From Haliotis rubra (lineage: Eukaryota): a stretch of 64,000 nt of DNA. This document shows positions 1 through 64,000 of the stretch, one piece after another. Position 1 is the stretch's first letter. The number at the start of each line of letters is the position of its first letter. A program made the position numbers and the translations under genes. A model generated the notes under the pieces. That model ran no database searches. It was not told the origin of the DNA and saw only the letters and a program-made list of their open reading frames with translations. The DNA is taken from NCBI RefSeq assembly GCF_003918875.1, contig NW_025767379.1, forward strand, positions 868,001-932,000, in the 5' to 3' direction.

Positions 1-49
1 TATCACTCCACGTCAGCAACGTTAATAAATTGGATCTACTCGGTCGAAA

Positions 50-979
50 ATGGCGGACGTGTTTTCAAAGCTGAGAGAGCAAGTCACTTGCACGATATGT
101 CATGACTATTTTGACACACCAAAACTTCTGCCATGTCTTCACAGGTTTTGTGAGACATGTCTCGCCGACTACATCAAGACAAAACATGTGACAACACAGC
201 TTGGTCTGCCGTGCCCCCAGTGCCGTCGCCTGTGTAAGCCCAAAGGCTGGACACACACGATGACCAAGGAGACGTGGGCTGACAAATTCCAAACGGATTT
301 CGTTATTGCCTCAATGTGTGAAGAGTTACGCGGTAGTGTAGACGCCTGTTCGAACCACCCAGACCAGCAGGTGCAAGCGTACTGCAGTGACTGCGGTTTG
401 TGCGTGTGCTATGCTTGCGCGACAGTCAAGCACCGTAGGTGTGAAAGAGTTGCCCCCCTTACAGAAGCCGCCGATAGCACACGATATAGCTGTGAAAGAC
501 GACTTGAAAGTTTACAAGACAAAATAAGGGAAGCCGAGGAACGCCTTGGTCTTATAACAGAAGAACAAATGTCACTGAAGCAAGCGCACGAGTTCTCAGC
601 GAAAAGTATAGTAAAGGACTTTATTAAAGTTAGAAACCTCATCGATGAAGGGGAGAGGAAATTATATGCCCGAATTGAAATGGAGTTCACCAAGGCCCAC
701 CAACAACTTGACCGGAAAGAAAGGCTTGAAAGGAAGGATATCACTGACGGGACATCGGTTGAAAAGGAATTAACAGAACTCATCGATGTAAGATCAGATG
801 CTGTCTTGATGGAAACCTTCCAACAACGTGCACCAAAGCGTTCACTTCTCGAAGATTTCTCCAATGAGGCCATTATTCCCGGAACCTACTTGAATCAAAC
901 TAAAGCCAAGATCGCCAGACTGGATGAGACAGGGAAAGACATTTTGAATACCCTCTCCACGGTACTAAGTCAGACGTAA
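50..979 (+). CDS. TRIM-family E3 ubiquitin ligase (RING - B-box2 - coiled coil), intronless, copy 1
   Basis: RING CTICHDYFDTPKLLPCLHRFCETC...CPQC; B-box CSNH...CSDC...CYAC...HRRC; heptad-rich helical C-terminal half; ATG in AAAATGG context. A possible donor (GTAAGG at 976) overlaps the stop, so a spliced extension cannot be excluded. Confidence 0.9.
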   Translation: MADVFSKLREQVTCTICHDYFDTPKLLPCLHRFCETCLADYIKTKHVTTQLGLPCPQCRRLCKPKGWTHTMTKETWADKFQTDFVIASMCEELRGSVDACSNHPDQQVQAYCSDCGLCVCYACATVKHRRCERVAPLTEAADSTRYSCERRLESLQDKIREAEERLGLITEEQMSLKQAHEFSAKSIVKDFIKVRNLIDEGERKLYARIEMEFTKAHQQLDRKERLERKDITDGTSVEKELTELIDVRSDAVLMETFQQRAPKRSLLEDFSNEAIIPGTYLNQTKAKIARLDETGKDILNTLSTVLSQT

Positions 980-1721
980 GGATGGTAATGGTAGGGCTGG
1001 AGGGTGTGACGAAGTTCAGAAACAAACCAACTGCCGATAAATAGGGATGGCTAACTCCGCTAGTATGAACAACGAACATTTGAATGAGGAACAGTTGTGA
1101 ACATGTTTTATCAGTGAAGTGCTTGCATATCGAAACCTGACCTGATACCGACAACTTCGGATGTGTTATCCGACGATTAACTAGGAACACAGTTTTATCA
1201 GGCCCGATGTTCAGAGTGATACAACGGCGTATGCTACATGTATGCTTTTACATGACTGCGTCCGTTAGGGCGTTATTTTCTCCCAGTATGTAAATTTAAC
1301 TTACTCTATCATGAAGTGCAAGGGAACAATTTGATACCGATGCAGCCCTATGTGTAGAAATATGTGGTTTGGGAGGCAACAAAGAAACTGGTATATGGCA
1401 GCGAGGCCTGGAGGCATCAAGCGCTGCAGTTATGAATCCTGGGTTTGAATCCCAACGCCCGTTTTGCATACCTGGACAGAAGCACGGTATCTCATCCAAC
1501 CTGACACCTGTGATAATTTGTGTCTTTGACATGACGCCGTACACGCCGACGGGCTGCCGATATGACCGAGACACACCACGGGGTGACGTCATGAACGGCG
1601 TCAGACGCTGGCAGAGTGGCGTGACACGCATCGGCAACGTCGATGAGTCTCACCACACGATCTAGTTACAGCCACCTCTGGCAACTTGAACTTTGTAATA
1701 CATTATATACATAAGGATGAT

Positions 1722-1838
1722 TGAGTATTGTACGCCGCTTTTAACAATATCACGGCAGGAGACAACCAGACATTGGCTTCACACATTGTACGCATGTGAG
1801 GTTTGGAACGCACGACTACTTGACTACCCCACCAACCC
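1722..1838 (-). mobile_element. degenerate short tRNA-derived SINE (family 1)
   Basis: Similar to the intact copy at 49276-49442 (ggcttcacacattgta core, cgccgctttta tail). Confidence 0.65.
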
Positions 1839-2214
1839 ACGTGATATACGCAGACTTTCGCTTATGCCATAATTCCGTGTAATTATACTTGCTTTTCTGT
1901 GATTCTTTCGTACTTATGTATTTATATAATACTGTATCCGAAAGTTGTAAACAATCTACACGTACAGACAACGTTTAGTCGTGTCTCACAACACTTATTT
2001 TATAATTGTTCTCAATGTTTGTTGTAACCAACCTATTTTGCTGATTACCTCGTCGAGTCTTAGACGTTCAGCAGGTTGGTGAAACCTACGACCAGAGTAC
2101 CTGTGTTTACGAACCTTGAAGGACCGTGTGTACGAATCTGTGATCAGAACAAACTGACCTAAAGACAGTTGTGCACCTCAGACCACTGCACAGCCCTCGA
2201 AAATTGTTCACAGA

Positions 2215-2850
2215 TAAGATGTTTAAAATACTGGCTTAAAATTCTTAACATGCTTTACAATCGCATTCCAAAACTGTCATTAATATGTTAGTTCACTTAG
2301 ATAGCGTTGGCAAAGTAACTTGGGCATCAAGTTTAAGATATTTATTATTTTCTCACGGTTATGGGTATGTCTGGTTAAACCAAACTCTTGGTCATATTGA
2401 TGTTTTTATTGACGATTTTCGCAATCGAGCTATTAATATGTTTCACCAGGAATGGCAATCAAGTTTGAATAATAGCACACGCTATGATTGTTAAAGGACA
2501 TTTAAAACTTTACTACAACCAGAAAAATATTTATCTGTCCTTAGATGCAACGATTTAAGGTAAAAGTTGATAAAATTAAGACTAGGTTTGATTTTAATGG
2601 TAAATGAAAGAAGAAAAATGCCCATTGAAATGAATCAAAGAATATGTCCATTATGCGAAGAAGCAGTTGAAAACGAAATTCGTTTCACTTTTATCTATAA
2701 ATCATATGCTGACATTAGAAAGCAATATACATGTATGCCAGAGTATTATCTGTCACAACTCCGCGATGTAGCTTTTACATCATTATTATGTATTGCAATG
2801 AACAGAATATCAGAAATCTGCCATTGTTTATATTACACTCCAGTAAGTTA
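2215..2850 (+). mobile_element. 5'-truncated non-LTR retrotransposon (RTE-X-like) 3' ORF remnant
   Basis: Broken frames give WASSLRYLLFSHGYGYVWLNQ, LQPEKYL, KLRLG and RICPLCEEAVENE, typical of the C-terminal region of these LINE ORFs. Clade assignment is tentative. Confidence 0.7.
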
Positions 2851-3343
2851 AGAGATGAATTGCTGAAAAATTAGTTACAATTGACTTGTAAAAAAATACA
2901 TATGTATAACTCTGTAAACTGTATGTGGGCCGGGGGCTTGAATCCAATAAAATTCTTGTCTGTTTGTCTGGCTGCTTCAGATTTGAGGGTTACTACAGAT
3001 GGGGAAAGACTCCAAGTATGAATCATGATGAAACATTCGGAAAGAGAATTACGATTCAAGGTCTATTTGCAACAACCAACCCACCCCAATCACCTGGCTT
3101 GAGGGTTCCTTTTGTGGAAGTATCATTTCTTGTATATGTATAATTTAGCCGGGACTCTATGCTGGTCTCTCCAAAAACAACTCAACTGTTGTTGCCAAAC
3201 TATTCAGATTAACATTCAATTAAGATTAAAATGTAATTTGTGTGTGTTAACATAATGTGTGTAACGCTAGTGTATGTTGTTTTAATCATAGGAGACAGAT
3301 CACGTCAAAAGAATAGAACTTTAAGCAATATATGGAAAATATG

Positions 3344-3496
3344 GAGTGTGTGACTTTAGTTTTAGGCCGCTTTTAGCAGTATCACGGCGGAGGACACCAG
3401 AAATGGGCTTCACACAATGTAGACATCTGGGGAATAGAACCAGTGTCTTCGGCGTGACGAGCGGACGCTTTAACCACTTAGCTACCCTACCGCCCC
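3344..3496 (-). mobile_element. short tRNA-derived SINE (family 1)
   Basis: Reverse complement of GGGGCGGT..GGTAGC..GTGGTTAAAGCG..CGTCACGCCGAAGAC..GGTTC, with A/B boxes and the family tail. Confidence 0.85.
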
Positions 3497-3715
3497 GTGA
3501 AACATGGGGAGTGACTTGAAGTGTGTAGGAGGAGTTTCAAATAGCTGGGGACAAACTGTAGCCACACCATGATTTGATAATTTGATTGTATTTGAGAGTT
3601 GTGTTAGCATTACATCAACACCAAGACAAATGAAGCACTGTGGACAGCAGACTGTTGGAGATCTATCCCTTGTAATAGCTATGGCTGGCAGCCCCTACCA
3701 CGAGACCGACGACAC

Positions 3716-6025
3716 TCACAACAAGACAGTCACATACGTGATGGACAACGACGGTCACAGCAAGACAGTCACATACGTGATGGACAACGACGATCACAGC
3801 AAGACAGTCATACGTGATGGACAGCGACGGTCACAGCAAGACAGACACATACGTGATGGACAACGACGGTCACAGCAAGACAGACACATATGTGATGGAC
3901 AACGACGATCGCAGCAAGACAGTCACATACGTGATGGACAACGACGGTCACAGCAAGACAGTCACATACGTGATGGACAACGACGATCACAGCAAGACAG
4001 TCATACGTGATGGACAGCGACGGTCACAGCAAGACAGTCACATACGTGATGGACAACGACACTTACAACAAAACAGTCACATACGTGATGGACAACGACG
4101 CTTACAACAAGACAGTCACATACGTGATGGACAACGACGGTCACAGCAAGACAGTCACATACGTGATGGACAACGACGGTCACAGCAAGACACAGATGGA
4201 CAACGACATACGTGATGGACATACGTGATGGACACGACGATCACAACAAGACAGTCACATACGTGATGGACAACGACGGTCACAGCAAGACAGTCACATA
4301 CGTGATGGACAACGACGGTCACAGCAAAACAGTCACATACGTGATGGACAACGACGGTCACAGCAAAACAGTCACATACGTGATGGACAACGACGGTCAC
4401 AGCAAAACAGTCACATACGTGATGGTGATGGACAACGACCGTCACAGCAAAACAGTCACATACGTGATGGACAACGACACAGCAAGACAGTCACATACGT
4501 GATGGACAACGACACTTACAACAAGACAGTCACATATGTGATGGACAACGACGGTCACAGCAAAACAGTCACATACGTGATGGACAACGACGGTCACATG
4601 GATAGCGGCCTTACAACAAGATGATGGAGCAAGCAAAACAGTCACATACGTGATGGACAACGACGGTCACAACAAAACAGTCACATACGTGATGGACAGC
4701 GACGGTCACAGCAAAACAGTCACATACGTGATGGACAACGACGGTCACAGCAAGACAGTCACATACGTGATGGACAACGACGGTCACAGCAAAACAGTCA
4801 CATACGTGATGGACAACGACGGTCACAGCAAAACAGTCACATACGTGATGGACAACGACACTTACAGCAGGACAGTCACTTACAACAAGACAGATACGTG
4901 ATGGACAGCGACGGTCACAGCAAAGACAGTCACATGCGTGATGGACAACGACGCTTACAACAAGACAGTCACATACGTGAAGGACAACGACGCTTCCAAC
5001 AAGACAGTCACATACGTGATGGACAACGATGCTTCCAACAAGACAGTCACATGCGTGATGGACAACGACGCTTCCAACAAGACAGTCACATACGTGATGG
5101 ACAACGTCGCTTACAGCAAGACAGTCACATATGTGATGGACAACGATGCTTCCAACAAGACAGTCACATATGTGATGGACAAGGACACTTACAGCAAGAC
5201 AGTCACATACGTGAAGGACAACGACACAGCAAGACAGTCACATACGTGATGGACAACGTCGCTTCCAACAAGACAGTCACATACGTGATGGACAACGATG
5301 CTTCCAACAAGACAGTCACATATGTGATGGACAACGATGCTTCCAACAAGACAGTCACATATGTGATGGACAAGGACACTTACAGCAAGACAGTCACATA
5401 CGTGAAGGACAAGGACACAGCAAGGACATACGTGATGGACAACAACAAGACAGTCACATACGTGATGGACGTGATCCAACAAGGTCACAATGTGATGGTC
5501 GACACTTCCAACAAGACAGTCACATACGTGATGGACAACGATGCTTCCAACAAGACAGTCACATACGTGATGGACAACGACGCTTACAACAAGACAGTCA
5601 CATACGTGATGGACAACGACACTTACAACAAGACAGTCACATACGTGAAGGACAACGACACAGCAAGACAGTCACATACGTGATGGACAACGTCGCTTAC
5701 AACAAGACAGTCACATACGTGATGGCTTCCAACAAGACAGTCACATATGTGATGGACAAGGACACTTACAGCAAGACAGTCACATACGTGAAGGGACAAC
5801 GGACACAGCAAGACAGTCACATACGTGATGGACAACGACAGCAAGACAGTCACATACGTGATGGACAACGACGCTTCCAACAAGACAGTCACATATGTGA
5901 TGGACAAGGACACTTACAGCAAGACAGTCACATACGTGAAGGACAACGACACAGCAAGACAGTCACATACGTGATGGACAACGTCGCTTACAGCAAGACA
6001 GTCACATACGTGATGGACAACGACT
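3716..6025. repeat. 39-bp minisatellite, ~55-60 units (CAAGACAGTCACATACGTGATGGACAACGACGGTCACAG)
   Basis: Directly visible tandem array; explains all the KTVTYVMDNDGHS / QQDSHIRDGQRR ORFs. Confidence 0.97.
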
Positions 6026-6818
6026 CTTACAGACTCGTGATGCACAAGACTCCGGGATGCAGAGCTGAGTCTCCATCCAAAACATGGTGGAGCAGTTCCA
6101 TCCACATCTAGAACAGGGAAAAGATCACACAAGGCAAACAAGGTGATTTTTCCAAAAACATTCAGGGAGCCACTAAACAACTACAATGACGAGATTTGAG
6201 CACGGTGCTTTTAATGAGTTTTCCTACATTTGTACAAGACGTCCTGCCAATCTGGAAACGTTTCAGACCAGTTCGTCATCGGCAAAGATGTGTTCCTATC
6301 ACTGTTCTAATAGACTAACGCTTAGTCTCTGAATGTATGTAACTTTCATAGTAGCAAATAAACCCATATACATTGAAAAGAAGCCCTAGAGAGATGGGAA
6401 ATTCTTGAACTTGGGGAAATCTAGACTTGCTTCATTTGGGACATTATCATTTCAGGAAGGGCAAGGCAGTAGGGGAAATAATGTGGTTCAGGGACTGTGA
6501 GACAGACTACTGCTCAAACTAAATACGCCGTTTTTAAATGTACATGTATTTACATTTATATAAATACGACCAAAGCATAACAAACGTTATCGGTAGGTCA
6601 CTATGCTGAAACACAGCACAGAATAAGGTTCTGCTCCCACCTATGATACCCGTATATACCAACATGTGCTTCTTAGCTACCACCAAAGATGGCTGTGTAC
6701 TTTTCGGCAGTGTAGCATTTTTGTGAAGCGGCATTCCATCAGTAATATACGTGAACGTCCTTCGTCCTTGATTGAAGCTGATAAAACAGCACATGTGTCT
6801 CCCCACCAATGGGGATCA

Positions 6819-6970
6819 TGAGTGAGTTTAGTTTTACGCTGCGTTTAGCAATATTCCAGCAATATCACAGAGGGGACACCAGAAATGGGCCTCACACATT
6901 GTACCCATGTGGGGAATGGAACCCGGCGTGACGAGCGAACGCTTTAACCACTAAGCTACCCCACCGCCCC
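6819..6970 (-). mobile_element. short tRNA-derived SINE (family 1)
   Basis: Near full-length match to the family on the minus strand with (TGAG)n tail. Confidence 0.88.
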
Positions 6971-7171
6971 TGGTAATCCTGAATCTGCACAAGAGTCGGA
7001 CATGACATTGAAGTGATCGGAATCATACAGTGAGCTGGTGCTACCAGACATCTCTTCAGATTATGGAAGGACTTTTGAAATATGATTTTATGAATTTACG
7101 TTTTATATTGAAAACCAATTTTTGAAAATGCCTTAGCTGTTTTTGTTTATAATATAATTCAGTTCAATGTT

Positions 7172-7312
7172 TGAGTGAGAGAGTTGGGTTTTACGCCGCT
7201 TTTAGCAATATTCCAGCATCACCACGGTCCAGAACTAGGCTTCACACACTGTAACCATGTGGAGAATCGAACCCGGGTCTTCGGCGTGACAAGCGAACGC
7301 TTTAACCACCAG
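7172..7312 (-). mobile_element. short tRNA-derived SINE (family 1), partial
   Basis: gaatcgaacccgggtcttcggcgtgac B-box region plus family tail. Confidence 0.8.
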
Positions 7313-7875
7313 CGACCCAGTTCAACATGTGCGTAGATATTCTTTTTAATGTTTCAAATATTGAGTTCATGCAACCTTTTTGTATTGACTGCCCACGACC
7401 ACACACACACGCAAGCGCGCCCGCACGATAGCTTCGAAATACGAAGTTTCCAAAACCAAAGAGTTCCACTGGGCATGCCTCAAGATGGCTGGCTATTAAT
7501 GTTGTCCTCAGAGGCGAGGTTGATACTTCACATTTTGAAAATACGCATGTATAAATGTGCCTTGTTGAAACCTTACGAACGGGTACATTATGCGTAGGAA
7601 TACATTTACCCAAGGCAACATGAAGCCAAACAAGTAGTCCTGAGTTCGTTTGCAAAAATTCATTCGCTGTTTCCAAGTCTTGGGAAGATAATCGAAAAGA
7701 ATAATGATTGAACGATGGTCTATTGATAGCCTAGTTGACACTGGGAAACTCTGCTATAAACAGTAACGCTTCTTTGTGGTATGTATTCTCTATGCTTCAG
7801 TTGCGATTCTCACCACAGTGAAGGTCGAAGGTCGAGTTTGTTTGGGTATTTCCCTACTTTCATTATCGATTAAAC

Positions 7876-8845
7876 ATGGCGGCGTTTGAAGACCCTCTCG
7901 CCGACGACTTAAAGTGCCCAATCTGTAGGAGTGGTTAAATGATCCAAAGGCACTCCACTGCCTTCACAGATTTTGTCGGGATTGCTTAGAGAACGTCATC
8001 CGATTTCGGACGACCCTGGATCGAGCTGTGTGTCTTGCCCCGTATGTCGACGGAAAAGTCGAGTATCTAATCCTGGTGCTATCAATGTTGACAGCTTTGT
8101 CACAGATGTTGGAGTGAGGAATGTTGTCCAAGCTCTGAAAAAGACGAGAGAAGATATATTTCTCTGTGATACACACACCGGCAACCCAGTCGTCTTGTAC
8201 TGCAAGTCATGTGAGGTGAAGCTATGTCATGTTTGCTCAGGGGTGGACCACCGCGGGTGTGAAGGAGTTGTCTCCCTTCAGTCGGTTGCCGCTGAAGAGA
8301 GAAAGCATGTGACGGGTCTCTTGGTGAAACTGAAAACGAAAACAGGATCGCTGGAGAAGCAAAGTGAGGGCTTGAAGCATGAAACCGAGATGCTGAAAAA
8401 AAGACGCCACGAAGAAATTGAGGCAGCCAGTGAGAGGTTTGGCAAGGTTCGTCAAATACTAAGTCGACGCGAGGAACAGCTCATCAACGAAATTGAAAAG
8501 GAGTTCGGAAAAACTAAGAAAGGATACCAGTTGCTTGTTGAGAGCCTCCGTGACGAGATCAGGGCGACGACTGAGGCTGAAAAGTATATCGAGAATTCTC
8601 TACCCAAATCAGATATTCAACTTTTTAATCAAAACTGCCAAAGACGCTGTCGTCCAATTGCGTTCAAGATGGACAAAACGAGCGACATAAGTTTCGACAA
8701 GAAGGTAAAATCTTTGATGAAACAGACTAAATTGTCAGACATTGAACTTCTTCTCACGCAACAAGAATCCGTTCCCCCGACAGCTTCACCGTCGATCTCT
8801 AAAAAAAGAACATACCCATGGTCACCAAACAGCTCCCCATCGTAG
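7876..8845 (+). pseudogene. TRIM (RING-B-box-coiled coil) copy 2 with two single-base frameshifts in the RING region; pseudogene or assembly error
   Basis: ATG 7876 (AAACATGG) gives MAAFEDPLADDLKCPIC; a -1 frame continues EWLNDPKALHCLHRFCRDCLENVI; a second -1 frame continues SCVSCPVCRRK...CDTHTGNPVVLYCKSC...HRGC to the stop at 8845. Confidence 0.82.
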
Positions 8846-10347
8846 CCATGCCGCTCCCCATCACCATGCTACCCATCCTCCCCTTAACTCTTGACTGACC
8901 TCGACGTCAGTCAGTCAGTCAGTCTCATCCTCGCCTTAACTCTTGACTGACCTCCACGTCTCGGGAACCCCGTTTATCCAGTACATCTACGTTTAGTGGA
9001 CCAAAGACCGTATGACTGTATATCCAGATGTATCCAGATGTGTCCTGAGTTGTCTTTCTTACCAACATGAAATAATCTGCTTATGGCGCTACGATTGCTT
9101 GTTTCGAGGATAATGTTCAAGGAGATATTCACGGAGATATCGAGTGTGTATTTTGGGGGGTATGTTTTAAAAACACAAAAAAACGAGGCGCTTGATGCAT
9201 GCTGTTATTGTTCAATGCCGGGCAGTGAGGTAGCTTGTCACATCGAAGACCCATATGGGTATATCATGTGTGAAGCCCATTTCTGTTGTCCTTTGACCAA
9301 CATCTAGTCTCTGAAATGAACATATTTTGCAGAAAAAAACAGTTCCTAAATTATAACAATAAAAAATAATAAAAATGAGTCCAGAGGCTTTCTTTATCTG
9401 AAACTGTGGAAATCTTGCCACAGAATCTAAACTGTGGAAATCTTGCCACATAATCTAAACTTGCATTGGCTTTCTTGGATATGTATATTTCAGAGTCTGT
9501 ATGTCAGACTATATGGGGTCCCTGAAGTGATATTGCTGGAATATTGCTAAAAGCAGCGTAAAACCCAACTCACTCACTCACTCTTTCTATCTGTTTCATC
9601 TGTGTGTTGACTGATGTCAAGCCGCGTGTATATGGTGTTTTTTCTTGTTCCACGTTTACAGTTTGAGGAAAGGTGAAAATAATGCAAGTCTTCGAGGTTG
9701 GATATCTGAGAGCACAACCCTGTGAGAAAATGGGTGTCCACCTTTAATGGTGGCGATATAATATTTTGACATTAACAATATGTTTCGAACTGAAGTGAGG
9801 AAAGAACGTTGCCAACCTTTGTTCGCATATAGGAAGACTGATGATTTTTCTCTCTGTTGCCCAACCCTATTTGCGCTACAGTTTGCCTGTAATTCGTACT
9901 GCTGTACAAAAACCGTAAATACTTAAGTTCGTTCATATAATATTGTGTTGTGTATTGTATTTGTACGTGTTTTTCTGTATTTTGTTTATATACGATGTAG
10001 AAATAAGTTCCCATTGGAAATAAAGTATTATCTTACCCTCCTCAAGAGAAATCAATTCTTTCGTCCAACAAACTAGTTTACTAATCCGGATCAGATCCTC
10101 CTTGGCCTCATAATAAGATTAAATATGGGTAAAAAACACAAAAGGGCAGTGTCCACTAGCGTCTTCAGTGACATAAGACAAGCATAAAATGTAGTCGATC
10201 CTTTAGACTGGCAAAAAAACAACCGTGGCAAATTACAGAAACCTCCAAATGTTAGTGCCAGTACACTTTATAATCCCGAACAGACTGTAGATCGGCTCAT
10301 AGTTTGAAATAGACTGTAACTGGGAATTTCCGCAGTTGCAAACAAAC

Positions 10348-11301
10348 ATGGCGGACCTCCTAGCGAAACTCCAGGATGATATAACTTGCTCTATATGTCA
10401 GGACTACTTCAGAACACCAAAACTTCTAGGCTGCCTCCATCGGTACTGCCGGGATTGCTTGCACAAGTATATTTTGTCTAAAGGATCAAACGATGGTGTC
10501 AGTTGCCCGACATGTCGGCAAACCAGCAAACCTCTGACGGTCGGGGTAAGTACCCTCGCCCTGGGAGAATGGGCTGACAGTTTCAAAACGGATTTTCTTC
10601 TGGGATCTTTGGTTGACAACATAAAGAAAGAGAAGAAACACGGTGACGTCTGCACGAAGCACTCGGGTAACCCGGTTGTATTGTTTTGCCGTGACTGCAG
10701 GAAGACGATATGTCATGTTTGTGCAGGTGTGGATCACCGCAGGTGTGACGGAGTTGTCCCCCTTAGACCAGAAGCCGAGAGAGAGAGGGCTCACATTAAT
10801 CAGCGGCTCACGAAGATGCGTACAGCAAAGACGATAGCTGACCAGAACTACAACCACTCTCAACATCAAAGTCTGATGCTTATGATCGAATTTGAAACCA
10901 CTAAAGCTAAGGCCAAAAAGGAGTTCAAGAAAATTCACGATCTTGTAAACAAGCAAGAGAAAATGTGTCTCAACAATCTCAACAAGGAATATGAGAGCAG
11001 ATACCGTGATGTTGCTAACACCAAACACAAGAATATACTGAACTCTGTAACCGAGAGTCTGAAAAAAGCTGAAAAAGCTGTAAATGAAAGTTCAGACGTT
11101 GAGATATTGAACGATGAAGACTCTAAGCGATTCCCTTATTTACCGGTGGTCATCCCCATTCGTAACATGAAACGTCACAATGAGTGTGCCTCGATTAGTC
11201 AGTTCCAGACTGTCTTGAAGAAAGCCAAGATCCAAGATACAATAGCTGTACTAGAAAGTGCTGTGTCAGCTGAAGGCGGTGAAGAGAGTACCACTGTTTA
11301 A
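10348..11301 (+). CDS. TRIM E3 ligase (RING-B-box2-coiled coil), intronless, copy 3
   Basis: True start likely ATG 10348 (AAACATGG, MADLLAKL); RING CSIC..CLHRYCRDC..CPTC; B-box CTKH..CRDC..CHVC..HRRC; ends EESTTV*. Confidence 0.92.
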   Translation: MADLLAKLQDDITCSICQDYFRTPKLLGCLHRYCRDCLHKYILSKGSNDGVSCPTCRQTSKPLTVGVSTLALGEWADSFKTDFLLGSLVDNIKKEKKHGDVCTKHSGNPVVLFCRDCRKTICHVCAGVDHRRCDGVVPLRPEAERERAHINQRLTKMRTAKTIADQNYNHSQHQSLMLMIEFETTKAKAKKEFKKIHDLVNKQEKMCLNNLNKEYESRYRDVANTKHKNILNSVTESLKKAEKAVNESSDVEILNDEDSKRFPYLPVVIPIRNMKRHNECASISQFQTVLKKAKIQDTIAVLESAVSAEGGEESTTV

Positions 11302-12189
11302 AGGGACCTTTTCAGTGTGTTCAATATGGTTGTCTGTGTTGAAGTTCTACCGCAGAATTGAAGAAACGTTCTGTGAAACATGAGAGTTTATTGTGTCATT
11401 ATTTGTTTTTACTGACATGGGTGTATAATTAAGGAACAGTTATGCCTCAAGATCCACATTTTACCAAGAAATTATGTTTGGAAATGATTATCGAAGCAAG
11501 AAGTTCACAGAAAGAAGATGTTTTGTTAGTTCAGGATGGACGTGACTGTGTGTGACTCATGTTACTATTGACAGTACATATTGCTTGACCTGTATGTATA
11601 CATGCTAGTTCTAATCAATAGGGTATCATTAATCTGCATGGTTGTTCAAACATATTTCACTTTCTCAAATATTCGAGTTCCTAGTATGATAGATGGTAGA
11701 GGTAAATGTATAATCTCGGGTGTCTCTGGAGGTTGGGTTGTTGATTTGTTTGTACATGTGTACAACGTGATTCTTCTGCTTTCATAAAGAGCATGTTATT
11801 TTGAGGTTGTCCTAAACTTTGCCATATATGTGACAGTACCATGTCATCCTATTGTCATTATTGTATGTTCATAGCTTATTACACGTTCACTGTAGTAGAC
11901 CATTTAATTGGCTGCATGTTGAATATATAATGCTTTCAGGATATTTCCTTCACAGTGTTGCTGTATTTGATTAGGCTTTACTTTGATATAGATGTTGAGT
12001 GCATGGATTACAAGTGTGAAATACTTGTAGACTTGAAATCACTCACAAGAAACTAAATAAACAGGACGAGAGATATGTCTGCTCTTTTATAGTGATGTGT
12101 TTGTGATTTGTGTTTTTGCAAGACAAGGACAAATGGGCCCGGTCGTCTAAGGTGCAATTCCTGTTCGAATCCTCTGCTTCTCTTCTGGT

Positions 12190-12357
12190 GGGGCGGTGGG
12201 GTAGCCTAATGGTTAAAGCGTTCGCTTGTCACACCGAAGACCCGGGTTTGATTCCTCACATGGGAACAATGTGTGAAGCTCATTTCTGGTGTCCACTGCT
12301 GTGATAATGCTGGAATATTGCTAAAAGTGGTGTAAAACTAAACTCACTCACTCACTC
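12190..12357 (+). mobile_element. short tRNA-derived SINE (family 1), full length
   Basis: A box, B box, (ACTC)n tail, imperfect flanking repeat ctcttctggtg/cccttctggcg. Confidence 0.9.
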
Positions 12358-12626
12358 CCTTCTGGCGTGTCAGAAAACTATTATTATTCGAATTCATTGC
12401 TTCTCACTGGGCTTGTCGGAAACTATAATGGCCAAGGTGTTTCAGCACGAAATCCGTGGTTGTGTATTTCATTCCAGTCCTCAACAAATACGACCCACAT
12501 AGTTTTAGTCGTTTCTCCCTCATCAAGCTGACAGACCCTGGTAAAACATATACTGTTTTGAACTCCGAACTGGCTCATACCATAACACAGGTACATATGG
12601 ACAAGGTAATATCTGTCGGTGATTTG

Positions 12627-12785
12627 TGGGGTGAGATTGGTTTTACGTCATGTTTAGCAATATTCTAGCAATATCACAGCAGGGGACACTAGAAATTGGC
12701 TTCACACATTACAACCATGTGTAGATTCGTACCCGGGTCTCCGGGACGACTAGCAAACGCTTTAATCACTATCCTACCCCACCGT
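12627..12785 (-). mobile_element. degenerate family-1 SINE
   Basis: ttagcaatattc..ggggacactagaaattggcttcacacatt match to the family. Confidence 0.7.
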
Positions 12786-13624
12786 TCCATAGCTGTGGGT
12801 GATTGTACTGACACTTTCATAGTGGGTTCCTGGTTTTACAGAAGTAGATCTTGTTTATCTTCTCATGAGAGAAGAGCAAAGTCAGGATCTGGAAATAGGT
12901 TGACGTCGCGTATCAACGAGGCATGGGGTAGCGTCCCTTTGATGAGTCAGGATCCTGTGATCGAAGGTTCGATTCCCGTATTCAGCCTTGGTATTATCCT
13001 TGCGAACACCATACATGGTGGGCTTCTACCAAAGTAGTAAACGTTGCCTTTCTTGAGATTTCCTTCCACATGAAGAGACGGAACCCAACCTGGGTCCCTG
13101 GTATGATGCGCTGGCGCTTGGCTGTAAACGGGATAAATGCAGTGTGTCCACAGTTCCTTACGAGTGAGTGAGTGAGTTAAGTTTTACGCCTCACACAGCA
13201 ATATTACAGCTAAATGGCGACGGTCTGTAAATAATCAAGTCTGGACCAGACAATCCAGTGATCAACAACTTGAGCATCGATCACAGATAACACTATACTG
13301 CTCTAAACAGTGTCCAAGCCAACTGACTTGCTCGCTGTGACCGACATCACATCCATATGCAGTTGTTGGCTCAGGGTTTGGTTAACCGGTTATGAATATT
13401 TTGTTGTGCTATTTTCATCTGTGATTTGATTGTGATTTGGAACACATCAACTACTATTGATAAGTGTTGTTTTTCGGGTGAGATTTTTATTTTTTTTACT
13501 GCAATGTAGCAGTGTTTTCAGGTAGGGGTTCAACGATCTATTTCGTTTGGGATTAATTTAAGACTTGACTAGACCTTACGATTCAGCTCCAGAAATATAT
13601 AATTACATAACAGGCTATAGCTGA

Positions 13625-14117
13625 ACTGATACTCCCTGATGTTTGGCATATCGCAGCAAACTCTCAACAAACTCACCAGAGTACAAAATGCAGCAGCAAG
13701 ACTCATCACTGGTGCAGGCAAATATGAACACATAACGCCAACATTACGTGCACTGCATTGGCTGCCAATCAGACAAAGAATTGTCTTCAAGGTGTTGGTG
13801 TTTGTGCACAAGGCCCTTCACAACCAAGCTCCAGAATACCTGACTGAACTAGTGTCATGGTATCAGCCTCTTAAAAACAAGCAGTAGTGCCCTCTACCCG
13901 CAGAGCGAGTTATGGCGATAGAGCTTTCGCCAAAGCAGGTCCTCTGTTATGGAACCAACTACCTGAAAACTTGAAAAACTTGTCAGACATAATTCCATTT
14001 TAAAAAAGAACTAAAAAACAGTTCTTTTCCACAGAGCATTCGACCAAGCGCCTTAGAGCAAACCTTGGATTCAGGCGCTATACAAATTTTAACATTATTA
14101 TTATTATTATTATAATA
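13625..14117 (+). mobile_element. 5'-truncated L2/CR1-group LINE 3' end
   Basis: VQNAAARLI..EHITPTLRALHWLPIRQRIVFK..APEYL and YGDRAF..GPLLWNQLP; 3' stem-loop gcgcc..ggcgc; (ATT)n tail. Confidence 0.88.
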
Positions 14118-15073
14118 ATAGTATTTGAGTCAGTAGTCTGCCCAATAGTCTCAGTACCATATCTCACTGGTGATACAAACGTCCTGTATGTATCAGTTTT
14201 TGGACAGGATGTGAAACAGACATATCCTTGGGGATCCTTATCAATTTGTTTGTTTCTGTGAAATCATATTTGTTAAAATTAACACTTGAAGCGGTCGAAG
14301 CTGATACCGTCATTACATAAGACATCCATGTATTTACTCCAAAGTAGCTGCCGAACTGTTTCAGGTTTAAAACTCATTTGTATTACTTCTATAGTCTGAC
14401 AGTTGTCCCGAACTTCGAGATACTCGAGACCTGACGAACAACGTGCACTCAGAGTTGTTTGCCCTTGTCAAGAGCGCGTGCAGTGGACAGTGTAGGCTCA
14501 CGCTTAGTCTCAGAATATAAATAAGTTTGATAGTAACAAATAAACCCATTTAAATTGAAAAGGACCCCTAGTGAGTTTGGGAGATAACCTGGGTAAATCT
14601 AGACTTGCTTCATTTAGGGACTTAGCACAGTAAGGGCTAAGGAGGGAAAATAATGTGGTTCAGGGACTGTGAAACCGACTATAGACAGTTTACCAGTCTG
14701 TGCACCGGCTGGTTATACTGTGTTTAAGTACAGCCGACCAGGAAGTAACTTAATCTTATCGGGATACATTTCGGAGATAAACGAAGATAATATCTGTCTA
14801 CAGTATCAGTGTTTATGAATGGATTGGTCTTAACACAAATTAAGCGGAAGATATTGAAGGGTTTGCTATGCTGTGTTGCTTTACACGCGAGTCAACTCTC
14901 ACTGAAATCACATTCTGTGGATTGGTAGACGTTGAGGATGCCGTGAAGTGACTGACAGACACGGGTCGAGTTACCTCCCTTACGTCACGTGGCAGGAGCC
15001 GAACCCTCATGTCAGTGATGCAGAATTAAACACTCCGTTCCATACAGTGAGACATTACCTAACATACATAGTG

Positions 15074-15262
15074 ATAAGAGAAGCAAGATTTATGGATGTC
15101 AACTTCTTTATTGTGAATAACACAACGTTTCGGAGTAAATGCTTGCTTCTTCATCAGATGAATGGTAGGGAGTATGACCTGATGAAAGAGCAAGCATACA
15201 CCCCGAAACGTGGTGTCATTCACAAGAAAGAAGTTGACATCCATAAGTCTTGCTTTTCTTAT
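15074..15262. mobile_element. palindromic Penelope-like (pLTR-derived) remnant with a hammerhead-like core on each arm
   Basis: ~84-bp inverted arms, 21-nt spacer; each arm reads CTGATGA-A-stem-GAAACGT followed by AATAAAGAAGTTG (AAGAAAGAAGTTG on the plus arm). Confidence 0.65.
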
Positions 15263-16363
15263 GTATTCTGCTTCCAAATGCCCTTCAAAGATTTTATACA
15301 TAATGATGTTTTTTTAATGGCAGTTAAAAGTGGTTTACGTGAATTGAAATTTTACTCCTTCGTCACTGCACGTTACTGAATATAGTCTTACTTTTTCATC
15401 GCCTGATGTATAAGTATACCTATACTCTAAAATGCCGTGTGTCATAGTACAGAAGTCGACATCTCTAACTCCCCGCCTTTTGTAGATGATGGTATCAAAG
15501 TATGGCTTTGTTCATAAACTGGAAACAAATTAAACTCATCAGCAACATTCTAACAAGGTTTCTTTAGACAATATGGACTTAGTCTCAAGGAATATGCCAC
15601 ATCGGTACTGCTTTCACCACAACTACATACGAATGTTGAGACAGTTTCTTCAGTAGTCGGGCAGATGTGTTGTGAAATATAATTCAACATGTAGCAGTGA
15701 GTGTTTAATTTGGTGAAGCTGATTAGTTGTGAAGAGTATCAGGGTGTGTTTTATTGAAAGTTTGTTTATTGTTTAATGCCGCAATGAGCAGTATTATATT
15801 TTGACATTAACAATATGTTTCGAACTGAAGTGAGGAAAGAACGCATATAGAAAGGCTGATGATTTTTCTCTCTGTTGCACAACCCTATTTGCGCTACAGT
15901 TTGCCTGTAATTCGTACTGCTGTACAAAAACCGTAAATACTTAAGTTCGTTCATATAATATTATGTTGTGTATTGTATTTTTACGTGTTTTTCTGTATTA
16001 TGTTTATATACGATGTAGAAATAAGTTCCCATTGGAAATAAAGTATTATACCCTCCTCAAGAAAAATCAATTCTTTCGTCCAACAAACTAGTTTACTAAT
16101 CCGGATCAGGTCCTTCTTGGCTTCATAATAAGATTAAATATGGGTAAAAAATACAAAAGGGCAGTGTCCACTAGCGTCTTCAGTGGCATAAGACAAGCAC
16201 AACATGTAGTCGATCCTTTAGACTGGCAAAAAAAAAAAAGAGGCAAATTACAGAAACCTGCAAATGTTGGCGCCAGTACACCTATATAATCCCGAACAGA
16301 CTGTAGATCAGCTCATAGTATGGAATAGACTATAACTGGGAATTTCCGCAGTTGCAAACAAAC

Positions 16364-17407
16364 ATGGCGGACCTCCTAGCGAAACTCCAGGATGACATAA
16401 CTTGCTCTATATGTCAGGACTACTTCAGAACACCAAAGCTCCTAGCCTGCCTCCATCGGTACTGCCGGGATTGCTTGCACAAGTATATTCTGTCTAAAGG
16501 ATCAAACGATGGTGTCAGTTGCCCGACATGTCGGCAAACCAGCAAACCTCCGACGGTCGGGGGAAGTACCCTCGCCCTGAGAGAATGGGCTGACAGTTTC
16601 AAAACGGATTTTCTTCTGGGATCTTTGGTTGACAACATAAAGAAAGAGAAGAAACACGGTGACGTCTGCACGAAGCACTCGGGTAACCCGGTTGTATTGT
16701 TTTGCCGTGACTGCAGGAAGACGATCTGTCACGTTTGTGCAGGTGTGGATCACCGCAGGTGTGACGGAGTTGTCCCCCTAAGACCAGAAGCCGAGAGAGA
16801 GAGGGCTCACATTAATCAGCGGCTCACGAAGATGCGTACAGCAAAGACGATAGCTGACCAAAACTACAACCTCTCTCAACATCAAAGTCGGATGCTTATG
16901 ATCGAATTTGAAACCTCAAAAGGTAAGGCCAAAAAGGAGTTCAAGAAAATTCACGAACTTGTAAACAAGCAAGAGCAAATGTGTCTCAACAATCTCAACA
17001 AGGAATATGAGAGCAGATACCGTGATGTTGATAAAACCAAACACAAGAATATACTGAAGTCTGTAACCGAGAGTCTGAAAAAAGCTGAAAAAGCTGTAAA
17101 TGAAAGTTCAGACGTTGAGATATTGAACGATGAAGATTCTAAGCTATACCCTTATGTAGTACCAATGGTCATCCCCATTCGTAACATGAAACGTCACAAT
17201 GAGTGGGCCTCGATTAGTCAGTTCCAGACTGTCTTGAAGAAAGCCAAGATCCAAGATGCAGTGGCTGTACTCATGAAACATCAAAATGAGTGTGCCTCGA
17301 TTGGTCAGTTCCAGACTGTCTTGAAGAAAGCCAAGATCCAAGATACGATAGCTGTACTAGAAAGTGCTGTGTCAGCTGAAGGCGGTGAAGAGAGTACCAC
17401 TGTTTAA
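16364..17407 (+). CDS. TRIM E3 ligase copy 4 (recent paralog of copy 3) with an internal 87-nt duplication
   Basis: ATG 16364; same domains as copy 3; 29-aa unit repeated at 17186 and 17273. Confidence 0.92.
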   Translation: MADLLAKLQDDITCSICQDYFRTPKLLACLHRYCRDCLHKYILSKGSNDGVSCPTCRQTSKPPTVGGSTLALREWADSFKTDFLLGSLVDNIKKEKKHGDVCTKHSGNPVVLFCRDCRKTICHVCAGVDHRRCDGVVPLRPEAERERAHINQRLTKMRTAKTIADQNYNLSQHQSRMLMIEFETSKGKAKKEFKKIHELVNKQEQMCLNNLNKEYESRYRDVDKTKHKNILKSVTESLKKAEKAVNESSDVEILNDEDSKLYPYVVPMVIPIRNMKRHNEWASISQFQTVLKKAKIQDAVAVLMKHQNECASIGQFQTVLKKAKIQDTIAVLESAVSAEGGEESTTV

Positions 17408-18293
17408 AGGGACCTTTTCAGTGTGTTCAATATGGTTGTCTGTGTTGAAGTTCTACCGCAGAATTGAAGAAACGTTCTGTGAAACATGAGAGTTTATTGT
17501 GTCATTATTTGTTTTTACTGACATGGGTGTATAATTAAGGAACAGTTATGCCTCAAGATCCACATTTTACCAAGAAATTATGTTTGGAAATGATTATCGA
17601 AGCAAGAAGTTCACAGAAATAAGATGTTTTGTTAGTTCAGGATGGACGTGACTGTGTGTGACTCATGGTATTATTGACAGTACATATTGCTTGACCTGTA
17701 TGTATACATGCTAGTTCTAATCAATAGGGTATCATTAATCTGCATGTTTGTTCAAACATATTTCACTTTCTCAAATATTCGAGTTCCTAGTATGATAGAT
17801 GGTACAGGTAAATGTATAATCTCGGGTGTCTGTGGAGGTTGGGTTGTTGATTTGTTTGTACATGTGTACAACGTGATTCTTCTGCTTTCATAAAGAGCAT
17901 GTTATTTTGAGGTTGTCCTAAACTTTGCCAGATATGTGACAGTACCATGTCATCCTATTGTCATTATTGTATGTTCATAGCTTATTACACGTTCACTGTA
18001 GTAGACCATTTAATTGGCTGCATGTTGAATATATGATGCTTTCAGGATATTTCCTTCACTGTGTTGCTGTATGTGATTAGGCTTTACTTTGATATAGATG
18101 TTGAGTGCATGGGTTACAAGTGAAATACTTGTAGACTTGAAATCACTCACAAGAAACTAAATAAACAGGACGAGAGATATGTCTGCTCTTTTATAGTGAT
18201 GTGTTTGTGATTTGTTTTTATGCAAGACAAGGACAAATGGGCCCGGTCGTCTAAGGTGCAATTCCTGTTCGAATCCTATGCTTCCCTTCTAGT

Positions 18294-18461
18294 GGGGCGG
18301 TGGGGTAGCCGAGTGGTTAATGCGTTCGCTTGTCACACCGAAGACCCAGGTTTGATTCCTCACATGGGAACAATGTGTGAAGCTCATTTCTGGTGTCCAC
18401 TGCTGTGATAATGCTGGAATATTGCTAAAAGTGGTGTAAAACTAAACTCACTCACTCACTC
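18294..18461 (+). mobile_element. family-1 SINE (duplicate of 12190-12357)
   Basis: Same position within duplication copy B. Confidence 0.88.
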
Positions 18462-19403
18462 CCTTCTGGCCTGTCAGAAAACTATTATTATTCGAATTCA
18501 TTGCTTCTCACTGGGCTTGTCGGAAAGTATAATGGCCAAGGTGTTTCAGCACGAAATCCGTGGTTGTGTATTTCATTCCAGTCCTCAACAAATACGACCC
18601 ACATAGTTTTAGTCGTTTCTCCCTCATCAAGCTGACAGACCCTGGTAAAACATATACTGTTTTAAACTCCGTTTAACTGGCTCATACAATAATACATGTA
18701 CATATGGACAAGGTAATATCTGTCGGTGATCTGTGGGGTGAGATTGGTTTTACGTCGTGTTTAGCAATATTCTATCAATATCACAGCAGGGGACACTAGA
18801 AATTGGCTTCACACATTACACCCATGTGTAGATTCGTACCCGGGTCTCCGGGACGACTAGCAAACGCTTTAATCACTATCCTCCCCCACCGTTCCATATC
18901 TGTGGGTGATTGTACTGACACTTGCATAGTGGGTTCCTGGTTTTACAGAAGTAGATCTTGTTTATCTTCTCATGAGAGAAGAGCAAAGTCAGGATCTGGA
19001 AATAGGTTGACCTCGCGTATCAACGAGGCATGGGGTAGCGTCCCTTTGATGAGTCAGGATCCTGTGATCGAAGGTTCGATTCCCGTATTCGGCTTTGGTA
19101 TTATCCTTGCGAACACCATACATGGTGGGCTTCTACCAAAGTAGTAAACTTTGCCTTTCTTGAGATTTCCTTCCACATGAAGAGACGGAACCCAGCCTGG
19201 GTCCCTGGGTATGATGCGCTGGCGCTTGGCTGTAAACAGGATAAATGCAGTGTTTCCACATTTCCTTACGAGTGAGTGAGTTAAGTTTTAGTGTTTTCAT
19301 GTGGGGGTTCAACTATCTATTTCGTTTGGGATTAATTTAAGACTTGACTAGACCTTACGATTCCGCTCCAGAAATATAAAATTACATAACAGGCTATAGC
19401 TGA

Positions 19404-20472
19404 ACTGATACTCCCTGATGTTTGGCATATCGCAGCAAACTCTCAACTCACCAGAGTACAACATGCAGCAGCAAGACTCATCACTGGTGCAGGCAAATAT
19501 GAACACATCACGCCAACATTACGTACACTGCATTGGCTGCCAGTCAGACAAAGAATTGTCTTCAAGGTGTTGGTGTTTGTGCACAAGGCCCTTCACAACC
19601 AAGCTCCAGAATACCTGACTGAACTAGTGTCATGGTATCAGCCATCGCGAACCCTGAGATCAGCCTCTTTAAAACAAGCAGTAGTGCCCTCTACCCCATT
19701 CTCTTCCCACAGAGGTTACTCCTGTCATATCTTCCTACGTAACCTCTGTTCTAATACGGCCCTTTCATGGTGTGAGCGTTCAAGACTCGTGATTGGAGGC
19801 AATCAAATTTAGTTGTGCAATCAGTGACGTTGTTTCAAAAGTGATCATTCGCAAAGCCTCGGTAGTTTCCGTATACTTCGAGAAAGCTAAACCTCTTCCC
19901 CTGCGCGATGCGCAAACGTTTCTTCTAGACAGAACTCAGTCATGTTATGGCGGATCAGTGGCGTCTCCATCGCCGTCGTTGACAACGGACAAGCTAGCCA
20001 TTTAAACGTCTTGTGTGTAACATCAACACAAGTCCCCGGCAGATGGGGGATATTTGTGGCCTCACATTTGCCTGTGTTAGTCAAGTTGAATCTAAGTCGA
20101 TGTAACACGTGTTCTGATTGGATAGAAAGAAGGGAGATAATTCGTGTTGCGATCTTTTGCCGCTAGGGCATTTTACGAGAACCGGGAAATATGGCCGTAT
20201 TAGAACAGAGGTTACGTAGGAAGATATGAGAGTAACCTCAGTAGTGCCTCTACCCGCAGAGCGAGTTATGGCGATAGAGCTTTCGCCAAACAGGTCCTCT
20301 GTTATGGAACCAACTACCTGAAAACTTGAAAAACTTGTCAGACATCATTCCATTCAAAAAAGAACTAAAAACAGTTCTTTTCCACAGAGCATTCGACCAA
20401 GCGCCTTAGAGCAAACCTTGGATTCAGGCGCTATACAAATTTTAACATTATTATTATTATTATTATTATAAT
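19404..20472 (+). mobile_element. L2/CR1-group LINE 3' end interrupted by a MITE
   Basis: Paralog of 13625-14117, split at 19697-20246. Confidence 0.85.
19697..20246. mobile_element. non-autonomous DNA transposon (MITE) with 9-bp TSD, Mutator-like
   Basis: Left TIR CATTCTCTTCCCACAGAGGTTAC...ATACGGCC; right TIR damaged at its tip; TSD CCTCTACCC at 19688-19696 and 20247-20255; empty site at 13891-13899. Confidence 0.9.
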
Positions 20473-20630
20473 AGTATTTGAGTCAGTAGTCTGCCCAATA
20501 GTCTCAGTACCATATCTCACTGGTGGTACAAACGTCCTGTATGTATCATGTCTAGTTTTTGGACAGGATGTGAAACAGACATATCCTTTGGGATCCTTAT
20601 CAATTTGTTTGTTTCTGTGAAATCATATTT

Positions 20631-20770
20631 GTTAAAATTAACACTTGAAGCGGTCGAAGCTGATATCGTCATTACATAAGACATCCATTTATTTCCTCCA
20701 CTTAAAATTAACACTTGAAGCGGTCGAAGCTGATATCGTCATTACATAAGACATCCATTTATTTCCTCCA
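20631..20770. repeat. 70-bp tandem duplication (copy B only)
   Basis: ttaaaattaacacttgaagcggtcgaagctgatatc...ttcctcca occurs twice; single in copy A (~14272-14340). Confidence 0.9.
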
Positions 20771-21498
20771 AAGTAGCTGCCAAAATGTTTCAGGTTTAAA
20801 ACTCATATTACTTCTATAGTCTGACAGTTGTCCCGAACTTCGACATACTCGAGACCTGACGAACAACGTGCACTCAGAGTTGTTTGCCCTTGTCAAGAGC
20901 GCGTGCAGTGGACAGTGTAGGCTCACGCTTAGTCTCAGAATATATATAAGTTTGAGAGTAACAAATAAACCCATTTAAATTGAAAATGACCCCTAGTGAG
21001 TTTTGGAGATAACCTGGGTAAATCTAGACTTGCTTCATTTAGGGATCTAGCACAGTAATGGCTAAGGAGGGAAAATAATGTGGTTCAGGGACTGCGAGAC
21101 CGACTATAGACAGTTTACCAGTCTGTGCACCGGCTGGTTATACTGTGTTTGAGTACAGCCGACCAGGAAGTAACTTAATCTTATCGGGATACATTTCGGA
21201 GATAAACGAAGATAATATCTGTCTACAGTATCAGTGTTTATGAATGGATTGGTCTTAACACAAATTAAGCGGAAGATATTGAAGGGTTTACTATGCTGTG
21301 TTGCTTTACACGCGAGTCAACTCTCACTGAAATCACATTCTGTGCATTGGTAGTCGTTGAGGATGCAGTGAAGTGACTGACAGACACGGGTCGAGTTACC
21401 TCCCTTACGTCACATGGCAGGAGCCGAACCCTGATGTCTGTGATGCAGAATTAAACACTCCGTTCCGTACAGTGAGACATGACCTAACATACATAGTG

Positions 21499-21686
21499 AT
21501 AAGAGAAGCAAGATTTATGGATGTCAACTTCTTTATTGTGAATAACACAAATTTCGGAGTAAATGCTTGCTCCTTCATCAGATGAATGGTAGGGAGTATG
21601 ATCTGATGAAGGAGCAAGCATACACTCCGAAACGTGGTGTTATTCACAATAAAGAAGTTGACATCCATAAGTCTTGCTTTTCTTAT
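21499..21686. mobile_element. palindromic Penelope-like remnant with hammerhead-like cores (duplicate of 15074-15262)
   Basis: CTGATGA 21603-21609, stem GGAG/CTCC, GAAACGT, AATAAA. Confidence 0.65.
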
Positions 21687-22231
21687 GTATTCTGCTTCCA
21701 AATGCCCTTCAAAGATTTTATACATAATGATGTTTTTGAATGGCAGTTAAAAGTGGTTTACGTGAATTGAAATTTTACTCCTTCGTCCCTGCACGTTACT
21801 GAATATAGTCTTACGTCTCCATCACCTGATGTATAAGTAAACCTATACTCTAAAACGCCGAGTCTCATATTACAGAAGTCGACATCTCTAACTCCCCGCC
21901 TTTTGTAGATGATGGTATCAAAGTATGGTTTTGTTCATAAACTGGAAACAAATTAAACTCATCGTCAACATTCTTACAAGGTTTCTTTAGACAATATGGA
22001 CCTAGTCTCAAGGAATATGCCACGTCGGTACTGCTTTCACCACAACTACATACGAATCTTGAGACTGTTTCCTCAGTAGTCGGGCAGATGTGTTGTGAAA
22101 TATAATTCATGTAGCAGTGAGTGTTTAATTTGGTGAAGCTGATTCGTTGTGAAGAGTATCAGGGCGTGTTTTATTGAAAGTTCGGTTATTGTTTAACGCC
22201 GCAATGAGCAGTAGTCCAGTTATATATATAA

Positions 22232-22410
22232 TGTAAATAATCGAGTCTGGATCTGACAATCCAATGATCAACAGCATGGGCAACGATCTACGCAATTGGG
22301 ATACGATTACATGTGTGGACCAGGTCAGCGAGCCTGACCACCCGATCCCGTTAGACGCCTCTTACGACAAGCTGGGTTCCTGAAGACCAATTCTAACCCG
22401 AATCTTTACG
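22232..22410 (-). mobile_element. SINE family 2 (Meta/MESC-like core)
   Basis: Reverse complement of GCTTGTCGTAAGAGGCG.CTAACGGGATCGGGTGGTCAGGCTCGCTG. Confidence 0.85.
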
Positions 22411-23321
22411 CATATTGTTTGAAAGTAGATACGAAGCTATATGTGTGACATCGGTGTTCCTGTGTCTTAATATTGATTTGGGGACTTATATAAGGATCGA
22501 GTTAGTTACCTCCCTTACATAACTTGCCACACGCCGTTTATGTATGTCCCCATAGACTGGGAGGGGGGTGAGGTGAAATGGGGTTCAAACATAGTACTTG
22601 AGCATATTTCGCTCATATGACAACGTGCATGCGTGCGGCTGCTTTGTACTAGCCCAGACTTAAGCTGGTGTTGTAGTGCTAGCTCACTGTTCCTTATACT
22701 GACTCCGAGCCGACCAGTCCTTGTTGTACCCATTAATGCCGAGCGCCAGGCAGGGACCAACAAGTACATGTACCATATTTTAACGTGTTTTGATCGAATG
22801 GGAGTGAAGTCAGCTCATGCTATTTGTGAATGTTTGTACGGGGCGGCTGATACATGAGTGTCCTTATCAAGTAAAGAATGTCCTTGTTGATTTTACAAGA
22901 TCGATGTTATGTTGAACGTTCAAGATTCTATATTTACCTGTCTGTGTATATGACGTGGTGAGGAGATCGACTTAGGCGCTGTCCGGTCAGACGGTATTCA
23001 ACCGTGTGAAGAATCGAACCCGGGTCTCCATTGTGACGATCCACTACTTACCCACTAGGCTACCTCAATGTAGTAGACCAGTCTACTCACTAATTCACTC
23101 ACTCATAATATTAATTATTGGGTTATATGAGTCAGAGTTTATTATTAACTGACCACGTCACACTGGGCCAGCTCCATGTTGGAGACCAGTCTACGAGCTG
23201 TTCCCTTTCTTGTCTGTCAAACACAACTGGTTAAACTGAGAGGTTCGATAGCGGGTGGACGCCGCTTGTTTAAATAGTTTGTGGGATCATTTTACTCACT
23301 CGCCCCTTCATAATATTAATT

Positions 23322-23495
23322 TGGGTGGTGGGGTAGCCTAGTGGTTTAAGCGTTCACTCGTCACGCCGAAGACCAGGGTTCGATTCCCCACATGAGTACA
23401 ATGTACATGTGTGAAGCCCATTTCAGGTGTCCCCTGCCATGATATTGCTGAAATATTGCTAAAAGCGGCGTTAAACCAAACTCACTTACTCACTC
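23322..23495 (+). mobile_element. family-1 SINE
   Basis: A/B boxes and tail intact. Confidence 0.88.
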
Positions 23496-24579
23496 ATATC
23501 ATTAAGTACTGGGTTGTATGAGTCAGAGTTTATTATAAACTATGCATTTATGATATTACACCGCTGAAGTATGTCTGTATGTTTTTCTTTATGCAATAAA
23601 TTCCACAGATGGTTTTATGAAAGTTTTCGTTCTCTGATTTCGTGATATAGAGGAAGTGTTTCGATATCACATCCGCTTGATATTTTTACTTTATCAACGA
23701 GTGTTGATATATTTGATATCAGAAGACACGAGGGTGAGATTCTATTTATCATCCAAAATCACTCTTCATTAATTTTCAATGAAATATGTACATCTTTCTT
23801 TTACTGCCTTTTAGTGCAGCGATAAATTGACGTCAAAGATGACGTCATAGCATTGTCACATTGGTCAAAACGATTTTTCGTTCGTTTGATCTCACACAAG
23901 CGATATCTCCTGTGGAACACAGTTTTGGATGATAAATATTTTATACCATTATTTGATACATCTACACAAACTAAAGTAAATTGTTTTCTTAATGATACTT
24001 TCAGCTCCACGTTGATATTGTGTATATCTAAATCCATGACAATGATAACAGCATGTTATCGGGATACTATCAACAGACACGCACATGAAAGCATGATTCA
24101 GCACTTTATCAGTTATCCTGAATATACACTGTAGATTCAGATCTCGGCTTTCTAAATATATTTGCTCACTCTGTCAAACTAATTGCGTAATAAACATGAC
24201 ATTCGTTCATGGAATATGAACAGCCAAATTACCACCGAAACATGCCATGTTTGACAGCTAAGCGTGAGCATACTGCACGACAAGCGACTTCGCCATAATG
24301 AAACGAACAACGCCGGTGTCAATTTCACCTGTCACATTTACAGTTCACGTGCAAATCGTTCAACAATCACACTGCAGCCGTCGCTGATAATCACTGTCAT
24401 GGGTCAGTACCTTCTCTCGAATACCTCTTTATAGCGATGCCTGTTTCTTCTGGAAGTCGGCTACGCGGTATAACGAGGTATGCCACACTGTCATCTTCAC
24501 ATAAACCTGTAATGAAATACACATGTCATCTCGACCTGCCGGGCGCATTTGGCGCATTTCCTGAAACAGTGCTGTCACA

Positions 24580-24792
24580 GACAGGTGGTATATAAGGGTG
24601 GAATCGCGTTATAACAGGGTGGGAAGGGTCCACGTTTCATCAATACATGTTGCAATCGACAAGCGACTAGCGTGACAGCTTTAATCCCGCGGAAAGCAGG
24701 TGATCGATTTGCTCGGCTATTGACATATTTCATTCTTCAACTGTTACAGGTAAACTAAGGACACACAGACACACGGAGGCGGACAGGTAAAT
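24580..24792 (+). promoter_or_regulatory. candidate promoter and non-coding first exon of the AJM1-like gene
   Basis: TATATAAG at 24589-24596 in a CpG-richer patch, CAGGTG E-boxes, donor-like CAG|GTAAA at 24749 and 24786. No transcript evidence. Confidence 0.3.
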
Positions 24793-26704
24793 ACTATATG
24801 TGATAAAATTTACATAATTTGGGTTACCTATATTGATCACCTATATTGCATGAATGTTCGGCAATTGTCAGGCTGTTGTTTCATGTAGCATGCAGACTGT
24901 TAGCGGCATGAGAATGGTTCACGTGGTAGCATTGCATGAATCTGATTCTCGGATTTCGACACGTGTTCTGTTATTATTGATTGCCATAGAAACAGCTCCA
25001 GATTGACATTGTCGTGGATCTACAGGTATAATATACCAAGCAATACTTCTAGTATCGTTATGTTGTATTTTCACAGAGGGTAGTTTTCAAATCATCACAA
25101 ACAAGTACGATTGGTGTGGGAATATTTTTTTCCTGGATTTTTTTTTCTCGTCAAGCGGTTGGCAGTTTTGTTGAACAATCGAACTGACTCATCAGTTGGT
25201 TGTTATGAATGAGAAAAGTGCTCGGTGTGAACTCCCGGCCTAGTACTTCAATAGAGCATGTCGGACATGGTGTATTTATGGGAATGTTTAGTTGTCTTCT
25301 TGTCTACACAATCCCTGTTAGGAATATTTCGAGGATTGTATCTTAATTTTTAGATACTAAACATTCCGTATTTCAATAGCCGTGTATAAAAGAAGATAGA
25401 ACATGTTCGCTAACGTGAAATCGTGACACCACTACGAGCCAGAATGAATGTTAATTAAACGTTATCAGCATATAGATCAGGGATTACTTGTATATTCTGT
25501 AGCTGTCCCATGTCAACATTCTTCACTATAATATATAATATCCCGCCAGCTGAGACACACACAGTCCGACCAGGGGGTCACTACACGACACAGTAGGGTC
25601 AATGAGGAAACTCAACAATGAGGAAACTCAAGCCATTGTTTTAATGGTGCTACTGGTCGCTTTCTCCTCCAGTGTATATGTTTTACGTTACACCTTTGTA
25701 TAACATGTGATTAATTCCGTGAGCATTGGAATTTAGATTATGAAGTGACGAGAGATGTTGTTCTATCGGAAATATCTTTTTTTAACGTTAAATGATGTTA
25801 CCTACCGTTGATGCAATTTCAAAATAAGTGAGAGAGAGAAATTGGGAGAGATATTTGAGATAGGGGTAGTGACGGACAAATAACTAGTGTGTGTGTGTGA
25901 GAGAGAGGGGGAGGGAGAGAGAGGGGGTGACATTGTTGGCATTGTGTATTTGGCTGTGACAACGTGATTCACGGTTCAAGAACTTACCAACTCCCTATCG
26001 TACGTTCTAGACATCCATCGATTCCAGAGCACATTACTTATTCATCCTGGAGAGAACTCCCGTGAAACGTCCGCCGGGTTTCAGGTCAGAGTACTTTGGA
26101 CCAGGGCGTGGTCAACAAACATGCAGCTAACAACCAAGTTACCGTTAGGTCATTGACCACGTCATAGCGCTGACGACTCGCACATGTCCCGTTATATCGC
26201 CCACAGCGAGTTTAGGAGGGTCACCATCGGCATGTTCTCATCGCCTTCATCCCTACTGTCTTAAAACAACATTTCATGGTCTGTTGACTGTTGATTACGC
26301 AATGGTAAGCTAGTGGCACCCCTATGATCTAAAAGTGGACTCTTCTAGTTGAAGTAGTTGAAGAACAAAAAGACATTTTCTAAAGAATTTACTTCTGTTA
26401 TTTGTCTGTTATTTATTTACTCTGTTATTTGTCCAGTTTCCGATCACAATGATATTCACATCATATAACATCATATAACATCATATCACATATGTTTAGT
26501 GTTTAGGAAGTTTACTTCTGCGGATGTCCATTCTCACTTCATCACGAACATGTTGTCTCAGTCTGAACTTCTTAGTGGATGCACCAATCCTCTTTACTCA
26601 ACTATATATCCTTATAACAACTGAGTATTTTACAGTGAGAAATTAACTACATATCATTATTGCTTTTACAATTTAGCTTGAGCATTAATCCCTTTCATTT
26701 TATT

Positions 26705-27210
26705 TCAACTGAACTGAACTGAACTTTATTTCAACTCAGGCCACAGACAGCAGCATATGAGGTTACATATATGTTACAATTAAATATATTCACATAGTGT
26801 GTGCAGTCGAATATTTCATATATACAGATGAATAAGTAATGCATTATATAAATAAATAAATAATGAAATTCATCGCCAATGTCGTTACCATATTCTATCA
26901 CGTTTTGAATATTGCTCCAGCGGCCTGTTTCAATGGGTAAGTTATGATTTGCTGTTTCATAACGTAACGATGCCTGTGAACAATTATCATTTTAAATATC
27001 CAAATATTTACTCAACCTTCAATATAAGTTAGATAAGGAGCTATATAAGATACCTTTTGATGAATGTTCTACCGTAGACAACCACACTTGCTTATACGCC
27101 TCTTCTAGTTTACATTCAACATTTTGGGAATTCCAGATATAACTAAGTCCAATTTCGTCAAAACAATATTTAATATTATTATCCATTTATGCTTACATTT
27201 TCCAAAATGT
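26705..27210 (-). mobile_element. RTE-X-like LINE 3' remnant
   Basis: Minus strand encodes DEIGLSYIWNSQN (same motif class as 2215-2850); (AGTTC)n tail near 26705-26725. Confidence 0.55.
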
Positions 27211-28227
27211 GTGTCGTTCAACAGTAATTTAGACATGGAGTAAGGATAATTTGGAAGATTTACCTAATTAGTATGGCACTGACCAGTGAGTCAGGTTCAT
27301 TATAAGAATAGGGTGGATTTTCTAATCCCAATTAGCCTACATTGTTTTTGTATGCGAAATTGGATGTAGGCGAATTGAGATGTAGGCGAATAGAGACTAA
27401 ACCGTAAGTTTGCTCAGGCATTCTATTTCTGTGATATACAAGTTTCCAATTTGGTTTATGTGTTAATAACATTTCAGAAATATCCTATATTGACTTAATA
27501 ATTGATTGAGTATATAATAACCAATTAGGGTGAGATCGAGAAGGGCGAGTGATTTATGGGGCTGCGGGTAGGTGTAAATGATGGGGAGGTGGGGAGAGAG
27601 ATCCCTAGGAGGAAGAAAGGCGTTATATTAGTCTGTTATACAGACCCTGAATAATATACCCAGTACAGCCCATGCAAGTCTATAATGTAATCAAGCCTAG
27701 ATTACCACAGTTTCAAGGAAGAACGTCTTAGGGCTCCTTTCTATTATATTTTATGAACATTATTCAGAAAACGATATTTCTGTGAAATATTTTCTTTTTA
27801 GAGACTAGGTGTTGTTAGTCCAGCGTTACATATGGGTGGACGGATAAGTCATGACGTCGTCTAGCGTGGTTTAGTGGAGAGAGTTACTGTGTATTTTCGA
27901 CGGTTGGTAATCAGGAAGCAGGATTCCTTCTAAAAGAAGCATTTTATGTGTTTGCCTAAACATCGTCCGATATGTGAGGGTTCCGGACATCTGAAGTCCG
28001 GAATAGCGGGGTTCCACTGTACTGTCTGAGAAATGTACGTGAATACATGATTCAGCACTTCCACACTATATAAACACTGAAGATTCTGATCTCGATTTTC
28101 AAAATATGTATGCTCACTCTGTCTAAATTGCTTGTCAGTCTTTGATCTAACGTGACACTTTTGGGTTGGAATATGAATAGCAAAGTTTCCTTCAAAACAT
28201 GCAACGTGGCAAAGCGGGAGCATACTG

Positions 28228-29330
28228 CAGTCAGAGACCATGTATCTGTGTAGGGTCTGACACCGAGGTGGTGACCGACATTACAGTCAGAGACCATGTA
28301 TCTGTGTAGGGTCTGACACCGAGGATGGTGACCGACATTACAGTCAGAGACCATGTATCTGTGTAGGGTCTGACACCGAGGTGGTGGTGATCCGACATTG
28401 ACAGTCAGAGACCATGTATCTGTGTAGGGTCTGACACAGTCAGGTGGTGACCGACATTACAGTCAGAGACCATGTATCTGTGTAGGGTCTGACACCGAGG
28501 TGGTGACCGACATTACAGTCAGAGACCATGTATCTGTGTAGGGTCTGACGTGTAGGGTCTGTGGTGACCGACATTACAGTCAGAGACCATGTATCTGTGT
28601 AGGGTCTGACACCCGGTGGTGGTGACCAGTCAGACATTACAGTCAGAGGTGGTGACCATGTATCTGTGTAGGGTCTGACAGGGTCCGACACCGAGGTGGT
28701 GACCGACATTACAGTCAGAGACCATGTATCTGTGTAGGGTCTGACACCGAGGTGGTGACCGACCGACCATTACTGTGTAGGGTCTGAGTGGTGACATTAC
28801 AGTCAGAGACCATGTATATCTGTGTAGGGTCTGACACCGAGGTGGTGACCGACATTACAGTCAGAGACCATGTATCTGTGTAGGGTCTGACACCGAGGTG
28901 GTGACCGACATTACAGTCAGAGACCATGTATCTGTGTAGGGTCTGACACCGAGGTGGTGACCGACATTACAGTCAGAGACCATGTATCTGTGTAGGGTCT
29001 GACACCGAGGTGGTGACCGACATTACAGTCAGAGACCATGTATCTGTGTAGGGTCTGACACCGAGATGGTGACCGTGACATTACCGACATTACAGTCAGA
29101 GACCATGTATCTGTGTAGGGTCTGACGTCTGACGCCGAGGTGGTGACCGACATTACAGTCAGAGACCATGTATCTGTGTAGGGTCTGACACCGAGGTGGT
29201 GGTGACATGTACATTACAGTCAGTGATGACCATGTACATCTGTGTCACCATGGGGTCTGACACCGAGGCCATTCTGGTGATTCCGCTTTGCCGGACATTC
29301 GGCAGCAGAAGTATCAGAGACCATGTATAC
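28228..29330. repeat. 56-bp minisatellite, ~18 units, degenerate at the 3' end
   Basis: Unit CAGTCAGAGACCATGTATCTGTGTAGGGTCTGACACCGAGGTGGTGACCGACATTA. Confidence 0.95.
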
Positions 29331-29802
29331 GTTGTTGATTTCATTTTTACATTAATACCCGATATCGCAGATTTTTTAGTCAGCAGCTACTTAATACCAA
29401 TCTGCTGCTCCGGTTTCACCATCCGACATTGGGTGTCCACTTCCTTGCTACTGGTCAGTACCGTTCTAACTGTCTGGTTTTGCACCAGCTCCACATGTTG
29501 TTTATACTGCGATCAGAGGTCGGAAGTAAAACATGGGCAGTATATTGCTATGTGTTCTCAGCTTGTTCTATTTGTTTGTTCCATGTATTAATGTGTCAAG
29601 GTCACAGCTCCCGGTGTCTGAAGGTCATTACATGTTGGGTATGTTCTGTATGAAGCCAGTGATTAATGTATTTCTACACAAGTAAACTTGCCAACATTAT
29701 AAGTGAGCATATGAACACGAATCACGCACAGCCGGTACCCTATAATAGACTTACATATACAGACAAAATGTTGAATATATCAGTCTTACTGAAATGGATA
29801 GG

Positions 29803-29940
29803 ATGGTCTTGAAGTCAACTATTTATTATCTAGCCCATGGTCTTGAAGTCAACTATTTATTATCTAGCCCAAGGTCTTGAAGTCAACTATTTATTATCTA
29901 GCCCATGGTCTTGAAGTCAACTATTTATTATCTAGCCCAT
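29803..29940. repeat. 34-bp tandem repeat x4
   Basis: ATGGTCTTGAAGTCAACTATTTATTATCTAGCCC at 29803, 29837, 29871, 29905. Confidence 0.95.
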
Positions 29941-29952
29941 AGAAAACTGGAA

Positions 29953-30108
29953 GGGGCGGTGAGTTAGCCTAGTGGTTAGAGCGTTCACTCGTCACGCTGA
30001 AAACCCGCTATTCCACACATGGGTACAATGTGTGAATCCCATTGCTGGTGTCCCCCGCCGTGATATTGCTGGATTATTGCTAAAGTGACGTAAAACTACA
30101 CTCTCTCA
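29953..30108 (+). mobile_element. family-1 SINE
   Basis: Head GGGGCGGTGAGTTAGCCTAGTGG and family body/tail. Confidence 0.82.
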
Positions 30109-31628
30109 ATTCGGGGATACATGAAAAGACCTTTTTTTCTGTTCCCGACATACGAGATTAGTTTATCCAGGAATGTTTCTTATATATATTATGTCACTGG
30201 ACATCAGTAACATAGATACGCTATTTATGTTGACAATTTCCGTCTCTTGGTGAATGGGGACACCTCGACATATAGTAGATTTTTGTCTTTAAGGAACATG
30301 CATATGACCAGAGAGGTGACAGTGAATGACTGAGTATAAAGTCACTTTGGCAATATTTCAGTCATATCTTGACAGAGAAGATACAAAATAAGTTAAGCTG
30401 TTAGCATGTCGGATATAGAGATGTGGTGTAAATTGCCAAATCGCCAAAAATCGCCTGTTACGACAAGCATGGGTTACTGAAGATTCGTTCTAACCCGGAT
30501 CTTCACGGGTCTCAGCCCGGTATAAGAATGAAATTAAAATGAAATCCAGAAATTGTCAGTCTCTCTGTTCGATTTACTCAGTCAAACTTTTCGTCACTTT
30601 CTCGCTTCAATTGAAAAAACAACAACATTTGAACGGAAAAGACTAAGTATAGCCAAAGGGAAGTACTATCTTACACTATAGGCCACTTCGACATTCCAGA
30701 ATCTTTCTTTGCTAGATTTGAAATCGAGAACTGTGTCCAAATATTTTTCAAGGAAGTTTCATACTACTGTCGTTCAGCTCCAGAATGTTGCTTTCTGATT
30801 GGCTAATGCCGACGTCTTGGTAGACATTTCATTGGTCGGTCAAAGTTCGCGAAAAGTTCGTTCTGAAGTGGTGGGTAAATGACGTTGTATAGCGAGGACC
30901 CAGGTCTGATTTCACTGAGATTGTGATCCATCTTTTCTTTACAATACTTGTTCGGGCTAGTTCCCAAGGGGAATACATTGTCGAGACTTCATGGAATTTA
31001 TGACAACCCTGGCGTACAATCACACAGTATAATAACTGTACGTTTTTGTGATGTCAATCTTTTGTGAAACATCCAGAGCATGTGTAGACCTTGTCAACAT
31101 TTTGCGTCTTTGAAATTTGACTTCATGTTTCTTGGACAGATTTTGTATTCAAGGAAAGAGCAGAATAGTAAACCACGCAACCAAACACTTTACCTCTCTG
31201 TTCATGTTATCATATGTTTCATTGCACCTTGAAAAGTTAACGATATGACATAACTGTGGTGGCGCTTAGTCAGCACTTAAACAACACGTAGACATGTTTT
31301 TATTTTTGAAAATATAACCAGATTTTAACTATTAAAATTACAAAATGTACATTCGCATATATTATCAAAGTTATCAGGTGATAATTATGATTATCCAATC
31401 GATTAGGCATTCCATGTTAGTGATTAATGACAACAATCATGGAAGATGTGCCGGCAATTTGTGTACAAAATACCGAGCCCTGTGAGTTTCGGTTACCACG
31501 AGGGCTAATAACCTACCTCTGCAAAGTATAAAACAATGACAGTTCCATAATCCTTGTTAGATGGTCTTGGGTATGGTGAATGTTTATGGAAGGAGATTGT
31601 TCAAATCCTTATTACAACAGCATCACAG

Positions 31629-31875
31629 CCATGTGAAGATCCGGGTTAGAATTGATCTTCAGGAACCCATGCTTGTCGTAAGAGGCGACTAACGGGATCG
31701 GGTGGTCAGGCTCACTGACTTGGTTGACACATGTCATCGTGTCCCAGTTGCGTAGATCGATGTTCTTGCTGTTGATCACTGGAATTGTCTGGTCCAGACT
31801 CGATTATTTTCAGACCGCCGCCTTACAGCTGAGATATTGCTGAGTGCGGCGTAAGCTAAACTCACTCACTCACTC
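31629..31875 (+). mobile_element. SINE family 2, full length
   Basis: GTGAAGATCCGGGTTAGAATT head, CTTGTCGTAAGAGGCGACTAA core, tail shared with family 1. Confidence 0.9.
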
Positions 31876-33164
31876 ATGTCACCAATCGGAGCGTGTCAGT
31901 TAACGGCGGGAGGCAAGTCCAGTGACGCAAGATGTGGACCTGTGTTGTGCGGCCAATACAAGAGTTATTTCCCTTTACACCTCAAGTATGATTTTTTTAC
32001 CCAGATTGTTCAATCCTTTACGAAGAAACTAAATTCTAAACTATTTATATATTCAAAGTTTGGAAGGGCTCAAATCGATGTGTCTTTTTACCCATTAAGA
32101 AAATACCTACAGTGGCTTTATTGAAAAAATATTTCAGATTGAGTAGAACCTGCGCACGTTAGAGCAAGAGCTGTTCTCAAATGCGGTAAAAATATGTTTG
32201 GCAAGAATTACCGGCAGTGAATTTCATGATGCTGTGTGTGCATAAATGAATAAGCATCTCAGAATTTTCATGAAGCTACAAATAACAGAGGATATTTTTC
32301 TGAAACAAAGTATATTATACAGCATCGGTTATACAATGAACTATTCAAATGCTCGCCATGTAACTGCGTACATTCCCTCTAGCGAAATGGACTCCATGAC
32401 TTGACCATGGTGTTCGAGACGACCAACGGCAATCAACACTTGGCTGAACATTTGTTACGTGACCCTGACGGCGTGGGTTGGTGTTCATGCGATCACCCAC
32501 TGGGTTGCCTTACCACCCTGTTATTGACAGGTCACATGTTAAAGTTCCAATGTGAACGTGTCGTAAAACAACATTCACATACTCTTGTAACACATCCCAT
32601 CGGCGACAGAATCGTAAAGGCTGTGGTTTGTAGTGACGTGCTACTGTAACTCGCTCCATGTGTTGTAATCTGCTACAAATGTCCCTCTACTCTGTGACAT
32701 GTGCACAAGCTGTGTTAATTGTAGTACTTACCAGTTTTAGGAATGCTAATTGCATGTGTGTATTTGTGTTGAGTGTTTGTTAGTGTGTTGAAGATCATAC
32801 GCACTGGCGAGCAAAGCAAGATTTTATTCTCATTCTAAATTAACTGTAAAATGGTTCCGCATGATTATATCTTTAAATATGATTTGATTTAAGACTTTTA
32901 AAATTCAGAAAAAAACATAATGCAGTCTAATGATAGATATCTTAGGCATTAATTTTCATCTTTGAAAATCAGTATATTTGCTATTTTCTGCACAGTTTTA
33001 CAGCATTTCAAACAGGAGCCTGAAATTCATTTCTTATCCTAGTTTTACTTGAACCATATTGTTTTCAAAAAGGGACTTTAAGTGATTCCTTGTTCATCAG
33101 GCTGTATCTGTCAAATCATGGCCCATGATCTCACTCTAAAGTTGCATTGACGGTGGACGTTTTC

Positions 33165-33400
33165 GTTTTTAATTCACCTGAATGAACGTCAAGTGAGCTT
33201 ATGTCGTAGCATTGCCCGTCTGTCACTAAAACGTATGACATGTTCAACGTCGCCTCCGAAACTACCCGTTCTTTTTGGCTTAACGTTTGTGTGAATGATA
33301 CTGACTATGGCGTCTCTAAACTGTAATCAAATATTATGATCCAATATAAACAGAGAAATTACAGCGGCCATTTTGAAAATGTCATTTTGCAAATTGATAG
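33165..33400 (+). mobile_element. probable non-autonomous Helitron/Helentron-type remnant
   Basis: tttttaattcacctg..caagtgagctt..cgtctgtc start resembles common molluscan Helitron-N 5' ends (recalled, not searched). Confidence 0.35.
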
Positions 33401-33975
33401 AGAAGCCGACGTGTGGTACGTCTGGCACGTCCAACCACTGCCTCGCTGTTTTAGTGGGACTACGTTTTATACATTTCCTCCACCCATGGAGATGATATGT
33501 CTGAATAATCCCACATCTGGTGTCTCCACAAACTCCAATCAGACTTTTAACATGTCTGATATTACGTCTTCGAAATTCGGAGGACTTGTGGAGTTTTGTT
33601 GTTCAATCTTTCACCTCGGAAGGAATATTGTTATCCATGTTGAGTAATGAAATTTATCATCCAAAATTGTGTTCCACAGTAGATATCACTTGTGATATCT
33701 CCAGATCTGACAGTAGATTTTGTACAATGCCCTATTGACAATGATATTCCAAGGCTAGAAAGCGAATATATGACAGGGTGTATCAATGTGGACGAACGTA
33801 TAATGACAGAAATATACAGTTGATAGTCAGTGCAACAATATATGAGGAGGACACCTTTGATCTGAGTTATCTTACTATAATGATTTAAAGAAAAGAAGTT
33901 ATTTGAACATATACCACTGACTAATTATGTATAGAATTATCAACATGATTTTTTTAATACGATATAGATATTTAT

Positions 33976-34153
33976 GTAACATAACAACGTATGGTATTTA
34001 TTTACAACTTCTTTATTATTTCCAACACGACGTTTCTGGGCTACTTCTTGCGCCTTCATCATTCAACTGATGAAGAGGCAAGAAGCAGCCCAGAAACGTC
34101 GTGTTGTAAATAATATAGAAGCTGTAAATACATACCATACGTTGTAATGTTAC
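33976..34153. mobile_element. palindromic Penelope-like remnant with hammerhead-like core (second subfamily)
   Basis: ~85-bp inverted arms; CTGATGA 34067-34073, GGC/GCC stem, GAAACGTC 34093-34100. Confidence 0.65.
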
Positions 34154-35232
34154 CATTCAACTTCTAAATGCCCATCAAGCATCTGTTTATGTAATGTTTT
34201 CACGCATGTAATCAAATATATGTATTTTGGTGTAAACTATGATATTTAGTGTTAATTATTATAGTTGTTTGTTGACGCCTACGACATGTTTTGAACCTTT
34301 ACCGGGCGACGTATTGCCAAGAATGTCTGTGTAAGCTAGCTATTTTGAAACTGACTATACATATTTGATTACACTCTCGTATCATTTATTACTTGAGTTC
34401 CTGGGCAAGTGACCCAGGGCCATGTCATGTACGTATTAATCACAGCACGTGTCCGATATGGCCCGGGTCAGCAGAATTAATTTCATTATTTAGAAATTAA
34501 TAATAACCTTGTCAATGTATGTTTGCTTGGACAACACACGTCCTGTTTGTATAATATTACACCCGTACAATGTCAGTTCTCACTTGGGAGGATGTCACAG
34601 GCATCACAGAATCGAAACAAACATGCGCACTTCAGATTTTGGAGTTAAGGAGAGGAAATATAGATCGCAACCGGGAGCACATATCCTTGAGTGAAATCGA
34701 TTGCCAACAACAATAGCAAGCGTCCCGTCGATCCCCGATATAACGAGACACGCTCAAGTTGTCGTCGTTGAAAAAACTCAGTGAGCGGTATTTGGAGAAG
34801 CAGGTTGAAGACAATGGAGGATTAGCTGGTCAGTTGTCCGATCTGCCAATCGCCGCGGGATGAACTCACCTCAAAACAACTGAAGTAATTAAATACGTGA
34901 GAGACGAGGTCAGGACAATGTTCTACACACGGTATCCCGTTAATGGCCTGTCACGCCCTGGATGACCACGTGACGCCGAGGAGACGATTTCATTGGATGT
35001 TGACATTGTTCGGGAATGCGCTGTTCTATTTTCATTCACACCTGTATTGGGAAATAATACGTGGACTTCGCCATCAACATGCTTCGTGATGGCGACGTGA
35101 GTTTGTGACATGGAGTTGTACCCTATCTAAACCTACCCTGACATGGATTGCCGACAAGCGCTTGCGAGTTAACACCACCTGGATCATCAGAGCCAACGCC
35201 GGGACTCAGGTGTGCATGAAGCCACTGCAACC

Positions 35233-38200
35233 ATGGACGAGTTATTCGCGACAAACACGGGACCACCGGCGACCGCTGGCGATGGAGCGTTTGAGAGATT
35301 TCTTACAGCAGCTATTGCTGCTATCATTACTATTATGTTCTCATGGAGGTTACTCGCTACGGAGGAGAATGTTGGGGTGGGGAAGGTGCTGTGGGTGGGG
35401 CCCCTGTGTCCGTGGGGAGGGAAGTCCCCAAAGTTGTCATGAAGAAAGCCATTAAAATGGCAAAGGCTGCTGGATACACAGAAGAAAGTAAACAACTGGA
35501 AAAGGAACGGGGGCTCAGTGAGGAAGGTAAGAAAGATGATATAATCGGTAGCGGCTCAGGTATAAATACTGTGACGTCACCTGACCTACTTAGTGAACAG
35601 CTTATTACGTGCTGGGAAGAGAGGCCAAGATTAAATGACGACGAGGAGGGACTGTTAGAGAGGACAGAATTAAAGGGGCTCTCTACTGAGGCAGATATGG
35701 ATCTAGGGGTTAACGGATTTTCCAGGGGGAACCCAGAATATAGGGACATTCTTGATGACGACAGGTACCGTCCCTTTGAAGGAGGGGCGGAGTTCGGGGA
35801 CAACATTGAACCACGTGAATTAGATTCCGACGAGGAAATGTATTGTGGCACAATGCTTGAAACTATAATGGAGGAAGATTCGGATGACATGTGCAGCACC
35901 AGTACAGGCAGTGATGTCGATTCATTAGGGAGGACTGGGGAGTTTGGGTACTATGAGCTTAACGCCGAGGGGGATTATGAGGGGGATCATACTGAGGAAG
36001 GGGGTTGCACGGTGCACGTGATGGAGGATGGGTCTGAACTCAGTACTAATGTGATAACTATTGCTAGTGGTGCTACATGGCACGTAAGCGATGAATTCGG
36101 TGACAGTGTTTCGTATGACGAGACAGATATTGCTAGTTCTCGTGGGGGTGCAGACGACAGTTATGATGCGCAGAGAAAGAGTGCGCTGCTTCCGGGTGAT
36201 ACAGCAGACGATAGCAATTCTGATGGTAGCGACGAGTCTGTGGTAACTGTTGTAACTAGGCAACTATCTGAGGAGAAAGAAAGCCCTATAAATTCACAAG
36301 AATTCAAGCTTTACAAACACAGGCCAAATCGAAATTGTCCCCGTGAGAACACGCGCAACAAGTCAAGTTTTAAATGTTTCGCCCGTATCCGTTCAGTCCA
36401 CTTTCCAGGCCTTACAACCCGATGAACCGTATCCGACTGACGATCTACACTCGCCCGCTACCACATCAGGCATTGACGAGGGCTTACAAACTGAAAATTA
36501 TGCAGAAGCAACCGATATGCCGTCACCTTCACAGGACTCAGGGATCTATTCGATTGAAACTCGAGTAGACAACGAGCAAGTCCGCGGATCGCTCGAGGGT
36601 ATTGACGAACTTGAAGAAAAGTTCGATATCAACAGTAACGTTGATCCAAGTGCCAAAGAATCAGAGAATAATAGTGCTTCCAGGAATGCAAGCCGTGTGT
36701 TGAACATTGAGACAGTGAATAAGGAATCAGTGGAAACTGACGGTTCTGTAAATGAGAATGGAACGAGATTGGACATTGTGTATGGTGACATGAGTGGAGG
36801 AGATGATGTGCCTGATTATAAGGATGCCTATGTTTCGTCAGCTGTTGAAAAAACACCTAAAGGGTTTATTTTCTCTCGGTTTGAACTGGAAACCACCGAC
36901 TACGAGGAGAAGGTGTATACCACAGACAGAGCAACTCACACAGTTGTGGCCAAACTTGTTGCAGAGGAGAAGTTTGTTCCCACCGAGCAGACTGATGCCG
37001 ATATTCGTGAACAGTTTGCAAATCTGGGAGAAGGGGACAAGATTGAGACATCACCTCGGACATTTGCAAAGGCTGGTTCGTCTAGGGAAACAAACATTGA
37101 TGAAAACTTTGAAACAGATTCTGGGAGTCGACCTCTTATTCTAAGGCCTGATTCACCAGAGAAGAAACGGACGCATATAGCTACCGAATATAAACAAACA
37201 AACATTGCTGACCCTATGGGCGCTACCGAACGCCTTCAGCGCAACCAACATGAAACAAATATTGATGATCATGATGTGGTTAGATATCAAGACGCAGCAA
37301 GCCATGAAACAAACGGAATCACAAAACATTCATTAACTATGACAGGGTCTGCTGCTCCTCCCGAGAAGTTCCTAAGGATGGATAAGACGGATGGGTCCCG
37401 GTCCCATCGCATTGTGCCACTGACTAAGGAGACTTCTGATGCTGACAGAGTGATGAAGGCTGATGGAGGCAAATCTCGGGAGACAAACATCGGCGATACA
37501 GCAAGCATGGCTAAACGACTTTCATCCATCAGCCAAGGGGAATCTCCCCCTGAGAAAATACTGAGAATCGGCAGCAGCAAATCTCTAGAGACTCTTATTG
37601 ATGACAGTAAATCGTCAACGGCTCATTCAGGCACAGACAAAGGTCAAGGTCAACTCGGAACAGAGAGAACGTTGACGTTTGTCACTGAATCCCGGGAAAC
37701 AATAACAGATGCGAGGCATTCTTCCGAGTCTACAATGCCCCCCAAGCAGAGCCAAGAAACAAACATGGTAGAAGACAGACACCATATACCACAGACGCAG
37801 TCACGGGAAACGTTGATTGATGACCCCAGTGTCTCCTACCCTAAACAAGGAACTAGTAGCATCCACAGAACTGTGAATGTGCAAGACAGTGGTCATGGGC
37901 CCCGTGAAACACTTATTGATGATGTAGCTAGCACAGTGTCGCAAGAACTGAACACAAACAGAACATCTAAAGAGACACTCATTGATGATGTTCCAGCGCC
38001 CAAATTCCCCACTTGTTTACAAGATCGATCAGGGCAGAAAGAGACATCCAGAAGTAGGGAAACAGTGATTGATGACGTAGTCATCACAAACAAAACATCT
38101 AAAGAGACACTCATTGATGATGTTCCAGCGCCCAAATTCCCCACTAGTTTACAGGATCGATCAGGGCAGAAAGAGACATCCAGAAGTAGGGAAACAGTGA

Positions 38201-41200
38201 TTGATGACGTAGGCATCACTGTGTCGCAAGAACTGAAAACAAACAAAACATCTAAAGAGACACTCATCGATGACGTCCCAGTGCTGAAAATCCCCACTAG
38301 TTTACAGGATCGAACAGAGCAAAGAGAGACACCCAGAAGTAGGGAAACAGTGATTGATGATGTTGGTAGTACGTCAACTACTAGGTTTATGAATTCAGCA
38401 CCGATGACAGTTAAATTTCCTGCATATGGATCACGGGAAACACTGATTGATGATGTAGTTCCACAACAGATAGACGAGAAAATCGCCAGAGCTGAGTCCC
38501 GTGAATCATTAATTGATGAGATAGACATGGTGTTGTACGGACGTACTGACTACAAGATGAAGCCCATCGAAGTGCCACACGACATTCCTTTCCCTGATAG
38601 CGAACCAAGTCAGCAGATCTGGAAACCATCCCATGAAACAGTAGACAGTGGGTTGTTTTCTCATGGTGGACATCGTGAAACCCTCATTGATGATCCAGCT
38701 GTTCCAAGCATAGGGCTTAGTAAAGGATCGTCTGTAAAACAGGATACCTTCATGCACATTCCCGGAACACGGGAAACCTTGATTGATAATAAGCGTTTCA
38801 CATCAACTGAACACAAGTTTGGCCATGCAGGAGTTACAGACATGACTGATGGGACATTGAACGTTGGGACACCAGGAATATATGAAACTAACATTGACGA
38901 TGTGTCTGAAATAGTACTTCCTGAAAGAGTCTTGAACATAGATCAGGAAAATGTGACACGCTTCAGGAATAGAGCTTCCTTAAATCGAGACGGAAGCAGT
39001 GAAGGGTTGGATGAGAGTAATGGAAATGAACTTGATAAAAGTTTTGGTGATGTCACAAACAGAAGTGAGGACATGCTTGACGATGTGTCTGCTGACAAGA
39101 AAAATGATGCAGTCCATGAAACAGAGATTGATGCAGACGAAGATGAGGAAGAGTGGGTAGTAGATGAAGTAGTGCAAGACTTTACTATTATGACAGGGCC
39201 GGAAGGTCAGAAGAGTTTCATTCCTGGAAAGATGGAACACAGGATTATTCACGTATCCCCAGAACACATACCAAGCTTGCCTGAGGCTTCACAACCATCT
39301 TCGGATCCGACAGCCCAAACCTCACCTCAACATGTACAGACGCAGCAGCCCCAACAGGGCAAGGAAACAGAAATATCAATGGAGCCCATGCTGTCAGACA
39401 GGCCAACTCCGAAGCCAAGAAGAAGCCTGAGGTCAGAAAGTGGATTGGCAGAATCACCAGCTGCAGCTGATCATCACATGACTCCACAAACTACACCCCA
39501 GGTTGATCGTGACGGCAAACTGCACTTAGATGCAATAGATGAAGTGTCGTGGAAGCCATTAAGTGATTCTGTAAAGGCAGAGAACTCTCCTGCAGCTGTG
39601 AGAAAGTTTGTCATGGAAGATGTGATCATATCTGGCTCCCATCTCATCCCGCACCCAAGAAGACAGGTTTACAGCGAGGCTGACAAAAGTAACCCACTTG
39701 TTGCTATAAACTCTGGTGACATGGGTACCTATGGTACCAGGTCGAACCTGGCCCATCTTAGCAAAGACCTTGAATCAGAGGGTGACATTGACTTTGACAT
39801 ATTTGCCGGTGGTGTTAATGGTGCAGATGGTGTTGGCACTGTGATAAGGCCTGTGTCCGAATCTTCACCCAAGCATGGGGGAGAACAAGCAGTTGCTGAT
39901 GGCAACGAAAGCCCAGATGACTCGGGTTTTCCAAGTCCGGATGTTTCAAGGCAGATATTGGAGCAGTTCAAACGATCCAAGAGTGTGGAACATCTCCGAC
40001 GTAAATCATGGGGTATGGTAGAGGATGAGTCAGTCTTTATGCCCATGCAATCCAAGAAGCCTGACTCTCCAGTCATGTCTTCACCTGTGCAGAGTCCGCC
40101 AATAATTCCAGATTCCCCAGTTGTTTCCCCACCTTCAATGGCGTTTCTCATGTCCAAGAAAGGATCAAAGAGTGTTCCAAACCTTGCTGGAATTGACGAC
40201 TCGCCTTCCATCAAAGCACCTATCTCGCACACAAGAGAATCGGCAGCGATTGCTTCATCTCCAATAGTTCAAATGACACCAAAAGCTGGTGCTTCGCCAC
40301 TTACCAAGAAACCATCTCGCTATACTAAGAAGTATTCAACAACTGCTTCATCTCCTGTGATAAAAGCTGCTGCCAAGGCGAAGGCTTCAGATTCCCAGCA
40401 AACAACACGCCAGGTCATACACACGGACATAGATGACGTGGTGGATTCGGCAGCAGCTTCAGAAACAGCACAGCTCTCAACTGCAGGACCTATGTCAGCC
40501 TCTGTTGAAAAGAAATCTCCTTCTGAGACAACATTTTCGGCTGGAGTCGAGTCATCTCCTGTGATATCCCAATCGCCTGTGATAACCCAATCTCCTGTTC
40601 CCATGATACCTGCATCACCCATGATAAAACAGGCACCTGCTATAGTTCAGTCTCCCACAGTTCAGCTTCACAAGACTGAAACTAGATCGTCAGAATTTCA
40701 ACAGATTGATCAGTCCTCTGGTGTGACAATCTCAAAACGAGTTGAAGCAGCTCCTATCATATCAGCGTCACCAAAGATAGAAAGTCCTGTAATTATTAGT
40801 TCTCCTTCAGTGCAGATGACCAAGGACATGAGATCGTCCCAACCTGTCCACGCTCCTCCATTGATAGAAGAATCTCCTTCCATTCCAATATCACCCACAA
40901 TTAAGGCCTCAGAACGCATAGACGCGTCTCCATTTATCAGCTCTCCTTCAGTGAAGACAACCATGGACATGAGATCGTCTCAACCTGTCCACGCTCCTCC
41001 ATTGATAGAAGAATCCCCTTCCATTCCAATTTCGCCCACAATTAAGGCCTCAGAACGCATAGACGCGTCTCCATTCATAGAAGAATCTCCTTCCATTCCA
41101 GTGTCACCAGCTATCAAATCATCAGAACGAATAGATGCTTCACCAAGTATTTCTTTCCCAACACAATCCTCAACGATTCCACAATCTCCTACTCTCTCGT

Positions 41201-43870
41201 CTCCTTTGATCCCTGATTCACCAGTGATTCCCACTTCACCAACCATTCTACAATCACCGTCCTTGTCAGCACCGACAGCAGTACTTGCCTCGCCTACTGT
41301 TTCCATTCCAGACTCGCCAACAGTTTCAATGACCACTCCGCCAACTGCAGAAGACACGTCTTTCGAAGACCAATGGTCTTTTGGAAGCCAAAAGAAGCAC
41401 AGATCTCTTAAGGAGATTAAGAGAAAATTCTCCAGCAAGAACTTTAAATCTATGCAAATGCCACCCACACCAAACATCGGACAGTTTGTTGTACCTCACA
41501 AATCGGTGCTCACAGCCAGATACAAAATCAACGCTTACAGGAAAAGGTTCCTTAGTGAAGGCAATCTCCTGGATGATTCCGAGAGCCAACTCAATGACCA
41601 ATTTAATGAGCACAAAGAATCCCTAACAACAAAATACAAGTCCCCTCGCCGCCCGGGACAGAAAACCCCAAGCAGTTACCGCAGTCAGGATAACTTGGAG
41701 AGGTTCACTTTAGCCTATCCTAACTTCTTTTGGGAAGATTCAAGTGAAGGCAGACCTAGCATCGATGAACTTCACAAAAACTGCATTTTTACCCCAGAAG
41801 GCAGAAAAGATATTATGAACAAAACACTTTCAATTGAAAATTTGTCATTAGATCTTGGCGCTCATTTGAGACGCTATGGCTCAGTGACATCCTTATATGA
41901 GACTGACATTGATACGGGTGAAACATCTGAAACAATACCCTTCCCTGAAACTGATCTAGACCTTTGGTTCTCTTTGCAGCATCCAATAGAACGCGCTGTC
42001 AGTATGACGGACCTACGCAGTGAGCATTCCCACCGGATAGGGACAGGAAAGGGGAGATTTGCGCATCGTAATGTACCTAAGTCAAAGAGTCTTCAGACTC
42101 TTGAAACTAACCTCGATGATGAGGAAGATGAACTTAAGCGCGTACCATCAGTACATGAACTTCGTGTTACCAAATCCCTGTCTAAGTTAAATATACCAGA
42201 CTGGTTTAAGAACTCTAGCCTATCTAAGAGTGGTAGTTGTATGTTAAGGCATGGCTCCACATCAACAATGTCCTCATGGGGCTTCAACCCTAGTCTGACA
42301 TCATCTCCCTGCCCCTCTGTAACATCAACTGGAAATGTGGTTATCAAAACCCGTGTATCCCCTTCCAGTAGTATGAGACTTTTTAAATCCCCCAAGTTTG
42401 CCTCAGTACCAACCTTACCCAAAACCCCAGAAGAGAGACTACCTAAAGCACCCATTAAACTGCCTAGCGAAATGTTAAAGAAAAATGACAAACCAAAAGG
42501 TTTGGAAAAAATCCCAATAGTGCCTTTTGCTCAAATTAGGGCAATGTTTGAAGCCAAAGCAGCTAATGAACGAGCTAGAAAGAAGGACAGTGCAGTGCGC
42601 CAAGACTCCGTGTCATCAAAAGTTTCAATGAAAGCTGCGAGCCCTGTGCCTGTAGTGACTGTGTCCCCTAGTGAAATTGTTCTTCTTGAAAGTAGCCCAA
42701 AGCGACCAAGGAGTCCCCCCGTTATTGCCCCAGATCAAGCTAGAATTTCATATGCTCCAGTACTACAAAAGGGACCTTCAACAAATGCAGGAGACACTTC
42801 TCAACCATGGAGGCGACCACTGAGTCCGAGTACTGTAAGTCCTGTAAGTCCTCAAATGGGGCTTAGTCCCACTGAAACCACTATTCCTCAGAGAACTACG
42901 AGCCCGTTAGAATCAGCTGGTTCTCATGGATCCACAAGTCCCACGGCATCCACAAGTCCTCAAAGGCCCCTCAGTCCTGCTGAAAGCTCAAGTCCTAGAT
43001 CAATTAGTCCTCTTGGACCATTGAGCGGTCCAGAAGATGCAAACAGATCGTTTAGCCCTTCAGACAGGATGCGACCAATAAATCCAGACGGTCCTCATAA
43101 TCGGTCCATGAGTTCCACAGGATCTATGAGCCCTCCAAGGTCAATTAGCCCTGGGGGGATTCTCAGCCCGAGAGGATATAGTGCATATGGCAACAACGAG
43201 CAGCCAGCTAGCCCAGACAGCCCCCCACAAAGTCCAGTCGAAAAGGGTGGACCAAAGGGCATCCTTGGCCCAACAGTGAGATTCGTAGAGACAGAGAAAA
43301 TAGAAGTTAAGGATAACAAGCCTACAAAACCATCTGGTAAAAAGACAGACTTTTTCAAACGTTTGCAAGTGTTCCAACGGCCCGACAAAGATAAGAAAAC
43401 CAAAGCCGAAGACTCATCGAAATCCCCACCACAGAAACAGGTACCAGCCTCCAAGCTCAAATCTGCGTTTGAACCCTTCTCACGGAATTCCAAATCTATA
43501 GAATCTGCCCCAACAATTCAAGCCCCAAACTCTCGAGCAGTCCCTAAATCTCCCACGCGCACCGAAGCCGAAACCCAACTAGTGGAGGAAGCACCCGTGT
43601 TACAATCACCCAATTCACAATCTATAGAGTCCGCCCCCACCCTAAAAGCACCTTCCCGTATGGCACCAGAGCCCTCAAGGAACTCAAGTGAAATTTTCTC
43701 AAACGATCGCAATTCTCATACTCGGCAAGAGCCTCGCAATGGGGCTTCAGAGCCCCCGGCGAGTCCAGTCAGGGTAGGTAATCCCGGGCAGAGCCTGCCC
43801 ACGCCTGTGCTAACACCCACACCATTCTCTAGATCTTCAACGTCTGAAGAACAGAAACGAAGCATGAAAG
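35233..43870 (+). CDS. AJM1: giant coding exon of AJM1-like gene (acidic, S/P-rich, largely disordered); start uncertain (35233 or 35343); frameshift at ~36292-36340
   Basis: ORFs 35343-36425 and 36292-43926 overlap out of frame and have continuous composition; strong phase-1 donor AAG|GTAAGG at 43870. Linkage to the AJM1 exon is inferred from strand, position and splice phase. Confidence 0.72.
37945..38365 (+). repeat. coding tandem repeat (~42-46 aa x3): TSKETLIDDVPAPKFPTSLQDRSGQKETSRSRETVIDDV
   Basis: Visible at both nucleotide and protein level. Confidence 0.9.
40797..41145 (+). repeat. coding tandem repeat (141 nt / 47 aa x2 plus partial): DMRSSQPVHAPPLIEESPSIPISPTIKASERIDASPFI
   Basis: Units offset 40831 vs 40972. 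Confidence 0.9.
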
Positions 43871-44137
43871 GTAAGGTCTTGTTTTCTATATATTTTCACA
43901 GAACAGATAAAGTTGTGGTCAGTTGATAGACCATATGTAAATTACATAATGGATATTGATTCTCTTTAATCTCACTTGTCCTATTGTCTTTATGTGGTAT
44001 ATGCTTCTTTGCACATGCTTTTGTCTGAGATGGAGGTTTGTTAATATTGTGGTTATGTTTTTGTCGTAAAATCAGCTCATGTACTCCCGGGTGTGTTTCT
44101 AGGTTTGTCGAGGACCCTTATCGTGCTCTTGGGTTTC

Positions 44138-44292
44138 AGTGAGTGAGTATGGTTTTACGCCGCTTTTAGCAATATTCCAGCAATATCACGGCGGGGAACA
44201 CCAGAAATGGGCTTCACACATTGTGCCCGTGTGGGGAATCGAACCCGTGTTTTCGTCGTGACGAGCGAAAGCTTAGACCACTAGGCTACCTC
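44138..44292 (-). mobile_element. family-1 SINE
   Basis: Close match to the family consensus on the minus strand. Confidence 0.88.
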
Positions 44293-44343
44293 ACAGAACT
44301 CTCTTGGATTTTATCACAGTGGTAAACGTCTGAGACGCATCAA

Positions 44344-44587
44344 ACCCGTGATGTTCCAGGTTAGAATTGATCTTCAGTAACCCATGCTTGTCGTAAGAGG
44401 CGACTAACGGGATCGGGTGGTCAGGCTCGCTGACTTGGTTGACACATGTCATCGTATCCCAATTGCGTGGATCGATGCTCATGCTGTTGATCACTGGATT
44501 GTCTGGTCCAGACTCGATTATTTATAGACCGCCGCCATATAGGTGGAATATTGCTGAGTGCGGCGTAAAGCTAAACTCACTCACTCA
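44344..44587 (+). mobile_element. SINE family 2 with perfect 14-bp TSD
   Basis: CTGAGACGCATCAA at 44330-44343 and 44588-44601. Confidence 0.93.
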
Positions 44588-46458
44588 CTGAGACGCATCA
44601 ATTCGGATGCTCCTCTCGCTGATACCACTTGATATAACTCTGATTGCTAAAGTCAGCATTAAACCCAAATCACTCACTCACTCGTCCATTGAAGCATTTA
44701 CACTGTGACGTTCACCATCTTCCAACAATGGAGGTTCTAAGATTAACTTTCTTAATTCGATCTGATGTTTAATTTTCTGCCTCAGTCGCGATAGGGCTGC
44801 AATACTGCCGCTGTGGCTGTAAACATTAACTCACTCACTCTCTAATTTTCTGCCATGCTGAAATGGTCGCATCTTTCAATTACTGAGACTTCTCAGTGTT
44901 CATTGTGAGATTTGAATATCCCTGCTATGACCTTTGACCTTCTGAAACATGTGACAACATACTGCAGTCATGACAACTCTGAAAGGTCTGTTAATTATGA
45001 TGTACCCATGTGGATGAAACGTAAATATCAAATTACATCTCACCTCAGACTAACAGTAAATATGCGGTGTACAGAACTATGGGTTTGTTAAGACGCCCTA
45101 CTCGAAGTGCTCCCGCCATCCCTTGTATTGTGAGCCTAATGCGAGTGAGTGAGTGAGATGGGTTTAACTCCGCTTTGAACAGTATTACAGTTATATCGTC
45201 GAGTATCAGTAGAGTGTGGGAAGACAACGATGTCGGCCTCGAACGTCAACCCCTGTCTTGAAACCTATGAGCACGGGCATGGAGCTGTCAAACCTAGAAA
45301 CATAGACGAGGTAGACCGGAATTCGAACCCACCTTCATTAAATACTATGCACTGCTTTATCAGAACAAATCGAGAAAGCTGAAGTGCCTATTACATATTT
45401 TATTTTCGAAATTCTTTCACTTAGCTTCGCGTTTTCAAGGTGTTTAAGTGTATTGAGTGTACATTCTGAGAGCATAGCTTCTCTAGTCTAAAGGCTTGGT
45501 ATACACATAACACTATACAGGTCTTTAATTCTCATTAGCAGTGAAATCAGGATAAGATGTGCTAGTTTTCATCTGCAAAATCAAATTTGGAAAATGTATT
45601 TGTTTTTCCTTTTAGATGTATATTTCAAAGAGCCTATTTTGCAAAATAAGCATAGCAAAGATATACAATTCATTATTACAATGGCATAAATATTTCCTGC
45701 GTAGAAATATTAATGAACATCAGTGCATATTGTCAGTGTTTGTTCAGCTGTTTTTGTTGTTGTCAATTAATGTGATCAAGCGTGGAAACATTCCTATTAA
45801 CCAATACAGTTGTGTGGTTAGTGAATGTCACGATCTGGCTAATTGCAATTTGAGGCGTGTGATCTTCAAGTCGCTAGGTAGTTACGACTGAATGGCTTAT
45901 GTCACCAGAAATACGAATCAAATTTTATCCAAGTTCATTTTTTGTTCGATATCTCTTCCAACAACTGAAAAATGCTAAAATATTGCATTCGTTTTCTCGG
46001 TGTGCAGTCAGTATTGGATCCAGATGTCTTTATCTGTTGTTAAGCTTTTAGGACTTTGAAAATCATTTTCGCGATACAAAACCTGACATAATGTATTTTT
46101 CTGATTTGAGTACATGCTGTCTCTGTCTATGAATAGACCGCGATTAACAGCGAATTTCATCTAATATGAAAACCATGAATCCTAAAACGGTGACTGGATT
46201 CCATTGTGTTGTGGAACGGGTTCCAAGATTGTACATGGACATGTATCCAAAATCACAGGCCCTTTAATTTGTGATGCACATCTCATTAACTTCCCATAGA
46301 TTCTGACCAGTTGTTTTCTATGCCAGCGTCCTTCCTCTATACCTCTGCTATAACGCCACTGCACGTTACACACTACTGCCAAACAAACCACGGAAGCATC
46401 TCGTCCTGACACTTGCATAGCTGGACCTGCTTAACGCGTGGAGTCGGGTGGATGGATA

Positions 46459-46680
46459 CACGTGAGGACGCGAGTTAGGAATGGTCTTCAGCTAACCATG
46501 CTTGTCGTAAGAGGCGACTAACGGGATCGGGTGGTCAGGCTCGCTGGCTTAGTGTACCAATTGCGTATATAGATGCTCATGATGTTGATCACTGGATTGT
46601 CTGGTCCAGACTCGGACTATTTACAGACCCGCCGCGATATAGCTGGAAAATTGCTGAGTGCAGCGTCAAACAACACACAA
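46459..46680 (+). mobile_element. SINE family 2, internally deleted
   Basis: Core CTTGTCGTAAGAGGCGACTAACGGGATCGGGTGG present. Confidence 0.85.
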
Positions 46681-49275
46681 ATAGTCGGGGTGGAAGGTTT
46701 GCTTGTGGGGCAGTCGAATATAGCGCATTCACAAATACGACTGGAACCATGTAAATCACGAACTGTGTACTCGCGCCACGCACTGTTCCGCTGAAATGTT
46801 CCGTTTACACTCGGAAAACCTCGTGTCCAAAATGCGGTGCTTCTGTGGTTCGTTTTGCAGTAGTAGCTAGTATGTAGTACGTCGCACGAGCCCCGGTCCT
46901 GCATGTGGAAGGTAGGTATATATAACTGCAGTAACTGGACATAGGATGCCTTGTAAGTATCTAACCAATCTATTTCCTGAACCCCAAGTAATCTCAAGCT
47001 GTGCAGCCGCTGATGTATCTGCACCATGGTGATGGTAATGGCAGTGCAAGGTGTCGCTCGCCCTGCGGCGTCGTGGAACGGCCTACACGACGTGAAGTAG
47101 GGCTGACGTCGCATTCAAGATGACTGCACATGGCAACGTGCATGCACGTGTTTATTTGGGATAAGTCTGGTGTTATAGCGAGATAACACCGAGATACCAT
47201 GCCTCAGTTTAAACATAAATAACCCAATAACAAACAGTAAAATTACTCGGAGCCGACCGGTCCCTGTTTAATTCCCGTCATATCTTGCGCCAGGAAGGGC
47301 AACAACAAATAGCATGTTTTAGCGTAATGCGGTATGCCGGACCCCACGTCCTGCTTTCTGGTCACGCGGTTTAGCTTTATCCACTAGACAACAGTGTAGG
47401 CATCTCGATGACATAATAACCGTGTATACTAGATTATATAATTATATGACTAATAAATTGAATCAACATCGACGTAATAATTGTCACAACCACAACTTGT
47501 AAATATACGAATAAGTAAATAATGTTAAGAGCATTCTGTGTTTATAAAGGTTATCGCATCTCAGTTCTATTACATGACAAATACCCCGGGCACATTCGTC
47601 ACTAAAGCTTCGTTTTCAATCGAGTTTGCATGTCACGACTGTGCAATCACATTAATCTGTTCATCTTGAAACGAGATCATATCTTGTTCTCGATTCACCT
47701 TGTTTTGTGCCGTTTCAAAGTAGGCTATAGTGTATAAGTAATATACATATTTCTCTACCCAGTTTTAGACACCCCATTCGCTCTTCACGATAAACCTGCG
47801 TTCGATTCCCCACATGGTTACAATGTGTGAAGCCCATGTCTAGTGTCCCCCGCCGTGAAATTGCTGGAATATTACTAAAACTTAACTCATTCACTCACGT
47901 GTACTTTCATTGTGTTACTGGTTGTGGATTTCAGACATGAGTGAGTGAGGGAGAGCAATAGGACAGATTGGGATGATGACATCACTTCTGAAACGACATT
48001 ATGGCGCGGACGAAACTATGAAACGAAACGAAACGAAAATTCCGCGCTCATTATAAAAATACAATAGAGATGCACAGGATGGGCGTGGATGAATTATTAA
48101 TTACTTCTGATTTTCATTATTCAACTGATATATGATAAACAGAATCAGACGGTCACAGTGAGAGACTAGGCAAATAGCATACTGGGCTTCATTACTATAA
48201 AATAAGCTGTAACGGTTTCTCGTATATATTACAATATCCAAATAAAACCAGATTACAGCAGTGTTTGACAGTGCATGGAATAAGATAAGTTATTTAAAAA
48301 TGAAAAACTTTAATCAGATAAGTTTGTCTCAGAATGAATTCTTCACATAAGTCCAGAACATCGATTGTATATGCATCTCGGCACAGCGTGACATGTGTGT
48401 AATCAATGACGTGTGTATACTTCGTGTGTATGTGCAAACACTGGCATACAGCCACAACCTGCATCACGAACATTTGTGTTTGTTCAGAATCAGTTGCAAT
48501 CTGTCTGTCTGTAGGCAGGGCACATCGTATCGTGTTTGAACAATAATCACAGCGGATCATCAATGTGAAAATAGCTCGAGATACAGCGCTATCGCCCACC
48601 ATGAGCATGTGTGGCAGCTTAACCACATGTACGCTGAAACCCCGATATAACGCCTCGAATATATTGTTGAACAAATTATTTGGATGGATTATTTGTTTAA
48701 GGACCTCCATCAGTCTTTGCTTATATGCCATGCGCTTTATAACACTTAACCGTGGATTCATCAGTGATCAGTGATTCATCTGGTGGTCAGGCTCGTCGAC
48801 TTCGTGGACATTTTGACGTATTTTGTCACCTTACACGTCCTAAATGCATGTTTTTCGTTTGAAAAATAGAAATATGTTTCTTTTTCACATGGGAATTCTA
48901 TTATGGGGGTCTGTATTCTCCATGTGGGACATTGTCGTGCGTGAAATAGAATGGATATATCAGTATGTCTGTCGGAAACTACTGACACATCAAAACAGAT
49001 CGCGACAAGAGTTGGTCTATGGGCATCGTAAATACACGTTTACCAGAATGGCCTAAAGCGACGGAATTTGCTTTGCAGAGTTGTGTCTCTTAACTGTGCT
49101 AGGATCTGCTAATCATAGGTTTTGTTCAACAAACACTTGTCACTTTATTGCAGTAATATGACCGGTTCATATTGTTTTTCCGAATGACCAAACGTTCACA
49201 TCGCCTGTTATCCCAGTTCTGTGGTGAGAGAGGGGTATTTCCTATGACATGTCAAGGTACAATATAATTATTAGG

Positions 49276-49442
49276 GGGGCGGTGGGGTAGCCTAGTGGTT
49301 AAAGCGTTGGCTCGTCACGCCGAAGACCCGGGTTCGAATCCCCACATGGGTACAATGTGTGAAGCCCATTTCTGGTGTCCCCCGCCGTGATGTTGCTGGT
49401 ATATTGCTAAAATCGGCGTAAAAAACAAACTCAGTCAGTCAG
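49276..49442 (+). mobile_element. family-1 tRNA(Asp-like)-derived SINE, young copy with TSD
   Basis: TAGCCTAGTGG A box, GTC anticodon-like loop, GGTTCGAATCCC B box; TSD tataattat(t/c)agg at 49263 and 49443. Confidence 0.93.
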
Positions 49443-50288
49443 TATAATTATCAGGTCACCAAAACAGAATGCCAGGCATGCACTTGTTGCTCCTTGCGTA
49501 CAATACGCAAGATACGCCCAATGGATACTTTAAAGGTAGCTCAAAACATGAACATTAACTTTGTTTAGGAATAATAAAACTAAAGTCTCAAGCCTTTGTT
49601 ACTGACAGACAACGCTGTATACACAGGACAGGTAGTTGTGCGGGGCCAGGTGATTCATGGCTGGGACATGTAAATTACACCTGGCAAATATGTCAGGAAC
49701 TTTTATCTTCTGACAATGACCCAATTTCGATACAGGTGTAAAACATTGCCGATACCTGCTGGGAAATAGGTAAAGAGACGCTGTGTGTTATTCTAGATGG
49801 CTGTAACTACTGGTTCACATCTTATGATAGATATAAAGAGCGATTGAATTGTGTTTTGTGCCGCCTTTAGCTATACTCTAACAATACCTCGGCGGTGATG
49901 AGGGCGGGATACCAGAAATGGATTTATTGGATTTCACTCAATGATATCATATGGGGAATAGAACCCGACCTGTAGAACGCTTTCCACAAGGCTATTTCGC
50001 CGTCGATATGAGATGTATAGGTGCAGATGACCCAATTGGAAGGGTACTCAAGTAACTATTGCTACTAGGCGTTCATGTAATATATCATTTGATGACCATT
50101 TTCGGTTTCTGTAGAAATAAAGTTGAACAAAACGAAGTGTATTTCGTAACAGACTTCAAACATGAGGATAAATGCTATTTCATGTCGGAATGTGTGCTAA
50201 GCGGTGATTACCTTGTACACTATACATATACACCTCTGAAGATCCCGGATCAGAGTTGGTCGTCGTTGTTCGCTCACATATTTAACGG

Positions 50289-50570
50289 ACCCGTGAAGAT
50301 CCGGGGTCGAATAGGTCTTCAGCAAGCCATGCTTGCCACAAAAGGCGACCATGCTTGTCGTAAGAGGCGACTAACGGGATCGGGTGGTCAGACTCGCTGA
50401 CTTGGTTGACACATGTCATCGGTTCCCAAATGCGCAGATCGATGCTCATGCTGTTGATCACTGGATTTTCTGGTCCAGACTCGATTATTTACAGACTGCC
50501 GCCATATAGCTGGAATATTGTTCAGAGCGGCGTAAAACTAAACTCACTCACTCACTCACTCACTCACTCA
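50289..50570 (+). mobile_element. SINE family 2 with duplicated core segment
   Basis: ACCCGTGAAGATCC head; ccatgcttg..aggcgac occurs twice; (CACT)n tail. Confidence 0.88.
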
Positions 50571-50691
50571 CAAATTAAACGAGAGCATGTGGTAGTCCCG
50601 TGTTTCAAGCATTTGGTGTTCAAGGTTCGACTCTATAGAGGTAACATGGTGTAAAGGTTGTCTCAGCCTATACGTGTTTGCCTTCCGAATT

Positions 50692-50844
50692 GAGCGAGAG
50701 AGTATAGTTTTTATGCCGCTTTTAGCAATATTCCAGCAATGTCACGGCGGGGAACACCAGAAATGGGCTTCACACATTGTACCCATGTGGGGAATCGAAT
50801 CCGGGCCTTGGGCGTGATGATCGAACGCGTGCACCACTAGGCTA
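50692..50844 (-). mobile_element. family-1 SINE
   Basis: Match to the family on the minus strand. Confidence 0.85.
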
Positions 50845-50848
50845 ACAA

Positions 50849-50851
<3 letters not shown>

Positions 50852-50915
<64 letters not shown>
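50852..50915. repeat. (CA)n microsatellite
   Basis: About 32 CA units. Confidence 0.98.
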
Positions 50916-50916
<1 letters not shown>

Positions 50917-51054
50917 AAATTGAAACAGGATTCATATATTATCGAGATAAAACCCCGCATATGATTATATGATATAACAGTATAGTATAACAGGAAACTT
51001 TTGTTGACATATGAGGTGATTCAGTGGACTGGTGTTTCAGGCTCGGTGGCTTGA

Positions 51055-51240
51055 CTGGCGTCTGTAAATAATCGAGTCTGGACCAGACAATCCAATGATC
51101 AACAACATGAGCATCGATCTGCGCAATTGGGAACCGATGACATGTGTCAACCAAGCCAGCGAGCCTGACCACCTGATCCCGTTAGTCCCCTATTTCGACA
51201 GGGCATTGTTAAAGAACAATTCTATCCCGATCTTCACGCG
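51055..51240 (-). mobile_element. SINE family 2
   Basis: Reverse complement of the family body. Confidence 0.82.
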
Positions 51241-52691
51241 TTTGAAAACTAGGGTGTGCCAAGTCGACCCGCTCAACATACACGCCTCTTGCCCTTATGA
51301 CGCAACGCCATTGCAGCAGTCAAACATAAACCTGTATCTGTTTATAAGCACAGATTGTTAATACAGTTTTTATTACCCAGACAGGTGTGTACATGTCCCA
51401 AGGCACGAAGGAGTTGCTGACAGTATCACATGACAATCTAGCGCACTTGCACTGTAAGCACTTCGAGAGGAACAAAGTGTGGTCTGATTCAGTATTGAAC
51501 ACACCTGGTTAACTTGTTCTCAGCTACAGCGTGGGGCGTGTTATTGGATTGTATGTATATTGGTTTCAGTTTCACAGTGCACCTACACACAAACACAAGC
51601 TCTATGCATGACTTGTTTTTAAAAATTACAGCCTGGAAACACGGAAACAAAGTTGTCATAGCAACTACAATGTAGTCATATCAACCGACTTAATGTTGAA
51701 TGTGCATTTCTTATAAAATAGAAAAGAATACTATTGAAAAAATACAGTTCGCTCGACATTTTAAACTTTACGATGTTTATAAAGGGCTTTTCGTGAAATT
51801 CCTCAACCAAGAACTAGGTACAGTGTAGGGGTCTCTATAACGGCCTTTCGCTCGAGGAGCACACAGTTTCTGGCATGACGTGTCATAACATTGCGATTAA
51901 CGCTATGTGGTATTATTCATACTGATATAAGCCGACCGCCTCTCGTTCTTTGGCTGGAAGTATTCACGGCCGGTCATGCGAATCTTTCATTGAATACGCT
52001 AACACTAACTGCAGTCAGGGCCCAGGGCGATACGACTGTACCAAGTGATGTGTCAGCAAGTTTGTTCAATCGTTAAGAGGCTTTTGCAAGCGTCATTAAC
52101 ACCGCGGTATATCGGGGTGATTGAATGAATTGATGAGAAGGTCGATGTGTTTGGTTGCATATCCAACGGTTTTCAACACGTGTAGAACATTCCTTTGACT
52201 TTAGTATTCCGTTAGAGAGAATAAAATTCAAATTTAAACCATTTGCGTGAATGGATACGGGATATTGAATTTATTAATACACGAAGTGTAGACATTGTGT
52301 GCCTTTGTGTGGAGGACTATATATGGCCTCGTAAACATACATCGTTATATAACGTTATTATAGATAGATGTTCCGAGTATTGCCACTGACAATATAATTA
52401 AAGTACATTACTCATGTTCGACAACAGCGTTAATGTAGCGTGTGACATAACTGAAATATATTCAGCCTGTGTCATCATTAGTGAATATAAAATGTACAAG
52501 CTAGCGACTGAAATACACACCGACAGGTGTTGGAATCAGTTGAGCAGTAACGAACATTGTAATATCTATACAACCGAACAATTACATCCGATATCTAAAT
52601 AAAAATAATAATAATCAATTAAAAAGTGTGGGACATTTTACCAATGATGTGTTGTAACAAACATTAACAGAGATCAAACGGATTCACGTTA

Positions 52692-53029
52692 GGCCACATA
52701 AGAATAAAATCTTTTTGGTTTCACATTACCACTCGAACTTAACATTTGGCCCGACCCTATTTTTTTATATTTTGTTAATATTTTTGCACTCGTAAATGTG
52801 CGTGTATAAAGCCTGCAGGCTTCCGAAATTCGTCTCAGCTTGCGGCATTACAGGTTTTCGACTAAGATTGTATAAGTTCTTTGAAGTTGTTCCATAAAAC
52901 TTACTTTTCCTTAACATTGTATAGAAAATCAGAAAAAAGTATTAAAAGATAAAAATAAAATCCACTCTACCTACCCATTTAAAAAAAAAGAAAAACTGAT
53001 GAGAAACCAGAAATATATTTTATGTGGCC
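52692..53029. mobile_element. MITE, PIF/Harbinger-like
   Basis: TIR GGCCACATAA/TTATGTGGCC; TTA on both sides (52689-52691, 53030-53032). Confidence 0.7.
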
Positions 53030-53456
53030 TTATTTGTGATGTGTACATAACATGATAATTAGATAAGAACCTTTGTCCTGTACAGGAAGTTCATCTATAA
53101 AGACTGCTGGTAACATATGATACTGTTATTGCAAACGTTATTCAAACGGAAACCAAACAAACATAATCCGATTATTTGCCATGTGTTTGTAACACAACAT
53201 TATAATATAGGGACACACCTTGTCCTCAGCAGGTAATATATCGTTACGGCCGCTGTAAACACGTGACAGTGTCACATGAATGCACGCCAAATCTTAGGTA
53301 TAAATATTTAGCCTTTAGGTCGGCTTTGGAGATGTAACATTTTAATGCAGGCTAGGTTATTTATCGCGTAGCCAGATGAATAGTTATGTATGCCTGAGGC
53401 GGAGATTTATGGTTCTGTAATGGATTTCCACATCATCGCGACAACTATGCTGTCAG

Positions 53457-53539
53457 GCCGACTTCCGGCGGCGTCCGTCACGTCCACAGTGAGCCTGGTG
53501 ACCAGCGACCGTGACCTCGTCACCAGCACGTGTTTCTAA
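53457..53539 (+). CDS. candidate alternative terminal exon of AJM1-like gene (GRLPAASVTSTVSLVTSDRDLVTSTCF*)
   Basis: CAG acceptor at 53456; phase 1 matches the donor at 43870; GC3-rich open frame inside an AT-rich intron. Confidence 0.45.
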
Positions 53540-53994
53540 TGCCGCTCGTGTTATTAACTCACAACGCCGTGTTATGAACATATTTTCTTGAAGTATAAGA
53601 CTTTGTCGTGAACATAAACGTATGTTTGGAAGATATAGAAAGATAATACACCTGAAAATATGTTAAGCACCAGTACCACTTTCGGATATCTCGTAGTTTC
53701 TTATACCTGTTGAAAATAGCTGCTGATGTTATTGATGTCGATAGGTGTGAAATGATTGTTTGGATGCCAGCTGTCCGGCTGGGACAAGCTGACTGAGGGT
53801 GTCTCACCTTGGTGGATGTGCTTAGTCAGCAGTAACAGCTGTCTGTTGCCATGGTTACAAAACATTCGCAAAAATTGTCTTTATGTAATTAATTTATGTT
53901 AATGTAATTCATTATGGTTACGTTACTTAGAAAGCAAAGAAAATGTTTGTCAGATAATTAATACAGCCTTCGGTATAAGAACATAAGTTGACTG

Positions 53995-54122
53995 TGACTG
54001 AGTTTGGTTTTACGCCGCTTTTGCAATATTCCAGCAACATCACGGCGGGGACACCAGAAATGGGCTTCACACATTGTACCCATGTGGGGATTCAATCGCG
54101 TGAGGTTGCCCCACCGCCCGCC
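53995..54122 (-). mobile_element. family-1 SINE, head partly deleted
   Basis: Body and tail match. Confidence 0.8.
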
Positions 54123-54800
54123 ACACATGAAAATATATGACAGTTCTAAGTTTCAGGTGTATTATGTGTAATGTGTTTTCTTTCCGATCGCTGAACACGC
54201 GCAGTCATGATTATAGATGAAGTAAAATATGTATAATATATTTTGAAGTTGTATGCAAAGATAGTCGATTTTCAAAAGTACTTCTCCAACGCGTCAGAGC
54301 TTGTTTGTAAATCTAACGTTCGATGAAAATCCGGGTTCGTTTTCTCACGTTCGTAAAAATATATGAAGTTATTTGTAGTGTTTTCCGTGTCATGTTGTTG
54401 TTATAACACATAATATTTGCTCACTCACGAGGATAAATCTGATGGGATATCTTAATTTTGTTGGCCCCGATCCCAGTTTCTGTGACGGTAAACGTGCGTG
54501 GTAATTGTTTAATGATTATTATTTTTCATTTAACACTAAACATTTATCCGGGACATGTGACTTTACCTTTTCCATCATGAATAATTTCCCTAGACAACGA
54601 AATCATTTTGCAACAATGTACTATTATTCATTGCATGGGTAATGGGTGCATGGTAATGTGTTTCTGCACCAAGTTATTTATCTGTTGTTTTGACTGCATC
54701 AGTAAACAGAATAACACTAGTGCCTACTAACATCTCGTACTCTGCTGATGTTTAATACATCCCACTGTTACTCACGTGACCTAAATGTTTATGCTTTCAG

Positions 54801-56114
54801 AAACCACGGTATAGCGAGGAGGTGTGTGTAGGTACTCGTCACAATCGACTCGGAGATTCCCGTTTGTTTCTGACCTTGGCTAAACATTCCGATCCACAAT
54901 CGCCGAAACAAGTCTCGTTCGATGATGGCGATGACGTCACAGCTGATGACGTCATGGACAGATCTGGAATTCTGGGAAATGCCAGCGTCGAAGAAGTGTT
55001 GGAGGGATTTCTTTCTTTCGGTAAACGCCCAGTTCGTGAACAACTTGTATCGAATCCTGCTGTTTTCGAAGGAAATGGCCACGCATTATTTCCAAGGACT
55101 GGATCGGAGGCAGGGTGTAACTATTATTCCAAGAATGGAGAGAGAGATGTATGTGATTTTTCGATTGAGGATTCCGTGTCAGTAAACTGTGACAACCAAG
55201 CCTGTGTGAATTCTCTTCCTTTGAAAGAAGCCAAGAAATCGTACAAACTGTGCCCGTATTGCTACACCTACTACTGCAGCAGGCTTTGTAGGAAGCTTGA
55301 TTTCGAGGCTCATAAACAGAAATGTCACCATAGCAACGTAAACAGCGCGTGCAAACACATCATGGTTAAAATTAACAAAGACCCCAATATGCAGTATCGG
55401 TATTCCCGATTAGCCAGATTGGGATATACGTCACATGGTCGGGGGTGTTTGGTTCTGTATATCCCGGACTTGTTTAATGCTGAACGATATCTACACGATC
55501 CTGATAGTAGCAAATTTTCTCCAGTTTTCGTGCCTCTCAAAGCTCTCACCAGCTCCGAGAAGTTTGGTAAAATGTTGCCATACGTGATTGACATGTGTAT
55601 TCAATGTAACCCTGCTGTCAAGTATGTGATGCATGTGTCGGTGGGGGTGGGGTCTGCCTTGGAACAAATCCCCCCTCCCAGGAGTACGGATCCCCTTATC
55701 CAAAAGTGCGCCAAGCTGAGTCTCAGCCCAGCTCATGATCTCACGGATCTAGAGGATCATAACAATATCACGCTCCTTGCTGCCTCCACAGAACGAGCAA
55801 ATGACAGACAAGATACCAGAGAGGCAAGGGAAGCAAGCTTCATGGACATTCAACGGAAGTTACGTCATAGCGGAGTTAACCTACGTCACGAGTTCCCAGA
55901 CAGTTATAACAAATTGATAGACTTCGTAGCAGACGGAAGAACATTTCCACCTCAGATTATCTCCCCTGTTGACTCCAAATCGGGCGAAGGATTTACCTGT
56001 GTCATTGTACCCGAAACGGAAACGGAAATAGAATGGGTGCAGGCTCAAGAGTTCCCACCAGATATAGACCTGTCAACGGACGACCGGTGTCCTACTTCAC
56101 CAACCTCCCCATAA
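54801..56114 (+). CDS. AJM1: terminal exon encoding the conserved apical junction component 1 (AJM1/C9orf172-type) C-terminal domain
   Basis: CDNQAC...CPYCYTYYCSRLCRKLDFEAHKQKC MYND-like finger, then SRLARLGYTSHGRGCLVL and IQRKLRHSGVNLRHEFP, matching AJM1-family motifs as I recall them; acceptors at 54800 and 54831. Confidence 0.85.
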   Translation, partial: KPRYSEEVCVGTRHNRLGDSRLFLTLAKHSDPQSPKQVSFDDGDDVTADDVMDRSGILGNASVEEVLEGFLSFGKRPVREQLVSNPAVFEGNGHALFPRTGSEAGCNYYSKNGERDVCDFSIEDSVSVNCDNQACVNSLPLKEAKKSYKLCPYCYTYYCSRLCRKLDFEAHKQKCHHSNVNSACKHIMVKINKDPNMQYRYSRLARLGYTSHGRGCLVLYIPDLFNAERYLHDPDSSKFSPVFVPLKALTSSEKFGKMLPYVIDMCIQCNPAVKYVMHVSVGVGSALEQIPPPRSTDPLIQKCAKLSLSPAHDLTDLEDHNNITLLAASTERANDRQDTREAREASFMDIQRKLRHSGVNLRHEFPDSYNKLIDFVADGRTFPPQIISPVDSKSGEGFTCVIVPETETEIEWVQAQEFPPDIDLSTDDRCPTSPTSP

Positions 56115-58656
56115 AATTCTAACCCCGGACAGAGTCTCATTGCCATCCCATATGTGTGCCATGTTGACATATTGTATGGATATATTATAAGGACGTTCAT
56201 TACGATGTATAAAGGTGCATCTGATCGACGCTTTTACTGCAACGTGTTTTACACTGAAGCTTTTATCTTCCCTGTATTCATTCAGTTGGTTGTGTTTGTG
56301 CTAATAGAGCAAAATAATTGTAAATATTGTTGTGAAAGGTGTTTTAGTGCAGCATTTATTATTATTAACTAAGTACATCATACATCCATCCATTTGATTT
56401 TATGTTCGGAGGACGGCATTATCAGTGGCATACATAAATTATAAATTAATTTTGGGATAGCCTAGTGGTTTAAGTGTTCGTTAGTTACGTAGAAGACGTA
56501 GCAACATTGTGGATATTCTCGTGCACATGGCTGATACTATTGATAAGAAATCCGCGGAAACGTGCGTCCTCGGTGATCACGTAAATATAAATGTTACTTA
56601 AAAAGTAAATCACCTCCTTTCCCGAACTATTCTAGGAATAAATGTTTGTTTTTTGTGTTAAATCTTTAAAACCCAAGGGGAACTCTTTTGTTGCAGCAGA
56701 TGTGTCCTTCTGAGCTGCGGCTCGTCTCACGTCCTTTTGAAAGTTTAATTAACACATGAATCTTGCAGCAAAACGGCTCAGCTCCCCAGATCGATGTCTG
56801 TCTGTGGCTAGGTGTGAGGTTCTGTCAGCAAGCATGTACCACCAACTGGTTAACTGCTGTTGTTACTGTTGCTGATAGACCTGAGCCAGTTAGTATTTAT
56901 GCCTCTTTGTCTGCCGTTTGAAGTAACTAAAGAGTGAATGTCTGTGTTGATTTCGTGATAAATTCATGTTTTTACATTTGTTTTATCGAGGAAGAGTGTT
57001 TACCTAAAGTTTGTATTTCATTTAAGAATTGTATTTTTAGTAAAATGTATCGTTCTATAGAATGTTACAGATAGTCTAGGTATGTCTTCTTTGTCAGCGG
57101 GGTAACATTAATACAAACGCATTATGAGGAGGTTATCGGTGCTGCAGAATTTCTGAAAAGGTTATGGAGGAAACAGTCAAGATATGGCTGTTGAGGATAC
57201 ATGTATACTGACGGAAAGAAATAAGGTAACACTTGTGGGTGACATGCCGTCCCTGGACACGTGGTAGATACCCCTACCCTGGGGATCACGTCAACACAGT
57301 CGATAATGGCATGTCACTGGGTTTTTTTATTGAAGCAATTCGGTAACAGAAATAGCCATCAGTGTGTTGTTACACTGTTATAGGAGAGTTTTATGAAGTT
57401 TTTATTATTCCACTTTATACCTTCAAAATTGTGATTATGGGGAAGAAGTGAGTGAAGAAGTACAATGTGTATTTACCAAGTAAATACGACATGTTGCTAG
57501 GATACACTAAACAGAAGCGGTACTAGTACACCGTCTACTGTGTCGCAAGCCTCCCACAATGTGTAGCGCATTTCCGTGGACGTTTTGTTTTTTTTTGGTG
57601 GGGGGGGTTGTTTCATATCCCGTAAATAAATGTTTTCCTGGCGATTACATCACACATGTTTCAAACACAGTTGTCCAAACATGTCTAATGCCGAGATGCA
57701 GATGTCTCTGTCCTAATCCGATCCTATCCAAAATGGCAATATATATTAGTTCACACACGAGGCTCCGATGGTACTAATGGAAGTTTCAGCCATGCTGTCC
57801 TTCACCTTCATATGCTGAACTTTGACCCGAAATGCCAATAATTCATTGTGCCTTAATGGTAGTTTTAGCAACCATGTTTTAGCATAACAATTTACAAATT
57901 TAGAAGCAGATATATTTACATAGTATGCCAACACTCACTGTATATTTGTGATAAATGGTTTTAAAAAGTATATTTCGTTAAACCTTTGCAGCGGTGGGCT
58001 ATATTTTGTACATTGTGTTAGAAAATATTCTGATTTGTTTTTATGCAAATAATCTATTGTTTTGTACATTTCTTATGAAAACTACACCGTGCAATACATG
58101 TACAGATACAAATAGAGGTCCAGCCAGATCCAACAAACAGATTATTTAGCTAACACGAAATTTGTATAGAGATTAAATGATATAGTCTATACCGATCATT
58201 TGCTTTTGTAGGATTTGAATAGTTGAAGAGCTATCGGATTTATGATGAACCCTTCATATGCTGCGCTTTGTAAAAAAATAAGGAATGTTGAAGAAAATAT
58301 GTACAATTGTATGCCTTGTCCTGTATTATATGCTTTAGGAATAGCTGACAATAATTGAACGTGGATTTGTATTTGAGTATTAAGCATATAGTCATACCTT
58401 AGTTACTTTATAGCAATGTTGACTGATTTATGATATGTTTATGTTAAGCGATAAGCAAGTCCATATGAAGGGTTAATCCATGATGCGTGCCTGTGAAATA
58501 TATTACAATTGATGCCTGACGCAAGTTGTAATTTATTTGGAGCAATGCTATAATTATTGATCATTAATTAAAGAGATTATTGTTTCTTGCCTGTATAATG
58601 TTGCACGTTTCTTTCATCGCGTTGGGTCGGTATCCGATAATATTCTGGTTTAGAAT

Positions 58657-59214
58657 CATTCTCTTCCCACAGAGGTTACTCCTGTCATATCTTCCTACGT
58701 AACCTCTGTTCTAATACGGCCCTTTCATGGTGTGAGCGTTCAAGACTCGTGATTGGAGGCAATCAGATTTAGTTGTGCAATCAGCGACGTTGTTTCAAAA
58801 GTGATCATTCGCAAGGCCTCGGTAATTTCCGTATGCTTCGAGAAAACTAAACCTCTTCCCCTGCGCGATGCGCAAACGTTTCTTTTAGACAGAACTCAGT
58901 CATGTTATGGCGGATCAGTGGCGTCTCCATCGCCCTCGTTGACAACGGACAAGCTAGCCATTAAACGTCTTGTGTGTAACATCAATACAAGTCTCCGGCT
59001 GATTGGGGATATTTGTAGCCCCACATTTGCTTGTGTTAGTCAAGTTGAATCTAAGTCGATGTAACACGTGTTCTGATTGGATAGAAAGAAGGGAGATAAT
59101 TCGTGCTGCGATCTTTTGCCGCTAGGGGATTTTACGAGAACCTGGAAATATGGCCGTATTAGAACAGAGGTTACGTAGGAAGATATGACAAGTAACCTCT
59201 GTGGGAAGAGAATG
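58657..59214. mobile_element. complete 558-bp MITE, same family as 19697-20246
   Basis: ~64-bp TIRs CATTCTCTTCCCACAGAGG.../...CCTCTGTGGGAAGAGAATG; 9-bp TSD gtttagaat/ggttagaat; inserted into a family-2 SINE head remnant. Confidence 0.92.
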
Positions 59215-60090
59215 GGTTAGAATTGGCCTTCAGCAACCCAGACTAGATTATTTACAAGTTACACAAACTCGGGTTTGGATGCATAGGGTGCAGGGCCAGG
59301 AAGCGTTGACGCATTTCCATGGGAACATTTGTCATGTGATGCATGTTCAACCTTGACCTCTTGCGTGATGAATATGCATGAACAGAGAGGGTAACTTTGT
59401 GGGATGGATCATACCCAGCTGACCTGGCAGTTCAATTTCTGGTGCGACTCTTCTTCGGACTCTTGTCGAGACCCACAAAAAACATCATTGGAGAGTATTC
59501 TAGATTATTCACGTGTACTTAAGTGCGGTAGGTGTTTGCGCCTGGTTTAACATTATCGGATATTTATTGCATATAATGCACGTGTGTGATGTAGATTCCA
59601 TTTACAGTACATATACATTTCTAGTCTTGGCCAGCCCAAAAGGTAGATGAACGTTTGACCAAATGTCAACGCTTTAGAGACTCAATCACGGGGAATCAAG
59701 CAGATGACATATTTGACGACTCGAATCATACCAAAGTGAGATTCAAACTCCTCACACTCACTAACTGACTCAAACAGTTTAAAGACAGCTCAAAACAACA
59801 AGAAGACAATTAGCCCAACGGCCATACCTCATTCCGGACTACAATATTCCTGTCTCAAGTCCGGAATAGTCCGTTTAGTTTCAACGATTCCGTTATATCA
59901 AGTTGTGTGCCTGTTTAGTGTTGGAGGAAGCCCGCACTGATGCAGCCTCAATGGGCTACCACAAAGCCAGGATTGGTAATAACAAACCAGTTAAGGTAGT
60001 GAGGCCGGACCAGGATTCGAACCCACGATCACAGGTTCCGGCTCCCCAGAGCCCAGGGACTTCCGGACTAAAGTGAATTTAGGTCTCTTG

Positions 60091-60628
60091 TATAGTCTGT
60101 TTGCAGTGAAAACGTACCTATGAATTTCACTTAAAACAAAAAAGTAAATCAAATAAAGTGAAATTAAGATTGCGAATCCTCATAATTTTACCTTGCCAAA
60201 TGAACGTTTAAATCTCAGAATTTTATTAAACTTAGGATAAAAGTTGTTTAACAAACGATCATAGATTTAAATCGCTATTATTGGTTTGTATTACAAGGGG
60301 GTACGCGCAGTAGTTGGAACAGTGAAACAAATGCACGTGCGGTACGTGATGAGCGTTAACTTAGACTACCGTAGAAACCAACCCTTCGTGTTCTCGGAGT
60401 TTCATTTAATGTGCATACCCCCTTGAAATACAAACCAATAATAGCGATTTGAAACTATGATCGTTTTTTAAAAACCTTCATCCTAAGTTGAACAAATTTC
60501 TGAGATTTTAATGTTCATTTGGCAAGGTAAAGTTATGAGGATTCGCAATCTTAATTTCACTTTATTTGATTTACTTTTTTTGTTTAAAGTGAAATTCATA
60601 GGTACGTTTTCACTGCAAACAGACCATA
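60091..60628. mobile_element. foldback MITE with ~217-bp terminal inverted repeats
   Basis: 60091-60308 is the reverse complement of ~60411-60628, with a ~100-bp spacer. Confidence 0.88.
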
Positions 60629-61481
60629 GACGAGGATGACGGAGGTTTGGTACCAATGGTTGTTGATACGGAGCAACCATTTCATATTCTATATCGTTGG
60701 TCTTTTTTGCAACCATACCGCCACCCCCAAAACCCATGTAAATTTATCAAACGGTTGCTCCCTTACGAAAAAGTATATTGGTTGCAACATTGGATTTCGC
60801 TACAACACAAGCAATAGTCAGAACAGGCGCACGCACGCACGCACAAACACACGACAACATTAACCCCATTCCACTTCCCGTCCAGTGCGCTATGTTCAAC
60901 CTGTGCAGATTTATAATCACTGCACCGACATATATGTGTTGTAGTATGATATATAACTTCCACTGCACGTCCTGGGTGTGTTGCAAGCTATGAATATTGA
61001 TTGTTGGGAGATATGTGTACGGAATGGAGTCGTGTTGGGCGTTGATATGATCGCTATAACGCGCAGGCGAGACCCGCCTTGAGGTCACAGCTTGTCGGTC
61101 GCATGGTGCGTATTGACCAGCTGGAATCTAATCGATTCCGGGTTCGAGTCCCCAGTGGAAACAGCAGGTATGATCAGATACTCATGATTAATGTATCTGG
61201 CAATATGCCTCCTTCAACATGATGTGAATAGTACATTATTATGTTGGTATTTAAACAAATGTTTTACAATATACATATGCACAGTTAATATGTTTTATTA
61301 CGTACATTGAAATGACGTGATGTTGCATCCATTTATAAACGAATACGCAACGGAAATTTTGAAAATAAGAAATTTGAAATTAATTTAAACTGAAAACTTA
61401 AAGGGTCCATCTGTTTCTCATTTCTGTGATAACACGACTACGGTTGATACAATCTCATTGCACTTAACAGACTTCAGCGGT

Positions 61482-61681
61482 TTATTCCATGTATATTTCA
61501 ACAGCAAATATATTAGGTGATGTATGTTTCACTGAACAACGAGGCTGTAGTCGGTCGGATCGTTCCTGCTGCACAGCCCCAGTCATGTCGATATCTCGTG
61601 TGATGAAACCGATGTATATGGCCTGCAGCCGTGCCGACCAGCTGTGCAGCATGTACTGGAATGTGGTGGCCAGGTGAGTCA
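61482..61681 (-). CDS. probable terminal coding exon of an unidentified minus-strand gene
   Basis: CTAAC..CCCCTGGCAG acceptor; GC3-rich (V)THLATTFQYMLHSWSARLQAIYIGFITRDIDMTG...ME*; phase 1 matches the upstream exon. Confidence 0.6.
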
Positions 61682-62900
61682 CTGCCAGGGGGTTGTTAGA
61701 TTCGCGGTGACATGGCAGTAAACGTCGCTTGTATAATTAGGGAGACAGCGTTTGTTTTTCTGGGACAGAGGAGGGAGGATCTGGGAAATTTTTCAAATTT
61801 TTCTAAACATCATTTGGCTCTGACAAAAAATAGACCGCTGGATGAGTGGTGATACTGTGTTGATGAAAGTTAATGATCGGCTCATATCGTCAGAAAATAT
61901 ACCGTAAACATATTCCATATCAACATCCAAGCTGTTTGGTGACGTACATAACAAGGGGCACCTGCAGAAATTCTTCGCTTTGCATTCTCATTGTTTTTAT
62001 TGATTTTGCGACCTGAAGATGTATGCTCTTTTTTCTGTCCACCCAAGATATATAAATACAAGGGGAATGTCGTCTGATTCGATCTCTAATACCAGGATTG
62101 GAGGGTCATATCAAGAAAACAGTAACATATCATCAAATGAACAGACAATTTGATGTACATGGACATCTGTTGGAAAGGTATAGGAGTAACCATTTCATTT
62201 TCGGGAGGTTGAGAGAGAGGGTTACTTTATCTGTAAAAACTTAAACAAACCCCTGGCACACTTGACAATAATCACGTATGCCTCGTCGGGTAGAATTCAT
62301 ATACCCTGCTCTTGCATTGAGCTTTTAACCAGATCTGAATTAAAAGATTAAAACAGATCTATCGACCTCTAGTATCTAGAATAACTGTCTGGATTTATAG
62401 TAACATGACAGCCACAATAATGAAACAACAATGATATTCTATAATGCACACATCAATGTTTCGTCTGAAAGTAACTTGAGAGTGTTCGACTTTAACACAC
62501 CCTGACTTGACTTGACACCAAATAAAACAGGGCCTCTAACGACCATGAAAGGCACGTGCAAATAATACTTTCATCTCTTACGTACCTGTGACAGGTGTTC
62601 TTACAGTAACCAACTACAAACCATTGCACGTGAGACCGGCACGTGTGCAGGTGTCCAAGTTTGGACATCGGTGTCCGCGTTATACAACGAAACTACGGAG
62701 GTCGCGGTGTGCACGGTAACCCACAAATGTCAAGTATTCAAGCTCGTGAAGTAAAACGACCTTGACCTTGACCACATGACATTGGTATAACGGGAGATAA
62801 GCTTGGAAACATGACAACATAAAAATGGCCCATAGTCTGTCAGGTTACAAACCTTACAACTACACCATCACAACGGATAATGTCAAATACTCCGATCTAA

Positions 62901-63069
62901 GGACCGTTCATAATTTATGGTGATGATTTTAAGGTGGCGTCAGGTTCTGGGGAGGTAGGGGGAGTCATCAATTTTGTACACATGTAGTTGGGGGGTGTCA
63001 TTCATATTGTACATGCTTCTATATACAAATCATCACCACCCAGCCTAGCCACAAATTATGAACGGTCTC
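62901..63069. mobile_element. MITE, Harbinger-like
   Basis: TIR GGACCGTTCATAATTT / AAATTATGAACGGTC; TAA on both flanks. Confidence 0.7.
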
Positions 63070-63405
63070 TAACTGTAGCTCGTGGAGAATATTGATACAA
63101 TGATACAAGCTAGGTTATCGACCGTCAAGGAGTTTAATTTTCAAGGAAATTTACGGTTTGGTGGTGATTTTTCATATTTATGATCATGTTGGCCTACTTA
63201 AGTAGTGTATTGGGAATCGGATAGGGTTCTCAACAACCAGAGGCGACTACATGCATCTCGTGGTCAGGCTAAGGGACTTGGTTGACATCGTGCCCCAACG
63301 GCAAGTTTCGTTGTTGATAATATCACCCACTGGATTATCTGATCCAGACTCATATATGAATACACAATGCCATTTAGAAGTGGTAAGATCAGTCAGCTGT
63401 ATGAC

Positions 63406-63497
63406 ATGTTATATTTGGGATTTCACTTTCTCAGTAAGCATAACAAAAATACTTGAATCTGCACTTTTCTGAGAAAGTGAAATCCCAAATATAACAT
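63406..63497. repeat. perfect 29-bp inverted repeat with 34-nt spacer
   Basis: ATGTTATATTTGGGATTTCACTTTCTCAG / CTGAGAAAGTGAAATCCCAAATATAACAT. Confidence 0.9.
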
Positions 63498-63669
63498 ATG
63501 GTACGACGTCATACACCTGACTGAGGCGTTTAACGTCAAACAAACTCGTCATTTTTTTTATTTAAATGGGTGTGACATATGCAGTTATATGAAAGTAAAC
63601 TTTGCTTTGTCATATTTCATCGTCATAAAAATTAAAATCAGTAACCAGTATTAATTTACAATAATTTAC

Positions 63670-63733
63670 CAGAGTCAAACAAGGGCATTTCAACATCAGA
63701 CGTCTTCCCAAATCTCACTGGGTTAAAACGAAT
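63670..63733 (-). CDS. probable 64-nt internal exon of the minus-strand gene (IRFNPVRFGKTSDVEMPLFDS)
   Basis: TCTTCAG acceptor, G|GTAAAT donor, phase 0 in and phase 1 out. Confidence 0.6.
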
Positions 63734-63969
63734 CTGAAGAGTAACTACAGAAGTTGATTATTTGTCTAACAACCACTTAAACCGTTAATCATCTTCAGTG
63801 GGTCAGACAGTTTCGTCTTGGATGTTTTGCAGTTAGGTCAAGGTATTCGTTGTAGGAAGCGGGTTGTACATGTGGCCTTCAGCAGCGCAATGGAGACGGT
63901 CGACTTGCTCACCAACTTATCATTTCCAGCACAGAAGACTGTCCCGCTACTGTAATGTGAATCACCTAC

Positions 63970-64000
63970 GTCTTCAGTGTCCAGGACAGGTAATTTATCT
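63970..64000 (-). CDS. possible 3' end of an upstream exon (DKLPVLDTED), truncated by the window
   Basis: GTAGGT donor at 63969; phase 0 matches the next exon. Confidence 0.45.

What the first reader, a model, noticed from the sequence alone, without database searches (positions are those of the whole stretch)
43861..54840. AJM1-like gene: competing 3' splice sites 31 nt apart switch between a PDZ-ligand tail (ETTV*) and the whole AJM1 domain
Seen: the giant exon ends in phase 1 (ATG AAA G|GTAAGG, 43870). The strongest acceptor (TTTCAG, 54800) is out of frame with the AJM1 domain and gives G|AA ACC ACG GTA TAG = ...SMKETTV*. A second acceptor (GTGTAG, 54831) gives G|GT ACT CGT, in frame with the ~427-aa AJM1 domain. 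Established: E-T-x-V-COOH is a canonical class I PDZ-binding motif, and nematode AJM-1 works with the PDZ scaffold DLG-1. Inference: one exon is entered in two frames, toggling a junction protein between a PDZ-anchored form and a zinc-finger-domain form.
Basis: partly seen in the sequence, partly recalled or inferred. Interest (0 to 1): 0.78.

Follow-up and report, generated by a model that had tools for sequence, protein, structure and literature searches.

The report
Abalone AJM1 gene, two-frame last exon

Summary
The window is Haliotis rubra LOC124257707, an AJM1-family gene.

- **ETTV tail is real.** The join 43870→54801, giving ...SMK-ETTV-stop, is already in RefSeq for four Haliotis species. 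RNA-like contigs of two abalone species fit it. The ETTV end is conserved in gastropods, bivalves and cephalopods. All four variable bases of its 14 nt are silent in the ETTV frame and change the amino acid in the AJM1 frame.
- **AJM1 ORF is still used.** It is under purifying selection within Haliotis (omega 0.16-0.19), so it must be translated.
- **The proposed switch is not supported.** No data show use of the AG at 54830-31. It has a weak pyrimidine tract and three other AGs lie before it. A frame-restoring AG is expected by chance in 79% of shuffles, and Patella has none.
- **Relatives set the frame on the 5' side, with one acceptor.** Bivalves and cephalopods keep or remove a short coding intron (92-473 nt, 2 mod 3). 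Patella uses an upstream phase-0 donor.
- **Haliotis route unproven.** The best candidate is a conserved phase-0 donor-like site, AGG|GTAGGT, with exon end at 43773.

The parts
35233..43870 (+). Giant coding region of the gene. It starts at ATG 35233, carries the conserved N-terminal hydrophobic helix at about 35284-35355, and is mostly disordered. The last uninterrupted frame runs from 36343 to the exon end at 43870 (phase 1).
   Evidence: ORF list. tblastn of the H. asinina protein and of bivalve giant ORFs. 100% match to H. rubra XP_046547792.1.
43771..43779 (+). Candidate alternative 5' splice site AGG|GTAGGT, exon end 43773, phase 0. Joined to 54801 it would give ...SPVR|KPRYSEEV..., the AJM1 domain in frame. 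Its use is inferred, not shown.
   Evidence: It is the second-best donor-like site in the whole 7.5-kb exon and the best in phase 0 (score 7.77 against 11.2 for 43870). It is identical in H. rubra, H. rufescens and H. asinina. Patella uses an upstream phase-0 donor in the same way.
43868..43876 (+). Main 5' splice site AAG|GTAAGG, exon end 43870, phase 1.
   Evidence: Sequence. RefSeq proteins of four Haliotis species end ...MKETTV. The RNA-like contigs start matching at 54799, which fits an upstream exon ending in AG.
43871..54800 (+). 10.9-kb intron, rich in repeats. Read-through stops after 18 codons. There is no conserved island and, in 50500-54798, no RNA cover apart from repeats.
   Evidence: Identity to the H. 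rufescens and H. asinina introns is 66-88%, against 90-98% in exons.
54781..54800 (+). Acceptor 1: pyrimidine tract plus CAG. This is the acceptor used in all the evidence found.
   Evidence: pyrimidine share 0.65. The CDS end of the RefSeq gene falls at 54814.
54801..54814 (+). The 14 nt that, with G 43870, read E-T-T-V-stop. The same bases read K-P-R-Y-S in the AJM1 frame.
   Evidence: The four variable bases among nine loci are all third positions, or the third base of the stop codon (TAG/TAA), in the ETTV frame, and all second positions in the AJM1 frame.
54826..54831 (+). It is present and conserved within Haliotis, but its use is not shown.
   Evidence: Pyrimidine share is 0.29, and three other AGs (exon starts 54815, 54819, 54822) lie before it.
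54801..56114 (+). AJM1-frame ORF: a linker, then a MYND-like zinc finger, then the Ajm-1 and AJM1_C domains. The stop is at 56112-56114 and the first ATG at 54954.
   Evidence: Translation. Pfam PF26649 and PF27982 on record. omega is 0.16-0.19 against 1.1-1.4 in the control frames. RefSeq lists a separate 386-aa protein at 54954-56114.

Best explanation
This is the Haliotis rubra orthologue of a lophotrochozoan AJM1-family gene. The protein has an N-terminal hydrophobic helix, a giant disordered region and a C-terminal AJM1 domain.

In molluscs the last exon is read in two frames. When the phase-1 donor behind ...K-K/M-K is joined to the exon, its first 14 nt read E-T-T-V-stop. The protein then ends in a class I PDZ-ligand-type tail and the domain ORF is left out of frame. 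When the exon is entered in phase 0, the same bases read K-x-R-Y-x and the AJM1 domain follows.

The choice is made on the 5' side of the intron, with a single acceptor:
- Bivalves and cephalopods retain or remove a short coding intron (an exitron, length 2 mod 3).
- The limpet Patella chooses between a phase-0 and a phase-1 donor 166 nt apart.

In Haliotis the intron has grown to about 11 kb and the ETTV mRNA dominates. That step is shown. The AJM1 ORF is still under purifying selection, so it must be made from a minor or conditional mRNA. The most likely route is the conserved phase-0 donor-like site at 43773 joined to the same acceptor at 54801. That last step is inferred, with odds of about one in three on its own.
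For: ETTV form in Haliotis:
- RefSeq models of H. rubra X1/X2, H. rufescens X1/X2, H. cracherodii and H. asinina all end ...MKETTV.
- The H. rubra CDS ends at 54814.
- Three RNA-like contigs from two abalone species cover only the exon and repeats. They break from the genome at 54799 and carry 0.9-2.8 kb of other sequence upstream. The same studies hold the end of the giant exon.

Phylum-wide conservation:
- 23 proteins end in ETTV. The named ones come from 5 bivalve, 4 gastropod and 2 cephalopod genera.
- The base changes in the 14 nt are silent only in the ETTV frame.

Switch on the 5' side:
- 17 domain-bearing proteins read through the donor as ..K-G-K.., then run through a conserved ..LHAL..DGE.LFEFLQ motif into K.RY.
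- The L002 intron is 128 nt. L001, L003 and L004 are the spliced forms.
- Mercenaria RefSeq X1 and X2 show both forms.
- Patella X1 and X2, with the DNA, show two donors and one acceptor.

AJM1 ORF still selected in Haliotis: omega 0.16-0.19.

Candidate donor at 43773.
Against: - No read, contig or annotated isoform shows the 43773→54801 join in any Haliotis.
- The site is not at the same position as the Patella donor. The Patella bases matching it read AGG TTAGGT, which is not a donor.
- Its conservation may simply reflect coding constraint.
- The contigs show only the dominant isoform.
- The letters upstream of 54799 were not printed, so the donor in the RNA contigs is inferred from a 2-nt overlap and from the RefSeq models.
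- Retained-intron contigs of bivalves could be genomic DNA. Translation of the exitron rests on its conserved peptide and on RefSeq models.
- In 54801-54953 the changes are 2 synonymous to 7 non-synonymous, which is not what a constrained coding linker shows.
Confidence: 0.6

Rival explanations
1. Donor 43870 is joined either to 54801 (ETTV-stop) or to the AG at 54830-31 (exon start 54832). The second join gives ...SMK-GTRHN... and the AJM1 domain.
For: The AG is in the right phase and is conserved in H. rubra, H. rufescens, H. asinina and L005. The first 47 nt of the exon are nearly invariant among Haliotis species (1 change in 47), which could reflect splicing signals. This route needs no second donor.
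Against: - No RNA or annotation evidence supports it.
- Pyrimidine share is 0.29 against 0.65 for acceptor 1.
- It lies 31 nt behind a strong CAG, with three other AGs in between.
- A frame-restoring AG occurs by chance in 79% of shuffles.
- Its position is not conserved in bivalves (offsets 40, 49, 67), and Patella has none.
- In bivalves the codons between the stop and such AGs are under purifying selection in the AJM1 frame (ENGFAEQ with silent changes).
- All documented domain isoforms start the exon at its first base.
Confidence: 0.13
2. In Haliotis the AJM1 domain is made as a separate 386-aa protein from ATG 54954. It would come either from its own transcript or from the ETTV mRNA by reinitiation 140 nt behind the stop.
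For: RefSeq lists exactly this protein in H. rubra (P0001). The ATG has a good context (G at -3, G at +4) and aligns with a Met in Patella. The 153 nt before it evolve with omega near 1 and a low dS of 0.058 against 0.257. That pattern fits a conserved leader better than a coding linker.
Against: The RNA contigs run on upstream across the splice site and show no start near the exon. There is no RNA cover or conservation in the adjacent intron that would mark a promoter. Reinitiation after an ORF of about 2,900 codons is not expected in eukaryotes (established knowledge). H. rufescens, H. cracherodii and H. asinina have no such separate model among the hits.
Confidence: 0.2
3. The ribosome shifts +1 at GUA-UAG-C on the ETTV mRNA and reads on into the AJM1 domain, in the way antizyme is made.
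For: The AJM1 frame is +1 relative to the giant ORF, and the stop lies directly at the overlap. The ORF is selected although it is out of frame in every known Haliotis mRNA. Silent-site divergence behind the stop is low.
Against: No stable structure lies behind the stop (z +0.65 and +0.93). Relatives solve the same problem by splicing. The stop codon varies among TAG, TAA and an inferred TGA, and the codon before it varies between GTA and GTT. A tuned shift site would not be expected to vary like this.
Confidence: 0.03
4. The AJM1 ORF in Haliotis is a relic that is no longer translated, as in Biomphalaria, where the domain is gone from this locus.
For: Biomphalaria keeps only the ETTV exon. 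Its AJM1 frame stops after 7 codons and no domain lies within 6 kb. The Haliotis domain is the most divergent of the molluscan ones (45% identity to bivalves). No domain-bearing Haliotis isoform is on record.
Against: The ORF is intact in four Haliotis sequences and carries an in-frame 12-nt insertion. omega is 0.16-0.19 against 1.1-1.4 in the other frames.
Confidence: 0.03

Closest known systems
Exitrons: introns inside protein-coding exons whose retention keeps the frame (Marquez et al. 2015, PMC4484396, found)
   Same: In bivalves and cephalopods the segment between the donor and the AJM1 exon is short (92-473 nt), open in frame and encodes a conserved peptide. Non-molluscan relatives have a similar MMFEFLRK stretch in one continuous protein. 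Removal changes the protein end.
   Different: The length is 2 mod 3, so removal shifts the frame on purpose into a 4-codon tail with a stop. In Haliotis and Patella the segment has become an ordinary long intron, and retention is no longer productive.
GRIN1 (GluN1) C2/C2' tails
   Same: Splicing near the 3' end removes the first stop and opens another C-terminal tail (PMC3958896). From my own knowledge, the C2' tail ends in a PDZ ligand (-STVV).
   Different: There two short tails are exchanged. Here a 4-residue PDZ-type tail is exchanged for a folded domain of about 430 residues, and the two readings overlap on the same 14 nt.
CDKN2A (INK4a/ARF), one exon read in two frames depending on the upstream exon (my own knowledge)
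   Same: The frame of a shared exon is set by what is spliced to it upstream.
   Different: In CDKN2A both frames run through a long shared stretch and come from two promoters. Here one frame ends after 14 nt and both forms share a promoter and 2,400-3,000 upstream codons.
Tandem or nearby alternative 3' splice sites
   Same: Two AGs 31 nt apart (31 is 1 mod 3) would shift the frame.
   Different: Use of the second AG is not shown. It has a weak context and is not conserved in relatives.
C. elegans AJM-1 with DLG-1
   Same: Both are junction-associated proteins that carry the same family name.
   Different: DLG-1 binds AJM-1 by its L27 domain, not by a PDZ domain (PMC8664570). A PDZ-ligand isoform has not been described, going by my searches.

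Membership tests
AJM1 family (Pfam PF26649 Ajm-1 + PF27982 AJM1_C) | Significant matches to both family models in the C-terminal ORF | tested here: met
   Hits on record for the window's own 386-aa protein, without a weak mark. phmmer finds 312 relatives, 103 of them at E<=1e-30. My local Pfam copy lacks these two models and gave only a sub-threshold zf-MYND hit.
AJM1 family | Domain at the C-terminus of a long disordered protein with the GAFERFLT...FSWRLL N-terminal helix | tested here: inconclusive
   This holds for many relatives. In Haliotis the helix, the giant region and the domain lie in one locus, but no mRNA joining them in frame is on record.
Class I PDZ-binding C-terminus | Free C-terminus with S/T at -2 and V/I/L at 0 | tested here: met
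   E-T-T-V followed by a stop. It is conserved, with the variants ETVV and an inferred ETTL.
Class I PDZ-binding C-terminus | Binding to a PDZ domain | not testable with these tools
   Needs a peptide pull-down or an affinity measurement.
Alternative 3' splice-site pair | Both acceptors used in mature RNA | tested here: inconclusive
   Only 54801 is seen. Contigs cannot exclude a rare form.
Alternative 3' splice-site pair | Second site conserved in relatives that make both products | tested here: not met
   Patella makes both products with no AG in the first 80 nt of the exon. Positions differ among bivalves.
Exitron | Intron inside coding sequence, open in frame, retained form coding | tested here: not met
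   In Haliotis the intron is 10.9 kb and read-through stops after 18 codons. The feature is met in bivalves and cephalopods.
Alternative 5' splice sites with frame switch (Patella type) | Two donors in different phases joined to one acceptor, both in annotated mRNAs | tested here: inconclusive
   Met in Patella vulgata. In Haliotis there is only a conserved candidate at 43773.
Programmed +1 frameshift | Conserved shift site and a stimulatory element | tested here: not met
   No structure beyond shuffles. The stop codon and the codon before it vary among relatives.

The most novel reading that the evidence does not exclude
In abalones, and perhaps in other gastropods with a long intron, the AJM1 domain is under clear purifying selection yet out of frame in every known mRNA. 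It may be produced from the ETTV mRNA itself by a non-canonical translation event: a +1 shift at GUA-UAG-C, or termination followed by reinitiation at AUG 54954. The unusually low silent-site divergence of the 153 nt behind the acceptor would then reflect the signal for that event.
Probability: 0.05. Interest if true: 0.85.

Novelty: new member of a known kind. Interest (0 to 1): 0.45.

Why it matters
A junction-associated scaffold protein would exist in two forms that share about 2,400-3,000 residues. One ends in a PDZ-ligand-type tail and the other in the folded AJM1 domain. The choice is written into a 14-nt stretch that codes in two frames and has been kept since the split of gastropods, bivalves and cephalopods.

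The locus also shows how one switch can be rebuilt during evolution. An exitron in clams and octopuses became alternative donors across a long intron in a limpet. In Biomphalaria the domain is absent from this locus.

There is a practical gain too. RefSeq splits the locus in H. rubra into two genes and lists no domain-bearing isoform in any abalone, so the annotation is probably incomplete. The interest is real but local to molluscan cell biology and splicing evolution.

Tried and rejected
- **Local Pfam scan of the two ORFs.** No AJM1 models in that copy; only a weak zf-MYND hit.
- **tblastn of relatives' linker peptides against the window.** No LFEFLQ-like exon in the intron.
- **Conservation scan of the intron against H. 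rufescens and H. asinina.** No island above intron level, so a conserved cassette exon that restores phase 0 is rejected.
- **The 'third terminal exon' at 53457-53539.** No RNA cover in three RNA-like runs and only about 72% identity.
- **Word searches for a domain-bearing Haliotis protein.** None at 240-765 aa or 1,380-4,390 aa. The full HMMER search gave only the 386-aa protein as the Haliotis representative.
- **Scan of JGI metagenome contigs for the exon edge.** No match.
- **RNA folding behind the stop.** Not more stable than shuffles, so no support for a frameshift stimulator.
- **The TTTTGCAG|AA site 40 nt into the clam exon as a conserved second acceptor.** Rejected because L003 has CTG there, and the codons before it are under selection in the AJM1 frame.
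- **Read laying.** It printed neither the loose-end letters at 54799 nor the minor joints, so isoform ratios could not be obtained.


Full report
**1. The observation.**

- The giant ORF (36343..43926, + strand) carries ...AGC ATG AAA G followed by GTAAGG, so the exon ends at 43870 in phase 1.
- TTTCAG ends at 54800. Entered in phase 1, the next exon reads G|AA ACC ACG GTA TAG, which is ETTV-stop.
- GTGTAG ends at 54831. Entered in phase 1 at 54832, the exon is in frame with the ORF that ends with the stop at 56112-56114.

The domain frame is open from 54780, so a phase-0 entry at 54801 also gives the domain (KPRYSEEVCVGTRHN...).

**2. What the locus is.**

The window is Haliotis rubra.
- The giant ORF is 100% identical to XP_046547792.1, LOC124257707 isoform X2.
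- The C-terminal ORF carries Pfam Ajm-1 (PF26649) and AJM1_C (PF27982) on record.
- It also has a MYND-like zinc finger and 312 relatives in a full HMMER search.
- Many relatives are proteins of 2,000-3,800 residues with the same N-terminal helix (GAFERFLT..FSWRLL) and the domain at the very end. The linked form is therefore probably the ancestral one (inference).

**3. The ETTV form is real, dominant and old.**

*Annotation.* RefSeq proteins of H. rubra (X1, X2), H. rufescens (X1, X2), H. cracherodii and H. asinina all end ...MKETTV. The H. rubra CDS ends at window 54814.

*RNA.* I laid the contigs of four runs on 50500-56499.
- X15 covers every bin and crosses the acceptor, so it is DNA.
- X1 (organism A) and X5 and X8 (organism B) cover only the exon and repeats.
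- Their single long contigs (6,620, 3,412 and 4,850 nt) stop matching at 54799.
- Each carries 2,826, 922 or 1,950 further letters that lie nowhere in 50500-54798. They are spliced RNA.
- A boundary at 54799 rather than 54801 is what an upstream exon ending in AG gives. The exon at 43870 ends ...AAAG. One ending at 43773 (...AGG) would give 54800.
- Runs of the same studies hold the last 2.8 kb of the giant exon.

*Other molluscs.* 23 proteins end in ETTV.
- Bivalves: Mercenaria, Ruditapes, Mya, Tegillarca, Mytilus.
- Gastropods: Haliotis, Patella, Littorina, Biomphalaria.
- Cephalopods: Octopus, Argonauta.
- One protein ends in ETVV, and one ETTL end is inferred.

*DNA.* Nine loci carry AAAC[C/G]AC[G/A/T]GT[A/T]TA[G/A]. 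All four variable bases are silent in the ETTV-stop frame. All four are second codon positions in the AJM1 frame (P/R, R/Q/L, Y/F, S/N/K). Selection on these 14 nt therefore acts on the ETTV reading.

**4. How relatives reach the domain frame.**

*Retained short intron.* Every domain-bearing molluscan protein found except two, Patella X1 and the Solemya model noted below (17 proteins), reads through the donor as ..K-G-K. The Gly-Lys is the GGTAAG of the splice site. It then continues for 30-157 residues and ends ..LHAL..K.K.DGE.LFEFLQ directly before K.RY.
- In L002 this segment is an intron-like stretch of 128 nt, from G|GTAAGA to TTTTTACAG|.
- L001, L003 and L004 are the same region with the segment removed. 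There the giant ORF ends ..KK-ETTV-stop and the AJM1 ORF follows in the +1 frame.
- Mercenaria RefSeq has both forms, X1 and X2.
- The inferred segment lengths are 92-473 nt, all 2 mod 3.
- The encoded motif is conserved between bivalve orders and in a cephalopod-like protein. Non-molluscan relatives have a similar MMFEFLRK stretch in one continuous protein.
- This is an exitron. Kept, it gives the domain form. Removed, it shifts the frame into ETTV-stop.

*Solemya.* One annotated protein of Solemya velum (P0035) enters the exon as ...GVAK-KRRYS without the G-K read-through or the LFEFLQ motif. I did not check its DNA.

*Two donors in Patella.* In the limpet Patella vulgata, RefSeq X1 (2,902 aa, with domain) and X2 (2,499 aa, ETTV) are identical up to residue 2440. 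The DNA shows the following:
- a phase-0 donor, GTC AAT|GTAAGT;
- a phase-1 donor 166 nt further on, AAA G|GTGAGT;
- one acceptor, CATTTCAG|AAA CGA CTG TAT AA.
- There is no AG in the first 80 nt of that exon.

*Conclusion.* In those domain forms whose splice sites could be read, the frame is set on the 5' side and a single acceptor is used.

**5. The Haliotis case.**

- The intron is about 11 kb in three abalone species. It has no island above intron-level identity (66-88%), and read-through stops after 18 codons.
- The AJM1 ORF is nevertheless kept. It is intact in H. rubra, H. rufescens, H. asinina and L005, with an in-frame 12-nt insertion.
- By the Nei-Gojobori method, omega is 0.19 and 0.16, against 1.1-1.4 in the two control frames. 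The ORF is therefore translated.
- No domain-bearing abalone isoform is on record. RefSeq lists the ORF from ATG 54954 as a separate 386-aa protein.

- The real donor scores 11.2.
- The next best site is AGG|GTAGGT with exon end 43773. It scores 7.77, is in phase 0, and lies 97 nt upstream.
- It is identical in the three species.

Joined to 54801, this site gives ...SPVR|KPRYS... and the domain. By analogy with Patella I take this as the most likely route, but it is unproven. It is also not at the same position as the Patella donor.

**6.

The AG at 54830-31 is conserved within Haliotis, but so is everything in 54801-54847.
- Its pyrimidine share is 0.29, against 0.65 for acceptor 1.
- Three other AGs lie between the two sites.
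- 79% of shuffles of the first 60 nt hold a frame-restoring AG.
- In clams such AGs lie at varying offsets. The codons in front of them (ENGFAEQ) show many silent changes and few replacements, so they are translated.

Its use cannot be excluded, because contigs show only the main form. Nothing supports it.

**7. Other routes.**

- A +1 frameshift at GUA-UAG-C has no structural support (z +0.65 and +0.93), and the site varies among relatives.
- A separate start at Met 54954 remains possible. The 153 nt before it show 2 silent and 7 replacement changes, and a dS of 0.058 against 0.257 in the domain. That pattern looks more like a conserved leader than a coding linker, but the counts are small.
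- In Biomphalaria the ETTV exon remains while the AJM1 frame stops after 7 codons, and no domain lies within 6 kb.

**8. Function.**

ETTV-COOH fits the class I PDZ-ligand pattern (established knowledge). Binding is untested. The nematode precedent does not speak for a PDZ link, because DLG-1 binds AJM-1 by its L27 domain (PMC8664570). I found no paper on molluscan AJM1 isoforms.

**9. Verdict.**

The two-frame exon and the ETTV tail are real, conserved and already annotated. The proposed competition between two 3' splice sites is not supported, and the evidence from relatives points to a switch on the donor side.

**10. Limits.**

- Only contigs were available, not reads.
- The donor matrix was approximate.
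- Retained-intron contigs of clams may be genomic DNA.

Noticed in passing
window 35370-35376 and 36307-36311: Against the H. asinina protein, the H. rubra assembly changes reading frame twice (frame 1 to 3, then 3 to 1). These are probably 1-nt assembly errors or real indels. They would explain why the RefSeq H. rubra proteins start at an internal Met (MPSPSQDSG...) and lack the N-terminus.
   Followed up: partly
window 35284-35355: A conserved N-terminal hydrophobic helix (GAFERFLTAAIA.IITIMFSWRLL) is found in molluscan and many non-molluscan relatives. It may be a membrane anchor of the giant protein.
   Followed up: no
window 54801-54953: Silent-site divergence between abalone species is about four times lower here than in the domain (dS 0.058 against 0.257), while omega is near 1. 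This hints at a constraint on the RNA or DNA rather than on the protein.
   Followed up: partly
window 54954-56114: RefSeq annotates the AJM1 ORF of H. rubra as a separate 386-aa protein, 140 nt behind the ETTV stop on the same strand. The locus is probably one gene.
   Followed up: yes
window 50700-51300 and 53900-54100: Very high contig depth in all four runs, DNA and RNA alike, with many joints between these places. These are copies of an abundant, transcribed repeat inside the intron.
   Followed up: no
window 53457-53539: The 'third terminal exon' noted earlier (STCF-stop) has no cover in three RNA-like runs and only intron-level identity to H. rufescens (about 72%).
   Followed up: partly
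window 54927-54953: Two TGACGTCA palindromes (CRE-like), the second overlapping ATG 54954. They arise from repeated Asp-Asp-Val codons. Only the second is perfect in H. rufescens, so this is probably chance.
   Followed up: no
L010 (Biomphalaria glabrata) about 24841-24855: The ETTV exon is kept (TTTCAG|AAACGACTGTTTAA), but the AJM1 frame stops after 7 codons and no AJM1 domain lies within 6 kb. The domain seems lost from this locus.
   Followed up: partly
proteins P0026-P0030 (bivalve domain forms): The domain-bearing forms of one bivalve group themselves end in ..TDTFV or ..TDSFV, another T/S-x-V end. Both isoforms may carry PDZ-type tails there.
   Followed up: no
protein P0081 (417 aa): A domain-only AJM1 relative that starts MGNQSS.., which fits an N-myristoylation consensus. 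Its taxon is unknown.
   Followed up: no
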